From: Macrostomum lignano | Taxonomy: Eukaryota | Assembly (NCBI GenBank): GCA_002269645.1 | Contig: NIVC01001524.1 | Coordinates: 186,001-250,000 of the forward strand | Length of the DNA: 64,000 nt | Direction of reading: 5' to 3' | Shown here: piece by piece, positions 1 through 64,000 of the stretch | How positions within the stretch are numbered: the stretch's first letter is position 1 | How the letters are laid out: each line of letters starts with the position of its first letter | Notes under the pieces: model-generated | The model's input: the letters and a program-made list of their open reading frames with translations, nothing else | Told to the model about the DNA's origin: nothing | The model's database searches: none | Translations under genes and position numbers: made by a program

Positions 1-79
1 ATAAACATAACGCATAAACGTTCGGCTTTCTGATGATGTTAAACAAAACCGTTTTGAGTTGAGTTCTGTTTAAACTTAC

Positions 80-3000
80 AAAAATGTTTGCATTAGCAAC
101 CAGCCGGTGAATCGAGCTGTCGCTCTGATTGGCTGAAAATTTGTTTATAATTTAAGAGAAGTATTATACTGCGCATAGCGATTGCTCAAATTAACTTTGT
201 TTTACTTACATTTTGCATTGAAATCGAAGCCCGTTTAACTGTGATGGTTACATTAGTGCAGATAGACTGATAATCGTACACTCGCATGCTGCAATTGAAA
301 CGATTCAAACAAAATAGGCTATTTTTTAATTGCATTTAAACATGTACTATTCATAACTTCGATTAAAAAAGTTAAAATGCTGTAAATGCTCGCATCAACT
401 TAATTCCAATAATTTCTACTAACTAATATGATAGGCAAGAACTATCCAGATCCCTTCCAATTGTACTCATGGTGTTGCCTAATACAATCAAAACAAAATT
501 CTCACCTTTCAAAATATCCCTGCTGGACCAGAGCCTTCATAGCGGCACAGTTGACCTGATCGAATCCTCTGCCAACATCGTGTCGAACTTCGGAGACAGC
601 CACAAATCCACTGCGATCCAGCAGGTAGCACTGTACGTTCAACCTTGAGCAGGTGACGCAGCTGGTGTCTCCGGGACTTGCACAACCGCTAGTGATGCTC
701 AGAAATGATTCTTCCAGCTTCGCATAGTCAATCTCTGCTCCAGCAACGCCGATCGGGGACCAGGCGCCGCTGCTGCCAACTCGACTGCGAATCACCGAAG
801 TCAGATAGACTGGGAACGCTTTGGGAAAGGTGTTGTTGGCTTTCATGTTGGCCATCACCTCCTGGCTCAGCGGCACCGTGATAACCGATAGGTCGCTGTT
901 GGCTTCAACTTCAGTTGACAATAGAACCGTCTTCTCGTACATCTCTTCGCGAGAGGCGTTGCGTCTGCTTGACATGAAGTCGGAGCGCAGAGGTCGAGTC
1001 CGGTTGTGCCAACGGGACAGACCGGTGTTGGTCCACAGGAAGAACAGATCGACTCCCGAGCTCTGTTCAAAATGGGGTAATGGAAAGTAAGTGCACTTGC
1101 TCATAAATCACTGAATTCATCGGTAATTTTCAGAATATTGCAGTTTTCTGGAACTAACTTTTTGCGGCCAGATGTGGCTCGCAAAGCCATACATGTATCT
1201 GACCCTCGGGTCCTTTGAAACTTCACAATAGCAACAATATGGCTCGCTCAAGGTTTGTGTCTTCTCAGCTCTCTTCTCACTAATCTCATTTCTCTTCTCT
1301 TATCTCTTCCCTCTTCTCTTATCTCTTCCCTTTTCTCTACAATCTTCTCTCTTCTCTTTAATATTCTCTCCCTTCTCTTATCTCTTCCCTTTCTCTTCAA
1401 TCTTCTCTCTTCTCTTTAACATTCTCTTCCCTCTAATCTCCTTTCCCTTCTCTTATCACTCCTTTCTTCTCTCTTCGATTAGGGGCGATGAAGCTTGCTG
1501 GAGAACAGCTAAAATCGGGAATAGGGACGCCCAATCAGCGGACGAGGCCCCCATTGCCCTCCCCCCTGGCTAACGCCACTAGGTCAGCAGCTCCGCTATA
1601 TTCAAGCCTCACCTCCATTGTAGCATTGTCCACAGCCCGCCAGATTCTCTGGGCCTCCTCAGTACTCAACGCATCCGTTACAACTCGTCGAAGAAACTCA
1701 GCCGAGCAGTTCATGCTGGTCCTGTTCGCCTCCGGACTGGCCAGCACCTTCTCCAGAGCGCAAATCGGATTCAAATTGTAGTCACCCAGCAGGTGAGCGG
1801 GGAAGGCGCAGAACTCGTAGCCGCTCAGGCCGATTCCGTAACTACCAGCCGCTCCAACCGGTACGCAAGTCCGAGTACCATTGGGTCCTAATTGAAGCAG
1901 GCGTTCCAACGTCTCAGGACTGGCGCCTTCGCTTGGCAGGGCGCCCGACTGTGAGCTGCGATATGCTAGCGGCGGCGGCCATTGACTGCCTCGTTGCCAT
2001 GGTAACACCAGTGCCAGTGAGAACGGAGTTGCGCGAGAGATGGTGCCATCCGGAGAAGTTGAATTAATTGGGGCGTAGAAGTATTTGAAATCGCGATTGA
2101 ATCCGCGAGTCTGGAAAGTACATTTCAATTGGTGAAAATGGTAACTAGGCTAAAAATTAAGCGTCCCGGAGTCACTTCTGTCGCCCCGGAGTCAAAATAG
2201 GAAGGATGCCAAGCTACAGGACTCTAAAACGACGAGATGTCACGGTAGAGGTCGCCAAAAATTGTCAAAGAGTCACCTAAGAATCAATTTTAGGCGTTTT
2301 ATTGCCTGCGACTCGGAAACGAATCTGGGGGCCGTAGATTCATTTCTGAGGTGTACCAGAGTCGCTGTAGAATCACTGAGTTATCTCTGAAGCGAATCTG
2401 CGTTTCAAATGCGATAGTATCGTATTTCGAATCTACAGCAACTTCATTTAGTCTACTTAAGTTTTGTAGAAAGTTAAGCGCTAGCTAACACAACGACTCT
2501 TGGACTCTTTTGACTTTTACCATTGTGCAACTCATGTGATGCGCTCGTTACTCGACAGTTGCTTCTATGTTGCAGCTCAAGTCGTTTAAATCGTTAAAAA
2601 GTCACAAGAGCTGCTACAGAGTCGCCAGAGTCACTAGAGAGTTGTTTAAATGACTCTCTTTAGCGATTCTGGTCACGGTAACGTTTTCAACCTTCCAATG
2701 ACTCTTTAGCAATTCTGGTCACGGTAACGTTTTCAACCTTCCAATGACTCTTTAGCAATTCTGGTCACGGTAACGTTTTCAACCTTCCAATGACTCTTTA
2801 GCAATTCTGGTCACGGTAACGTTTTCAACCTTCCAATGACTCTTTAGCAATTCTGGTCACGGTAACGTTTTCAACCTTCCAATGACTCTTTAGCAATTCT
2901 GGTCACGGTAACGTTTTCAACCTTCCAATGACTCTTTAGCAATTCTGGTCACGGTAACATTTTCAACCTTCCAATGACTCTTTAGCAATTCTGGTCACGG

Positions 3001-6000
3001 TAACGTTTTCAACCTTCCAATGACTCTTTAGCGATTCTGGTCACGGTAACGTTTTCAACCGGGATCAATTGAGTCCTAATCTTTATTGTCCATACAAAAA
3101 CTAAAGCCAATCAACCGAATGTCAGACTTCATTACTCACGAAATCCTCGTAAGTTTTAATCCGACGAATCTGCTCGATGCCTTCCTGCCGGTTGATGAGG
3201 CCCAGGCGCAACGGCAGAGTGTAGCTAGGCGCGTTGTACAGCGGCGATTCGTCGGCTGGCATCTCGATCTCGGCAATGTCCCGGTTGTTAAAAAACAGCC
3301 TAAGATTGCCTTCGTGCTGCGAAAGATGTAAAGATTTTGGTCGATTTGGCATCTATATAAAGTTAGTTGGAACTGGCTCACGAAAGCTTGATATCTAACT
3401 TACTGAAGGATTCATACACTAATCCTCTAGAAGGGTAATGTGTTGCGACTATTTGTTTATAAAATAATGACACGTCTGTGTGGTTAAGTTAGTTTCAATC
3501 AGTCGCTAGTAAATATGTACACATGAGGTTACAAGGTTACATAAGGGGGAGAGGGTACAGAGGTGAGAGGGACAGAGCTGGAGATAGGGTACAGAGGGAG
3601 ATAGGGTATAGAGGGAGATAGGGTACAGAGGGAGATAGGGTACAGAGGGAGATAGGGTACAGAGGGAGATAGGGTACAGAGGGAGATAGGGTACAGAGGG
3701 AGATAGGGTACAGAGGGAGATAGGGTACAGAGGGAGATAGGGTACAGAGGGAGATAGGGTACAGAGTGGGAGAGGGTAAAGACACCAGATTTAGCGGGGG
3801 TGGCCCGGTGCAAAAAGCTAAGCAAAGGGGTGGGGGATTCCGCACTCACATCGAACTGCCGAAACTCGGGATGGAACAGCACGTGCCCATTATTCGTGAC
3901 CAAAAAGATGTAGCCGAGAGCGCCCAGCTCCCAAGCCGGCCCGAGACGTTCAAAGTGATCGGTTGGCACGTCCACACCAGCCACTCCGATGAGGCGACCA
4001 ATTCCGCGATGAATCTGCGATGGGGTTGGATTCGGAACTCTTATTGGTTGCTAATTAAGGTATTCAAATCAAATTGAACAAGCAAAAAGTACAAACCGTA
4101 CTTACTGTCTCATTGTCCCGAATGTCGTAGGCAGCCTGAGCCACAGAGGCAAACAGTTTGTTTTTCTGAAATGATTTTTATTTGTTATATTGTTAGAGTA
4201 AAGTAAAAAAATTATCGTATGATTTTGTTTAACTGGAATGAAAAAAAGCTTAGTATATTTATATCTAATTAAAACGAAATACATCAGTCATGCGGCAGAA
4301 AAGTACCAGTTAGTAAATATAATAAATAATTGAATTATAGTAAAATTTTTCGGTTACTTTTTTTCATAAAACCTTGGCACTGCGCTGCTATACCCGTGCT
4401 TAGATACATGTAAGAGTAATATAGCCATAAATATTTTATTACTTCATCGCCAAACTCTAACAAGGCTATATATATATATTACTTATAGTACACTTCAAGC
4501 AAATATAAAATAATATTATTCATGAGCACTTGAAGAACCTTTGCTTTATAAACAAGAATTTCTGTTAAAAAAAGCATGAAATTTCAAAAAAATAATTTTT
4601 TTGTTAAAATCGATTAACTCACTTCCATCAGCGCCTGGATTTTCAATTGTATATTTTCCAGGAAATGTTACGGATTTAGGAATTAAACTTGTGCGATGAT
4701 TATTACTGTGTAGTGCAAATCAAAATAGTTGCAGGATGCAAAGTAGAATTTCTACGGTGATTTGCTACGAGATACATGTATCTAGGGCGTAGCCAATTAT
4801 AAATAAATAACGGTTTAATGTCAAATTGCAAAAGTAATTATAAAGAAAAAAACAATTGGCTTTGATTAGAATTTAAAAATCTATAAGTTGCAAGAATCAG
4901 ACCTAACTACCTAATAAACGACATGTAATTAAATTAAAAAATCTACATTAGGTTTTTAGGTTAAGCCAGGGAAAGAGCTGATAATTTTTTTAAATTTGTT
5001 TAAAAACAAAAGATGTTATATTTTATTTTATGAATGAATTAATGAATTAATTGAATTATGAATTATATTTTATTTTACCACAGCTGGATCCTCCTCTGGC
5101 GTCTGGTGCGGCGTGTTGTCGCCTTTCGACGGCTTGTAAACAATCTTCAGCGTGTTGTCTCCGCCAGGCCCTCCGACACCTCTGCTGCTGCCGCTTCCGT
5201 TCACCGAGTTCGGCGTTGAAGTTGGCGTCGTTGTCGGCGAAGCTGTCGAGGCTGTCTCGGTGAAGGGGAACACCGTGAACCCGGGGGCAGACTCCGGTTC
5301 AGCTGCCGCCGAGGATCCCGACGAGGCAGTCGCGGATTTCTTCGATAGCGAAGACTTGCGGAGCTGCGACTCCGGGTGCGTATGCGTAATCCGGGCCGCG
5401 TACGGGTTCCACAAGGTTGGTTGTATGATAGGTGGCGAGGGGGTGGTGGTGGAGGAACAAAGGAGTTTCCCAGGAGGACAAGGAGTTTCCCAGCTTTACA
5501 AGTCGTTTACCGCTTGTTGGCGGGTGAATGCTCTTACTACTGGGAGCAATAATGAAAACGTACGCTAGAAATCTTAAAAGAGAGAAGATAGAAGTAGATA
5601 GAGAAGTAGAGAGAGGAGTAGAGAGAGGAGTATAGAGAGAGAGAAGTAGAAAGTTGAGTAGAGAGAGAAGTAGAGAGAGAAGTAAAGAGAAAAGTAGAGA
5701 GAGAAGTAGAGAGAGAGAAGTAGAGAGAGAAGTAGAGAGAGAGAAGTAGAGAGAGAAGTAGAGAGAGAGAGAGAGAAGCAGAGAGAGAAGTAGAGAGAGA
5801 GAGATAGAGAGAGAGAAGTAGAGAGAGAAGTAGAGAGAGAAGTAGAGAGAGAGAGAGAGAAGTAGAGAGAGAAGTAGAGAGAGAAGTAGAGAGAAAAGTA
5901 GAAAGAAAAGTAGAGAGAGAAGTAGAGAGAGAAGTAGAGAGAGAAGTAGAGAGAGAAGTAGAGAGAGAAGTAAAGAGAGAAGTAGAGAGAGAAGTAGAGA

Positions 6001-9000
6001 GAGGAGTAGAGAGAGGAGTAGAGAGAGAAGTAGAGAGAGGAGTAGAGAGAGGAGTAGAGAGAAGTAGAGAGAGGAGTAGAGAGAGGAGTAGAGAGAGAAG
6101 TAGAGAGAGAAGTAGAGAGAGAAGTAGAGAGAGAAGTAGAGAGAGGAATAGAGAGGGAAGAAACTACAGCAAGTAAATAGTTGAAGTTGTAGTTAAGGCA
6201 AAATTGCAGACAAAAATTCAATAGTAGTATCATCCGTCAGTAGTATCATCCGTCAATTATATTAAAAAGCAGATAATTTTTTGTACTACTATAATGCCAT
6301 AAAACTTATTTAATTTAATAATTAAGCGGTTAGTAGAGATGCAAAGTTTCTGAATTGATCCCATTGCTAGCGGCTTAATTGTCTGAATATTGGCGCAGTG
6401 ATTTTGTTAATATAATGTCGATTTAAAAATATTTCAGCGCTTTGCATTATGAGTCAATAATAACAAATATTATTTAGCTGCAAAGCATAGCTATTAAAAC
6501 GCAAGTTATTTATTAAAGCAACTAATTTGTATCTGTGAATTTTTTTCTGAAATTGCTTAAATACGTGAAATTTTGCTCACAAAATCACTTATTGATTCGG
6601 ATTCAAAATTTAACTGAAATAAAAATCGTGTAACATAAACAGAACAATCTTAAAGTTGGATCTAAAAAAATATTTATTGATCAATTTATTTATATTTATG
6701 ATTCTTACCTGCGTTTTAATCTGGTTTTTGTGCACCCCGGTCCAAGCAAAGAAATGGTCGCGGCGGAGTGCGTTTGTTCTGGCCGTGACGGGTATGTACC
6801 GCTGCGGAGACAACGGCAGTTCACATTGTTGAATTGGAATTCTTGCGCTTTCAATGTTTAGATATCAGCTATGAATTCAAATTGGCATTGTTTACATTAG
6901 TAACAATTTGTATATTAAACCAATTTTTACTTATTCTGAATATTTTTTCTTGATCATCAAAGTTATTTTTTTTCTACACGTGTACAGCATGTCTGTAGGT
7001 TTACATGGTTCTACACCATTTATCTGCGGTAGGTTTACATGATCCCATTATTTACATGTATATGGGGTAGGTTTACATGATACTGTCATTTATCTGCGGT
7101 AGGTTTACATGATTCTACCATCTATCTGTGGTAGGTTTTCATGATTCTACACCATTTATCTGCGGTAGGTTTACATGATTCTACCATTCATCTGCAGTAG
7201 GTTTACATGGTTCTACACCATTTATCTGCGGTAGGTTTACATGATTCTACACCATTTATCTGCGGTAGGTTTACATGATTCTACCATTTATCTGCAGTAG
7301 GTTTACATGATTCTACACCATTTATCTGCGGTAGGTTTTCATGATTCTACACCATTTATCTGCGGTAGGTTTACATGATTCTACCATTCATCTGCAGTAG
7401 GTTTACATGGTTCTACACCATTTATCTGCGGTAGGTTTACATGATTCTACACCATTTATCTGCGGTAGGTTTACATGATTCTACCATTTATCTGCAGTAG
7501 GTTTACATGATTCTACACCATTTATCTGCGGTAGGTTTACATGATTCTACACCATTTATCTGCGGTAGGTTTACATGATTCTACACCATTTATCTGCGGT
7601 AGGTTTACATGATTCTACACCATTTATCTGCGGTAGGTTTACATGATTCTACCATTTTATTTGCGGTAGATTTACGTGATTCTACACCATTTATCTGCGG
7701 TAGATTTACATGATTCTACTATTTATCTGCGGTGGATTTACATTTTTTACCAATTTATCTGCGTTAGATTTTATGATTCTACAAATTTATCTGCAGTGGA
7801 TGCAAGTGAATGTAACATTATTCTACCATCTATCTGCGGTAGAACTACGTAGTTCAACACAACTTACCTGAGCATTTTCCTTCACATCGGACAGTGTAGA
7901 GATCTGCACAAAGTAGCCCCGGTTTGAGCAGGCAATTTTTTTCACATTCTCCTCCTCAGCAGCCTCGTGACCCACTAGGAAAGTGAACACTCGGACTTGG
8001 CGCTGCGGGGTTTCAAAAAAAGCGCAGTGTGCATAAACTACTATAAGTAGTAGTTAGGCTTCTAACTATACAGATAGTTGACAGTGAGAAAATTGGCTAG
8101 TAAGGAAACCGGGGTGTGAGATTGTGGATAATCAGGGGTGAGATTGTGGATAATCAGGGGTGAGATTGTGGATAATCAGGGGTGAGATTTTGGATAATCA
8201 GGGGTGAGATTGTGGATAATCAGGGGTGAGATTGTGGATAATCAGGGGTGAGATTGTGGATAATCAAGGGTGAGATTGAGGATAATAAAGGGAGAGATTA
8301 ATGTATAATCAGGGGTGAGATTTTGGATAATCAAGGGGTGAGATTGTGGATAATCAGGGGTGAGATTGTGGTTAATCAGGGGTGAGATTTTAGATAATCA
8401 AAGGGTGAGATTGTGGATAATCAAGGGTGAGATTGTGGATAATCAAAGGTAAGATTGTGGATAATCAAGGGTGAGATTGTTGATAATCAAGGGCTGAGAT
8501 TGTGGCTAACCAAGGGGTTAAGATTGTGGATAATCAGGGGTGAGATTGTGGATAATCAAGACGTGAGATTGTGGATAAACCAGGGGTGAGATTGTGGATA
8601 GACGGGGTGAGATTGGCGAGTATATGCAAAATGCATGGTTGTTGCTACAATGTGCACACGCTATACCGCTTACATCGAAGTTGTACTTTTTGAAGACCTC
8701 TTGGAACGTCTGCGGTGCCCCATCCGAGATAAGTACGATATTCTGCACCCCGCCTGAGGACAGGTCAGTCGCATTTCTTTTCACATAATCGAGCAGCTGG
8801 AATGCCTCTTCTAGGGCTTCTTTGTAGTCGGAGATGCCCAGGGGAGCGAATTGTCTGTCTTGCGGTGCGCGATTTTCATCTTCTCGAATCAGATCCATGA
8901 CGTTCTGTGGGTTCGGATGAATGTACACGCTTTATATAAATCAGGGACCGGTGTTCCTTTGGCTCCCCCTGGACTGGCGCTAAAGCCCCTGGTGCTAAAG

Positions 9001-12000
9001 CCCCTGGTGCTAAAGCCCCTGGTGCTAAAGCCCCTGGTGCTAAAGCCCCTGGATAGGAAATTTAAGTTAAAAATTGCAAACGGGTTTTTGTTTTTTAGTA
9101 AATAAGATTGCTGTCGAGTTAAAACAAATAATTAACTCACGTATTTATTTTTCTCTGTTGCTTGCAGCATTGTAAAGTTGAAATCATCCGATATGTACTT
9201 GAGCGACGAGTTCATGAACTTCGCGGATAAAACAGGTGAAATGCGTAACAAGTTAGATGATTTGTAATAAAAAGTTGATTATTTGCTATCAGTTAGTTAA
9301 AAATTTAACATGTCAATTGTGATTCTTGTCCATGTTAATTAAGCACGGAAAGTTTTACGCTACTAATAATTTGGTTTTATTTACTTAATTGCTGTATCCA
9401 ATAATATTTATATCGTGTACTGCATTGCTTGTTTTTAAAAAGTGTTTTCCTACAGTTAATACATGCACCATCTTATATTTCGTATGCAGAGCGTGGTAAT
9501 AGATATTATCCAGTTTTAGATATTGTTGAAAGTTTGCGAGGGAAAGTGCAAAAATGTTGATACTGAAAAGTATCCATGTCAAACATATAGAGCCGCCATG
9601 TCAAACATAAAAGAGCCACCACTTCTAACATAAGAGCCATCTGAGAGTGGGTTGATAGCTATCTATAAGGATTCTTGGTATCCAGGGATGCTTGAATTGC
9701 TATTGGGGGATGCTTGCTATCTGGGGGATGCTTGCTATCTGAGGGATGCTTGCTATCTGGGGGATGCTTGCTATCTGAGGGATGCTTGCTGTCTGGGGGA
9801 TGTTTGCTATCTGGGGGATGCTTGCTATCTGAGGGATGCTCGCTATCTGGGGGATGCTTGCTATCTGGGGGATGCTTGCTATCTGGGGTTGCTTGCTGTC
9901 TGGGGGTTGTTTGCTATCTGGGGGATGCTTGCTATCTGAGGGATGCTTGCTATCTGGGGGATGCTTGCTATCTGAGGGATGCTTGCTGTCTGGGGGATGT
10001 TTGCTATCTGGGGGATGCTTGCTATCTGAGGGATGCTTGCTATCTGGGGGATGCTTGCTATCTGGGGGATGCTTGCTATCTGGGGGATGCTTGCTATCGG
10101 GGGGATGCTTGCTGTCTGGGAGTTGCTTGGTATCTGGGGGATGCTTGCTGTCTGGGGGTTGCTTGGTATCTGGGGGATGCTTGCTATCTGGGGGATGCTT
10201 GCTATTTGAGGGTTGCTTGCTGTCTGAGGGATGTTTGCTATCTGGGGGATGCTTGCTATCGGGGGGATGCTTGCTGTCTGGGAGTTGCTTGGTATCTGGG
10301 GGATGCTTGCTATCGGGAGGATGCTTGCTATTGGGTGATGCTTGCTATCTGGGGGATGCTTGCTATCTAGGTTGCTTGCTGTCTGGGGGATGTTTGCTAT
10401 CTGGGGGATGCTTGCTATCTGGGGGATGCTTGCTATCTGGGGGATGCTTGCTATCGGGGGGATGCTTGCTGTCTGGGAGTTGCTTGGTATCTGGGGGATG
10501 CTTGCTGTCTGGGGGTTGCTTGGTATCTGGGGGATGCTTGCTATCTGGAGGATGCTTGCTATTTGAGGGTTGCTTGCTGTCTGAGGGATGTTTGCTATCT
10601 GGGGGATGCTTGCTATCGGGGGGATGCTTGCTGTCTGGGAGTTGCTTGGTATCTGGGGGATGCTTGATATCGGGAGGATGCTTGCTATTGGGTGATGCTT
10701 GCTATCTGGGGGATGCTTGCTATCTAGGTTGCTTGCTGTCTGGGGGATGTTTGCTATCTGGGGGATGCTTGCTATCTGGGGGATGCTTGCTATCTGGGGG
10801 ATGCTTGCTGTCTAGGGGATGCTTGCTATCTAGGTTGCTTGCTGTCTGGGGGATGCTTGCTATCTAGGTTGCTTGCTGTCTGGGGGATGCTTGCTATCTA
10901 GGATGCTTGCTATCTGGGGATGCTTGCTATCTAGGTTGCTTGCTATCTGGGGGATGCTTGCTATCTGGGGGATGCTTGCTGTCTGGGGGATGCTTGCTAT
11001 CTGGGGGATGCTTGCTATCTGGGGAGGCTTGCTATCTGGGTGGATGCTTGCTATCTAGGTGGATGTTTGCTATCTGGGGATGCTTGCTATCTGGGGATGC
11101 TTGCTATCTAGGTTGCTTGCTATCTGGGGGATGCTTGCTATCTGGGGATGCTTGCTATCTGGGTGGATGCTTGCTATCTAGGTGGATGTTTGCTATCTGG
11201 GGGATGCTTGCTATCTGGGGGATGCTTGTTGCTATTTGGCAGGATGCTTGCTGTCTTGGGATATTTTCTTTGAGAGGGAATGTCTGTTGTCTTTGTGAAG
11301 GCTTTATTTCGCTGTCTTTTTGTTACTTGTAGAGAACAGAGATTCTATCCAGATGTTCCCTTTGGGGGCGAAGATTGCTACATGTAGTTCACTACTATAG
11401 ACTGAAATATTTAATGAAATCCGACTATTGTGGACATGGATTCATATAACTGTCAAAAACTTGCTACGGAAAAGAGACCAGCTCTAGATTACGATCGTAC
11501 ATGTACAGTGATTTATTGCGTAACACACTCTCCAGACTGACTCATATAGCTTAACTAGCAGTTTTGTTATAAATTCAAATATAAATAATTGCATTGCATA
11601 TTGCTAAATTTCGTGCACGTATATTATGCCAGATAAAAGTTGATTTGCCGTGTACACATATGTAGTTTAGCTAGCTATTACTTTAATTTTAACAAAATTC
11701 AAACGTTTTAATAATCTTGAATCACTTTTAAGAGCGAAATTTAATGAATAAATGAATTGGGTTTGCAGGTTTCTATTATTGATGATATTAAATAGCGATA
11801 TGTTTGTCATAGTGAGATATTTTCAAGCTTATGTTATCCGGGAAATCGTGCAAATTTTTCGCGTTTTAATTAATACTCCGTGCATCTTAATGCATATACA
11901 CAAACTCATTAATTTTATACTTACTTCCTCGTGTGGCGATTTTGTAATCTTAACGAACAATTCCGCGAAATGATATTTAAATTATAAGTTGTTCTAATAA

Positions 12001-15000
12001 ACGGTTAAGATGTTAAAAATAGGTAGAAATCATGCCGCGAACCAATATGACAGGACAGATACAGAACTATATACATGTATAACGATACTAATCCAAGGAC
12101 AGAACAAATGTATAGAGAATCTAAACACAAAAACGGATATTAAGAAGTTTAAAAGGCACACAATTACATGTAATTCAATTTCACAGCAAGTTACCAAACA
12201 AATAGCTGCACACGTTAAAAATGTAACCTCAACAGAATTTGAAAACAACACCGAAGGATCGCACAGCATGCACTGGAGGGAAATTGCGCATGCAGTTGAA
12301 ACGGACAACGTTGGAAATTTCAGAGTAAAACAAATTCAAATTTAAGAAATACCTCTCTGGAGGTTTTAAATAGCTATCCAAAGAAAATAAAATACATGTT
12401 AGAAGTTATATACATTCAAAAGTGAAATTGGTTCAAACTCACCATAATCACGTTGAAGAAATCGTTAACATTCAACGTGTACAGCAGTTCAGTTAGGGTC
12501 ATGTTGGCAATGATTGATCGACGACCTTTCATAGAGCCGCTATTGTCCAGTAAGATGACCATGTCTTTTGGATAGGAGGCAGCCAATAGGTACCTGATTA
12601 TTGATTAAAAATGAAAGCAAGGATTTGCTAAATTGGTGAGCTTCATTACGATTGTCAAGCCTTTGTATTTTCAGATCATTTTCTTTGTCGAATTAGAACC
12701 TAATTACTCTTTATTGTGAGCCATAAAAAGTCTTACCAGTACTGAGTTCGACAATCGAAAAAGTCCAAAGTGATATCCTTACTGCCCAGGTCCTTAGTCT
12801 GAATATACCAACGAATACCGGGATAGATTTTGAACAATCCCTCCGTATTGCCAAAGTACTGCCATTTAAGCATCGGGTCCAATGCTGCATTAGATTCGAA
12901 CACTTTGTCAAGGCCCTGCGACCAGTTTGCTGCGTTAAGCATGCTCGTGGCTACAATATGTTAACGGGTTGGGTGGCACTCGGATGAGAGAGTTTAAAAT
13001 ATGAGACATTTTCTACCCTGACACACTTACAGAGAGATGCAGGGAGAGAGACAGGGACAGAGAGACAGGGACAGAGAGACAGAAACAGAGACAGGGACAG
13101 AGAGACAGGGACAGAGAGAGGGACAGAGAGACAGGGACAGAGACAGGGACAGAGAGACAGGGACAGAGAGAGGGACAGAGAGACAGGGACAGAGACAGGA
13201 ACAGAGAGAGAGGGACAGAGAGAGGGACAGAGAGAAGGACAGAGAGACAGGGACAGAGACAGGAACAGAGAGAGAAGGACAGAGAGACAGGGACAGAGAC
13301 AGGGACAGAGAGACAGGGACAGAGACAGGGACAGAGACAGGAACAGAGAGAGAGGGACAGAGAGACAGGGACAGAGACAGGGACAGAGAGACAGGGACAG
13401 AGAGACAGGGACAGAGAGACAGGGACAGAGAGACAGGGACAGAGAGACAGGGACAGAGAGACAGGGACAGAGAGACAGGGACAGAGAGACAGGGACAGAG
13501 AGACAGGGACAGAGAGACAGGGACAGAGAGACAGGGACAGAGAGACAGGGACAGAGAGACAGGGACAGAGAGACAGGGACAGAGAGACAGGGACAGAGAG
13601 ACAGGGACAGAGAGAGAGAGCGACAGAGAGACAGGGACAGAGAGACAGGGACAGAGAGACAGGAACAGAGAGACAGGGACAGAGAGACAGGGACAGAGAC
13701 AGGGACAGAGAGACAGGGACAGAGAGACAGGGACAGAGAGACAGGGACAGAGACAGGGACAGAGAGACAGGGACAGAGACAGGAACAGAGAGAGGGACAG
13801 AGAGACAGGGACAGAGACAGGGACAGAGAGACAGGGACAGAGACAGGGACAGAGAGACAGGGACAGAGACAGGGACAGAGAGAAAGGAACAGAGAGAGAG
13901 GGACAGAGAGAAAAGGACAGAGAGACAGGGACAGAGAGACAGGAACAGAGAGAGAGGGACAGAGAGACAGGGACAGAGACAGGGACAGAGAGACAGGGAC
14001 AGAGACAGGGACAGAGAGACAGGGACAGAGACAGGGACAGAGAGAAAGGAACAGAGAGACAGGGACAGAGAGACAGGGACAGAGAGAGGGACAGAGAGAC
14101 AGGGACAGAGACAGGAACAGAGAGAGAGGGACAGAGAGACAGGGACAGAGAGACAGGGACAGAGAGACAGGGACAGAGAGACATAGAGACAGTGAGAGAG
14201 GGACAGAGAGAGGGACAGAGAGACAGGGACAGAGACAGGAACAGAGAGAGAGGGACAGAGAGACAGGGACAGAGAGACAGGGACAGAGAGACAGGGACAG
14301 AGAGACATAGAGACAGTGAGAGAGGGACAGAGAGACAGGGACAGAGAGAGAGGGACAGAGGGACAGGGACAGAGAGACAGGGACAGAGAGACAGGGACAG
14401 AGAGACAGGGACAGAGAGAGAGGGACAGAGAGACAGGGACAGAGAGAGAGGGACAGAGGGACAGGGACAGAGGGACAGGGACAGAGGGACAGGGACAGAG
14501 GGACAGGGACAGAGGGACAGGGACAGAGAGAGAGGGACAGAGAGACAGGGACAGAGAGACAGGGACAGAGAGAGAGGGACAGAGAGACAGGGACAGAGGG
14601 ACAGGGACAGAGAGACAGGGGCAGAGAGAGAGGGACAGAGAGACCGGGACAGAGAGAGAGGGACAGAGAGACAGGGACAGAGAGAGAGGGATAGAGTGAC
14701 GGGGACAATATGACAGGTACTGGTCGAATCTAAGACCATTTTTTGAGTCCAACAAATCGCAGAGGCTCTCACAGGCATCGTAGATATTGGACGGCACGTG
14801 CGCAGTGGACACCTTGCGATTGGTCTCAACGCCATAGAGCCTGGGGTCAGGATTCAACTCAACCAGAGTAGGCGCTGAACAAAAGTTCTCAACGTCCTCA
14901 GTTTTCTGCATCACGTAGACTGTGTTTCGCGACTCTGGGTCCAAGTTTTGATGCGTGTTGTTGGACGATTCGTGGGGTTTGTCTTCGATCGCTGTCGCTC

Positions 15001-17751
15001 GGAGGAAGGGCTGGTCCTTGAGCTCCAAGCACTGCGGTTTTTGCGATGAAGGGATTGTTTGCTAGCTTCATCTGCACTCTTCATTCTCCGCAGTCCTTAC
15101 TCGACCTTCACTACTCTACCCTCACTACTCTCCGCTCACTACTCTACCCTCACTACTCTACCCTCACTACTCTCCGCTCACTACTCTACCCTCACTACTC
15201 TACCCTCACTACTCTACCCTCACTACTCTACCCTCACTACTCTCCGCTCACTACTCTACCCTCACTACTCTACCCTCACTACTCTCCGCTCACTACTCTA
15301 CCCTCACTACTCTACCCTCACTACTCTCCGCTCACTATTCTACCCTCACTACTCTACCCTCACTACTCTCCCCTCACTACTCTCCCCTCACTACTCTCCC
15401 CTCACTACTCTCCCCTCACTACTCTAACCCTCACTACTCTCCCCTCACTACTCTCCTCTTACCCATCTCCCGTCTCAAGCTTACTATGCGTTTCCTAATC
15501 TACCCTATCTTTGTTACCATCCACTTTTATTAGAGACACTAAAGTATAGTAATTATACGCCTTAATTATTACTACTTAAACAGACTTACATTCAACGAGT
15601 AGTTCCGATGCGTATGACCGGCAAAGGCATATTCGGCTTCAACACGAATTCTCTTGATGATTAAGAAAAGATTGGGAACATTGTTGGTGCATATTTTAAT
15701 CTGGTTAAATCAAATAATTTCACGCTTACCTTCACGTGCTCCTCATATTTATAGGTGAATTTTCCTATCCTAGCCTTGATATCATTCATCAATTGTTGGC
15801 CTTGGGCCTCGTTGCGATTGTCGGAGACAACTCGATTTTCTTCGAATTTCTGCAGCAACAAAAGCAATGTTGTTTCTATTAGTTATAAAAGCGATACATT
15901 TCTTGAAGAAATTGAGCGACCACGCAGTGTTCTCACCCGCTCGAACTTTTCAATGCCAAGCTGTCGACGAACTTTTTCGAAATTGTTAGCGATAGTTTGA
16001 ACCCAAGCGTTGATTCTGGAATTTAATCGGTGTTCGTCTACGTTAATTGGGAGTTTGTTTATGCTAGTATCAGATTCATCCCATGAGTGCAGGAGAGTGG
16101 CATGCTGAGAGTGACGGAATACGAGTGCCATGCTTAGAGTGACGGAATACGAGTGCCATGCTGAGAGTGACGGAATACGAGTGACATGCTGAGAGTGACG
16201 GAATACGAGTGGCATGCTGAGAGTGACGGAATACGAGTGGCATGCTGAGAGTGACGGAATACGAGTGACATGCTGAGAATGACGGTATGAGAGTGGCGCA
16301 GAATGAGAGTGACGCAGAACGAGAGTGACGGAATAAGAGTGACGCAGAACGAGAGTGACGGAATGAGAGTGACGGAATGAGAGTGACGGAATGAGAGTGA
16401 CGGAATGAGAGTGACGGAATGAGAGTGACGCAATGAGAGTGACGGAATGAGAGTGACGGAATGAGAGTGACGGAATGAGAGTGACGGAATGAGAGTGAAT
16501 GAAAGTGACGGAATAAAGGTGACGGAATGAGAGTGACGCAATGAGAGTGATAGAATGAGAGTGAATGAGAGTGACAGAATGAGAGTGCCGGAATGAGAGT
16601 GAATGAAAGTGACGGAATGAGAGTGACGCAGAACGAGAGTGACGGAATAAGAGTGACGCAGAACGAGAGTGACGGAATGAGAGTGACGGAATGAGAGTGA
16701 CGGAATGAGAGTGACGGAATGAGAGTGACGGAATGAGAGTGACGCAATGAGAGTGACGCAATGAGAGTGACGGAATGAGAGTGACGGAATGAGAGTGACG
16801 GAATGAGAGTGACGGAATGAGAGTGACGGAATGAGAGTGACGGAATGAGAGTGACGGAATGAGAGTGACGGAATGAGAGTGACGGAATGAGAGTGACGGA
16901 ATGAGAGTGACGGAATGAGAGTGACGGAATGAGAGTGACGGAATGAGAGTGACGCAATGAGAGTGATGGAATGAGAGTGAATGAGAGTGACGGAATGAGA
17001 GTGACGGAATGAGAGTGACGCAATGAGAGTGACGGAATGAGAGTGACGCAATGAGAGTGATGGAATGAGAGTGAATGAGAGTGACGGAATGAGAGTGACG
17101 GAATGAGAGTGAATGAAAGTGACGGAATAAAGGTGACGGAATGAGAGTGACGGAATGAGAGTGACGGAATGAGAGTGACGGAATGAGAGTGACGGAATGA
17201 GAGTGACGGAATGAGAGTGACGGAATGAGAGTGACGGAATGAGAGTGACGGAATGAGAGTGACGGAATGAGAGTGACGGAATGAGAGTGACGGAATGAGA
17301 GTGACGGAATGAGAGTGACGGAATGAGAGTGACGGAATGAGAGTGACGGAATGAGAGTGCCGGAATGAGATTGAATGAGAGTGACGGAATGAAAGTGACG
17401 GAATGAGAGTGAATGAGAGTGACGCAATGAGAGTGACGCAATGAGAGTGACGGAATGAGAGTGAATGAGAGTGACGCAATGAGAGTGACGGAATGAGAGT
17501 GACGGAATGAGAGTGAATGAGAGTGACATACCGAGTGAGGAAATGAGTGACGTGATGGGAGTGACAGCATGAGAGTGACAGACTGTGAGCCAAACTGACA
17601 GTAAATCAGGCCATTGCCGGTAAACTCACTCCTTAGCATCTAGCTGAGGTTTGGTCGCGGTAGCACTGCCGATGTCCAGCCACGAAAGAAGCAGCAGAGG
17701 TGCCAGCAGGCTCACGATGGCCATCAGATAGCAATTTCGCAAAGAATTCAT
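80..17751 (-). CDS. CACNA2D: Voltage-dependent calcium channel alpha-2/delta subunit (multi-exon, 3'-partial; >1139 aa)
   Basis: Exons inferred by hand (minus strand, GT-AG, phases compatible): 17630-17751 (signal peptide MNSLRNCYLMAIVSLLAPLLLLSWLDIGSA), 15937-16015, 15730-15849, 15590-15652, 14773-15031 (STAHVPSNIYD), 12737-12950 (DPMLKWQYFGNTEGLFKIYPG; DFFDCRTQYW), 12443-12593 (PKDMVILLDNSGSM, VWA MIDAS), 9141-9218, 8674-8904 (GISDY...IVLISDG), 7868-8002 (VRVFTFLVG...IACSNRGYF), 6709-6801, 5079-5363, 4106-4165, 3850-4014 (GVAGVDVP...GYIFLVTNNGHVLFHP), 3140-3316, 1613-2110, 506-1062, 210-288 (YDYQSIC), 80-132. Motif order matches the VWA_N/VWA/Cache architecture of alpha2delta. Symbol is family-level; paralogue not assignable. 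Confidence 0.93.
1265..1478. repeat. Intronic CT-rich low-complexity tract
   Basis: Degenerate TTCTCTCTTCTCT repeats. Confidence 0.8.
2648..3060. repeat. Intronic minisatellite, 46-bp unit, about 9 copies
   Basis: Unit CAATGACTCTTTAGCAATTCTGGTCACGGTAACGTTTTCAACCTTC, near-identical copies. Confidence 0.95.
3548..3778. repeat. Intronic minisatellite, 17-bp unit
   Basis: GAGGGAGATAGGGTACA repeats. Confidence 0.95.
5580..6160. repeat. Intronic GA-rich repeat (about 12-bp AGTAGAGAGAGA units)
   Basis: Directly visible; source of the spurious ORF 5574-6233. Confidence 0.93.
6990..7850. repeat. Intronic minisatellite, 32-34-bp unit
   Basis: CATGATTCTACACCATTTATCTGCGGTAGGTTTA; degenerate at both ends. 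Confidence 0.95.
8112..8600. repeat. Intronic minisatellite, 22-bp unit
   Basis: GGGGTGAGATTGTGGATAATCA repeats. Confidence 0.95.
8977..9052. repeat. Intronic 15-bp tandem repeat, about 5 copies
   Basis: AAGCCCCTGGTGCTA. Confidence 0.9.
9700..11250. repeat. Intronic minisatellite, 18-bp unit
   Basis: CTGGGGGATGCTTGCTAT with variants; source of the GGCLLS/LGDACY ORFs. Confidence 0.95.
13036..14700. repeat. Intronic minisatellite, 12-14-bp unit
   Basis: ACAGAGAGACAGGG / ACAGAGACAGGG. Confidence 0.95.
15108..15455. repeat. Intronic minisatellite, 14-bp unit
   Basis: CCCTCACTACTCTA. Confidence 0.95.
16092..17580. repeat. Intronic minisatellite, 14-bp unit (variant units at the low-coordinate end)
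   Basis: GAGTGACGGAATGA. Confidence 0.95.
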
Positions 17752-18554
17752 AGCAGTTTTTTCTACACGATAAACCTATTGATTAATGTTGAAATCTTAT
17801 ATCATAAGAATGAACAATCGCATGATGATAATATAGCTGAACTAATTTAGGCCAAAAGGGGGTGTTCTATCTATCTATCGCACAATAAATTAGTCAGATT
17901 TTTGCGCTTTAAAGTGAGTGAGAGAGTGAGGGAGGGAGAACTCAGCTAACACAAGTGAACTGACTGGGAGGAGAACTTATGTATGTATTAAGTGAGCGCG
18001 GTATATCCTTCTGTGTACTTGCGTGAGCAAAGCCTAGCTCTCTACCCCACAGACACCCCCCAGAGCTTCCTATATATCTCATGGCCAAGCCCTGAACACG
18101 CAGAGAAATAGAGAGGTTGGCCCGACTGACTTGAGCAGTATAGTGAGGGTCTGAGTGTCGCTGAGTTGAGAAGTGCAGTCCAGAGCAAGGTTTTGTACAC
18201 CTCCTGAGCCTTTAGGGTTCTGCTTTCCTTTATCGCGGATCTCTTCCCCTCTCTGCTCTCCTTCTCTCCCGCCCGCACGCGCTCTCTGCGGAGCTCAAGC
18301 CAGCATCCGCTAATCCCTAAGAGCTGCTTCATCTCTGCCACCCCCCCCCCGATCTCCCCTCTTTTTCTCTCAACCGAGAAGCATGTACAGTCCTGTTGAC
18401 GGTCTGTGCGCCTGCCCAAGATCTACTCTGAAGAGAGTACACACCTGCCTAAATGTGCAAATTGCAGTGATGATCCGCCAATTTTTCGTCTTGCTAGTCG
18501 GCATAATTTCAATGTGTCTATGCCATTCATTAATTTATATATGCAACTTGACCC

Positions 18555-18740
18555 TTTGCATATCAGCAATTCCACCTTTGAGCATTTGGCTTATCTCAGC
18601 AATTCCAATCCCCCTTTGAGCATTTTGCATCTTAGCAATTCCCCTACCGTGGGCCTTGGCATCTCAGCAATTCCCCCTTTGAGAATTTGGAATCTCAGCG
18701 ATCCCCCTTTGAACATTTGGCATCTCAGCAATTCCCCTAG
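18555..18740. repeat. Degenerate about 30-bp tandem repeat
   Basis: Recurrent CTCAGCAATTCCCC..TTTGAGCATTTGGCAT. Confidence 0.7.
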
Positions 18741-19175
18741 TTAGCTTTACAGTCTTTAAACGATTATCTTATTCATTTTTGTTAATTTGTTAAAAGAAAC
18801 TGTTTATTTAAAACTTAAATCGTACAAATTGGAAAAAAATAAATGATTTATTTAAAACAATTTAATTTTATTAGCACTGAAAAAAGTTGAAACGATATGA
18901 AACTTTAAATATTTTAAATACTGAAGTATTAAAACACCATAAAGTTAGAAAATATGAATCATTATTGTAATTAAATTATTTTAATCGGAGTCAAATTGCT
19001 GAAAAGTGGAATTGAAAAGAGTTTGCTTATTTGTTCATGTTTTATAATTGAATTTATCGCTTATTGTAGAGTGTTCTACCTCCCGTAAAAAAAGGAAAAA
19101 GAAGTTAATCGTAGGATGCTACTGTAAGTAAGTAAGTAAGTACACGCATGCGCACCTAAAATCTTAAATGAATCA

Positions 19176-19894
19176 TGTTACCAGAAAATACGCTATGAGC
19201 TATGTTCCCCTTTTAGCGCAACACATGAGTTGTAATGCTGCTATTTTGGACTGCAAATTCGCCTATAAATACAAGCGGTCCGAAGCGGACCAGGAGCCAA
19301 CTCCCGACGAGAGGAGAAGCTCCGAAGAGGAAGCCTTAGGAGGACTTCCTGAACAACCAAGTCAATAGAGACTCGGTCGAGTTGTTGCGGTAAGCCTTCC
19401 TTATTTGCGCCCGTTGTGTTAGAGACGTCTCGCTCAAGTCTATAGTGTTACTTGAGTTTAGTTGAGTCTGTTGAGACTCTTGAGTCTGTTTAGACTCTAC
19501 TGGTTGCCAGTTAGAAGACTATCAGTGGTTACCGGAGCCATACCTAGAGTGCATAGAGGCACTGCTAGAAGAAGGAGGCTTAATTCAAACCGCAGTTCGG
19601 CGCAGGGATCCCATTGTTGATACGAGGCCTCTGATTGGTCCTGACTGCAGATACCGGCCGGCTAGAGACAAAGAAGAATCAGGACCAGAGCAACAGGAGA
19701 GACAAGGCGCCTGATCGACAGATCAACTGTGAATAACAGTCAGCGAGATCTACGTTCGAGATCAACTCAAGGAAGAGATCTACACATCCGGATTAAAGGT
19801 AATTGAATACCTTCAGTTAATTACTGGGTTGCCTAGCAAAGTAGCTAGAAGTGATTGTTCCTTGATTACGGTTGAGGACTGGTAATAAGGAACA
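19176..19894 (+). mobile_element. Possible solo LTR (BEL/Pao- or Gypsy-like)
   Basis: Starts TGTT, ends GGAACA, TATA-like CTATAAATA at about 19263, AATAAG near the 3' end, flanks AATCA/CATCA (4 of 5 match). No coding remnant. Confidence 0.35.
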
Positions 19895-19954
19895 CATCAT
19901 TATTATAAAACACTGTGAACAATTTAAGTTCAATGGATTATTTCTGTTAAAAAT

Positions 19955-22900
19955 TCACAGGTTTTTCTCAATATAATCCAGCGCGTCGGCCACCTCTTTC
20001 GCTGGCGGCCTGTTCCGCGGCTGGGCGTCCCAACAGCGCTCCATCAGATCCCAAAGATCGGCGGGTATGCAGGGCAGTCGGTCCGGTCTGCTATTCATGC
20101 TACCTGCGAGTAGTATTGCTCCGACCGACGGCATCACTTCCACGTATTTCGGATGCTTACTGCCGCTGCCCTCACTGGAGTTAAATAATTGATAAATTTT
20201 TAGTTAACAGAAATAAATAATTATTTACTCTAAACCCAAAATAGTTAATAAATTTTAGGGTAGCATGCATCGTGCATCAATAAGTTATTTACTAAATTTT
20301 ACATATGTTAAAAATACGTAAGTTAAAAGTGGTGTATCCACGTAGTTAAAGCGTCAACATAAATTTGAATTATTTAGTAGATAAATAGAAGTATAATTTA
20401 AACTAATTCGAAACATAAAATCATTGACAAAAAGTCATTTTCAACTTTTTGTTATAGTCACTTTGCGAAGCGATCCCGATATTTTGAAATTCGTAGCTCG
20501 TAAAAGCGACTTTATTTTATCAATAATAAAAGATCTGATAGAATATGAATGCAATAATAAATAAATTGCAAGGATAAAACTATATTTGAACGATGTATAC
20601 ATATATGTAAAGCTAGAACCTTTTTAACTACCTATAGATTTGCATGTTTGACTTGATTACTTTACCAGAGATACCACAGAGCAATGCCAAGGCTGTAGAC
20701 ATCGGCACTGATATCATAGCTGCTGTTGGTGACCATCTCCGGTGCCAAATAGATCGGCGTGCCAACCAGCGACTGACCAGTGAGTCCCGTGCTCTTGAGC
20801 AGTCCGAAATCTGTTAGCCTTACCGTATTGAGCTCGGCGTCAACCTGCGCTGGGTAAAAGTTGGAATAAAACACTTCGGCTTCCTTTCTGATTGGTCTTT
20901 TCTTTTCTGAGACATGGTGGGTGTCAGTATCTGATTGGTTGGCAGGATTTATAGGGGTGGTGGGTGTCAGTGTCTGATTGGTTGGCAAGAATTTATAGGG
21001 GTGGTGGATGTCAGTATCTGATTGGTTGGCAGGATTTATAGGGGTGGTGGGTGTCAGTGTCTGATTGGTTGGCAAGAATTTATAGGGGTGGTGGGTGTCA
21101 GTGTCTGATTGGTTGGCAAGAATTTATAGGGGTGGTGGATGTCAGTATCTGATTGGTTGGCAGGATTTATAGGGGTGGTGGGTGTCAGTGTCTGATTGGT
21201 TGGCAAGAATTTATAGGGGTGGTGGGTGTCAGTGTCTGATTGTTTGGAAAGAAATGTGGTTATCATAGCTTAATGAGTTAAAAATTACTGACCAGCAAAT
21301 TTTGCAGCTTCACATCTCGATGGATGAGGCTGCTGGAGTGCAGGAATTCAAGCGCTCTGGCCAGCTGCAGGCCAAACCAGATCCGCTTGCGCAGGGTCAG
21401 CTGCCGGTTCTGCATCAGTTGCCAAACGTCGCTGTGCATGAGGTCCATGTACAGCTCGAATGTCCAGATGGCATCTTCTTCGGGATCGTCGGGCTCGCGC
21501 GTTTCCAACAGGCGAACGCCTTCAATAGACAGCAGGTTGCAATGGCGCAATACGCTGTTGGGATATGAGTTGCATAGGGCTGAGCTAGGGAACGCATGAG
21601 ACAGACAATGAGACAGACAATGAGACAGACACTGAGACAGACACTGAGACAGACGCTGAAACAGACACTGAGACGGATACAGAGACAGACACTGAGACGG
21701 ATACAGAGACAGACACTGAGACGGACACTGAGACAGACACTGAGACAGACACTCAGACGGACACTGAGACAGACACTCAGACAGACACTCAGACAGACGC
21801 TGAGACAGACACTGAGACAGACGCTGAGACAGACACTGAGACAGACACTGAGACAGACACTGAGACAGACACTGAGACAGACGCTGAGACAGACACTGAG
21901 ACAGACACTCAGACAGACACTCAGACGGACACTGAGACAGACACTCAGACAGACACTCAGACGGACACTGAGACAGACACTCAGACAGACACTCAGACAG
22001 ACACTGAGACAGACGCTGAGACAGACACTGAGACAGACAATGAGACAGACACTCAGACAGACACTCAGACGGACACTGAGACAGACACTCAGACAGACAC
22101 TGAGACAGACACTCAGACAGACACTCAGACGGACACTGAGACAGACACTCAGACAGACACTCAGACAGACACTGAGACAGACGCTGAGACAGACACTGAG
22201 ACAGACAATGAGACAGACACTGAGACAGACACTGAGACAGACACTCAGACAGACACTCAGACGGACACTGAGACAGACACTCAGACAGACACTCAGACGG
22301 ACACTGAGACAGACACTCAGACAGACACTCAGACAGACACTGAGACAGACGCAGAGACAGACACTGAGACAGACGCTGAGACAGACACTGAGACGGATAC
22401 AGAGACAGACACTGAGACGGATACAGAGACAGACACTGAGACGGACACTGAGACAGACACTGAGACAGACACTCAGACGGACACTGAGACAGACACTCAG
22501 ACAGACACTCAGACAGACGCTGAGACAGACACTGAGACAGACGCTGAGACAGACACTGAGACAGACACTGAGACAGACACTGAGACAGACACTGAGACAG
22601 ACGCTGAGACAGACACTGAGACAGACACTCAGACAGACACTCAGACGGACACTCAGACGGACACTCAGACAGACACTCAGACGGACACTGAGACAGACAC
22701 TCAGACAGACACTCAGACAGACACTGAGACAGACGCTGAGACAGACACTGAGACAGACAATGAGACAGACACTCAGACAGACACTCAGACGGACACTGAG
22801 ACAGACACTCAGACAGACACTGAGACAGACACTCAGACAGACACTCAGACGGACACTGAGACAGACACTCAGACAGACACTCAGACAGACACTGAGACAG

Positions 22901-25900
22901 ACGCTGAGACAGACACTGAGACAGACAATGAGACAGACACTGAGACAGACACTGAGACAGACACTCAGACAGACACTCAGACGGACACTGAGACAGACAC
23001 TCAGACAGACACTCAGACGGACACTGAGACAGACACTCAGACAGACACTCAGACAGACACTGAGACAGACGCAGAGACAGACACTGAGACAGACGCTGAG
23101 ACAGACACTGAGACGGATACAGAGACAGACACTGAGACGGATACAGAGACAGACACTGAGACGGACACTGAGACAGACACTGAGACAGACACTCAGACGG
23201 ACACTGAGACAGACACTCAGACAGACACTCAGACAGACGCTGAGACAGACACTGAGACAGACGCTGAGACAGACACTGAGACAGACACTGAGACAGACAC
23301 TGAGACAGACACTGAGACAGACGCTGAGACAGACACTAAGACAGACATTCATATCAATCAAACAGGCAGATCCAGACAAACCTTACTACACACAAAGCAA
23401 TTTACCTGCTATAGAAAACTTCCGACGAAATGTTGCCCAAACTTTGCGACTCCACATTGACCACCTTAGCGGCCATAGCAACCTCGCCCTGGGTGTCGCG
23501 TACCGCATAGACGGTGCCTTGAGCACCAGAGCCAAGCTGAGCTCGCTTATCGATGGTATATCCCCGGAACTGGTAGCCCGTGGCGACATCCAGACAGCGG
23601 GTGTACATGAAAGCGAGCCGAGGCGCCAGCTGGACAATTCTCTGCCGTTCCAACTCGCTTAAGCTGGCCGAGTTTTCTACCAGCTGTTCTGAACAGCGGA
23701 TCTTCTGCAAGAATCTGAAATGGCGCTTGTCCAACCATTTGTTCATGGAGTCTACCAGGCATTCGACCAGTCGGCCTGTGTTGATCTTTTCTACAATGAG
23801 TTTAGTTAGATCCGTAATTTATGTAGATATGAGTTTACTCAGCGAAATCACGGCGCTCATGGAAATCACAGAACTCACGGAGCTCAAGGAACTCACAGAA
23901 CTCATGGAACTCACAGAACTCATGGAATTCACAGAACTCATGGAATTCGCAGAACTCATGGAATTCACAGAACTCATGGAATTCACAGAACTCATGGAAT
24001 TCACAGAACTCATGGAATTCACAGAACTCATGGAATTCACAGAACTCATGAAATTCACAGAACTCATGGAATTCACAGAACTCAAGGAACTCACAGAACT
24101 CATGGAACTCACAGAACTCATGAAATTCACAGAACTCATGGAATTCACAGAACTCATGAAATTCACAGAACTCATGGAATTCACAGAACTCAAGGAACTC
24201 ACAGAACTCATGGAACTCACAGAACTCATGAAATTCACAGAACTCATGGAATTTACAGAACTCACGGAGCTCAAGGAACTCACAGAACTCATGGAGCTCA
24301 AGGAACTCACAGAACTCATGGAATTCACAGAACTCATGGAATTTACAGAACTCACGGAGCTCAAGGAACTCACAGAACTCATGGAGCTCAAGGAACTCAC
24401 AGAACTCATGGAATTCACAGAACTCATGGAATTCACAGAACTCATGGAATTCACAGAACTCATGGAATTCACAGAGCTCATGGAATTCACAGAACTCATG
24501 GAATTCACAGAACTCATGGAATTCACAGAACTCATGGAATTCACAGAACTCATGGAATTCACAGAACTCATGAAATTCAGAGAACTCATGGAATTTACAG
24601 AACTCACGGAGCTCAAGGAACTCGCAGAACTCATGGTACTCATTTGGAACCCATGAACCCCTGGAACACATAAACCCTGGAACACATGAACCCTGGAACA
24701 CATGAACCCTAGTTGGAACACATGAACCCTGGAACACATGAACCCTGGAACACATGAACCCTGGAACACATGAACCCTGGAACACATGAACCCTGGAACA
24801 CATGAACCCTGGAACACATGAACCCTGGTACACATGAACCCTGGAACACATGAACCCTGGTACACATGAACCCTGGAACACATGAACCCTGGAACACATG
24901 AACCCTAGTTGGAACACATGAACCCTGGAACACATGAACCCTGGAACACATGAACCCTGGTACACATGAACCCTGGAACACATGAACCCTGGAACACATG
25001 AACCCTGGAACACATGAACCCTGGTACACATGAACTCTGGTACACATGAACCCTGGAGCACATGAATCCTGGAACACATGAACCCTGGAACACATGAACC
25101 CTAGCTGGAACACATGAACCCTGGTACACATGAATCCTGGAACACATGAACCCTGGAACACATGAACCCTGGTACACATGAACCCTGGTACAAATTAACC
25201 CTGGAACACATGAACCCTGGAACACATGAACCCTGGAACACATGAACCCTGGAACACATGAACCCTGGAACACATGAACCCTGGAACACATGAACCCTGG
25301 TACACATGAACCCTGGTACACATGAACCCTGGTACACATGAACCCTGGTACACATGAACCCTGGTACACATGAACCCTGGAACACATGAACCCTGGAACA
25401 CATGAACCCTAGCTGGAACACATGAACCCTGGAACACATGAACCCTGGAACACATGAACCCTGAAACACATGAACCCTGGAACATATGAAACCCTTAAAA
25501 TCGTTACGTTCTGAGTTATACGCAATCAGTTAGTCCCAGGATAGTTAGTGCACAAGGACTCACTGATATGACACTTGGCCTGAAACCGCTTCCACTCAGG
25601 ATCCTGCACTGGCCGACTGAAAATCACTCCGGGATGACGGAGAATCGTTTGAATATTGAGCGACATCTGACGCATCACCGTCCTGAAGCCGAGGCTGTAA
25701 ATATCGCTAGCCTGCAGGTCGCACTCGTCGGCTAGAGTAGCTTTGAGCACGGCCAAACTTGGCGTCTGCTCGATGTCTCTCTCGTATTCGAATACTCGAG
25801 CTTTTAAATCTTCCAATTCGGCGAAGCAGTCCTGCATTGCGCCCTTTTGCAGGAACTCTTGATAGGCCACGATAACCCTGTTGTTGATGAATCGGTGGAT

Positions 25901-28900
25901 TTCGGTGACGCAGCGCTCTTCGATTTGATTGGAGGAGAGGTTTGCGTCGATGACGTTCTCTGAGTACTCCATCGACTTCACTTCCTCGAGCAGAATTGGT
26001 CCCTTCAATGTTTTTTTGCATGGATATACAGAAAAACGCATGTGTTGTTTCGTTTTCTGATTTTTTAGGAATCGTAGGTCTAAAATATTGTAGCCTAGTG
26101 GTTAGAGCGCGTCGGACTAACGACTGAACAATTTGTGTTTTTGAGCAAGGTACTTAACTCTTCATTGCTTCAGTTCACTCAGCTGTAAAATGGGTGCCAG
26201 CATTAGCTGGGATAATTGAGGGTGTGTGGCAACCCCCCCCCCAGTCCTTGGACTGAACAGCCGTACGCAGCCTTCAGATGCGCCGCGCAATATCTGCAGC
26301 TGAGCTGTCGGTTGTACATCTGCCATTATGACAGGTGTAATAAATTATTAATATTATTTGCGACTTGACATCAAGTGGGATACACATGAACAGGGTCTTC
26401 TTCGACAAAACTGTACTTTTAAATCTTGTAAAAACCTCACGTCGATGGGTTTTTACAATCAAGAAATCATCGTTAATACGAATATAAGTTGCAATTTAAG
26501 TACATTTAAGGCAGTCACGTGCAATCCCAAAATTTCAGTGACAACATGCGAGTAAAACGGGTAGCTTCTATAGTTTATTTATTTATTTATTTATTTAAAA
26601 ATCCAAATACGCCTAAAATGACTATCTCCCAACTTACTAACACTTAGTCATTCAGGGTACACAGGCACACATTCGCACTACACAGTTGACATGATGTTTT
26701 CATCTGTAAGACAGCAAACACTGATTTTGGGTATTCCAGCGCGAGAGTCCGTCGCGTTTACCTGAGCCGCTCTGTCCCAATTTTGTGCACCGACATAGAC
26801 CAAAGTCAACTCGCATTCTACAAGAATAGAAATGAACTCTTACGACTTGTTACTAAAACTATCAGTTATAATATCTATTAGTTATTACACCGGGTAGGCG
26901 TTTTCAATTCTTTCATGCAATAGTTCGTGCTTGACTTATCTAATATCTATGGCACAACTTTTTTCGTCTAGCACTTCGTTAGCACGGAGAGAACGTTTGA
27001 AACAGAATTTGAAAACGGATGAGAGATCAGGAAGCTGTTAGAGAACATCGTAAGTTTAGCATTTTTGGCTTTTAATACACAGCAATGAATTCAATTGCCA
27101 ACTATAATTTCGTCAAAAATCGAAAACTAAGTATCACGTATAGCAATCACAAGTATCACCAATAAATCAATGCCCTCCTCACCTGACTCTTAATTAAACT
27201 TTCCGCCTCACGTTCAAAGCCTTCGCGATGTTTTTCAACAATTTTCTTGGACTGCTCGTGGTTCCGACACTCCATAGCTCGGATCATTTCGAGATTTTTG
27301 CGCCGCATCTGCGTGCAAGCTCGAATATCGTTGGCCTTGTTCATCACCAAGTCCATAGTTTGGCAGTGCAAAACTCGCAAGCCTGAGCAAGCGCCAAGGA
27401 TTAGGCTGCGAAACTGTTCGGCAGCGAAGTCGGCCAGTTTTTGTTGCATCTCGTTGAAGCGAAGCACCCACTTGCTGCGTTTCACGGCGGCTCCGGCCGC
27501 TTGATCTCCGCCGGATCTTTTGATTGCTATCGCCACGCGCCTCCTGTAGTTCTTCATCTCCCAGCTCGAGATGCAGAAGAATCTCGAACAACTTTCGGGC
27601 GTTTCTTCCGCGCCGAAGCATTGAAGCTTTTTGAGTCGACTGAAAACACGTCGAGCACGATCCTGCTCGATGTCTTCGATTGTACGACCACTTTCTGGCG
27701 TTGGAATATCCTCTTTGGAAACGTCCATTTTTGTTACTAGATAGAATAGTTCAAGTTCCGGAGCTGTGGCTCGAATGTTTTCAATGTCTTTCTCGGCCTA
27801 GGGAAGGAATGAAACTGTGGTAGAGTTTTGATGGTATTATAGAGAGCTTACTTGTTTTCATTTAGTGATGCGTTGGATTGTGACTAATTCTGACTAATTT
27901 CTTAGGCACTGGTTTGCGAGGGCCTATCGCGTTTAGTGGGGGTGGCGGTGCGTGCTGAGGTGGTTGTTGCGTTTGGGGTGCTTTGTCCTTGTCCCCCCCG
28001 CTGAGGGTTGGATGGTCTTGGGGTTGGATGGTCTTGGGGTTGGATGGTCTTGGGGTTGGATGGTCTTGGGGTTGGATGGTCTTGGGGTTGGATGGTCTTG
28101 GGGTTGGATGGTCTTGGGGTTGGATGGTCTTGGGGTTGGATGGTCTTGGGGTCGGATGGTCTTGAGGTTGGATGGTCTTGGGGTTGGATGGTCTTGGGGT
28201 TGGATGGTCTTGGGGTTGGATGGTCTTGGGGTTGGATGGTCTTGGGGTTGGATGGTCTTGGGGTTGGATGGTCTTGAGGTTGGATGGTCTTGGGGTTGGA
28301 TGGTCTTGGAGTTGGATGGTCTTGGGGTTGGATGGTCTTGAGGTTGGATGGTCTTGGAGTTGGATGGTTCTGGGGATTGGATGGTCTTGAGGTTGGATGG
28401 TCTTGGGGTTGGATGGTCTTGGGGTTGGATGGTCTTGGGGTTGGATGGTCTTGGGGTTGGATGGTCTTGGGGTTGGATGGTCTTGGAGTTGGATGGTCTT
28501 GAGGTTGGATGGTCTTGGTGTTGGATGGTCTTGGGGTTGGATGGTCGCGGGGTTGGATGGTTTTAGAGCTACTGGTTTTTGTTCATATATTTTCCTATGG
28601 TCCATATGGTAAAATACAAACAATGGTTATTTTGATGCTCAAAGTAAATGATTCAGTTATTGTATGTAAAACAGTAGCTCGAAGAAAATTACCGCCAAAG
28701 TGATTCCGTATCGACCGTCGATAACGTACAAAATGATTGGCAGAAACGAGTCAATCGCCCGCATGGTCAGGGTGTCAAGAGCGTCGTTTTCGTTTAGTCC
28801 GGGCGAATCCACAATGTCCAGTCCGCACTTGCGCAGAAACTCGCTAGGCACACCGAGCTCAACTGATGCGCTCAATAAATTTGCATCTTCACGACTGTCG

Positions 28901-31900
28901 TCTTTTAGCCAGATGAAATTTTCGTCAATTTTGCCGTCCTCCGGTTGGACTGTCTGGCCCAATTGCTTGCCATGCTTGTCTAGGAGGCGAACTGTCACTC
29001 GGTCTGCGTAGGTTATTCGAGTCACTCTGGCTGTGCACGGCGTCGATGATTGGTCAACAAACTTGCGACCTTGAAAAAGTTATAATTTTATTGAACTATA
29101 CAGTTTAAATTGACTTTTTGTAGTCCTTACTTGTAGTGAATGTTATCTAGAAAGCTTACTGTGGGTTGGCTTTATTCATTCGGTCGCAAAACCGAAACCC
29201 CAGAAGTATCGTGGCGTCATAAATTTAAAACGCAGTGTCTTTCATAAGTTCTAGACTTCATTCTGATTATAGTTCGATCTAGTGATGCATCTGATGTTAT
29301 ATTTCAGTTTTTATATATTTGGTCTTGTCATTTTTGTGTCCTGTAATGCATCGGTGGTGCAATGTCTTTAACATGAGACCCCTGCCAGACAAAAATTACT
29401 TATGTAAACTTTTGGATGCAAGTTACTGTAACAAATTGCTATCGCTAGAAATTTTGTCGAAATGAGTCTGCTCCTAGCTTTGCTCTACCGGTATAATATA
29501 AATCACCTAATACAAAACGATTCTGGAAGACAGCCAATGGTACAGCCGCAGCACTCGGCGAGGCGAGGCATGACCCCTGCATCACTCATTTACCGTGGCT
29601 GCCTTGGGAATCGACGCAAGCAGCCTATTTAGCTGCGCGCTAACCGTGGCCAATTCTAATTAACTTGCATCACCTTGAAATACTTGTCCGACTGAACAGA
29701 TGCATACCACTTGGTAGTCTATATAACTATTATACTTGTTTCTCCATACCTACTGTAAAGCATAGTAACTTCTCGCTCCCCTCAGAATGCGCAGCAACTG
29801 CTTCACATCTCAGCCCATAGACAAAACCGCAGAAGGGCAACTCGTCTGCCGGTCCTTGTACTCTGGCCTTCTATCGAATCGAACAACTTTCTAGGCTACA
29901 CGGCTCGTTAAGAGCGCCCTTAATTCTAGCTCTAATAAGCTAAAACTAACGCTAAAAAGCATCGAAGATCTTGCGCAGGGTGCACAACGTGACGACGAGA
30001 ATTATTCTCATAGTCGGAGAGTGACAGTGAGAGACGTAACTAATTAGGCCATTTGCGTTTTCGCCAAATACTATAGGAGCAGTCATAATCTAAAAACCCA
30101 AAGAGAGGCCGACGGAAATAAGACGACAAAGTAATTCAGCATCAAGACGGCATGTCCAGCTTCAGCCTCGCCGAGGCTTTGAAAAAGTCTCGGCCGCACC
30201 GCGCCGGCCAGTTCGTCTCGCCGCCACGCGTTCTGACGTTGCACAACTCGCGCAGCGAGCCTTCGCACATGACAATTCGAAGGCGCAACGACGACATAAT
30301 TCGCCTGCCGGCGCAGCCCTGGCATTCACCCACAGCCCGGGGGATCTGCGGCAGCAGCTCGCCGCCGCCGACGCCGCCGCAGCCGTTGCCGGTGTCTTTT
30401 AGCGTTGATTTTCCGCAACGAGGCAATGTTAATCTGCACCAATATCTGCCGCGCAATTTTGGTCAACAGAAATTCGTTCTGAATAATAACAGCTTTGCTG
30501 GAGGCAGCGGCGCGATGCTCAACCACACGGACACCAGCGGCGAGGACGCCAAATCCAGCGGCACGCTGGCTGGCCTCTCCGACACGATTTCTATCGACGC
30601 CAGCATTTCCGATCATTTCCTGTGCGAGCGAAGCGACAGAGTCTGGCACAGCGGCGGCAACTGCAGTAATTCGACGCACCGCAATCGACGTCGTTCCAGA
30701 CGACGCGGTGGCTCGAAGCGTCGTCGGAAACCGACGGACTATGACGAACAAGTCGACCAAGATGACAGCGACGATTCGCCGCGCGTGCCGGAAGTTCTGA
30801 ACGCTTCGAACGATCGGAAGCATCAAAATTATCTGCGCATTAAAGCTCCAGCAAGGAAACACTATCAGCATCAGTCGCAGCAGAATCAGGTGATTCAGTG
30901 CCAGCAACAGAGCAGCAGCGGGCAATATCAGTACATCAGCAGCAGCGGTGGCAGTGAAGAATTTTGCGACATGCCCCAGCAATACATTCGCAGTACCAAT
31001 ATAGCGGGACTGTGTGAGTTAGCTGCGGCGAAACTTCTCTTATTTATGAATCTAAACAGAAGCGTGAAGAGTGGTGTTAGAAAGTGTCACATGAGATCTA
31101 GGGCACGTTTAGGCTGCGATTGAAACACGCAGTTAATCCAAAACACCCTCAAGGACGCTTTACTAAAAATGGACCTATAACGAATCTAAGATACATTTAT
31201 GACAAATCCAGCGAAACCCTTCAACCCATCGCAGTTGCAAACGCCAGCTGCCTCGCCGACCAGCGCAGTCCAAGCCAACGCAGCGACCACAGCGAGCCGC
31301 AATTCGGCCGAGAGGACCTTAAAGTGCGCGGTCACTGGCAGGAGTCCTTAAGCAACGATGATCAAAGCACAACTGAGGCGTCCTGCACCGACGAAGAGAA
31401 TAAAACTCAAATTGCTGGAGTTGACAGCGACTTGACGGCTCTGACGCTTAGCAGAATGGAGCTGAGCAGTTCTCAGGCTGCCGCTACGGAGCAGAAACTC
31501 CTGCAGCAGCTGCAACAGAAGCAGCACAGGTCGCGACGGTACGGCGGAGGAGGCGGAGGAAGTACCACGTCGCCAGGTTCCAACGAAATGAGTGAGGATG
31601 TCAGCAGTCGCAGCCATAACAAGCAGCTGCAGCAACAGCAGCAGCAACTGCCTCGGCACCAAATCCAGCAACTGCATCAGCAGCAGTCGCAGCTGCAACA
31701 GCAGCATCAGCAGTATCATTTTGACAAGCAGCAGCAGGTGTTGATTCAACAACCGCAGCAATTTCAACAGCAACAGATGCAGCAGATGCCACAGCAACAG
31801 CAGATTCAACCAAGGCATCAACATGTAGTTATGCCGCCAGTGCTGGAGCCGCATCAGCTGATAGCTGCCCAGCAGATGATGGTTGGAATGAACTATGATC

Positions 31901-34361
31901 AGCCGGCCCAGCAAAATCAGCAGCAGACGCAGCAGCCGACGGTGCAACAGCCGACGCCGCAGTTTGCTCAGCCACAGTATCTGGCGCAGCCATATCAACT
32001 GATTTGCCAGCCTTCGCCGTCGATGTATCCCGATCAATCAAACGGCCTGACCATCACCAACCCGATACCGTGGCAGCAGCAGCCTTCAAATATTCAGCAA
32101 CAGCACCAGCAACAGCAACAGCATTTTGTTCCACAAGCACTGTTGGCTCAATTGCCAGAGCAGCAGAAGCAAAGTCTGCCAAGTCCGAAGCATCATCAAC
32201 ATCATCGTCAGCGAGCTCAACATGACAGACATCCGCATTTGAGCAGCTCCGGACGTCATCCGCTCGGTCAGAACAGCTCCAGTTCGAGCTTCTCTTTGAG
32301 CCAATCGCAGCGCAGTACTCGCGAGTCTAACTCCGCACGGGATGAAGAAATCATACCGGCGTCGGATGATCTGGTTCACCTGTCCGTCATCAGCTGCACG
32401 GAGGCTGGCGATCGCAGCGGCGGCAGCGGTCGCGTTGGGGGCGGCGGCGGCGTCGGCGGTGGCAACTCGGAGGGCGAAGCGACAACGGCTCCGGCAGTGG
32501 AGACAGAAGCCGAGGGAGAAGTTGGCACGACTCTGTGCGCGGAGACGGATGATCATCGGGTGCCGTGCTCCGTGGTTTCGACCGAGCAACGACAGGAGCC
32601 ACAGCAACCACTTCAGCAGCACTTAGACAAGCCGCAGAATCACAACCAGCAACCGGTCCATGAGGAAAGTCATCACATCCACCGCAGCCGTGAGCAGCAA
32701 GCCAAGCAGGAGCAGATTTTGTCACCATCGGAGTCGCAGCAATCGTCTCGCTACGGCCGATTGAAGACGCCAGAAATTTGCAAGCGAGACTTTCTATCCA
32801 TGCTTCGGCAGAACATCTCGCACGGTAGGCTGCACCGACGTGCCAAAATGAAGCTGAACAGGCGGTCCTAGCTGACCAAGTTTCAAGATCCCAACACAAA
32901 TATTTGCCAGCAAAATCAATTCCTCGATTGTCAATTGTCGCGCCTCCATTGGGACTGCAGTCTTCTTATAAAAACTCAAACTTGTGCGCCAGCGTGAACT
33001 CTCCCTCCCACACACACCCAACCCCTTCAAAGTCTTCTCAGCAGAGTCGAATTTGTAATGCTGTCCGTATCCGTACCGCGCTCTCAACCAATTGAGTGTT
33101 TATTTGCGTAATTGTAACCAATTCAGCACCAGCTCGTGCGCAAAACGCGAAGTTAACAACGCCAATACGCTGCATGCACATTCGGTTGTGTTTAAAAAGT
33201 GCTTTTAACACACACGCACAATTTTTCGTAACTTATAAATGTGGTAAATCCATTCTTTTTGTTTCCTACTCCATCCCCGATTGGCAGCTTAAACTGCAGT
33301 AACCGTCGAGTTTACAATGCCGCCTTTTTTAAACTGTTTCGCTTCTGGCCCTCCCGTACTCATGGTCTCCTCGCAGACTGTTTGGTAACCTGCTCTCCGA
33401 ATTATTTCGCACGTCGTCTCAAAACTGTGACTGCGCATTTACCTCGAAACCTACTAAACCGACTGCAATGTTTTTTCATTCATTTTTTTAATATATAAGA
33501 CAAATTTCAGGTGTCCAGAGAATATTTTTTCTTGTAACCTCAAGACACAAAGCGTATGGTTATGTAAAATGCTCGGTATATTCTGTTGCTTTTGTGTTTC
33601 CGTGCTGACGAAGGCAAGGGCAGGGGGATGTTAGACAAGTGAACAAGGATGTTAGAATAACAACACGGATGTTAGACTATAACAGCGAGGGTGTTAGAAA
33701 AATTAAAGAAAGAAAATCAGACCAGAACAATGATGTTGCAAAAATTAAAAAGGATGTCAGACCAGAACAAGGATGTTGGACAAATTAAAAAGGATCTCAG
33801 ACCAGAACAAGGATGTTGGACAAATGAAAGATGATGCCAGACCAGAACAAGGATGTTGGACAAATGAAAGATGATGCCAGACCAGAACAAGGATGTTAGA
33901 CAAATGAAAGACGATGTCAGGCCAGAACAAGGATTTATGACAAATGAACAAGGTTGTTAAAAGACGAGACTACATGTATGTTAGACCAATAAGCAGGGAA
34001 AGCTTAGCCGCGAGAAATGTTACACAAAGAACTCACCTAACAGTTCGTTAATAAAGGTGCTCTTTCCTGAGTTGCTCTGACCAACAACTACTATGCAAGG
34101 CCGTTCGGGACTGTTCGCAGCAGACGAACTATTGAAGCCACCGCCGCTTTTGAACAGCTGGTTAACCCGTTCTCGGACACCCTGCAAAGCCAAATTCTCT
34201 CGAATCTCGGCCACTAATTCCGGTGACAAAACTTTTACAAAGTCTTTGTCTAGCAGAGACTCAGTTTGGTCTAATAGTTTGTTTAATCTGTCACGATCGG
34301 CGTAGAATCGAGAGATCTCGAAGCTCAATGGTGACTCGTTCGAATCTTTAGACATGCTCAT
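19955..34361 (-). CDS. DSTYK: DSTYK/RIPK5-like protein: dynamin-type GTPase + helical region + C-terminal protein kinase (933 aa)
   Basis: Exons 34037-34361, 28693-29069, 27183-27797, 25564-26002, 23406-23790, 21293-21554, 20666-20844, 19955-20174 join in frame (2802 nt). Kinase motifs GSGAQG, AAK, HRDVKLQN, DFG, GTPIYLAPE, LMERCWD..P..RP. N-terminal GQSNSGKS, PCTAR, DSPG, TKMD. SFLPIILYV, the WKR..A helix and HRDxKLxN recall DSTYK (about 930 aa). Orthology not tested by phylogeny. Confidence 0.85.
20915..21245. repeat. Intronic minisatellite, alternating 43/44-bp units (87-bp dimer)
   Basis: GGTGGGTGTCAGTATCTGATTGGTTGGCAGGATTTATAGGGGT and its variant. Confidence 0.95.
21596..23345. repeat. 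Intronic minisatellite, 12-bp unit with 720-bp higher-order repeat
   Basis: ACTGAGACAGAC; diagnostic CGGATAC variant at 21674, 22394 and 23114. Confidence 0.95.
23850..24635. repeat. Intronic minisatellite, 18-bp unit
   Basis: CATGGAATTCACAGAACT (spurious MEFTEL ORF). Confidence 0.95.
24650..25492. repeat. Intronic minisatellite, 16-bp unit
   Basis: CATGAACCCTGGAACA. Confidence 0.95.
26090..26340 (+). mobile_element. tRNA-headed CORE-type SINE fragment in DSTYK intron 3
   Basis: A-box-like GTAGCCTAGTGGTTAGAGCG followed by TTGAGCAAGGTACTTAACTCTTCATTGCTTCAGTTCACTCAGCTGTAAAATGGG, resembling the CORE/MIR central domain. B box missing; 3' end approximate. Confidence 0.55.
28004..28562. repeat. 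Intronic minisatellite, 16-bp G-rich unit
   Basis: TGGGGTTGGATGGTCT. Confidence 0.95.
30152..32871 (+). CDS. Gln/Ser-rich low-complexity orphan protein nested antisense in DSTYK intron 1 (about 832 aa, 2 exons)
   Basis: ORFs 30152-31123 and 31120-32871 join in frame through a candidate intron 31014-31234 (T|gtgagt...catcgcag|TT). GC-rich codon-like composition, non-periodic poly-Q. No recognisable domain. A possible further donor (CACG|gtaggc) near 32825 means the 3' end is uncertain. Confidence 0.6.
33625..33960. repeat. Degenerate 40-bp tandem repeat
   Basis: ACCAGAACAAGGATGTTGGACAAATGAAAGATGATGCCAG at 33761, 33801, 33841 and 33881. Confidence 0.88.
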
Positions 34362-34994
34362 TTTTTTCCTTGTAAAAACTTTTTCACTTTTTTGTCTCAG
34401 CTTTTACAGGTAGATATTTAATATAGACCGAGCCCGCTTGAGCACATGGTCTTTATCGAGTTTGTTATCTTATCAAATTGTCATTTTCGTCGTTTAACTT
34501 TTATAGACATTGCTCTAGAAAAACTTAGCAAAAAAGAAGTTCAGTGATACGAGAAGTTGCTAAGACTAGCAATGACGCCCCCCACAGTAAAATTCCTGTT
34601 AATGTCATCGAAAGAACGGAAACTTAAAACTGCTTTTCCTAAAATTTAAAACCAAGCTAAAAAAAGCTGTAATTGATTATTGTAAAAACTTGATTGCCAC
34701 AGTTAAAAAGCCTTATATTTAGCCATATGGTTTGCTAAAAAGGGTAATATTATTTTACTTAGGTAGATAAATAAAGCATACATATAGTAGCAACACTAAA
34801 TCTACAAGATACTGAAGTACAAAAAGAAAACAAATACTAAAACTACAAAACAGCAGCATTTTATTAGCAATTGTCTGAGCTGTTACAAAACAACTAGTAA
34901 TTTAGAAAACATTTAAGTAGACATGATTTTGAGCATACAGTGTTGTAAAGTACAGAATCTTGAAAGGTTATAAAGAGATTTTATCAATTGGCGA

Positions 34995-35265
34995 TTGTAT
35001 AGATCTGAGCAGCTTCCTATCCAGATTGTGTATAGATCTGAGCAGTCTCCTATCCAGATTGTGTATAGATCTGAGCAGCTTCCTATCCAGATTGTGTATA
35101 GATCTGAGCAGCTTCCTATCCAGATTGTGTATAGATCTGAGCAGCTTCCTATCCAGATTGTGTATAGATCTGAGCAGCTTCCTATCCAGATTGTGTATAG
35201 ATCTGAGCAGCTTCCTATCCAGATTGTGTATAGATCTGAGCAGTTTACTATCCAGATTGTGTATA
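34995..35265. repeat. Intergenic minisatellite, 33-bp unit, about 8 copies
   Basis: GTATAGATCTGAGCAGCTTCCTATCCAGATTGT. Confidence 0.95.
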
Positions 35266-35764
35266 GAATATACACAACTGGTAGCATTAAATCATAAAAA
35301 GTTTGAAAAAGGCACACAAAAGATAACGGTAAGCATAAGATAGCAGTGACTAGATTGCCTTGAAAAGAAAAAAATTAGACATGAAAATCTAAAATATTAA
35401 AAATGGTTATTAGCAGGTGTGAATAAAAATTTTAGCAATATAATTCTTCGCATAATACTGTTTTGAGCAGTGAAATTGAAGCATTCTCGCAAAAAACGAC
35501 AATAAATAACTGAGCATGCCAATTAAATAATCAGATTTATAATTTTTCAAAAATGTTTAAAAAAGCTTTAAACAAAAAGACAATATAGAAGTTAGACAAA
35601 TTTTCTTTGTTTAGCATGCTTTGAGTGTAAATTATATTTAACAATCACATTTGAATCAACTATTGACTAGAAACAATAAATAGACAATTGTAAATATAGA
35701 ATTAGAAGGCCCGCTACTGAATAAATTAGGAGTGACTTTCTTAAGTATTTGAGTAACGTTTTGT

Positions 35765-37940
35765 AGGATTTGAGTGTGGATTTCTATAGGGTTTGAGAGT
35801 GACTTTCTGTAGGGTTTGAGAGTGAATTTCTGTAGGGTTAGAGAGTGACTTTCTGAAGGGTTTGAGAGTGACTTTCTGTAGGGTTTGAGAGTGACTTTCT
35901 GTAGGGTTAGAGAGTGACTTTCTGTAGGGTTTGAGAGTGACTTTCTGTAGGGTTTGAGAGTGACTTTCTGTAGGGTTTGAGAGTGACTTTCTGTAGGGTT
36001 TGAGAGCGACTTTCTGTAGGATTTGAGATTGACTTTCTGTAGGATTTGAGAGTGACTTTCTGTAGGGTTTGAGAGTGACTTTCTGTAGGGTTTGAGAGTG
36101 ACTTTCTGTAGGGTTTGAGAGTGACTTTCTGTAGGGTTTGAGAGTGACTTTCTGTAGGGTTTGAGAGTGACTTTCTGTAGGGTTTGAGAGTGACTTTCTG
36201 TAGGGTTTGAGAGTGACTTTCTGTAGGGTTTGAGAGTGACTTTCTGTAGGGTTTGAGAGCGACTTTCTGTAGGATTTGAGATTGACTTTCTGTAGGATTT
36301 GAGAGTGACTTTCTGTAGGGTTTGAGAGTGACTTTCTGTAGGGTTTGAGAGTGACTTTCTGTAGGGTTTGAGAGTGACTTTCTGTAGGGTTTGAGAGTGA
36401 CTTTCTGTAGGGTTTGAGAGTGACTTTCTGAAGGACTCAAGAGTGAATTTCAGTAGGGTTTGAGAGTGACTTTTTAGGGTTTGAAAGTGACTTTCTAGGG
36501 TTTGAAAGTGACTTTCTGTAGGGTTTGAGAGTGACTTTCTGTAGGGTTTGAGAGTGACTTTCTGTAGGGTTTGAGAGTGACTTTCTGTAGGGTTTGAGAG
36601 TGACTTTCTGTAGGGTTTGAGAGTGACTTTCTGTAGGGTTTGAGAGTGACTTTCTGTATGGTTTGAGAGTGACTTTCTGTAGGGTTTGAGAGTGACTTTC
36701 TCTATGGTTTGAGAGTTACTTTCTATAGGGTTTGAGTGACTTTCTGAAGGACTCGAGAGTGACTTTCTGTATGGTTTGAGAGTGACTTTCTGAAGGGTTT
36801 GAGAGTGACTTTCTGTAGGGTTTGAGAGTGACTTTCTGTAGGGTTAGAGAGTGACTTTCTGTAGGGTTTGAGAGTGACTTTCTGTAGGGTTTGAGAGTGA
36901 CTTTCTGTAGGGTTTGAGAGTGACTTTCTGTAGGGTTTGAGAGCGACTTTCTGTAGGATTTGAGATTGACTTTCTGTAGGATTTGAGAGTGACTTTCTGT
37001 AGGGTTTGAGAGTGACTTTCTGTAGGGTTTGAGAGTGACTTTCTGTAGGGTTTGAGAGTGATTTTCTGTAGGGTTTGAGAGTGACTTTCTGTAGGGTTTG
37101 AGAGTGACTTTCTGTAGGGTTTGAGAGTGACTTTCTGTAGGGTTTGAGAGCGACTTTCTGTAGGATTTGAGATTGACTTTCTGTAGGATTTGAGAGTGAC
37201 TTTCTGTAGGGTTTGAGAGTGACTTTCTGTAGGGTTTGAGAGTGACTTTCTGTAGGGTTTGAGAGTGACTTTCTGTAGGGTTTGAGAGTGACTTTCTGTA
37301 GGGTTTGAGAGTGACTTTCTGTAGGGTTTGAGAGTGACTTTCTGAAGGACTCAAGAGTGAATTTCAGTAGGGTTTGAGAGTGACTTTTTAGGGTTTGAAA
37401 GTGCCTTTCTATAGGGTTTGAGTGACTTTCTGAAAGACTCAAGAGTGAATTTCTGTAGGGTTTGAGAGTGACTTTTTAGGGTTTGAGAGTGACTTTCTAT
37501 AGGGTTTGAGTGACTTTCTGAAAGACTCGAGAGTGACTTTCTGTAGGGTTTGAAAGTGACTTTCTGAAGGGTTTGAGAGCGACTTTCTGAAGGGTTTGAG
37601 AGTGACTTTCTGTATGGCTTGAGAGTGACTTTCTGTAGGGTTTGAGAGTGACTTTCTGTAGGGTTTGAGAGTGACTTTCTGTAGGGTTTGAGAGTGACTT
37701 TCTGTAGGGTTTGAGAGCGACTTTCTGTAGGGTTTGAGAGTGACTTTCTGTAGGGTTTGAGAGTGACTTTCTGTAGGGTTTGAGAGCGACTTTTTGAAGG
37801 GTTTGAGAGTGACTTTCTGAAGGGTTTGAGAGCGACTTTCTGAAGGGTTTGAGAGTGACTTTCTGTATGGCTTGAGAGTGACTTTCTGTAGGGTTTGAGA
37901 GTGACTTCCTGTAGGGTTTGAGAGCGACTTTCTGTAGAAT
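35765..37940. repeat. Intergenic minisatellite, 23-bp unit
   Basis: GAGAGTGACTTTCTGTAGGGTTT. Confidence 0.95.
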
Positions 37941-38088
37941 TTGAAGGGATTAGAGAACTGTTTGTTATAAAAAAGCAAGGCATTTTCGACCCAATTCAAT
38001 TAATAAGGAAGTTATTGTTCGTTCCATTGATCGATTAGAGAAAATAAACAGAACACAAAACTCCTAGTGCACAAAAAGAACCCAGACA

Positions 38089-41000
38089 TCAGAGCAGTCG
38101 CAAATTTGTTACCAGCATCGAATTAAAATCGGTTAGACGTTGATAATCTCCCGGCTCGCTAGCTTGTCCGAAATATTCGCTAAATGATTTTGCATCTCCG
38201 GCAGCTGCAGGTTCACATTCCGGTCTAGGCTCGCTCAGCCGATGAGAAGGTCGGTGCTGCTGTTTCTGCTGTTGCACAGTCGGGGGCGGCTGCAGCAGCA
38301 GCGGACAAGGAAGCAGTTCAGGTATAACTGACAGGTGACAGATTAGTGAGTGCAAATTCGGCCACTCTTTGGATAGGCCTTTGAGCTTGACGCCTCTGGC
38401 TGTGCACTGGATCAGGTAGTGAGACAGTGCCTGCTGCTTCTGATGAGGCACGCATACCTGGTGGTTGAAATGTTGCAGGGTGTTCCAGGTGAATTTCTTT
38501 CAAAGCAGTGGTTTGTTTGCATTTGCATTTCTTTGGGTACAATATGAGCACAGGGGCGATTTTCTATTGAGTGACAAGGGCGATTTTCTGGGAGTGACTG
38601 GGGCGATTTTCTGGGAGTGACAGGGGCGATTTTCTGGGAGTGACAGGGGATTTTCTGTGAGTGACAGGGGCGATTTTCTGGGAGTGACAGGGGCGATTTT
38701 CTGGGAGTGACAGGGGCGATTTTCTGGGAGTGACAGGGGCGATTTTCTGTTTGTGTGACAGGGGCGATTTTCTGGGAGTGACAGGGGCGATTTTCTGTTT
38801 GTGTGACAGGGGCGATTTTCTGTTTGTGACAGGGGCGATTTTCTGTTTGTGTGACAGGGGCGATTTTCTGTTTGTGTGACAGGGGCGATTTTCTGTTTGT
38901 GTGACAGGGGCGATTTTCTGTTTGTGTGACAGGGGCGATTTTCTGTTTGTGTGACAGGGAGGATTTTCTGTTGAGTGACAGGGGCGATTTTCTGTTTGTG
39001 TGACAGGGGCGATTTTCTGTGAGTGATAGGGGCGATTTTCTGCTGAGTGACAGGGGCGATTTTCTGTTTGTGTGACAAGGGCGATTTTCTGTGAGTGACA
39101 GGGGCGATTTTCTGTTGAGTGACAGGGGCGATTTTCTGTTTGTGTGACAGGGGCGATTTTCTGTGAGTGACAGGGGCGATTTTCTGTGAGTGACAGGGGC
39201 GATTTTTTGGGAGTGACAGGAGCGATTTTCTGGGAGTGACAGGGGCGATTTTCTGTCTGTGTGACAGGGAGGATTTTTTGTTTGTGGGACAGGGAGGATT
39301 TTCTGTTGAGTGACAGGGGCGATTTTCCGGGAGGACAGGGGCGATTTTCTGGGAGTGACAGGGGCGATTTTCTGGGAGTGACTGGGGCGATTTTCTAGGA
39401 GTGACTGGGGCGATTTTCTGTCTGTGTGACAGGGAGGATTTTTTGTTTGTGTGACAGGGAGGATTTTCTGTTGAGTGACAGGGGCGATTTTCCGGGAGGA
39501 CAGGGGAGATTTTCTGTGAGTGACAGGGGCGATTTTCTGGGAGTGACAGGGGCGATTTTCTGTGAGTGACAGGGGCGATTTTCTGGGAGTGACAGGGGCG
39601 ATTTTCTGGGAGTGACTGGGGCGATTTTCTGTTTGTGTGACAGGAAGGATTTTCTGTTGAGTGACAGGGAGGATTTTCTGTTTGTGTGACAGGGGCGATT
39701 TTCCGGGAGTGACAGGGGCGATTTTCTGTGAGTGACAGGGCGATTTTCTAGGAATGGCAGGGGCGATTTTCTGCGAGTGAAATGCAAAATTCCCTAGTGA
39801 TAGAGGGAGCGATTTTCAGTGCGCGATGAGGAATGAATCTCGTAGGGAGTAAAGTCAATCTAATAGAGTTGATCGAAGAGTGAATATCAAAGGTAAATTA
39901 AAACTAGCAAAGTACAAATAACTTGTAATACGAACCGAAAGTGCGTAGCAGTTCGGGTGACTGGCACTGTTGCGCACTAAGAAGCTTCCCACTGGCCTGC
40001 CAGCCAACAGCTTATAAGCCGCCTCCCTTGGCAACTCGGGTTGATACCACCACCAGCTCTGGCCGCTGCCGCTGTCTGACTCCATCTCATCGCTTAGGCT
40101 CTGAGGCTCGGCTTGTCGCTGATCTACCGTTTCAGCCTTCGGGATGGCATCTGGAGGCAGTGGCGGCGGCGGTGGCACCTCGAACTCGCAAGGTCGGCAC
40201 TGAAGACTGTCGTAGCTGCATTGGTGAGACATCAGGGGGTGGGAGTTATGGTTCAGGTGCAGTTGACAGGCTGGGCCAGCAACTGATGGTCTGGGAGTCT
40301 GGCCCAGCAACTGAGGATCTGGGAGGCTGGGTCCAGCAACTGAGGATCTGGGAGGCTGGGCCCAGCAGCTGAGGATTTGGGAGGCTGGCCCAGCAACTGA
40401 GGATCTGGGAGGCTGGCCCAGAAACTGATGGTCTGGGAGTCTTGCTCAGCAGCTGAGGATTTGGGAGGCTGGCCCAGCAACTGAGGATCTGGGAGTCTGG
40501 CCCAGCAAATGAGGATGAAGGAGGTTGGTGGCCCAGCAACTTGGGATCCGGGAGGCTGGCCCAGAAACTGATGGTCTGGGAGTCTGGCCTAGAAACTGAG
40601 GATCCGGGAGAGTGGCCCAGTAACTGAGGATCTGGGAGTCTGGCTCAACAACTGAGGATCTGGGAGGGTGGCCCAGTAACTGAGGATATGGGAGTCTGGC
40701 TCAGCAACTGAGGATCTGGGAGGTTGGTGGCCCAGCAACTTGGGATCCGGGAGGCTGGCCCAGAAACTGAGGATCCGGGAGAGTGGCCCAGTAACTGAGG
40801 ATCTGGGAGTCTGGCTCAACAACTGAGGAAGTGAGAGTCTGGCTCAGCAGCTGAGGATCTGGGACGCTGGCTCAGCAACTGAGGATCTGGGAGGCTGGTG
40901 GCCCAGCAACTGGATGATCTGAGAGGCTGGTGGCCCAGCAACTGGATGATCTGAGAGGCTGGTGGACCAGCAACTGAGGATCTGAGAGGCTGGTGGCCCA

Positions 41001-42805
41001 GCAACTGATGATCTGAGAGGCTGGTGGCCCAGCAACTGGATGATCTGAGAGGCTGGTGGACCAGCAACTGAGGATCTGAGAGGCTGGTGGCCCAGCAACT
41101 GATGATCTGGGAGGCTGGTGGACCAGCAACTGAGGATCTGGGAGGCTGGTGGCCCAGCAACTGGATGATCTGGGAGTCTGGCTCAGCCTATAAAGCAAAG
41201 AAAAATCAACAGACAGCAGTTGCTACCGAGTTGGCAGTGGCGGAGGCTGCTGCTGCTGAGCGCTGTGCACCGATCTGCCAGCTACAGGACTGGCAACATA
41301 GCTGTTGCTGCTGACCTGCCCGCCGCCGATAGACCTTGGCGCGGGAATCGGCTTGGGCTTGACAACGTACTGCGAAGGCTGCTCAATGCTCTGCTGCTGT
41401 TGCTGCTTTTGCAAATGCTTCTGCTTTTGGCGATGCGGCTTTCTTGCAGCTGAAAAATGAATGATGAAGTCCAGCAGAAGTCCGACAACCTGACAACCAT
41501 AATTTCTTATTCTTCAGACACCAATCAGAAAATCAATAGGACATTATGTACTTTTATCCTGGCACAGGGCCGTAGCTCAGCGGCCCAGGCTCGATTCCAA
41601 GTGCTGTCAGATTAATTTGTAGCTCAACTGGAATCTCGGCTTGGCTCTGCTCGTGCTTTAAAAAGCCACTGAAAGCCAACCCCCCCCCCCAAGGCACAGT
41701 GAAGTATACATGACTAACGATAAATAAAGCTAAGGCCGCTGTACACTCCTGTGTGTGTGTGCCTGTGGGTATGACTGCGTACGCATCCGCGTGATTGTGT
41801 GCCTGCTCAGGGAAGTCGGCGGAATAGGCAGCAATGCCTCTCGCCGGTTGTGACAATATCGCTTAAAGTGCGCCAGGGTGCACACAGGTCCTTTACATCT
41901 AATAAACATGTACTTTCATTTATTTAGACACTTGCACTTTTATTGATGATACCCAATAAAAGCACCTTAATAAGACACAGTGTACTGGAAACGTATGCAC
42001 TTTAACTGACACAATGTTTCAGAACCATGTACTCTTAGTTAAAAACCGATCAGACTCTCTAATACTCATATACTTTAAGTCACCAAGCATCCCAGGCACT
42101 AGATAGAACACTGTGTACTTTATTCAGGCACCAATCTAATACACTTAATCGAACACTATGCACTTTTATTCGAGAAACAAAGGAAATACACCTAATATGA
42201 GAAGCATGTACAGTTATTAAGACGAAAATCGGATATCCGACCAAACACAATATGTACTTTAACTTATACAAAAATCTAGGACACAATGTACTTTTTAAGC
42301 ATAACCCAACGCTTTTGAGTTTACCTTCAGCCGCAGACTCAGACTTAAACTTCTCTTTTTCAGCCACCAGCAGAGCGTGTTCAAAGCAGGCCCCAATTAG
42401 ACTACTCAGTTCACGAGCAGCTCGAGGCGACTCAGTGGCGAACACTCGACACAGGGCAGGCGTGGACCGGCCACCCCCGGCCGCCTCTCTGGCCGAGAAG
42501 GCAAACAAAGACCGATCCGGATCGCAGCTGGCCATCGAGATTCGTCTCAGTGGGTGCGTGGATAGCAACTGATCCGCACTGGTACTCTGATTTGATGTCG
42601 AATAAATATCGATTCCTAAATATGATATTCTTAACTGAACTGGTTGTCCATCAGAAGCGGCTGGTAGGCTGGTAGGCAGCTGAACTGAACTGCCTGTAGT
42701 AACAGGAAATGTTGCCACGTGTCTAACATAGCGAACAGAATCTGCAGTGCGAAGCTGTTGCTGTACACAGCTGTCAGGTATCAAACAGTCTCGATTGCGG
42801 CGCAT
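38089..42805 (-). CDS. PTB + SH2 domain adaptor protein, SH2D5/EGFRAP-like (450 aa)
   Basis: Exons 42325-42805 (PTB-like: HVATFPV, LRISYLGIDIY, HPLRRISMASCDP, CRVF), 41227-41449, 39936-40215 (SH2: WYQPELPREAAYKLL...GSFLVRNS...YALS), 38089-38457 (SHYLIQ...KLKGLSKEWPNLHSLICHLSVIPELLPCPL). Phases 1/2/0 are consistent. Confidence 0.82.
38548..39778. repeat. Intronic minisatellite, 23-26-bp unit
   Basis: GTGACAGGGGCGATTTTCTG plus a variable spacer. Confidence 0.95.
40265..41185. repeat. Intronic minisatellite, 28-32-bp unit
   Basis: GGCCCAGCAACTGAGGATCTGGGAGGCT and variants. Confidence 0.93.
41567..41875 (+). mobile_element. Possible tRNA-derived SINE in intron 1 of the SH2 adaptor gene
   Basis: GGGCCGTAGCTCAGCGG (A-box-like) next to GGCTCGATTCC (B-box-like) with the anticodon arm missing; 3' end approximate. 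Confidence 0.4.
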
Positions 42806-44766
42806 TGTTTTTTAATAGTTTCAGGAATATTTTAGTTGAAAGTTGCATTTTTATTGTCTGCAGATAACTAGGGACATAAGTGCAATGCTATCAAGTCATT
42901 AACTAGTGTTGTGTAGTGTCTAACAACAGAAAATTAGAAATTAGAAAGTTTACTATATTTCTATTATCATTAGAGCAAGATGCAATTAAAAGCAAGGTCT
43001 TGTCAAGCATTAGGGTTACAGAAATCATAGTTTATTACTAGGCATATGGTTGTATTGGCTAGTAGCTGATAAAAAAAAAAAAAAACAGAATAACATTGGA
43101 TGTTAATGTTAATGTCTGATATTAATTTAGGCAATCTAAATATCCCATTCTATATGTCTATTCATTCTATAGTTCTTCACAAGAAGCCTATAATTACCCA
43201 ACAATTTTCATATCTATAAAAAATTAAATATTGAAAACAGTAAACTAAGAACCTCTTAGAACACCTTTTACTTTATGTCTACTATACCAGAAATGGAAGA
43301 CCATCTTGTACATAAATGTGCAATACCCAGCCAAGCTGTTCAATCTGGCTGGCTAGCAATAGGCCTAGACAAGGCAAGTCACAAAACTGCCTACTCCAAA
43401 ATTATAGACATGCTACTAACTAGATGAAAGGACATTTAGCCCAAATAATATAGTCATTGATACCATTGCAATTTACTTAAATTAGATTAATTTTTGCTTA
43501 GGGTTTAATACATAAGTTGAAGTGGTTAAAGAATTTGTAAAATCTAGAGTCAAAAAGAGATTTAAAGGCCATTTATTTCAAAAAGACAATAAAGTTTATT
43601 ATCATAAGGTGATTTATAAAACTAAAGAAGTAAAGTACAAACTTTTAGTCATTTGCCTTTCTGTTTATGTTGCAAATTGCAAAGATTTTTTCATGTTCTG
43701 CTGTAAGGGGGTCCATATGCCATAGCTGTAGCTGTAAGCAAAACTATGGCTTATTCCAATCCTCCATATTCCATAGCCATAGGGACACCAATATTACTAT
43801 ATAGTAATAGCCATAGCCATAGTTTTAACAAAAAGTCTAGGAAACTAAATATTTTGAATCAAGAATATAACCTAGTGCTTAAACAACTGCCAAGGTATCT
43901 GCACTCTGGAAAAAAACTAGAAAACCCTGGAATATGCCCAAAAAACCTATAGAATTAAGACTGAACACCACCATGTTTTAATTTATTAATATTTTTGTTT
44001 CTTTTCAATCTTTCAATCTTTTCAGTTTATAGTACTATCAATATTTAAAATGAAAAGCTGGCTAGAACTAAATTTATTTTGTTTTGGCTTAGTTATATAA
44101 TATTATTTTTAGCTACAACTAGGGCAGTAGACAAACTATACTAACTAGGTATACTGCAGGTAGTTTACTTTTTAGGGAAGTTAGTATTTTTCTATTGCAA
44201 ATGCAATCTTTACAAAATGCATCATAACTTTTTTATAGTTAGCTAAATAGCTAATAAGTTAAAAACAAGTATATAGAACAAATTTTTATAAATAAATTAT
44301 TACTGTGTACTATTATGCCTAGTGGCTCACATTTATTGGATGTCTAGCTCAATGCCAAGCTGCATCCTACTTATGCTCAATTTCTCTAGAAGGTGAAAGG
44401 AAACACATTTGCTACATATTGTGGCTTGTCCAAGGTTCTCCCCCTTTTTATGTTTACATTTAACTTCATTTTCTCTCACTTTATTTATCCATTTATTCAG
44501 TTCCTGCAACCCATTTAATTTAGCCTCAATGTACTGCAGTCTTGCCATTTTATCTGTCACAAGTCATTTACATAATACTTATTGACCTACTTATTATATT
44601 AATCAATAAATGACATTAACTACAACTTTCATTTATTTGATTAACTAGCCCATAGCCTATCTTAAGTCATTTGCCAGTGGGGCAAAAACAACTTACAGTT
44701 CTCATCTCAAAGAAAGCTCTAAGATGTATTATTCTATAATACATAAATTATGGTGGTGACAGTGCT

Positions 44767-46649
44767 CTGGGTTTTTTGTGCAAATGGGTGCAAATAGCAT
44801 CCTGGTCTTTAAAATTGCACCCTGAAATTTGACTCAGGGTGCAAAAAGCACACCAGAATTTTTTGCAAAGATGTGATACGGATTTAACAATTTAGTGTTA
44901 TGGACATCTTAAGTCTGTAACTTCGTATTCTAAGAATTAGGCAGTAATTTTTTCAATCCTTAATTAATGTAATTTAAGGAATTGTCAACTGTCGATTAAA
45001 TTTTGGTAAGCAGAACCTGATAAATTGAATACTGAATAGTATTCAATTCTAAGTTAGGCAACAAGCTCAGCATGGAGTTTAAGTTGTTTAATTATTCAAA
45101 TAAAACAACTAATTATAAGCTTAATTCTAAATTAAATGATTTAATAACATTGCTGCATTGGCATGATTTGATGATTGGCTTATAATATATGCTTAATATA
45201 GGGCTATAAGCTATAGTATAATTATATATAGACTACTCCCCATTGTAATAAACTTATAACTAATGAAATCTTTTATGTTTATTTAACATTTAACAATTAA
45301 AGACAATACAATTACATTAACAATCATCAACATTAACTGTGACAATATAGTTTGTTGCTGTTGTTTTGTTAACAATAATTTAGTTGGTTATTTCAATTTT
45401 GTCTGCCAACCTTATGCTTATTTAATGATAATTTATAGATGTTGTCATAATCACATGTCAATGTCATAGACTATAGTCTATAGATATAATGTAATTGTTA
45501 TTGTTGTAATTGTCACTCACTTGACAAAATGACATATATACTTGTACTTATATATTTGTATATATATGTCATTTTACTCATTCACTAGTCTCATTCACAA
45601 AATATAGAACATTAAGGTTAAGGTTAATAAATTACATAAATTACCTTAATTATGGTAAAACCTGCTCTTGCTTCAGCTTAACAGACAATAGCTCAAGCTC
45701 CAAGCTTCAATAGGCTCAATCTGCTGTTTCAATGTCTTTCAAATCAAAAGTTTAAATTTTACTCTTTCCCTATTCCAGCCATAGGCCCATAGCCATAACT
45801 GATAGCCAACTAGATACTAGATTGATTACTGAATACTGAAACAGTTATACTGATTACTGGGTACTGGCCAAGGCCCCAATCGAAATGACAACCCAACCAT
45901 ATCAAGCATCTGGTCCTAAAACTGCTCCTACTCCTCTTGCTCCTAGCGGCCCAGCAGCTTTAGCTGCAGATGGTGGAGGTGGAGGACAACAACAAGGTCC
46001 ACCATTAAAGCAAGCTAAGCTAATGGGTTGGCTTGTCGTTGCCAAAGCTCCTTCATCTTCACTAGTTGCAGTTAAAGGTCCTGCACTTGCTGCTACTGTA
46101 GCTGCAGCTTTTAAGTCTGATTCTAACATAGACACACCAACACCAGCCACAGTCAAGGTCATCCAGCCTAACCCCAAGGACTTTAAGTCCACAAAAAAAA
46201 GATTGACTCTTTTCTAAACCCTGGTGGTTAAAGGAGTTTTGCTGGCTCCATTATACAAAATCTAGTGACACTGCGATGTGCAAAGACTGCGGCATCACAT
46301 TTAAACCAGGCACTACAGGCTGGTAGCACTGCATCTTTGTAAAACACTCTAGTTCTAAGACACACTAGGCAGTTTTACAGAAGCTGCAGCTGCAGAAGGA
46401 CTGGAGTCAGGCTGTCGAGACTACAGTTAAGTGGGCATGACCTGATGTAAAGTGTAAGTTTAGTTTGTCAGTCACTATTATTTTATGTTTTACTATACTT
46501 TCCAAAGTAAAGGAAACTTTGAAATATACTACGCTTGTATTAGTTTTAGACCAGTTTTTGTCTGCAGCAGTGCAGCGCATACTGGTCTTGAAAATTGCAC
46601 CCTGAAATCTAGCGATTTCGCACCCAAGTTATGGACAAAAAAAACCCAG
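44767..46649 (+). mobile_element. Non-autonomous hAT-type DNA transposon (deletion derivative with TTF zinc-finger remnant)
   Basis: TIRs CTGGGTTTTTT / AAAAAACCCAG; perfect 8-bp TSD ACAGTGCT at 44759-44766 and 46650-46657. About 46195-46380 reads KD*LFSKPWWLKEFCWLHYTKSSDTAMCKDC...FKPGTTGW*HC..FVKHSSSKTH*, a TTF-type zinc finger as in hAT/ZMYM-like transposases. Confidence 0.8.
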
Positions 46650-48705
46650 ACAGTGCTACTTTACTAATAGTAATAATCTGAGAATTTTGACATACATTCA
46701 TTTCAGTGTCTAAAGACCCAATTTGAACAATGCTACGACAATGACTACCCTCCGCTGGAATTGAGAAGCCTAGCAGCCAAGGCAAAACAAGAGAAATTTT
46801 GTTGAGATTCATTGGTATAATTTTCCAGATTTATATGTGCAAACTCAATGCTTCAAGTAAATTTCAAAAAATTGCCCAACTGCAAGAAAAATTTAGTTTT
46901 TTTTTAATTTATTTTTCTCTGCTCCCACCTCAAGTAACAATACTTAATTAATACACTACTGAAACAAAAGTACTATTGCTGAAATTTTTCATATTTAAAA
47001 AAGTTAAATAATGTTTGCTAGTAAGAGTTAAGAGTTTGCTAGTGTTTATTGTACTTTATTAGGTATAACCTATTTTTGCTTGGATTTACATTTTGACTAA
47101 GCCATTGTATTCTAAGAATGTTTCATCATTATAAGTTTTTAAGTTTATAATACAGTTCACCAAATTATCTTTGTTTTACTTTATCTGTTTTTAATATTTT
47201 TTAAATAATAACTATGGCTATGGAAATCTAAAGAGTATGACAACAACTATTATATTTCTGTAATTGTAGCCATAAGAGCAGCTATCTATTGTAGGCATAT
47301 CTGTAGTTGCTATACAGACCTATTTTACCATATTTGCCTTAAGATCCCATAGCTGTAGCCGTAGCTATGGACTGGTAGAACACAAATTTTTCTATGCTTA
47401 ATAAAGGCACATCATAAAAGCTTATGTAATGTTATAGTTTGTAGTGCCATCACAACAAGAAGTTGCCTTTTTATAGGGATCCAAAATAGGATACAATCAA
47501 TGTAATGGTTTGTTCCAAGCATTTGGGCAACTTTTTAATGTTAAATCTGTAGCACTTAAATTACCTTAGTGTTTTAGAAATTAGATAATCTTATTGAAGA
47601 GCTTGTTTAGGCATTGGTATTAGCAATCTTAGATCTTTCTGAGAAGTTGATAGATGCTAGATGAAGTAATTCTACAAAGTTCTGCCATTTCTTTGGATAT
47701 CTATTGTGAATTGATCTCTAGAAAACCATAGATAAACTCAATGTCACTCTTGGTCTATAGTTCTTGGGGTCTCCTAGATCTTGGCTCCTTTAATGTCAAA
47801 GTGCAACTATTCTTAAAGCAATTGTAGGGCCTACTACTTGTATATAGGCCTAGTCTACTCATATACTAGCAAAATGCATATTTGCTATACACATTTATAT
47901 GCTACTAGTAGACTTGTGCAGCTAGTGTTTCTAAATTCTTATAGCCATTCAGTTTAAATATAATACCACTTACTGTTGCTTGTTTGGTGGGTCATTTCAT
48001 AATATTACTAAAATGTTTGCCAAAGAGAGAAACCAGTGGTAATAAATATTGTGGTGAAAAAAAGAAATATATAACTAGCTCTATTGTGCACAAATAATTG
48101 CTACTAGCTATAGGGTAGCTATGGTAATAGCTTTAGCCATTAGAGTGATATCTATGATAGATAAAAAGCAATTTATTGCAAGAAGCTTTTGGGATACCCT
48201 TTGTTTTATAGATATGCAACCTTAAGAATCACCTAGGCCCTAGCTGTTTATATTGGCAATTATTATAGTCAGGCCTAATGTTTATATATTGTATTCATGA
48301 AAATATGAATATATATTTTCTTGTCTAAGTATCTAGAACTACACTTGGCACAATATATCTGTCAAGGAAACCTAATCTTCAATTAAATACTGAATAGACC
48401 TATGATTTGATTCCATTAATTTAATTTGTCTACTCTTTAGCCTTTACTGCTTCAGGTTCATTGACCAGTATTGTTGCTGCAACCTATATATAGGCCTAAC
48501 TCTTATTCTAATAACCTTAGCAAACATGACACAAACAGCACTAATATTGGTATAGTGATATAGGTGTAGTAGTATGAAAGCTTCAATCTAAACAAAAATC
48601 ACAAAAATGATTGTTTTAAATTAGTTGTAACGACCATGATTTCTTTTCTATTTCATATTTTCTATACTCACAATTCGAATCATTTTCTGAAATTCAGAAA
48701 GCTGA

Positions 48706-48825
48706 CATGTTACAGCCACCTCACAAAATTTTGCTTGCAGTCAGAAAAAAAAACATTATGCTTGATTCCTGCATTCAGGCGTGCATTTAATGCACTCAGA
48801 AACAAAGCATTCTTCTAAAGAGAAG
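48706..48825. repeat. Dispersed repeat, inverted copy of about 63712-63840
   Basis: Shared ACATTATGCTTGATTCCTGCAT.CAGGCGTGCATTT and flanks, in opposite orientation. Confidence 0.7.
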
Positions 48826-49894
48826 ATGCAAACAAAATGACTACACTAAATATATCTAAAAATTAAAGTAAACCTGATACAATTTACAAGCAATTAGCAA
48901 AGCATAATAGTTATCTAGGCATATACTAAAATAGTAAAGGCTGAAGGCGTACACATTTGAAGTGTATTTTTCATTCAGTAGGACTTGCATGCATGCGTTA
49001 ATTTACAGTATAAACAATAGTAAACAGTGAACACCTTAATAAGTCATCAAAGCATCAGGTCACCATTTTTGTTATCATTTAGTAAAGTTAATGAGACATC
49101 TAAAGTCTAGAGATAGCCAAAAGGTATTCTTGGGGTTAGTCCCCAGACCTAATTTGAAATGGCTAGGGGCCTATTGACATGGTTAGATAGATTCATTCAA
49201 TTTTTATGCAGATTGACATTAGGCCCTATGGCCTAGCCTAGACCTTAGTCTAAGAAAGTAGACATAATCAGTGCATTGGTGTCAATTTAAATGTCATTGT
49301 AGGCTAAATAATTTTTTCTTTGTCTATTTGGAGTTTCCTGAACCATTACTAGGCTGCCTGGCCCTACCCTAGCCCTAACTAAAATATTCCCAATTTTGCT
49401 ATCATTCTAAAACATTAAGTCTTTTAGGCCCTATGCGGCTATAGGCTATATAGTCCATACAGTAAGAAATTTCATTAAATTAAATCATCACTAATGGAGT
49501 CTCAATATAATATAGGAAAGGTATATAAGCAAGAAAATAAATTATAGATATCATTTTAGTTAACTATTGTTTAATAGACTGTAGGCCTAATTAATAACTG
49601 TTACCTATGAAAATAGTGACTTCATTATTTTAATCCTAAATAATGTATTGGCCTGATATATAAATCTAAGCCTAGGTTTTTTTACACAAGTCAAAGAGTG
49701 AAATTATATGCCTTATGTCTAATTCTCTAATTTTATGGTTTAGAGTATAATGTCTATTATTTTTATACAAACATTTTTTCATTTTTATTAAACATTACAA
49801 AAACATTTTTAATAACAAAGTAAAAATGTGAAACAATTATGTTCATACTTAATCATGTATATTGATTATCTATAACCACAACTACAACTGCATT

Positions 49895-50212
49895 CTGGGT
49901 TTTCTGTACACAGAGTGTGCATATGCATAAAAGTAGGTGTGGTTTAAGGGCAGTTTTATAACCATTTTTTAAATTAAATTAAAATTTAACCATGTTTAAG
50001 CTCATTTGCACTGCCTTAAAATATGAAATGAAATAACTCATATGACTTATTAAGTCATATAGCCTATATGCCTATAGCCTTATATAAGACATGTCTATAT
50101 ATATTCCCAGTTTTCTGAAACAAGAGAAATTACACTCTGAGCCTTAAAATCGCACCTTGAAATTTGGCACAAGGTGCGATTTTGCACCTTGTCTCGGGCG
50201 AAAAAAACCCAG
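49895..50212. mobile_element. 318-bp MITE of the same CTGGG-TIR hAT family
   Basis: Ends CTGGGTTTT / AAAAAAACCCAG; subterminal AAAATCGCACCTTGAAAT similar to the 44767 element; flanks ACTGCATT (49887-49894) and ACCACATT (50213-50220), both one transition from ACCGCATT. Confidence 0.75.
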
Positions 50213-50677
50213 ACCACATTTATCAATTGATGACAATAATAACATATAATAAAAGCTGTTATTAGTAGCAATTAATAAAACAACTAGGCTTATAACAACT
50301 GTATTAGACAATTAAGTAAACATAAACTTCCTCTATTAAATTTGGTAGTAGTAAGCTATCTGTTTTACTAGAGCCTAAAAAAAGGATTGTTTTAAAATTA
50401 AGCTAGGTTATAAGAACTTCTCAATAAGCCCAGCAGTTTTTATATTTCTGAAGTTTTGCTATAGGATTTAATATACAATACATAGATGGTTTAATATTTT
50501 TAAGAGCTTTAAGTCATAGTACCAATATAGGGCTTTCAAACTAAGACTAGGCCTAACTAAAAGGGATTACTTGTTAGAAAGATTGTGATGCATATATAGT
50601 AATAACAACAATAATATATAGTGTCACAGGGTGCATTTCAAAGCCAAGTTGCAAATGAATGACACATTGCTAGCCAA

Positions 50678-50860
50678 TAGTGGTGGATCCAAGATTTTTA
50701 AACTAGGGGGGTGGTCCTGGGCAGATTGGCCTAGCTGTTTGGGGTGGCCCAAAATAAGCTCTAAAATAAGCCCAAAATTGCAATACGCCCCCTTATATGC
50801 AAGTTCAACCATGGCAAAAGAGAGGGGCAGCCACCCTCCCCCTCTCTGGATCTGCCACTG
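50678..50860. mobile_element. 183-bp hAT-type MITE (TIR consensus CAGTGGCGGATCCAG)
   Basis: Left TAGTGGTGGATCCAA, right CTGGATCTGCCACTG; perfect 8-bp TSD CTAGCCAA at 50670-50677 and 50861-50868. Confidence 0.8.
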
Positions 50861-50879
50861 CTAGCCAAATCTAGCTCTA

Positions 50880-51188
50880 GGCGGTAGAACTGGGTATGGA
50901 TGATGTGGCCTAGTAGCGGAGTCACTGATGGCACAATAGGTTGCTTGGATAGACCAGGCTAGTGTAGCAATACAAAGCTGCTTTGGTCACTTGCTTATAG
51001 CCAGTCTTGAAGGCAGCACTCAGCAGGCCAGCATGCGCCATGTCAACTTATTGTTTGAGCAACTCTATTAGTATTCAGGTCTTGGCATTGTATAGCAGGA
51101 TGGTCTCAATCACCACATGGAACAATGCCATTCTGGTGGTCAAGTAGTGTATCAAACTGCAGGACTGCCCTTACAGAATGAAGGGCAG
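50880..51188 (-). pseudogene. Degraded RTE-clade LINE, downstream continuation on the other side of the R2 insertion
   Basis: ALHSVRAVLQFDTLLDHQ..LFHVVIETILLYNAKT*ILIELLKQ*VDMAHAGLLSAAF continues directly from ...CRLALA at 56494 and matches the RTE post-RT pattern LF.A.VE..LLY.AETWTLT. Confidence 0.72.
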
Positions 51189-51209
51189 TCCTGTCTAATG
51201 ACTCTCTTA

Positions 51210-54200
51210 GAAGGGTCAGCCTGATGATGGTGCGTTAAACTGAGAGGTAAACCTGAGCGTGGCGTGGGCAGACCAGCCTGCTGTTACTTGGTGGACAAGC
51301 AGGTAAGGCCACTGCCACCTCAGGATAGTGAAACTATGCTATGTTGAGGCAGAAGCTTGGCCGAAGCCTGGTTGACTGTTCAGTAATGGCGGCTAGATGC
51401 CGGGGGGCTCCAGTTCGAAAAATGGCTCCACTACTGGGGAAACCTGGTAGAGGGTGAACATTACTGATCAGGATTCCGGGCTAAAGCTTTGCTTCTAGTG
51501 CGGATGATTGTGAGGATTGTTCTGCCTTCGGATTGGGTGGCCCCCCGCACCCGGTTCAGTCTGGTGGTTCGATTCTCACCAAAGGGATCCTTGCTCCGTA
51601 GGTATGTCCTTGGAGTAGGGGGGACTTTGTTCGGATTGAAACACAGATCAGGATCGGGCCTGTACACGCTATGGTCGGGTGCAGCTCGAACTTTAACACA
51701 CTTTTTATCTAGTTGGCCTCCGCTTAGGCGGGTCCGTGTTTCGATGCGGATGTTGATGATCGCAGGGTAAAGGCACGATGGCAGAACTGGCTCGTCTTGG
51801 TGACGCCGGAGTGCTAATCCCTGTCTGACAGTGCTAGATGCCTCCACGAGGCAAGAGTCGGGCAACGGAGTGCCGGGTATGTGTCTTTCCTCTGTTCTGG
51901 ATCACCGCTTCGTCTTTTGCTCTCATCTTCAATCTGGCTTCATCTTCCTTTCACTCTCACTCTCACTCCCCTCTTCATATCATCTTCTTTTTCTTTCTAC
52001 CTCTGCTCTTCTTCTTCTTCTCCTTCAAACGTACCTAGGTGCTGCGGCTGAATTCCACTGTTTAATTCGGGGGGCCTGGGTTAGCAGCCCGGGTCTTCTG
52101 TGACATCCTATTGCTACGACTAAAAATAACAATTCAGACCCGTCGGCCTCCGCTGATGGGCAAAATAGGTGTCACTCCAGGGTGATAGGTCAGGCCGGTG
52201 ATGGGTACACCTGCAGCGAGTGTGACGGAAAATTTAGTACCAAAGCAGGGCTTAGCAATCATCAAAGACAGACTCATCCTGACTACTACCATAATACAAA
52301 ATGCTCGGCCTTACCGGGCGCCAAAAAAAGGTGGTCAGATGAAGAATTATATATATTAGCTAGTTTTGAAGCCAAATTTGATATTAACTTTGTTCCAGTC
52401 AACGACGCGGTGATGAAAGCAAAAATACTTCCAGGTAGAACTCTAGATAGCATTAAGGGGGCCAGAAGAACCAAAACTTACAAATTACTTGTGGAGAAAC
52501 TTAGGAACGAAGCATGTAATATAGAAAGCGATAATGATGAGATTCCAGAAGAAATTCAGTTAGCAGTTGCCACTGGCGTTAGAGGTAGTGTTGATGAGCT
52601 GAGAAAGGTTAGAAGAAAGCAATTTGACAAAAGACTAGAAAAGACAAAGAAAAACCTATCAGAGAAGTACAATGAGACTAGTAAGACGGAAACGAATCAT
52701 GAAAACCAAATAAAAACAATTATAACTTCGAAAACTAACAAAAAAGATGATTTATTACAGAGGCTAGAGGTGAGACCTTAGACAGTGGCTGGGCTTCGGG
52801 TCCTGAGGGTCCGGGTGCCTTGCCCACTATCTTCGAGTCAGGGGAGGTCGTTGGCCACTCAATTAAATATAATGTAACTGAAAATTCTGAAAACTACAAA
52901 AAAGTCAAATTAAATATGAAGACAGCTCGACGTCTGGCCTGGATTCGGGTCCGGCATCCGTTGGCCACTTGCCGAAGCTTAGCCTGGTTGGTCATGAAGG
53001 TGGCCAGACTCAAGCAGTCAGTTCATATAGTAAGATCGGCAATAATAAAAATACTAAACAGGATATTCCAATGGAAGTGAAAAATAAAATCTGGGGCTCA
53101 GACTCAGAAGATAGCCTTGAGAATGATGACATAGATCAGCAGACTACTATTCCTGAGAACAGTTGTCAATCTAAAACCATAGGTAGACATAGTAATGAAC
53201 ATCTTATTACCTGGCTCAGAGAGAATAAGTGTGAAGGACTAGGGGACTATTGCAACAATATCTGCAAGCTCTTAGAAGAAGGAGAAAATGAAGCTACATG
53301 TAATTTAATAGAAAGTCTACTACCAACGGTTCCTGGGATCAAAAAACCTATAATGAAAAAAAAGAAAAATTAAAAAAAGCTAAAAACAAGAAGGAAAAAA
53401 GACGTAGAGCCTTTGCAGAAATGCAAAGGATTTATGAAAAAAATAGAAAGAGAGCAGTAGAAGCAGTCTTCTCAGGGTCTTGGAAAAATTGGGATGAAGA
53501 TGACGAATCTAACATTAGTGTAGAAGAGCATACTAAATTTTGGGGCAATCTCATCTCAAATCCTTCAGGTACAGATGGGAGGCTGATTAAGCCTATTTGC
53601 GAGCCTATTACCAGTTTAGCCAACCCGATTAAATTAGAGGAGGTACATTGGGCTGTCAAAGACTTTGGAAAGACAGCAGCGGATCCAGACGGTCTTGGGG
53701 TAGAAACTATTAAGCTAGTAGATAGGAAGGTTTTAACATATTTATTTAATGGCATTATGGCTTGTGGTACAACACCAGCCTCTTTCAAACACTCGAGAAC
53801 AATACTTATTCCAAAAGTAGACAAACCAGCGTCACCAGCAGAATTTAGACCGCTTTCCATAGGCAACCTTATTTGTAGATCTTTCCATAAGATCTTAGCT
53901 AGACGGCTTGCTGCAGAGGTCAGTATTAGTAGTGTCCAGAGAGGCTTTAAACTAGGTTTAGACGGGGTTGGCACAAATCATTTCCTAATTGAAAACCTTC
54001 TAGCCGAGGCCAGAGCTGGTAACTCACCTCTGTTCTTGGCCTTCCTAGACCTAAAAAAAGCCTTTGATTCAGTCAACCACCCTACTTTAATTAGAGCAGC
54101 TAGAAGAGTTGGTATACCAGAATTATTAATTAAATATCTAGATAATCTATATACTAATACCACTGATATTTTTGGTGCTACTACCAAGTTAGGAAGGGGA

Positions 54201-56492
54201 GTCAAACAAGGCGACCCTTTGTCACCTATTCTATTTAACTTTGTTATTGATGAAGTACTTGGCACACTCGACCCGCACATAGCCTTTCCAATTGCTCAAG
54301 AAAGAGTTAACTCTGCAGCATTTGCTGATGATATGGCTATCTGCGCGTCGACTGAAGCCGGATTGAATAATCATCTTAAAACTTTTGAAGAGGCCCTTGC
54401 TCCAACCAGGCTCAATGTCAACATCAAGAAAAGTGCTACTATCTCGATCGTGTGGGACGGAAAAAATAAAAGATGGCTCAATAATCAAGATAAAATTTTT
54501 AAAATCTATAATCAGGAACTTCCTAGAATCGGCCTTCAAAACAGTTACAAATATTTGGGTATCGAACTCAATGCCAAGGGGCAAGTTAAATCGGGACTTA
54601 ATGTATTGAAAGACATGCTAGCCAAACTCAAACTCGTTGCCCTCTTAGGCCTCAGCAACGTATGTATTTCCTCTCTACCAATATTATTCCTAAGGTTAAC
54701 TACATTCTTACTAACGGCAGAATACATAAAAAAACTCTGCTAGAAGCTGATATCTTAGTTAGGAAGTGGGTTATCAATGTGCTCAGACTGCCTAAAGATA
54801 CTCCGTCACCTATGATTCATGCCAGAGTTCGTGACGGAGATCTGGGTATCAACTCCTTCACTACATGTATTCCGTATTTTAAAAATATAAAATTTAGTAG
54901 TCTTATTAACTGTAGCGACTCTCTTATTAGCCAAATAGCGAACCAACCTAAGTTTGCCAACAAATTTAAACTAGATAAGTCTTTATGTGTTTTTAATGGA
55001 ATGAACAAAATTCATCTTTATTGGAAAGAGAAACTTAACAACACTATCGATGGCAGAGGCCTTGCTGACGCCGCCAAAGTCCCTTTCGTACACGATTGGG
55101 TTTCCGAGGGCTCCAGCATCGTCTCCTATGAAATGTACGTTAAATGCCTCAAAATTAGATTGAACCTCTGGCCTACCAGGGCCCGTGCGTCCAGGGGAAG
55201 AGGCCGAGCGCCCAATTGTGATGCCGGATGCCGCAGGATTGAGGGCTTGGGGCACATTTTGCAAAGCTGCAACCGTACTTTTGACAAGAGAAACTTTAGG
55301 CACCACAAAATTGTGGACTATATTTTTGATAAACTTGAATCTAGAGCGTACCAACCTATAAAAGAGCAGTTAATTTCTACTAATGAAGGGGGCCGCAGAC
55401 CAGACCTGATTTGGAGAAGGGGCAATACCACCTGGATAGGGGATGTCTCAATAGTTTCTGATGCGGGTCTGGGAATTGGGATCATGGACAAGGCAGCTAA
55501 CAACAAAAGCAATTATTATAATAAGCCTTGCATCAAAAAGTGGGCGCAGGATCACTATTGTATCGAATCACCTGATCAGTCTGGATTCAAAAGCGTAGGC
55601 CTAATTTGGAATTGGAGGGGATGTATGGAGAAAAAAACTGCACAAATTTTGTCTAGCCCAGGATTCACGAAAGCAGAAATGAAACTTATGTCTATAATGG
55701 TACTCAAAGGTGGTGTCTATGCAGTGGAGGTATTTCATAGGAGGACTGTAAATTACGGCATTCTTTCCAAAGGTTAAATGTTGCTTGGGGTCCATAATAT
55801 TACTTCTTAGGTACTAACTTCTCCAACTTTCGAACTATTTGTTTTAACTTTGTTTAATAGTCCTATGTAATCATTAGCTATTATGTCTAACTTATTTAAT
55901 TTGTCACACTCTCCACTGTTTGGCGTGGCTTTGCACTTGCTCATATGACGGGGGGCTCCGCGCCTCCCCAACATGGCCCGTCTCCTTTGGAGTTTTGTAT
56001 GGGTTTGCCGGTTTCAGGCCAGAAAACTGGACAGACTGTGGCTATGCTTTCGGGTGGTGTGTGCTGGTCCCCCAGGTGGTAGCCAGGGGTGAGGTGTGGC
56101 GCGTGTCTGTCGTCTGGTCTTCCTTTCCTTCTCCTTTGCTGTCTTCTTCTTCACTTTTTCAATTTATTGTGTTGCTTCTGCCTACCCTGTCTGCGACAGG
56201 CTCTGGGCCATTTTAATGTACTACTTTTTGCTTTTTCTTTTATCTTTGTCTATCCTTTTGTTTGGTTGCTGCTCTTCCTCTTTTGCTTTTGTTGTCGTTT
56301 TTTGCTGGTTGTCTTTCCTTTTTTCCATCTTCCCTTTCGGCATTGTGCGCCATCTACCTGCTGTTTTCTTCATGTTCCCTGTATCCTGTGCGCTTATTGC
56401 CTCTTTGGCATGAATGCATAATACACAGACGAAGTTTATATACTGTTGAGGTCAACTCTTAGACCACTCCGTTTGTCACGGTTACAAGACAA
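51210..56492 (+). mobile_element. R2-clade non-LTR retrotransposon (ZnF-Myb-RT-CCHC-REL), full length but disrupted, located outside rDNA
   Basis: C2H2 finger CSECDGKFSTKAGLSNHQRQTH and Myb-like RWSDEE (52182-52781); RT motifs FLDLKKAFDSV, QGDPLSP, FADD, YKYLG (53421-54743); CCHC CDAGC..HILQSC and restriction-like endonuclease RH..E..RPDLI..D..K (54662-55777). Stops or frameshifts near 52780, 53375-53400 and 54645. 5' junction ATGACTCTCTTA (51198-51209) and 3' junction TAGCCAAA (56493-56500) match the halves of the 28S R2 target. Confidence 0.88.
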
Positions 56493-56493
56493 T

Positions 56494-57080
56494 AGCCAAA
56501 GCAAGCCTGCAGCAATGCTATATATCCTTATAGATGCTGGGAACCAGACCACCAAGGTAAACTAACTGCTGACAATGTGGAAGCTCTGTTACCTATCTAT
56601 TAGAACCTTGGCACAAAATTACAGCCTTGATGTTGTCTTGCATGCAGAGCAAGCAAGGATAGCAAGGATAGGATAGCAAGGTGGGGTTGTCAATATAGCT
56701 AAGCATGCTGAGCTACCTTTCTGGTTGATGTCAACCCACCCATTGCTGCAATAGAAAGTCATTGTTATTGGTAGGAAAAACAATCTGTAGCACCCTATCA
56801 AGCACCAGAACAAGCAGGAATGGAGGAAGTGTATCTCCTGGAGGAAGTCTCAAAGAGGTCCAATAGGCTGTCTAGTGTTAAAATAGCTTTTGTATCATGG
56901 TACATCACTGTGATAGTGGATATAAGCTATTTTGGCATATTGTACACATAGAGCACCTTTGGGAGCATATACCTGATGACTAGGTCAAATGGCTTCTTGA
57001 AATCTATGAAGATAACAATCAAGAATGACTGCTGTATCTGTGCTTCATATATAATAGAACCAATATTACTTGCTAGGAAA
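56494..57080 (-). pseudogene. Degraded RTE-clade LINE reverse transcriptase, upstream part
   Basis: Minus-strand remnants IIYEAQIQQSFLIVIFIDFKKPFD, GDTLPPFLLVLVLD, LSYIDNPTLL (for L.YADD.ALL) and VYLGGLVPS..DI..CRLALA, with stops and frameshifts. Confidence 0.75.
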
Positions 57081-58767
57081 CATATTTTCAATAGTCTATA
57101 TAGTTTTCTTTTCTACCAATGTTATACATTGTATACTATATAATATTCCATGTATATATAAGATTTAAATGGAAAATTATGGGGTACTTCATGTTACTTC
57201 ATTATTTGTTTTAGGCCTACTAAATTTTATCAAATAGTCAATGGTATTCCTTGGAATAAACATGGATTCCCCTAGGCTAGAATCTGCACTTTGCATTCTT
57301 ATAGGCAACCTAGCAGTATTTCAGATGACCTAATACTCATATAGGCAAATACATACAAAGACATACAATGACAATAACTGACTTATTTATATATTTTGTG
57401 TGGGTTACATTCAGGAGCCCAACTTAAAAAATATATAGAAATTTTTTTCAATATTTTTCTACAGTGGCCTATAATACCAAGGTTAATAAGAAAGGGATGT
57501 ATAAATACTTCCAATTTTGGTGTAAAAAAGTTTTTATTTTCAGTCATTTTTATAGAATTTATAGAATCAGTAAAATGTGTTTTATTTCTAATATTTTGTA
57601 TCTATATATCTTTTAATCCCATCTATACATAGACAATCCTTTATTTTATTGAGTTAACTATTGTTCCACAAAATCTTACACTTTCTTATTTATAGATACA
57701 ACTTGAAAATAGTCTATTCTTTTTTAAATTAGTCACCATGGCTACTGTTGGGAGTGCTAATCAGCCTGGGGACAAACTAGTAGTCAGGTGAAGGGCCAGG
57801 AGCAGGAGGCTAGAGGAGTGGCAAGTGCCCAAAGTGGTTATTTGTTATATTTAGATAAAATGTGTCCTATCATATGAATTATTTACTATAACTAGCTTAT
57901 ATTTATTTATATATTTTAGGCCAGTAAAAAGCTTTATCTTGTTTATTGTCACTTTTTCTGAGTATTTGTTGTTTTCACCTGCTAAGGGATTAATGTTACT
58001 TTTTTCAGTTTTAGTACATACAAAAAAATTATCCAGATTACTGTTTAAGTAATAAAATATTAATGAACACATTTTTCCCTCACCTTTCCAGTTCATACTA
58101 ATTGAGAGGGCATAATGCTAAGCTCTAGTTGGACTGGATATGTTTCAGTTACACACAAAGCATTGAGAAAAGCATCAAAGGTAACATTCTTTTTTATATA
58201 ATCATTTAAAGAATTTATTGAATTCATTATTTCATTGCATTAAGTAATTGAGTTATTTTTTCATGTTGCTCTTGTAATAGTACACAAATGCCCAAAGTGT
58301 AAGTACATGTTTGCACTATCATGACTTATATTGTAAGAACTGATAAGTGTGTGTGGCATTCTGAAATCTGTACTATCTCTGCAGTTGAGATTAACAGTAG
58401 GAACCAAGCCATTTTGTACCAAGCCATTTTTCCACCCATCGAACTACCAAGAGGGGGGAGGGGGAATTCCTATTCTTGGAATCTGGCAGAATTCCCCTCC
58501 CCCCTATGACATTTTTTGCTGCACCAGAATGGAGCAACACAGGCACACAAAATTCAAGAACATGGGCCAACGTTTTGTTGCACACCTTCTCAAACAAGAA
58601 TCAAGTTGCCAGCCCTCCAGACTGTTGAGATATTTGATGATTCTGCCAGAAGGTTGGATTTTTCTCATAAGCGCTAGTGTATTCAGTATACCCCTGTGTG
58701 CCAATCAGCACTGTGCCTCAGCACAGCCTTGCAATGCCTTTAAATTTCATCAGAACATTGACTACAC

Positions 58768-59456
58768 GTGTCTGCATCAGCTCTGACTTTGTTGGTCATT
58801 AACCTTCACCCAGATGGAGCTTCTGGACCTTCAACAGGTGGCACCAAATGACTATGGACACCCTGATACAAATTTCACAAGTTTTGCTAATCAAGCCTTG
58901 ACAGTGGGCAAGCCTCAACTGCGGGACAGCCTTAGCTAGTCTCTCAAGCATTTAGTCATCACTCGGACGCTGTTGGCACCTTCAACAGGTGGCATCAGAT
59001 GACTATGGACATCTCTTCTGTCTTAAAAGTTACTAATTTTTTTAAAAATTAAATAAAATCATACATCTAGGTGTTCATAGTCATGATTCCCTTCCTTGAA
59101 AGTGCCAATGATGGCTGAATGATGACAGAATGCTTGAGAACCTAGTTGACAATGCCTAGCAGTTGAGGTTTGCCCATTATTGAAACTTGATAAGAAAAAA
59201 AAGACAAAGTTGCAAAAGGATGTTCATAGTCATCTGTTGCCACCTGTTGAAGGTGCCAACGGCGTTGGGGTGATAACAGAATGCCCGAGAGATTAGCTGA
59301 GGGTGTCCAGAAGTTGAGGCTTGCCTATTGTCAAGGCTTGATCAGTGAAACTTTGCATCAGGGTGTCCATGGTCACTTGGTGTCATCTGTTGAAGGCCCA
59401 GAAGCTCCGTCTGGGTGAAGGTTAGTGACCAACAAAGTCAGAGCTGATGCAGACAC
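58768..59456. mobile_element. Foldback-like element with about 240-bp inverted arms built from internal subrepeats
   Basis: 58768-59011 is the reverse complement of 59221-59456 (e.g. GTGTCTGCATCAGCTCTGACTTTGTTGGTCA / TGACCAACAAAGTCAGAGCTGATGCAGACAC). CCTTCAACAGGTGGCA...ATGACTATGGACA recurs within each arm. No TSD seen. Confidence 0.65.
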
Positions 59457-62400
59457 AAGTGCCTTAATGGTTAGTATAAAAACTAATAAACCTTTATGAT
59501 TGAAACATGAAAAAAGCAACTACACTTTTGTGTATGATCTTTGCCACTATAATTACACCTAGGGGGCACAGGTAAAGCATCATCAAAACAAACAAAACAA
59601 AATTTTTCATCAGTTGTACTTGCTTGCTTAAGGAATGTTATATAAATGCAAGATACTAGAATCTTTTAAAAACAAGTTTATCTTTCAGAGAAAAAATAAT
59701 TGGTTTGATGTTTGGTTTAGCCATTTATTTTAGTGCACATTTTTACGTTATAATCTAAGCAGTGATTTTGTATATTCATCAAGCTAATAAAAAATATTGT
59801 ATTCAAATTTAACTTTAAAAGTTAATATACTTCTTAAAAATTAAACCAATTACAAAGTTTAAAAATATCTAAAAAAGATTTTGATTTTTTATAATACATT
59901 TCAACTTTCTTTACATATCTCTAGTTGCAAACAACTTTAAATTTTTTTTAAACTTTGTTGATTATAAAATTCTATTCTAGTGAGGTAAAAAATAATTTTT
60001 ACACTTCTACTTCAAGTATTATAAGCATACATGTGCAACATCTAAAATTATGCTCATTGTATGACTTGGTTTTGACTAAAAATGCAACTTAGTTTGTTCT
60101 TTTTGTGACTTAATAATTTGTACAACTTACCTAAACATTTATGCAAATTACCTAATCATTTTTGCAATTTGGTTTTATTGCAACTTGTTTTAATTTGCTT
60201 TATGATTTTCATTTGACATTTACCTATAGGCCTACCACTCTTCTACTCTATACTAAATCTTTAAATATTAAACATACTAAAATGATATTAAATAACATCA
60301 ATAAATGTAATTGTTATCTTTATTAAATAAAACATACTCCAGCAATAATAATAAATTTAACCTATAAGACCTGACTGCATTATCTATATTGTTATCAAAA
60401 ACAAAAATATTAATTAAATACAGATATCTGAAGAATAGGCCTAAATTTATTTTTTGCAAAATAAAACTTACTTGTTAATGTTTATATTCTATAATTATAG
60501 TACTAATTAACTTAATAATATTTAATCTTGAAAATTCAAATACTTGGATTAGAACTAAGGCAGACTTTTTTTCTTTATGGCTATAATAATAAGGTTCTAT
60601 ATAAAGCACTTCATTTTTTTATTTAGACCAAGGTCTATATAAATAAAAAATGCCTAACTTTAGTTTTTTATAAAGCTTTATAAAGCTGGACAGCATGAAA
60701 AAGGAGCTATGCATGTCAATAAAAGTGATTTAAACAAGCAGTACTTTTAAATAAAGGTCCTAGCTAACTGCCTTGGAAATTGCTTGATTGACTAATTGCT
60801 TTTCAGCCTGCTCTATCTTCTGGGGAACATTTGCCTTTTGCTTCTTTAGTTCTTTATGCTTATTACCCAGCACTTTAATCTTATAGGCCTATTGATATTG
60901 CTTTAGCAGCTTTTTAGCCACCTTGCACTTCTCATTGTTTTTCACTCTGGCTTTTATAATAGGCCTATCTTTTTTCTCAAATAATGTTTAGTCAGTTTAG
61001 TGTCACTTTAATTGATCCACTTCAAGTTCAATTTGCTCAGCAAGTTAGCATTTGCAAGTGACCTCATTGGCCAGGTCTTGTTAGGTTTTCTGCTTTTTTA
61101 GTTGCTGGATTACCATTGCCCATATATAGGCATACACTATGCAGAGAGAACAAGAGCATTTGAGATTTCAAAGTCCATATACATAAAACCAGTTTGCTTT
61201 AGAAAGAAGCCAAGAACAAGAAGCAAGCAAGAATTAATTTAAACCTCTTCCAAACCATTACATTTCTTTGTCAGCAAGTCAAAGAGCAAATTTAAGACTT
61301 TTTCCATTGCCACATGGCATTTTTAGAGCATTGCCATTGGCAATAAGCTTTGCTATTAATGGGTATTGCTCAATGCTATAAATGTGGCATTAGAACTTAG
61401 TGGTAGCCTAGTGGGATCTAGACAATTTATATAGTATATTAGTATATTAGGCTAGGCCTAGTATATTTGATATGGCTAAAAATTTATGCAGGTTTTGCTA
61501 AAAATAGAATATATTCCATAATTTCCACATCATAGGCAAAATTTCTAGTCAGATGAAGGATTTCCATAGCAAGTGGTAGTAGCACTAGGCCTATCTGCCT
61601 GGAAGTTGGGATTGCCCTTTTTCCTACTTTTAAAATCCTAGATTGACCAAGCTGTTTCAAACCTTTTTATATATAAATAATTCTATAAATATGTGAGTCT
61701 ATGACCATGGTCACTACATTGTCATTAGTTGCTAGATGAGGAAACCAAGTTAAGCCTACTAAAGTCAAGGGGCCTACTAATGCCTAATGACAATGGCAGT
61801 CTAGCAGATAGGCCCTAGGTCTAAAACAATATACCTTGTTATAAGACTAGCGGCTAGGCCTTAAGAATAAGAAGGGCAGGGGGAACAGACCAACTATAGC
61901 ATAGGACTAAACTTACATTTAGACATAGGCTTTCTCTAGCTAAAGTCATAGCCTCATACACATAGGCCTAAAGACTAGGTAGTAGTAGTAGGACCTAATA
62001 GTAAATAGGTAACTTGAGATCACTTTAGATTTCAGAAGAATTGATAGGCCTAGGTAGGCCTAGAAGCTAAGCTATAGGCCTAGCCCTAATTGTAGGCCTA
62101 GGTCCTATTCTATAGAATTGTAGGGGCCTATGGCTATATATGAAGATGAGAATTTTCAGCAAAGCCTAGACCTTAGGCTTAGTTAGCTGCACAGCTAAGC
62201 AAAGCTGCAGAGTAAATAACTTCCACAAGGAGAATGTAGGCCTATTCTGCCAAGATTTTGCATAGCATAGGCCTAGGCCTATGCCTATGGCTATGGAAAA
62301 AATAATTTATGGAGGAATATGGAATACAAAAAAATTTATAAATTTATACAGTATCGCTTCAAAAAAAGGAGGATCCGCAGCAGTTTCAGTCCAAGTTATT

Positions 62401-63711
62401 GTGGTAGTTGGGTACCACCGATTGATTATTTGCTCTCATTTGATTTTAATAACATTACAGTTTCTGGACGATAAAATTATGCGTACCCTATTCTGGTCCC
62501 CGTTAGTCCACTCCCTGGCGCAAGTCATGACGTATTTTTGCCCCCTTTCTGTCCCCCTTGCCCCATTTCCTGGCGCTATATGACCAAATTGTGTTTTCTT
62601 TTGTTTTACTATGTATTTCTGCGGTAATTTTGTTGAATCCTTTTTTGGCCTTTTGAGTTTTCGCCCCTCCCCAGTTTCTGGGCCTCGCCAGCCTTTTTGT
62701 GTCCTGTCTCCGGGTATTTATTCCCGCCCCTTGCGCCTGTCCCCTCCTCATTTCGTTGCGTTGCGTTTCGTTTCGTTTCGTTCGTTCGTCTTTTCCTTTC
62801 CGTTGCCTTTGCCTCCCCGTCTCCTTCTGTGACGTCCCGGCCTCTATAACTTCCTTCAGGGATTTCCTTTTTTACTAGTTTAATAACTTTAAGATAACTC
62901 AACTAACTACTGCCTGACCGAAAACTAATTTAGTTTAACTTTTTTTTAAGCGAAGGTCCGCACTAGCTGCGGCACCCCTGATCATCTATCGTCGGTTGTC
63001 TCTTAATTTACGCGCGTGAGACATAGTATAATATTTTAGCTGTCTTTTGTAATAACTCGTTAAGCAATAAACTCGCATTAATTTACTACAATCCGTTCTT
63101 CGATTAAAAGCCATAGCTTAACTTAAGTCATTTACCCGCGTGGGGCGTAAAATAACCCAGTCTCTCCTCGAAGCAAGCTCTGAGACTTTTCAACGTTCCG
63201 TAATACGCAAATTACGGTGGTGGCAGCGCTACTCTACTGTTAGTAACACAACAAGAATACGAGACACATTAAATTTACGGTGTCTGAGGACCCGCCATCT
63301 GAATGCTCGCGCCAAACGAAGACCGCTCGACTACGACCAAAAACTACCCTCCCCCCGGGATTGAGGACCCCGGCAGACGGAGTATCTACGAGTTGTTTCT
63401 ATCGGGATTCGCCCACGCAAATTTTCCGGATTTAATTCGTGCGAAATAACGATGGCGCCCATTCGGAGGCCTGAGCCGCTCAAATTCGACATTAGATCAA
63501 GTGAACACCGGACAATCCCGACCACAACCAAGTCTAAATCGCCCCCACCTCATTATGTTACATGCCACAAATGCCACAAATCGTTTATTTCATTCTAAAC
63601 AGTTAGTAGGCCCCTAAATTTATAAGCAGAACTCTCTGCTTTTACACATTTTGAGTTAAGCTTGAAATTAGAAATCACTTTGTTTTTATCCTCGTTTTAT
63701 TCCTATGTTCT

Positions 63712-63840
63712 TAACTAGAAGACTACTTTTGTCTCTGCATGCACGAAATGCACGCCTGCATGCAGGAATCAAGCATAATGTTTATTTTTTTTTGTTCTGA
63801 CTGAAAGCAAAATATCGTGCGGCGGGTGCTTAACATGGCT
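63712..63840. repeat. Dispersed repeat, CpG-retaining copy of about 48706-48825
   Basis: Reverse complement aligns to 48706-48825 over about 120-130 bp. Confidence 0.7.
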
Positions 63841-64000
63841 TAAAATAAGGCCTATAACTTGTTTCAGTCGCGGGTTGCCACTGTTGAAAACAATAAAATT
63901 TTGCATGCAATTTCCAACCTTTCCACCATAAGTCAACTTTCCCCGCTGTTGGCCCATTTTTGTTTGCACGCGTTGGCGCTTCTTTTTCCTTTTCTAGCCT

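What the first reader, a model, noticed from the sequence alone, without database searches (positions are those of the whole stretch)
19955..34361. DSTYK-like kinase fused to an apparently catalytically intact dynamin-type GTPase
Seen: after splicing, all GTPase motifs are canonical: G1 GQSNSGKS, G2 Thr in PCTAR, G3 DSPG, G4 TKMD (dynamin-type TKxD), and a CISS G5-like segment. A long helical stalk and a kinase with intact GxGxxG/K/E/HRD/DFG/APE follow. Established: in vertebrate DSTYK the equivalent N-terminal region lacks a canonical P-loop and is rarely treated as a GTPase. Inference: this is an ancestral-type GTPase-stalk-kinase, conceptually parallel to Roco/LRRK proteins but built on a dynamin/mitofusin-like fold, possibly coupling GTP-driven oligomerisation or membrane remodelling to phosphorylation.
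Basis: partly seen in the sequence, partly recalled or inferred. Interest (0 to 1): 0.75.

Follow-up and report, generated by a model that had tools for sequence, protein, structure and literature searches.

The report
Flatworm DSTYK kinase with intact dynamin-like GTPase
This flatworm gene encodes one protein that joins an apparently working bacterial-dynamin-like GTPase and helical stalk to a DSTYK-type protein kinase, and it shows that the "non-catalytic" N-terminal part of the human disease kinase DSTYK is a decayed version of that same GTPase.

Summary
Window 34361-19955 (minus strand) holds one 8-exon gene of Macrostomum lignano. All introns are GT-AG, and the product is 933 aa.

- **Domains.** Pfam finds Dynamin_N (63 bits, cutoff 27) and Pkinase (128 bits). 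The G1-G4 motifs and all kinase catalytic motifs are canonical.
- **Link to BDLP.** The N-terminal 650 residues are collinear with the bacterial dynamin-like protein BDLP (hhalign E 1.7e-22 over 521 columns). BDLP is also the top Foldseek hit for the AlphaFold model.
- **Link to DSTYK.** The kinase and the N-terminal region are both homologous to vertebrate DSTYK. In vertebrate DSTYK the GTPase motifs are degenerate (GQDCNVKC, VAPC, no TKxD), and Pfam detects only the kinase.
- **One transcript.** A 99%-identical GenBank locus carries a single RNA-seq-derived CDS that spans both domains.

The architecture is not unique to this gene. Cnidarian, nemertean, brachiopod, hemichordate and amphioxus "DSTYK-like" proteins share it. 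Other relatives have lost either the GTPase motifs (vertebrates, a sea cucumber) or the kinase motifs (many paralogues).

Databases already auto-annotate the two domains, but I found no paper that describes DSTYK as a dynamin-like GTPase-kinase. GTP-driven assembly that controls or positions the kinase is an inference and was not shown here.

The parts
19955..34361 (-). Whole gene: 8 exons, 933-aa BDLP-like GTPase - stalk - DSTYK-type kinase (Macrostomum lignano)
   Evidence: Gene model. It is 99% identical to GenBank BOX15_Mlig016260g1, 944 aa. That locus carries a single transcript-derived gene call.
34037..34361 (-). Exon 1: start codon, N-terminal helices, and the P-loop G1 GQSNSGKST (34082-34056; Lys100)
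28693..29069 (-). Exon 2: switch I with G2 Thr121 in PCTAR (29040-29026), and G3 DSPG (28809-28798)
   Evidence: Pfam Dynamin_N covers residues 90-228.
27183..27797 (-). Exon 3: G4 TKMD (27734-27723), the G5-like FCISS (27578-27564), and the start of the helical stalk
25564..26002 (-). Exon 4: stalk (trunk) helices and a low-confidence loop at the position of the BDLP paddle
   Evidence: The acceptor at 26002 was chosen because it matches the GenBank protein P0001. Structure and alignment.
23406..23790 (-). Exon 5: last stalk helices and the kinase N-lobe (GSGAQG 23533-23516; Lys694 in AMAAKV 23479-23462; alpha-C Glu in SSEVFY 23428-23411)
21293..21554 (-). Exon 6: kinase catalytic loop HRDVKLQN (21322-21299)
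20666..20844 (-). Exon 7: DFG (20811-20803) and the activation segment with APE (within LAPEM, 20748-20734)
19955..20174 (-). Exon 8: kinase C-lobe end and the stop codon
30152..32871 (+). Nested opposite-strand gene (Q-rich ORFs) inside intron 1. It is not part of the protein but lies within the locus.
   Evidence: The ORFs are listed and have no Pfam match. The homologous GenBank locus has an 832-aa gene call on the opposite strand in the same intron.

Best explanation
This is a DSTYK-family gene of the flatworm Macrostomum lignano in which both enzymatic halves look intact.

The protein has three parts:
- an N-terminal dynamin-superfamily GTPase of the BDLP/mitofusin class;
- helical neck and trunk bundles, built as in BDLP from helices on both sides of the G domain;
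- a C-terminal DSTYK-type (TKL-like) protein kinase, attached directly to the last stalk helix.

Shown here: the gene structure, the domain identities, the intact motifs, the homology to both BDLP and vertebrate DSTYK, and the degeneration of the GTPase motifs in vertebrate and sea-cucumber DSTYK.

Inferred mechanism: like other BDLP-type proteins, the G domain binds and hydrolyses GTP on G-domain dimerisation, and this drives a change in stalk conformation or self-assembly on a membrane. By analogy with vertebrate DSTYK, the likely membranes are endolysosomal or autophagosomal. Because the kinase sits at the end of the stalk helix that returns toward the G domain, the nucleotide cycle would gate, cluster or position the kinase. 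This is a GTPase-controlled kinase, analogous to ROCO/LRRK but not homologous to it.
For: - **Gene model.** GT-AG introns and a continuous ORF.
- **One transcript.** The 99%-identical GenBank locus has a single CDS carrying Dynamin_N and Pkinase. That annotation was built from RNA-seq transcripts cut at trans-splice and poly(A) sites (PMC5730564).
- **Domain hits.** Pfam Dynamin_N 63.4 bits and Pkinase 128.2 bits. BDLP 2j68 E 1.9e-13, followed by Fzo1.
- **Full-length match to BDLP.** hhalign against a BDLP alignment gives 99.5% probability, E 1.7e-22, over 521 collinear columns covering the G domain and the helical domains.
- **Structure.** The AF2 model has pLDDT 82 and pTM 0.78. The top Foldseek PDB hit is BDLP 2j69_A, E 1.9e-16 over 718 columns; IniA ranks 4th.
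- **Conservation.** All M. lignano paralogues, and relatives in Nemertea, Brachiopoda, Hemichordata, Cephalochordata and Cnidaria at only 19-28% overall identity, keep G1-G4. In 51 full-length hits of at least 800 aa, which also include bacterial BDLP-like proteins, G1 is kept in 48 and all four motifs in 31.
- **DSTYK homology.**
- **Membrane context in vertebrates.** DSTYK is reported at late endosomes/lysosomes and at autophagosomes (PMC6981171; PMC9524203; PMC11933320).
Against: - No biochemical data exist for GTP binding, GTP hydrolysis, membrane binding or kinase activity.
- There is no transmembrane helix; the highest 19-residue Kyte-Doolittle mean is 1.38, inside the G-domain core.
- The segment that aligns to the hydrophobic BDLP paddle is shorter, less hydrophobic and modelled at low confidence. 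Membrane binding is therefore uncertain.
- The bacterial helical-domain HMM PF21808 does not hit this protein.
- Vertebrate DSTYK functions with a degenerate GTPase, so a nucleotide cycle is not essential to every family member.
- Expression of this exact copy is not shown. M. lignano carries many near-identical duplicates, and the window differs from the annotated GenBank locus (about 95% nucleotide identity in the upstream flank compared).
Confidence: 0.8

Rival explanations
1. The G domain keeps its motifs but works only as a constitutive nucleotide-bound scaffold or dimerisation module. It would have no hydrolysis-driven cycle and no membrane remodelling, and the protein would act simply as a localised kinase, as vertebrate DSTYK apparently does.
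For: Vertebrate and sea-cucumber DSTYK retain the fold but have lost G1-G4 and are still functional kinases (PMC11933320). This protein has no transmembrane segment or clear paddle.
Against: Switch I Thr, DxxG and TKxD are strictly retained across phyla at 19-28% overall identity. They are also retained in paralogues whose kinase motifs have decayed. This pattern argues for selection on GTP hydrolysis itself, not only on the fold.
Confidence: 0.15
2. The gene model is an artefact: a BDLP-like GTPase gene and a separate kinase gene lie next to each other and were joined by prediction.
For: The introns are long (up to 5 kb), full of minisatellites, and one holds a nested gene. M. lignano makes polycistronic, trans-spliced precursor RNAs.
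Against: - All seven junctions are GT-AG and keep the reading frame, with no stop codon.
- The GenBank CDS at the 99%-identical locus comes from transcripts cut at trans-splice sites and still spans both domains.
- The same architecture occurs in proteins from at least six phyla and in vertebrate DSTYK.
- AF2 gives pTM 0.78 for the single chain.
Confidence: 0.02
3. This copy is a silent or decaying duplicate in a recently polyploid genome and has no function of its own.
For: M. lignano has extensive recent duplication. At least two other divergent paralogue groups at 40-47% identity and a near-identical copy exist. One paralogue (P0010) has lost its kinase motifs.
Against: The 933-codon ORF is intact, the splice sites are canonical, and every catalytic motif is present. 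The few differences from the annotated copy are substitutions that leave the motifs untouched.
Confidence: 0.05

Closest known systems
[quoted passage not shown]
   Same: - Similar length (929 vs 933 aa) and the same order of parts.
- Homologous kinase: 133 bits, about 37% identity, with the HRDxKLxN catalytic loop.
- Homologous N-terminal G-domain-like region and helical region.
- The secondary-structure elements of the two AF2 models are collinear.
   Different: - Vertebrate proteins have a degenerate P-loop (GQDCNVKC), no switch I Thr, VAPC in place of DSPG, and no TKxD.
- Pfam sees no Dynamin_N in them.
- Their direct profile match to BDLP is only 53 columns, E 8e-7.
- The flatworm protein has all the motifs.
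Bacterial dynamin-like protein BDLP (Nostoc punctiforme, PDB 2J68/2J69) and IniA
   Same: - Same G-domain class, with PCTA in switch I and DSPGLN in switch II.
- Helices on both sides of the G domain form the neck and trunk.
- Full-length collinear homology.
   Different: - BDLP has no kinase.
- BDLP has a hydrophobic membrane paddle, which is not clearly present here.
- The flatworm stalk is too divergent to hit the bacterial helical-domain model PF21808.
Mitofusin / Fzo1
   Same: Same BDLP-like branch of the dynamin superfamily. Fzo1 is the second-best PDB sequence match.
   Different: This protein has no transmembrane anchor and no detectable similarity to Fzo1 outside the G domain. Mitofusins have no kinase.
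ROCO proteins / LRRK1-2 (Roc GTPase - COR - kinase)
   Same: The functional logic is the same: a GTPase and a kinase on one polypeptide, with dimerisation-dependent GTPase control expected.
   Different: They are not homologous. The Roc model scores 15 bits (cutoff 27) and there is no COR domain. Here the GTPase is a large dynamin-type domain with its own stalk.
Bacterial kinase-BDLP fusions (e.g. P0122, from a public sequencing-run assembly (Logan))
   Same: A protein kinase and a BDLP-type GTPase lie on one chain.
   Different: The order is reversed (kinase at the N-terminus), the helical domain is a typical bacterial PF21808 domain, and the kinase is of the bacterial type. This looks like an independent fusion.

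Membership tests
DSTYK family | C-terminal kinase domain closer to DSTYK than to other kinase families | tested here: met
   133 bits against vertebrate DSTYK, compared with at most 96 bits against the best PDB kinases (JAK, EGFR, PAK1).
DSTYK family | About 650-aa N-terminal region homologous to the DSTYK 'non-catalytic' region | tested here: met
   phmmer of residues 1-655 against vertebrate DSTYK gives two collinear segments, residues 88-269 (E about 1e-10) and 335-621 (E about 1e-17), with Z=1.
DSTYK family | One-to-one orthology with vertebrate DSTYK | tested here: inconclusive
   The NJ kinase tree supports the clade of sea cucumber plus vertebrates (194/200) and the Macrostomum clade (194/200), but the backbone is unresolved. 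M. lignano has several divergent paralogues.
DSTYK family | Dual Ser/Thr and Tyr kinase activity | not testable with these tools
   Only the motifs can be read: GxGxxG, K694, E709, HRD, DFG and APE are all present.
Dynamin superfamily, BDLP/mitofusin class | Dynamin_N G domain above the Pfam gathering score | tested here: met
   PF00350 scores 63.4 bits against a cutoff of 27.
Dynamin superfamily, BDLP/mitofusin class | Canonical G1 GxxxxGK[ST], G2 Thr, G3 DxxG and G4 [NT]KxD | tested here: met
   GQSNSGKST, PCTAR, DSPG and TKMD.
Dynamin superfamily, BDLP/mitofusin class | Helical neck and trunk collinear with BDLP | tested here: met
   hhalign gives 521 columns, E 1.7e-22. The top Foldseek hit is 2j69_A over 718 columns, TM-score 0.48 normalised to the target, rmsd 12.5. 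However, PF21808 gave no hit.
Dynamin superfamily, BDLP/mitofusin class | Membrane-binding element (paddle or transmembrane segments) | tested here: inconclusive
   There is no transmembrane-grade hydrophobic stretch. The paddle-equivalent loop is short and of low confidence.
Dynamin superfamily, BDLP/mitofusin class | GTP hydrolysis stimulated by G-domain dimerisation; self-assembly | not testable with these tools
   This needs biochemistry.
Classical dynamins | Middle domain, GED and PH domain | tested here: not met
   No Dynamin_M, GED or PH hit at E up to 1.
ROCO / LRRK | Roc GTPase domain followed by a COR domain | tested here: not met
   Roc PF08477 scores 15.1 bits against a cutoff of 27, over the P-loop only. 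There is no COR hit.

The most novel reading that the evidence does not exclude
DSTYK proteins form an unrecognised animal branch of the BDLP/mitofusin-type dynamin superfamily whose ancestor was an active GTPase fused to an active kinase.

The family then evolved reciprocal pseudoenzyme states:
- GTPase dead, kinase live: vertebrates and a sea cucumber.
- GTPase live, kinase dead: many cnidarian, nemertean, brachiopod and hemichordate paralogues.
- Both live: Macrostomum, and one paralogue in each of several phyla.

If this is right, human DSTYK (linked to urinary-tract malformations and spastic paraplegia SPG23) is a pseudo-dynamin-kinase. Its 'scaffold' region would be a membrane-associated BDLP-like stalk. 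The flatworm enzyme would offer a tractable system for seeing how a dynamin-type nucleotide cycle controls a kinase.
Probability: 0.5. Interest if true: 0.75.

Novelty: new variant of a known kind. Interest (0 to 1): 0.6.

Why it matters
DSTYK is a human disease gene, linked to congenital kidney and urinary-tract anomalies and to spastic paraplegia SPG23. It has also been implicated in lysosome biogenesis, autophagy and STING signalling. Even so, two-thirds of the protein is described only as a non-catalytic or scaffold region.

The flatworm gene is a clear intermediate. It links that region by strong sequence and fold evidence to bacterial dynamin-like proteins, whereas the vertebrate sequence alone shows only a 53-column trace. 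This gives a concrete structural hypothesis for how DSTYK is placed on endolysosomal and autophagosomal membranes.

It also identifies a second kind of GTPase-kinase single-chain enzyme, independent of ROCO/LRRK, and a family in which one or the other enzymatic half has repeatedly been inactivated.

The caveat is that public databases already auto-annotate Dynamin_N plus Pkinase on these invertebrate proteins. What is new is the interpretation, not the sequence. My literature check also covered only open-access papers and bioRxiv.

Tried and rejected
- **Alternative exon-4 acceptor.** An acceptor at 26056 would add 18 aa. I rejected it because the GenBank protein uses 26002.
- **Spliced window protein in the representative search.** I used the 99%-identical P0001 N-terminus with two paralogues instead.
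- **Word-index search with a 19-sequence family alignment.** It returned mostly bacterial kinases and no vertebrate DSTYK, so that search was wasted. I then retrieved vertebrate DSTYKs with a query recalled from memory. Only the database sequences that came back were analysed.
- **NJ tree of the G domain.** It was dominated by long-branch effects. The first bootstrap script timed out. The kinase tree leaves the backbone unresolved, so I make no claim about orthology or polarity beyond the taxonomic distribution.
- **Foldseek on the full-length vertebrate DSTYK model.** All of the top 50 hits were kinases, so it says nothing about the N-terminus. I used a profile-profile comparison instead.
- **Peng et al. 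2006 (PMC4277547).** This original Dusty paper is not held in the library.
- **Literature searches.** DSTYK combined with dynamin, 'GTPase domain', pseudoGTPase, or GTPase plus N-terminal found no paper that describes the domain.
- **Other readings.** ROCO, classical dynamin and mitofusin were each considered and rejected on domain tests.

Full report
**What is in the sequence**

The window is eukaryotic DNA with many minisatellites. On the minus strand between 34361 and 19955, eight open segments join through GT-AG introns with compatible phases into a 2802-nt CDS of 933 aa. The exons are 34361-34037, 29069-28693, 27797-27183, 26002-25564, 23790-23406, 21554-21293, 20844-20666 and 20174-19955. 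A tblastn of the product against the window finds only this one copy.

The product is 99% identical to GenBank BOX15_Mlig016260g1 of the flatworm Macrostomum lignano. That protein uses the same exon-4 acceptor I chose.

**Check of the observation**

All quoted motifs are present at the stated places:
- GTPase: GQSNSGKST (94-102), PCTAR (119-123), DSPG (196-199), TKMD (256-259), FCISS (308-312).
- Kinase: GSGAQG, K694, E709, HRDVKLQN, DFG, APE.

Pfam gives Dynamin_N 63.4 bits (cutoff 27) and Pkinase 128.2 bits (cutoff 31.7). No Dynamin_M, GED, PH, COR or PF21808 is found, and Roc scores below its threshold.

**One gene or two**

The homologous GenBank locus is NIVC01000284.1. It is about 95% identical in nucleotides in the upstream flank I compared. 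It carries a single 944-aa gene call with Dynamin_N and Pkinase. An 832-aa opposite-strand gene is nested in its first intron, an SH2 gene lies upstream, and a calcium-channel alpha2delta gene lies downstream.

That annotation derives from genome-guided RNA-seq transcripts cut at experimentally defined trans-splice and poly(A) sites (PMC5730564). The same two-domain architecture also recurs across phyla, as described below. A mis-joined model is therefore very unlikely.

**What the N-terminal part is**

- The best solved-structure match by sequence is Nostoc BDLP (2j68, E 1.9e-13), followed by Fzo1.
- A profile of the flatworm N-termini aligns to a cyanobacterial BDLP alignment with 99.5% probability, E 1.7e-22. 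The alignment runs over 521 collinear columns, from the helices before the G domain to the end of the trunk.
- An AlphaFold2 model has mean pLDDT 82 and pTM 0.78. Its best Foldseek match in the PDB is BDLP 2j69_A, E 1.9e-16 over 718 columns, ahead of all kinases. IniA ranks fourth.
- There is no transmembrane segment. The loop that aligns to the BDLP paddle is short and of low confidence.

So this is a BDLP-class dynamin-like GTPase with neck and trunk. It is neither a classical dynamin nor a mitofusin.

**Relation to DSTYK**

A profile search of 1.84 billion representative proteins found 2460 hits. [quoted passage not shown] They come from Tubulanus and Lineus (Nemertea), Lingula (Brachiopoda), Saccoglossus, Ptychodera and Glandiceps (Hemichordata), Branchiostoma, Nematostella and Apostichopus.

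I retrieved vertebrate DSTYKs separately, and Pfam finds only the kinase in them. Even so, the flatworm N-terminus aligns to them in two collinear blocks, the G domain (E about 1e-10) and the stalk (E about 1e-17). The flatworm kinase is closer to DSTYK (133 bits) than to any kinase in the PDB (96 bits or less).

In the alignment, vertebrates read GQDCNVKCQ / NCKLRR / DIVVAPCQ / FKVPKLG where the flatworm reads GQSNSGKST / PCTARV / DIVDSPGLN / LVTKMDV. The psG clade (vertebrates plus the sea cucumber, all with degenerate GTPase motifs) matches BDLP directly over only 53 columns, E 8e-7. The flatworm-type proteins are therefore the link that makes the homology obvious.

Papers on DSTYK call the region 'non-catalytic region 1' or 'scaffold domain'. 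Searches that combined DSTYK with dynamin, GTPase domain or pseudoGTPase found nothing that describes it.

**Family pattern**

The motif table shows three states.

| State | GTPase motifs | Kinase motifs | Where seen |
|---|---|---|---|
| 1 | intact | intact | All but one of the M. lignano paralogues examined; Tubulanus P0028; Saccoglossus P0408 and P0030; Lingula P0035; Branchiostoma P0038; Nematostella P0410 |
| 2 | degenerate | intact | Vertebrates; Apostichopus P0104, whose kinase motifs are identical to the vertebrate ones (clade support 194/200) |
| 3 | intact | degenerate | Nematostella P0040 (no kinase Pfam hit); many hemichordate, nemertean and brachiopod paralogues; M. lignano P0010 |

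The G motifs are retained at 19-28% overall identity, which argues for selection on nucleotide binding and hydrolysis. The intact state occurs in Cnidaria, Spiralia and Deuterostomia, which is consistent with it being ancestral. My NJ trees do not resolve the backbone.

**Mechanism**

Shown: an intact BDLP-like GTPase and an intact DSTYK-type kinase on one chain.

Inferred from established knowledge of dynamin-superfamily proteins: GTP-dependent G-domain dimerisation and stalk rearrangement or assembly. This probably happens at endolysosomal or autophagosomal membranes, where vertebrate DSTYK is reported. It would gate or cluster the kinase, which is attached to the last stalk helix.

This resembles ROCO/LRRK in logic only. 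The Roc and COR tests fail.

**Verdict**

Three refinements apply: the GTPase is BDLP-class, the architecture is family-wide rather than unique to this gene, and motif loss predates vertebrates.

The sequence and its Pfam domains are already in public databases. The interpretive point, that DSTYK is a dynamin-like GTPase-kinase that is active in many invertebrates and a pseudo-GTPase in vertebrates, appears not to be in the literature I could search.

Noticed in passing
window 30152-32871 (+), inside intron 1: Two adjoining long ORFs (323 and 583 aa; Q-rich, GC 0.54) lie on the strand opposite to the DSTYK-like gene and have no Pfam match. The homologous GenBank locus has an 832-aa opposite-strand gene call in the same intron (L001:11652-14371). 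This looks like a nested gene of unknown function.
   Followed up: partly
window 21597-23347, 23871-24610, 24645-25495, 28005-28561: Large intronic minisatellites: a 12-bp unit in 146 copies, an 18-bp unit in 41 copies, and two 16-bp units in 52 and 35 copies. They create long spurious ORFs on both strands.
   Followed up: no
window 53421-54743 (+): An ORF with a reverse transcriptase domain (RVT_1, 108 bits), probably a retroelement. An adjacent 371-aa ORF at 54662-55777 has no Pfam match.
   Followed up: no
window 42080-42805 (-) and about 38550-43478; L001:1884-6663: The upstream neighbour encodes a PTB/PID domain in the window, and it is called as an SH2-domain gene at the homologous locus. 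This looks like a Shc-like adaptor. Exons of a calcium-channel alpha2delta-like gene lie downstream at 502-1104 (-).
   Followed up: partly
P0122 (related protein, not in the window): A protein from a public sequencing-run assembly (Logan) carries an N-terminal Pkinase domain, Dynamin_N, and the bacterial dynamin-like helical domain (PF21808, 392 bits). This appears to be an independent bacterial-type kinase-BDLP fusion with the domains in reverse order.
   Followed up: partly
related proteins P0040, P0036, P0041, P0046, P0048, P0051-P0069, P0010: Many DSTYK-like paralogues in Cnidaria, Nemertea, Brachiopoda and Hemichordata, and one in M. lignano, keep the GTPase motifs but have lost HRD/DFG. 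They are GTPase-live, kinase-dead, the mirror image of vertebrate DSTYK.
   Followed up: partly
P0181, P0182, P0184 (Branchiostoma): A second, more distant set of amphioxus proteins also carries Dynamin_N plus a kinase. One is annotated 'MAP kinase kinase kinase' and is 1336 aa long. Their kinase domains fall outside the DSTYK clade in the NJ tree.
   Followed up: no
window 9836-10867 (+): A 343-aa ORF gives a sub-threshold match to the eIF2B-epsilon left-handed beta-helix domain (49.8 bits, cutoff 54). It lies in a region of strong GC skew, so it could be a real exon or a product of repeats.
   Followed up: no

Follow-up and report, generated by a model that had tools for sequence, protein, structure and literature searches.

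Introduction

R2 is a retrotransposon whose usual insertion is restricted to a single site in the 28S rRNA gene. There are documented R2 ribozymes that take their P1 stem from 28S sequence and cut 9-36 nt upstream (-13 included), with P1 and P1' up to 700 nt apart (PMC3774820). In those that cut at -13 (Nasonia vitripennis, Tribolium castaneum B), P1 is the 28S sequence GACUCUC and the processed RNA keeps ~13 nt of 28S (Eickbush et al. 2013). For R2-mediated insertion, both snap-back and "join" 5' junctions have been described, as has priming by a short rRNA 3' tail (PMC11204384). R2 elements outside rDNA are already known, and the Macrostomum lignano copy described here adds one more.

Results

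On sequence grounds, we identify positions 51194-56493 (+ strand, ~5.3 kb) of the window, i.e., the whole 64-kb stretch of DNA analysed, as a full-length lineage-D R2 copy located off rDNA. Pfam profiles matched RVT_1 (E=6e-31) and a C2H2 finger, the region from reverse transcriptase (RT) to endonuclease aligned end to end with Bombyx R2 (8gh6 residues 304-1095, E=5e-103), and the finger and Myb region aligned with R2Bm residues 103-207 (E=9e-12). The encoded protein begins with a single C2H2 finger and Myb, followed by RT, CCHC, and a restriction-like endonuclease (RLE):
51210-52181, + strand: 5' UTR, G+C-rich, with a pyrimidine tract at 51880-52040
52182-55777, + strand: ORF spanning four -1 frame changes; frame open from 52104, first listed start GTG at 52182
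52212-52277, + strand: single C2H2 zinc finger CSECDGKFSTKAGLSNHQRQTH (Pfam zf-C2H2; aligned to the R2Bm finger)
52323-52493, + strand: Myb-like domain (KKRWSDEEL...GRTLDSIKGARR), aligned to R2Bm residues ~150-207
53400-54661, + strand: RT domain, from motif 0 (RRRAFAEMQRIYEK) via FADD (54315-54341) to the thumb motif PLRPQQR (RVT_1 and R2Bm alignment; frameshift 54637 lies inside)
55217-55519, + strand: C-terminal CCHC finger (55217-70) and RLE motifs RHHKIV, RRPDLI, GDVSIV, and NNKSNYY, aligned to R2Bm residues 930-1030
55778-56492, + strand: 3' UTR without poly(A), read from the sequence

No additional zinc finger was found in any frame upstream of the 52212-52277 finger, and together with the R2Bm alignment this bears out the D-type N-terminus proposed in the first-pass annotation. 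The same annotation called the element full-length, which holds for its extent but not for an intact ORF, since four -1 frame changes are needed to read it: 0 to 2 near 52750-52778, 2 to 1 near 52890-52930, 1 to 0 near 53340-53380, and 0 to 2 at 54637. Nothing else interrupts the frame, and all four changes fall at short homopolymers and may be assembly errors. Every catalytic motif is preserved and, across the four shifts, 1,200 codons can be read, whereas the host LINE is full of stops, which suggests that the R2 copy is young. No second R2 copy was found in the 64-kb window, nor was any match to rRNA or another Rfam family, in agreement with the proposed non-rDNA location.

Both flanks of the insert belong to one minus-strand LINE (tblastn of homologues P0121-P0123 matched 57055-56521 and 51207-50904):
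56494-57055, - strand: upstream (RT) half of the host LINE, decayed, with FIDFKKPFD, GDTLPPFLL, and YIDN visible across three frames (tblastn of P0121-P0123; alignment)
50904-51188, - strand: downstream half of the host LINE (..ALHSVRAVLQ..ILLYNAKT..VDMAHAGLL..), colinear with P0121-3 over the junction (tblastn)

Removing the insert yields ..KDI*HCCRLALA|ALHSVRAVLQ.., colinear with three uninterrupted LINE homologues reading ..EDLRRRRGLAWAAFHSVRAVLQ.., so that both the rejoined frame and the nesting of R2 in an older LINE stand as first described. The LINE was split cleanly, with codons neither gained nor lost overall. Judging from the homologues, AGCCAAAGC would be host LINE sequence coding A-L-A (from A-W-A), and the empty site would therefore have read ...GAAGGGC AGCCAAAG....

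This reconstruction defines the 3' junction, ACAAT|AGCCAAAG, and a near-cognate target core:
51182-51188, + strand: left half of the target core; AGGGC (51182-51186) plus AGCCAAA (56494-56500) gives the 12-nt core AGGGCAGCCAAA (LINE-homologue reconstruction)
56493, + strand: T, as at 28S +1 (TAGCC); the host LINE carries C at this position (LINE-homologue reconstruction)
56494-56500, + strand: AGCCAAA, which is host-LINE sequence and forms the right half of the near-cognate core (better fit to homologue L003)

The insert had originally been drawn to end at 56500, but AGCCAAA (56494-56500) is target rather than element, and T56493, the only non-target base among these, was brought in by the R2 RNA. 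The dinucleotide AG occurs on both sides of the insert; A51187-G51188 is its left copy, and the equal AG at 56494-95 may be a 2-bp target duplication.

An alternative that we consider unlikely is that AGCCAAA was carried in by the RNA as a co-transcribed 28S tail, in which case the palindrome at the 5' junction described below would be LINE-native and the empty site, ..GGGCAGTCCTG|GCAAGCC.., an unrelated site or a pre-existing break. This reconstruction likewise keeps the frame and is colinear with the LINE homologues, and R2 RNAs processed from 28S co-transcripts can retain a few downstream rRNA bases (PMC11204384). However, LINE relatives read T/G/A TGG GCT/G, which C AGG ACT fits worse than T TTG GCT. 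Over the 7 nt that distinguish the two reconstructions, native AGCCAAA (T TTG GCT) matches homologue L003 (T TGG GCT) at 6/7 and the alternative at 4/7, and at the five homologue-invariant positions the scores are 4/5 and 3/5, a choice that depends on few nucleotides and on LINE homologues only ~50% identical. A native perfect 13-bp palindrome would also be improbable by chance and is absent from all LINE homologues, and the snap-back-like symmetry would stay unexplained. The alignment thus fairly strongly favours AGCCAAA as target over AGCCAAA as RNA-borne.

With AGCCAAA taken as target, the reconstructed core AGGGCAGCCAAA is identical to the 28S core AAGGTAGCCAAA at 10/12 positions (binomial p 3.8e-5, fixed register), consistent with the insertion at a near-cognate site noted earlier. 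Core sites of this type are nevertheless common, with seven in 2 x 58.7 kb of the window, so that the core alone is insufficient to explain the choice of insertion site. Comparison of 28S -40 to -13 with the upstream flank gave 12/28 matches (p ~0.02-0.03), which is marginal since the same score of 12/28 is obtained at one of the six remaining core sites in the window; the earlier view that the site lacks the upstream 28S recognition sequence was essentially right.

At the 5' end, the junction is composite:
51160-51193: perfect 13-bp palindrome CAGGACTGCCCTT (51160-72) / AAGGGCAGTCCTG (51181-93) spanning the 5' junction (repeat search)
51189-51193, + strand: TCCTG, putative snap-back fill-in complementary to flank 51160-51164 (repeat search; snap-back precedent in PMC11204384)
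51194-51198, + strand: TCTAA filler, untemplated or including some further 28S-like bases (CTA), upstream of the predicted ribozyme cut (read from the sequence)
51199-51209, + strand: 28S-derived leader TGACTCTCTTA (28S -14 to -4, exact), with A51198 an exact 12-mer
51199-51938, + strand: predicted HDV-like self-cleaving ribozyme (descriptor search, minimal-construct fold)

From the homologue alignment, we infer that only 8 bp of the palindrome (CTGCCCTT/AAGGGCAG) are LINE-native, and it is the 5-nt TCCTG that lengthens these to 13 bp. The 5' limit of the insert, previously set at 51189, thus has to be moved: R2-derived sequence begins at 51194-51199, and TCCTG is a snap-back copy of the flank. 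The leader at the insert start, ATGACTCTCTTA, is an exact 28S 12-mer (28S -15 to -4), with p ~1e-4 for a 35-mer at the same position and none of 10,420 35-mers taken elsewhere in the element reaching that score.

The predicted ribozyme has its P1 inside this leader and its core ~640 nt downstream, with pairing of P1 51199-51205 / P1' 51854-51860, P2 51833-39 / 51932-38, and P3 51840-42 / 51850-52. Its other parts are a J1/2 of ~627 nt, an L3 of UCCACGA, GGG for P1.1, P4 at ~51861-51920, and a J4/2 ending ..UUCA. The descriptor search, with a descriptor composed after the candidate had been seen, returned one solution, compared with 6/2000 shuffles. Cleavage is predicted within 1 nt of the onset of 28S identity, and the predicted core resembles the Limnoperna R2 core GCCUCCACGUGGCAAGAGAGGGAAAC. 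The first-pass annotation had overlooked the leader, the ribozyme, and the snap-back junction, as well as the frameshifts.

Together, these junctions bear on whether retrotransposition took place at all. The rival readings, a fragment of R2-occupied rDNA relocated at the DNA level or a chimeric assembly, would draw on the decay of such fragments outside arrays, on the 48-nt 28S-like piece (43/48) adjoining an R2 relative at locus L001, and on the four homopolymer frameshifts, which hint at error-prone assembly. Yet 28S sequence amounts to only 11-12 nt at the 5' end and 1 nt at the 3' end, as expected of a ribozyme-processed RNA and not of a DNA fragment, the LINE is split cleanly with net codon number unchanged, and the junction combines a snap-back with AG on both sides. 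We regard relocation or chimerism as very improbable.

Discussion

The R2 copy clearly represents natural off-target insertion, for which flatworms already provide examples. On balance, it is probably a young, complete lineage-D R2, inserted by its own protein via target-primed reverse transcription at a mimic of the 28S core, with a donor that most likely occupied the canonical 28S site or had recently come from it. This donor would have been transcribed together with upstream 28S sequence, and the HDV-like ribozyme, with P1 at 28S -14 to -8 and its core ~640 nt downstream, would have cut the RNA at ~-14, leaving the 28S leader on it. The endonuclease would have nicked the bottom strand at GGGC^AGCCAAAG, and a 28S-type RNA 3' tail (UAGCCAAA..) would have paired with the nicked strand over AGCCAAA, leading to reverse transcription and leaving T where the target had C. 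Because the leader-derived cDNA end would have had no homologous upstream DNA available for annealing, the top-strand 3' end (..AAGGGCAG) would have folded on the native 8-bp palindrome, gained 5 nt (TCCTG), and been joined to the full-length cDNA via ~5 untemplated bases, with the leader retained within the insert. These junction readings are each based on one event, that of a single copy.

The first-pass annotation had offered two origins, an off-target insertion derived from rDNA or a lineage relaxing its specificity, and a single copy fits either. The second is possible, if doubtful, in the form of a dispersed R2NS-like lineage already spreading outside rDNA, with specificity relaxed to a short core and a heritable 28S leader: since the cut made by the ribozyme falls upstream of the leader, each copy would carry its own P1, and the insert does contain the whole predicted ribozyme. 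Non-specific R2 families are known from flatworms (R2NS-1_SMed and R2NS-1_CSi; PMC5035012), a non-rDNA Schmidtea copy likewise opens with a 28S-like leader, and the proteins most similar to that of our copy are multi-copy Macrostomum models (one of their clusters comprises 18 member sequences, and two R2 copies are fused into a chimera in one model). The nearest relatives (Macrostomum; loci L001 and L002) also sit outside any recognisable 28S gene, which weakens the rDNA-donor step. However, 11-12 nt of the leader are still identical to 28S, the +1 T agrees with 28S, and the target matches 10/12 of the cognate core, while no preference for AGCCAAA is seen in the flanks of the known non-specific families. 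The element is also present as a single copy in 64 kb, and a search of 1.84 billion representative proteins found no close relative. We therefore lean towards an rDNA-derived off-target insertion, based on the exact 28S leader, the 28S-dependent P1, the T at +1, and the continued recognition of the target core.

Comparison with known systems

Like R2Bm (Bombyx mori, lineage D; PDB 8gh6 / 8ibw), the Macrostomum lignano copy carries ZF and Myb, RT, CCHC, and RLE in one ORF (alignments of 348 bits for RT to RLE and 48.7 bits for ZF-Myb), lacks poly(A), and has a precise 3' junction beside (T)AGCCAAA. Both have an HDV-like ribozyme with a 28S-derived P1 and a long J1/2 (PMC3774820), although that of the Macrostomum lignano copy is only predicted and would cut at ~-14 instead of -28. 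Unlike R2Bm, the copy is not in 28S; RT identity is ~31%, and its Myb-RT linker is longer (~290 aa), with a duplicated G+C-rich motif.

The closest proteins found were Macrostomum lignano R2 (UniRef A0A1I8FS13, A0A1I8FSP3, and relatives; 41-47% identity, 314-571 bits), which share the single finger, of type C..C.RAFSTKTGLGVH, but at identity <50% form a different R2 family. R2NS-1_SMed / R2-1_SMe_NH (Schmidtea mediterranea, R2D) and R2NS-1_CSi (Clonorchis sinensis, R2C) are likewise flatworm R2 elements off rDNA, and R2-1_SMe_NH also starts with a 28S-like leader, GAGTTACTATGACTCTCTTAAGG. The N-terminus of the Schmidtea element is only 26% identical to that of our copy, R2NS-1_CSi is ~3.6 kb long as opposed to 5.3 kb, and the 3' flanks of R2NS-1_SMed and R2NS-1_CSi lack AGCCAAA, whereas the site of our copy agrees with the cognate core at 10/12 positions.

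The -13 cutters Nasonia vitripennis and Tribolium castaneum B have a counterpart in the predicted P1 of our copy, (U)GACUCU / AGAGUC(G). Its ribozyme differs in being predicted only, in a J1/2 of ~627 nt, and in an A separating P3' from P1', which can equally be read as a 7-bp P1 containing a single C-A mismatch. Among the PRINT 5' junction classes (anneal, join, and snap-back), which were defined in human cells at an rDNA target with avian A-clade proteins, this germline, non-rDNA, D-lineage copy resembles a natural "join plus snap-back", with the leader retained and the opposite strand of the flank copied over 5 nt.

An R2 element of lineage D within a decayed LINE

A non-LTR retrotransposon lies on the plus strand within positions 51189-56500 of the window. 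Pfam identifies a C2H2 finger and RVT_1 (E=6e-31) in its reading-frame pieces, and the overall architecture combines N-terminal C2H2 and Myb domains, a reverse transcriptase (RT), and a C-terminal CCHC finger with a restriction-like endonuclease, the FADD, PD..D..K, and CCHC motifs all being found. The conceptual translation, from RT motif 0 onward to the C-terminus, aligns in one stretch to residues 304-1095 of Bombyx mori R2 (R2Bm, PDB 8gh6; E=5e-103, 348 bits), including FADD, the thumb motif PLKPQQR, the CCHC finger, and the PD..D..K endonuclease, and the N-terminal piece matches the R2Bm finger and Myb domain (residues 103-207, E=9e-12). The R2Bm score compares with 78 bits for LINE-1 ORF2p, and with 186-210 bits, in two stretches instead of a single one, for the A-clade R2 structures 9nl2, 9nl3, and 9dou. 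The sole zinc finger lies at 52212-52277, and no further finger was found upstream in any frame of 51189-52300.

Named protein matches are R2-type, in a grouping by sequence score. R4, R8, and R9 insert at other rDNA sites and NeSL at the spliced-leader gene; these were rejected because the 28S-like leader at the start of the insert is the sequence directly upstream of the R2 site and of no other site. Utopia, which is told from R2 by the absence of a Myb domain (PMC13188248), was likewise rejected, a Myb domain being present. On sequence grounds, the R2Bm-type protein alignment together with the single finger and Myb domain places the element in R2 lineage D, in agreement with the R2 identity and D-type N-terminus proposed in the first-pass annotation. 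The linker between Myb and RT is long (~290 aa, vs. ~100 in R2Bm) and mostly A+T-rich; within it, two G+C-rich segments at 52781-52970 encode a duplicated motif in differing frames (..LDSGWASGPEG..VVGH.. and ..LDSGPAS..VGH..).

The R2 open reading frame runs through frames 0, 2, 1, 0, 2, i.e., four -1 changes, all at or near short homopolymers (T3, A6, A8, C3):

Frame changes (-1) in the R2 open reading frame
near 52750-52778 (+), first change
near 52890-52930 (+), second change
near 53340-53380 (+), third change
at 54637 (+), fourth change

With the four shifts applied, of which the first skips a TAG at 52779, ~1,200 codons are open and all catalytic motifs are intact. The sequence suggests either that this copy is very young or that it is intact and was mis-called by a deletion-biased assembler. 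Elsewhere in the window, two long ORFs of a glutamine-rich gene (30152-32871) meet at 31120-31123 with a -1 change in the same direction as the R2 shifts, which may hint at a single-base assembly deletion or mark an exon boundary.

The copy had been described as lying outside rDNA, nested in an older LINE, and both points hold. Neither rRNA nor any other Rfam family was found in the 64 kb, at gathering or relaxed thresholds. The canonical 28S R2 site is ..CTCTTAAGG|TAGCCAAATGCC..; instead of this junction (..TTAAGG|TAGCCAAATGCC..), the insert here is flanked by a decayed minus-strand LINE, one half on either side, and the halves rejoin colinearly with homologues of that LINE. RT motifs of this host LINE lie to the right of the insert (FIDFKKPFD, GDTLPPFLL, YIDN), with further motifs to the left (ILLYNAKT, VDMAHAGLL..VTKAALY); the LINE RT itself is evident, and the LQGDTLAPFLF motif looks RTE-like. 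No second copy of the R2 element or of the host LINE repeat occurs within the window, and a candidate MITE at 50668-50880, with terminal inverted repeats, was left unconfirmed by repeat search. Beyond the insert, the window holds animal genes with minisatellite-rich introns:

Other features of the window
1-9000 (-), calcium-channel alpha2-delta-like exon (VGCC_alpha2), host gene fragment
20600-28000 (-), protein-kinase exon, host gene fragment
within 39855-42805 (-), SHC-like adaptor, PTB exon 42080-42805 and SH2 exon 39855-40310
5574-6233, 9714-11332, 12951-15028, 15883-17639, 21415-25387, 27862-28623, and 35907-39787, examples of minisatellite arrays

A search of the protein collection with the PTB exon gave no relative at E<=1e-5. 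The minisatellite arrays, very long and often of strand-skewed composition, fill apparent introns of host genes across 5500-39800 and generate numerous spurious long ORFs.

A near-cognate target site

Three uninterrupted homologues of the host LINE (~50% identity) read ..VYLGGLVPDVREDLRRRRGLAWAAFHSVRAVLQSEALPDRQRAALFQAVVETVLLYN.. across the junction region, and removal of the insert yields ..VYLGGLVPSIYKDI*HCCRLALA|ALHSVRAVLQFDTLLDH.., gapless against them. An equal shift of both junctions keeps frame and colinearity, so two empty-site forms were compared: ..GGGCAGCCAAAGC.., which would be a near-cognate target, and ..GGGCAGTCCTGGCAAGCC.., which would speak against one. In the first, AGCCAAA (56494-56500) belongs to the target; in the second, it arrived with the element, and TCCTG (51189-51193) is target. 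In DNA sequence, the homologues read T/G/A TGG GCT/G at the junction, the first form T TTG GCT, and the second C AGG ACT. The first form matches L003, one of the uninterrupted homologues, at 6/7 positions and the invariant bases at 4/5, whereas the form in which AGCCAAA came with the element fits worse (4/7 and 3/5) and moreover requires the perfect 13-bp palindrome at the 5' junction to be native, although it is present in no homologue. We thus regard this second form as improbable; the alignment indicates that the empty site very probably read ..GAAGGGC AGCCAAAGC...

With AGCCAAA assigned to the target, AGCCAAAGC is LINE coding sequence, with A-L-A derived from A-W-A, and the likeness of the site to the R2 target is due to the coding content of the host LINE. 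In relatives of this LINE, the conserved A-W-A-A-F coding segment reads GAAAGGCAGCCCAAG, with a 10/12 core match in L003. At the target itself, AGGGCAGCCAAA matches 28S AAGGTAGCCAAA at 10 of 12 positions in the nick register (binomial p 3.8e-5); seven such near-cognate core sites occur on both strands of the insert-free window, vs. 4.4 expected. Outside the core, identity to 28S falls to 2/12 at +9..+20 and 3/12 at -12..-1. A partial upstream 28S motif at -40..-13 (12/28, p about 0.02-0.03) was dismissed as marginal, as one of the window's six further near-cognate core sites reaches the same count. The earlier description of the site as near-cognate without the upstream recognition sequence is therefore fair.

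Generic gapped similarity to 28S was also found at 43.4 kb, 20.2 kb, and 54.9 kb, with scores of 26-32 that are common in shuffled windows; because window-wide scores do not exceed shuffles, only position-specific 28S arguments were used. At 54907-54936, in the R2 ORF (codons ..CSDSLISQIA..), TAACTGTAGCGACTCTCTTATTAGCCAAAT resembles the 28S target, with GACTCTCTTA and TAGCCAAAT exact, in the correct order, and T in place of AGG. This likeness is at chance level window-wide by generic alignment score; its position is odd, as it lies within the element and spans the cleavage point, and R2Bm has no conserved residues there.

Anatomy of the junctions

Across the 5' junction lies a perfect 13-bp palindrome, CAGGACTGCCCTT at 51160-72 and AAGGGCAGTCCTG at 51181-93, with arms 8 nt apart. 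The native LINE accounts for 8 bp of it (CTGCCCTT/AAGGGCAG), and the last five bases, TCCTG, are precisely those that the top-strand 3' end ..AAGGGCAG would gain by folding back and being extended. R2-mediated insertion has both snap-back and "join" junctions among its recognised outcomes (PMC11204384). Five further bases between snap-back and leader, TCTAA, have a source that the junction model leaves unexplained. AG occurs on both sides of the insert (51187-88 and 56494-95), and the pair may have come from a duplication of 2 bp of target or belong to the snap-back.

On the 3' side, the last bases of the element are ..GACAA, after which come T and AGCCAAAG. The base at this terminal T is C in the host and T in 28S, and in the simplest reading the R2 RNA would have had a 28S-type 3' tail of one base or more. 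The UAGCCAAA of the RNA tail would then have formed seven base pairs with the nicked bottom strand, ahead of the start of reverse transcription. PRINT templates use a short rRNA tail on the same principle (PMC11204384).

A 28S leader and a predicted ribozyme

Near its 5' end, the insert bears ATGACTCTCTTA (51198-51209), identical to 28S -15..-4. The score of the leader 35-mer at this position (p about 1e-4) is matched by no other 35-mer of the element. Together, 28S -14..-4 at the 5' end and T(+1) at the 3' end are, judged by sequence, marks of descent from the 28S R2 site. A Schmidtea non-rDNA copy likewise begins with a 28S-like leader, GAGTTACTATGACTCTCTTAAGG (Table S2 of PMC13188248).

In many R2 ribozymes, P1 derives from upstream 28S sequence and the cut falls 9-36 nt upstream of the site; P1' directly follows P3/L3, the P1-P1' spacing can reach 700 nt, and the 28S leader kept on the RNA normally primes the second strand by annealing to the target (PMC3774820, PMC13580325). 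A search for the HDV-like P1/P2/P3/L3/P1.1/J4/2 architecture, with a descriptor composed after the candidate had been seen, returned one solution in the element and any solution in 6 of 2000 shuffles:

Elements of the predicted ribozyme
P1 UGACUCU 51199-51205, P1' AGAGUCG 51854-51860
P2 GCUAGAU 51833-39, P2' AUCUGGC 51932-38
P3 GCC 51840-51842, P3' GGC 51850-51852
L3 UCCACGA
P1.1 GGG, following P1'
J4/2 ..UUCA

In the predicted fold, a minimal construct forms P2, P3, and a long P4, and P1 is also accepted; the predicted core, GCCUCCACGAGGCAAGAGUCGGGCAAC, is close to that of Limnoperna R2, GCCUCCACGUGGCAAGAGAGGGAAAC. The predicted cut, 5' of U51199, lies at most 1 base from the start of 28S identity. 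Rfam HDV models do not detect the predicted ribozyme because its J1/2 spans 627 nt. Based on these structural predictions, the element probably carries an HDV-like ribozyme. The GAAGGG.. after the leader is read as the element's own 5' end, in which case the donor junction would be missing the last three 28S bases, as does the silkmoth R2 junction (PMC3774820).

A first ribozyme model beside the leader (P3 GCC/GGU 51219-31, P1' CUGAGAG 51240-46, a "compensatory" leader) was rejected since P1' must directly follow P3/L3 and the core at 51833-51938 is better. The leader divergence from 28S posited with it was withdrawn, as in the better model the leader is identical to 28S and gives way directly to the 5' end of R2. 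A weaker ribozyme-like motif does adjoin the leader at 51219-51246 (GCC UGAUGAU GGU, with GAGAG 10 nt on), resembling mollusc R2 cores such as GCC UUGAUGU GGU AAGAGAG; it may be the remnant of an older core or a chance likeness.

Relatives and origin of the donor

Among 5.8 billion sequences, the closest proteins are Macrostomum lignano models (41-47% identity), followed by unnamed R2-like proteins (33-36%), and 1.84 billion cluster representatives, searched exhaustively with HMMER, yielded nothing closer than the Macrostomum models. Given these values, the family is absent from public protein sets. Exact-protein look-ups gave no match to ORFs of the window, and no sister copies of the element were found by protein-pattern or DNA-pattern scans of metagenomes or by a DNA-pattern scan of prokaryotic genomes. 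Identity with either published non-specific flatworm family was rejected: the N-terminus is 26% identical to that of Schmidtea R2-1_SMe_NH, and the RT 36% identical to the Schmidtea type, while copies of Clonorchis R2NS-1_CSi measure ~3.6 kb vs. 5.3 kb here.

On a 592-kb contig (ENA ERZ26052449), an R2 relative of 36% identity forms a head-to-tail tandem array with a period of 4,474 bp (locus L002, 1-11219), and no recognisable 28S was seen between array units. On a 44-kb contig (ENA ERZ25069863), a 48-nt 28S-like piece (43/48, ending ..GACTCTCTTA) precedes another relative (locus L001, 3100-3300), with a fragment of another R2 ORF upstream of that piece and no detectable 28S gene. The M. lignano model A0A1I8FS13 (P0001; 1,377 aa) is a chimera that joins a C-terminal half from one R2, truncated in that protein's C-terminal region, to the finger and Myb domain of a second; its sequence suggests neighbouring R2 copies in the genome encoding it.

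We lean towards a donor that was rDNA-resident or had very recently left rDNA, because the leader is exact 28S, the predicted ribozyme P1 is tied to 28S sequence, T occupies +1, and the target is still core-like, unlike the flanks of the non-rDNA families R2NS-1_SMed and R2NS-1_CSi (PMC5035012). Descent from a dispersed R2 lineage is less likely, if plausible: non-specific R2s are known in flatworms, the predicted ribozyme and its P1 lie wholly within the insert so that processing would be possible wherever a copy is transcribed, the nearest relatives have no recognisable 28S gene around them (a 48-nt piece only at L001, an R2 tandem array at L002), and the Macrostomum models are multi-copy and chimeric. 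More speculatively, and with little probability in our view, the element might represent a flatworm-type R2-D sublineage between strict 28S homing and dispersal, with a self-contained 28S-derived ribozyme leader and recognition of only the ~12-bp core (..GG.AGCCAAA). Such a sublineage would stand as a living intermediate stage of target switching, for which dispersed near-cognate sites could act as alternative landing pads, the A-W-A-A-F coding segment of the LINE family being one candidate.

Implications and comparison with known R2 insertions

R2 proteins are under engineering for gene insertion at rDNA, and natural off-target R2 events reveal the tolerance of the insertion machinery. Overall, the finding is real and its initial interpretation correct in the main: this copy is a well-preserved natural off-target integration whose junction anatomy fits current mechanistic models. 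As a single copy, it suggests that a 10/12 nick-proximal core and 7-nt RNA-tail pairing can suffice for integration without a convincing upstream motif, and that where upstream DNA is non-homologous, the 28S leader is kept and snap-back and filler close the 5' end. It further suggests that, where ribozyme cleavage falls upstream in 28S, the element takes its P1 along, and its 5' end can still be processed after off-target insertion; dispersed R2 lineages could originate by such a route. These lessons amount to one anecdote and no rule. Non-rDNA R2 copies and families are on record already, and public protein sets still lack the R2-D family described here; the 5' junction of this copy falls in the same classes as those from R2 cell experiments.
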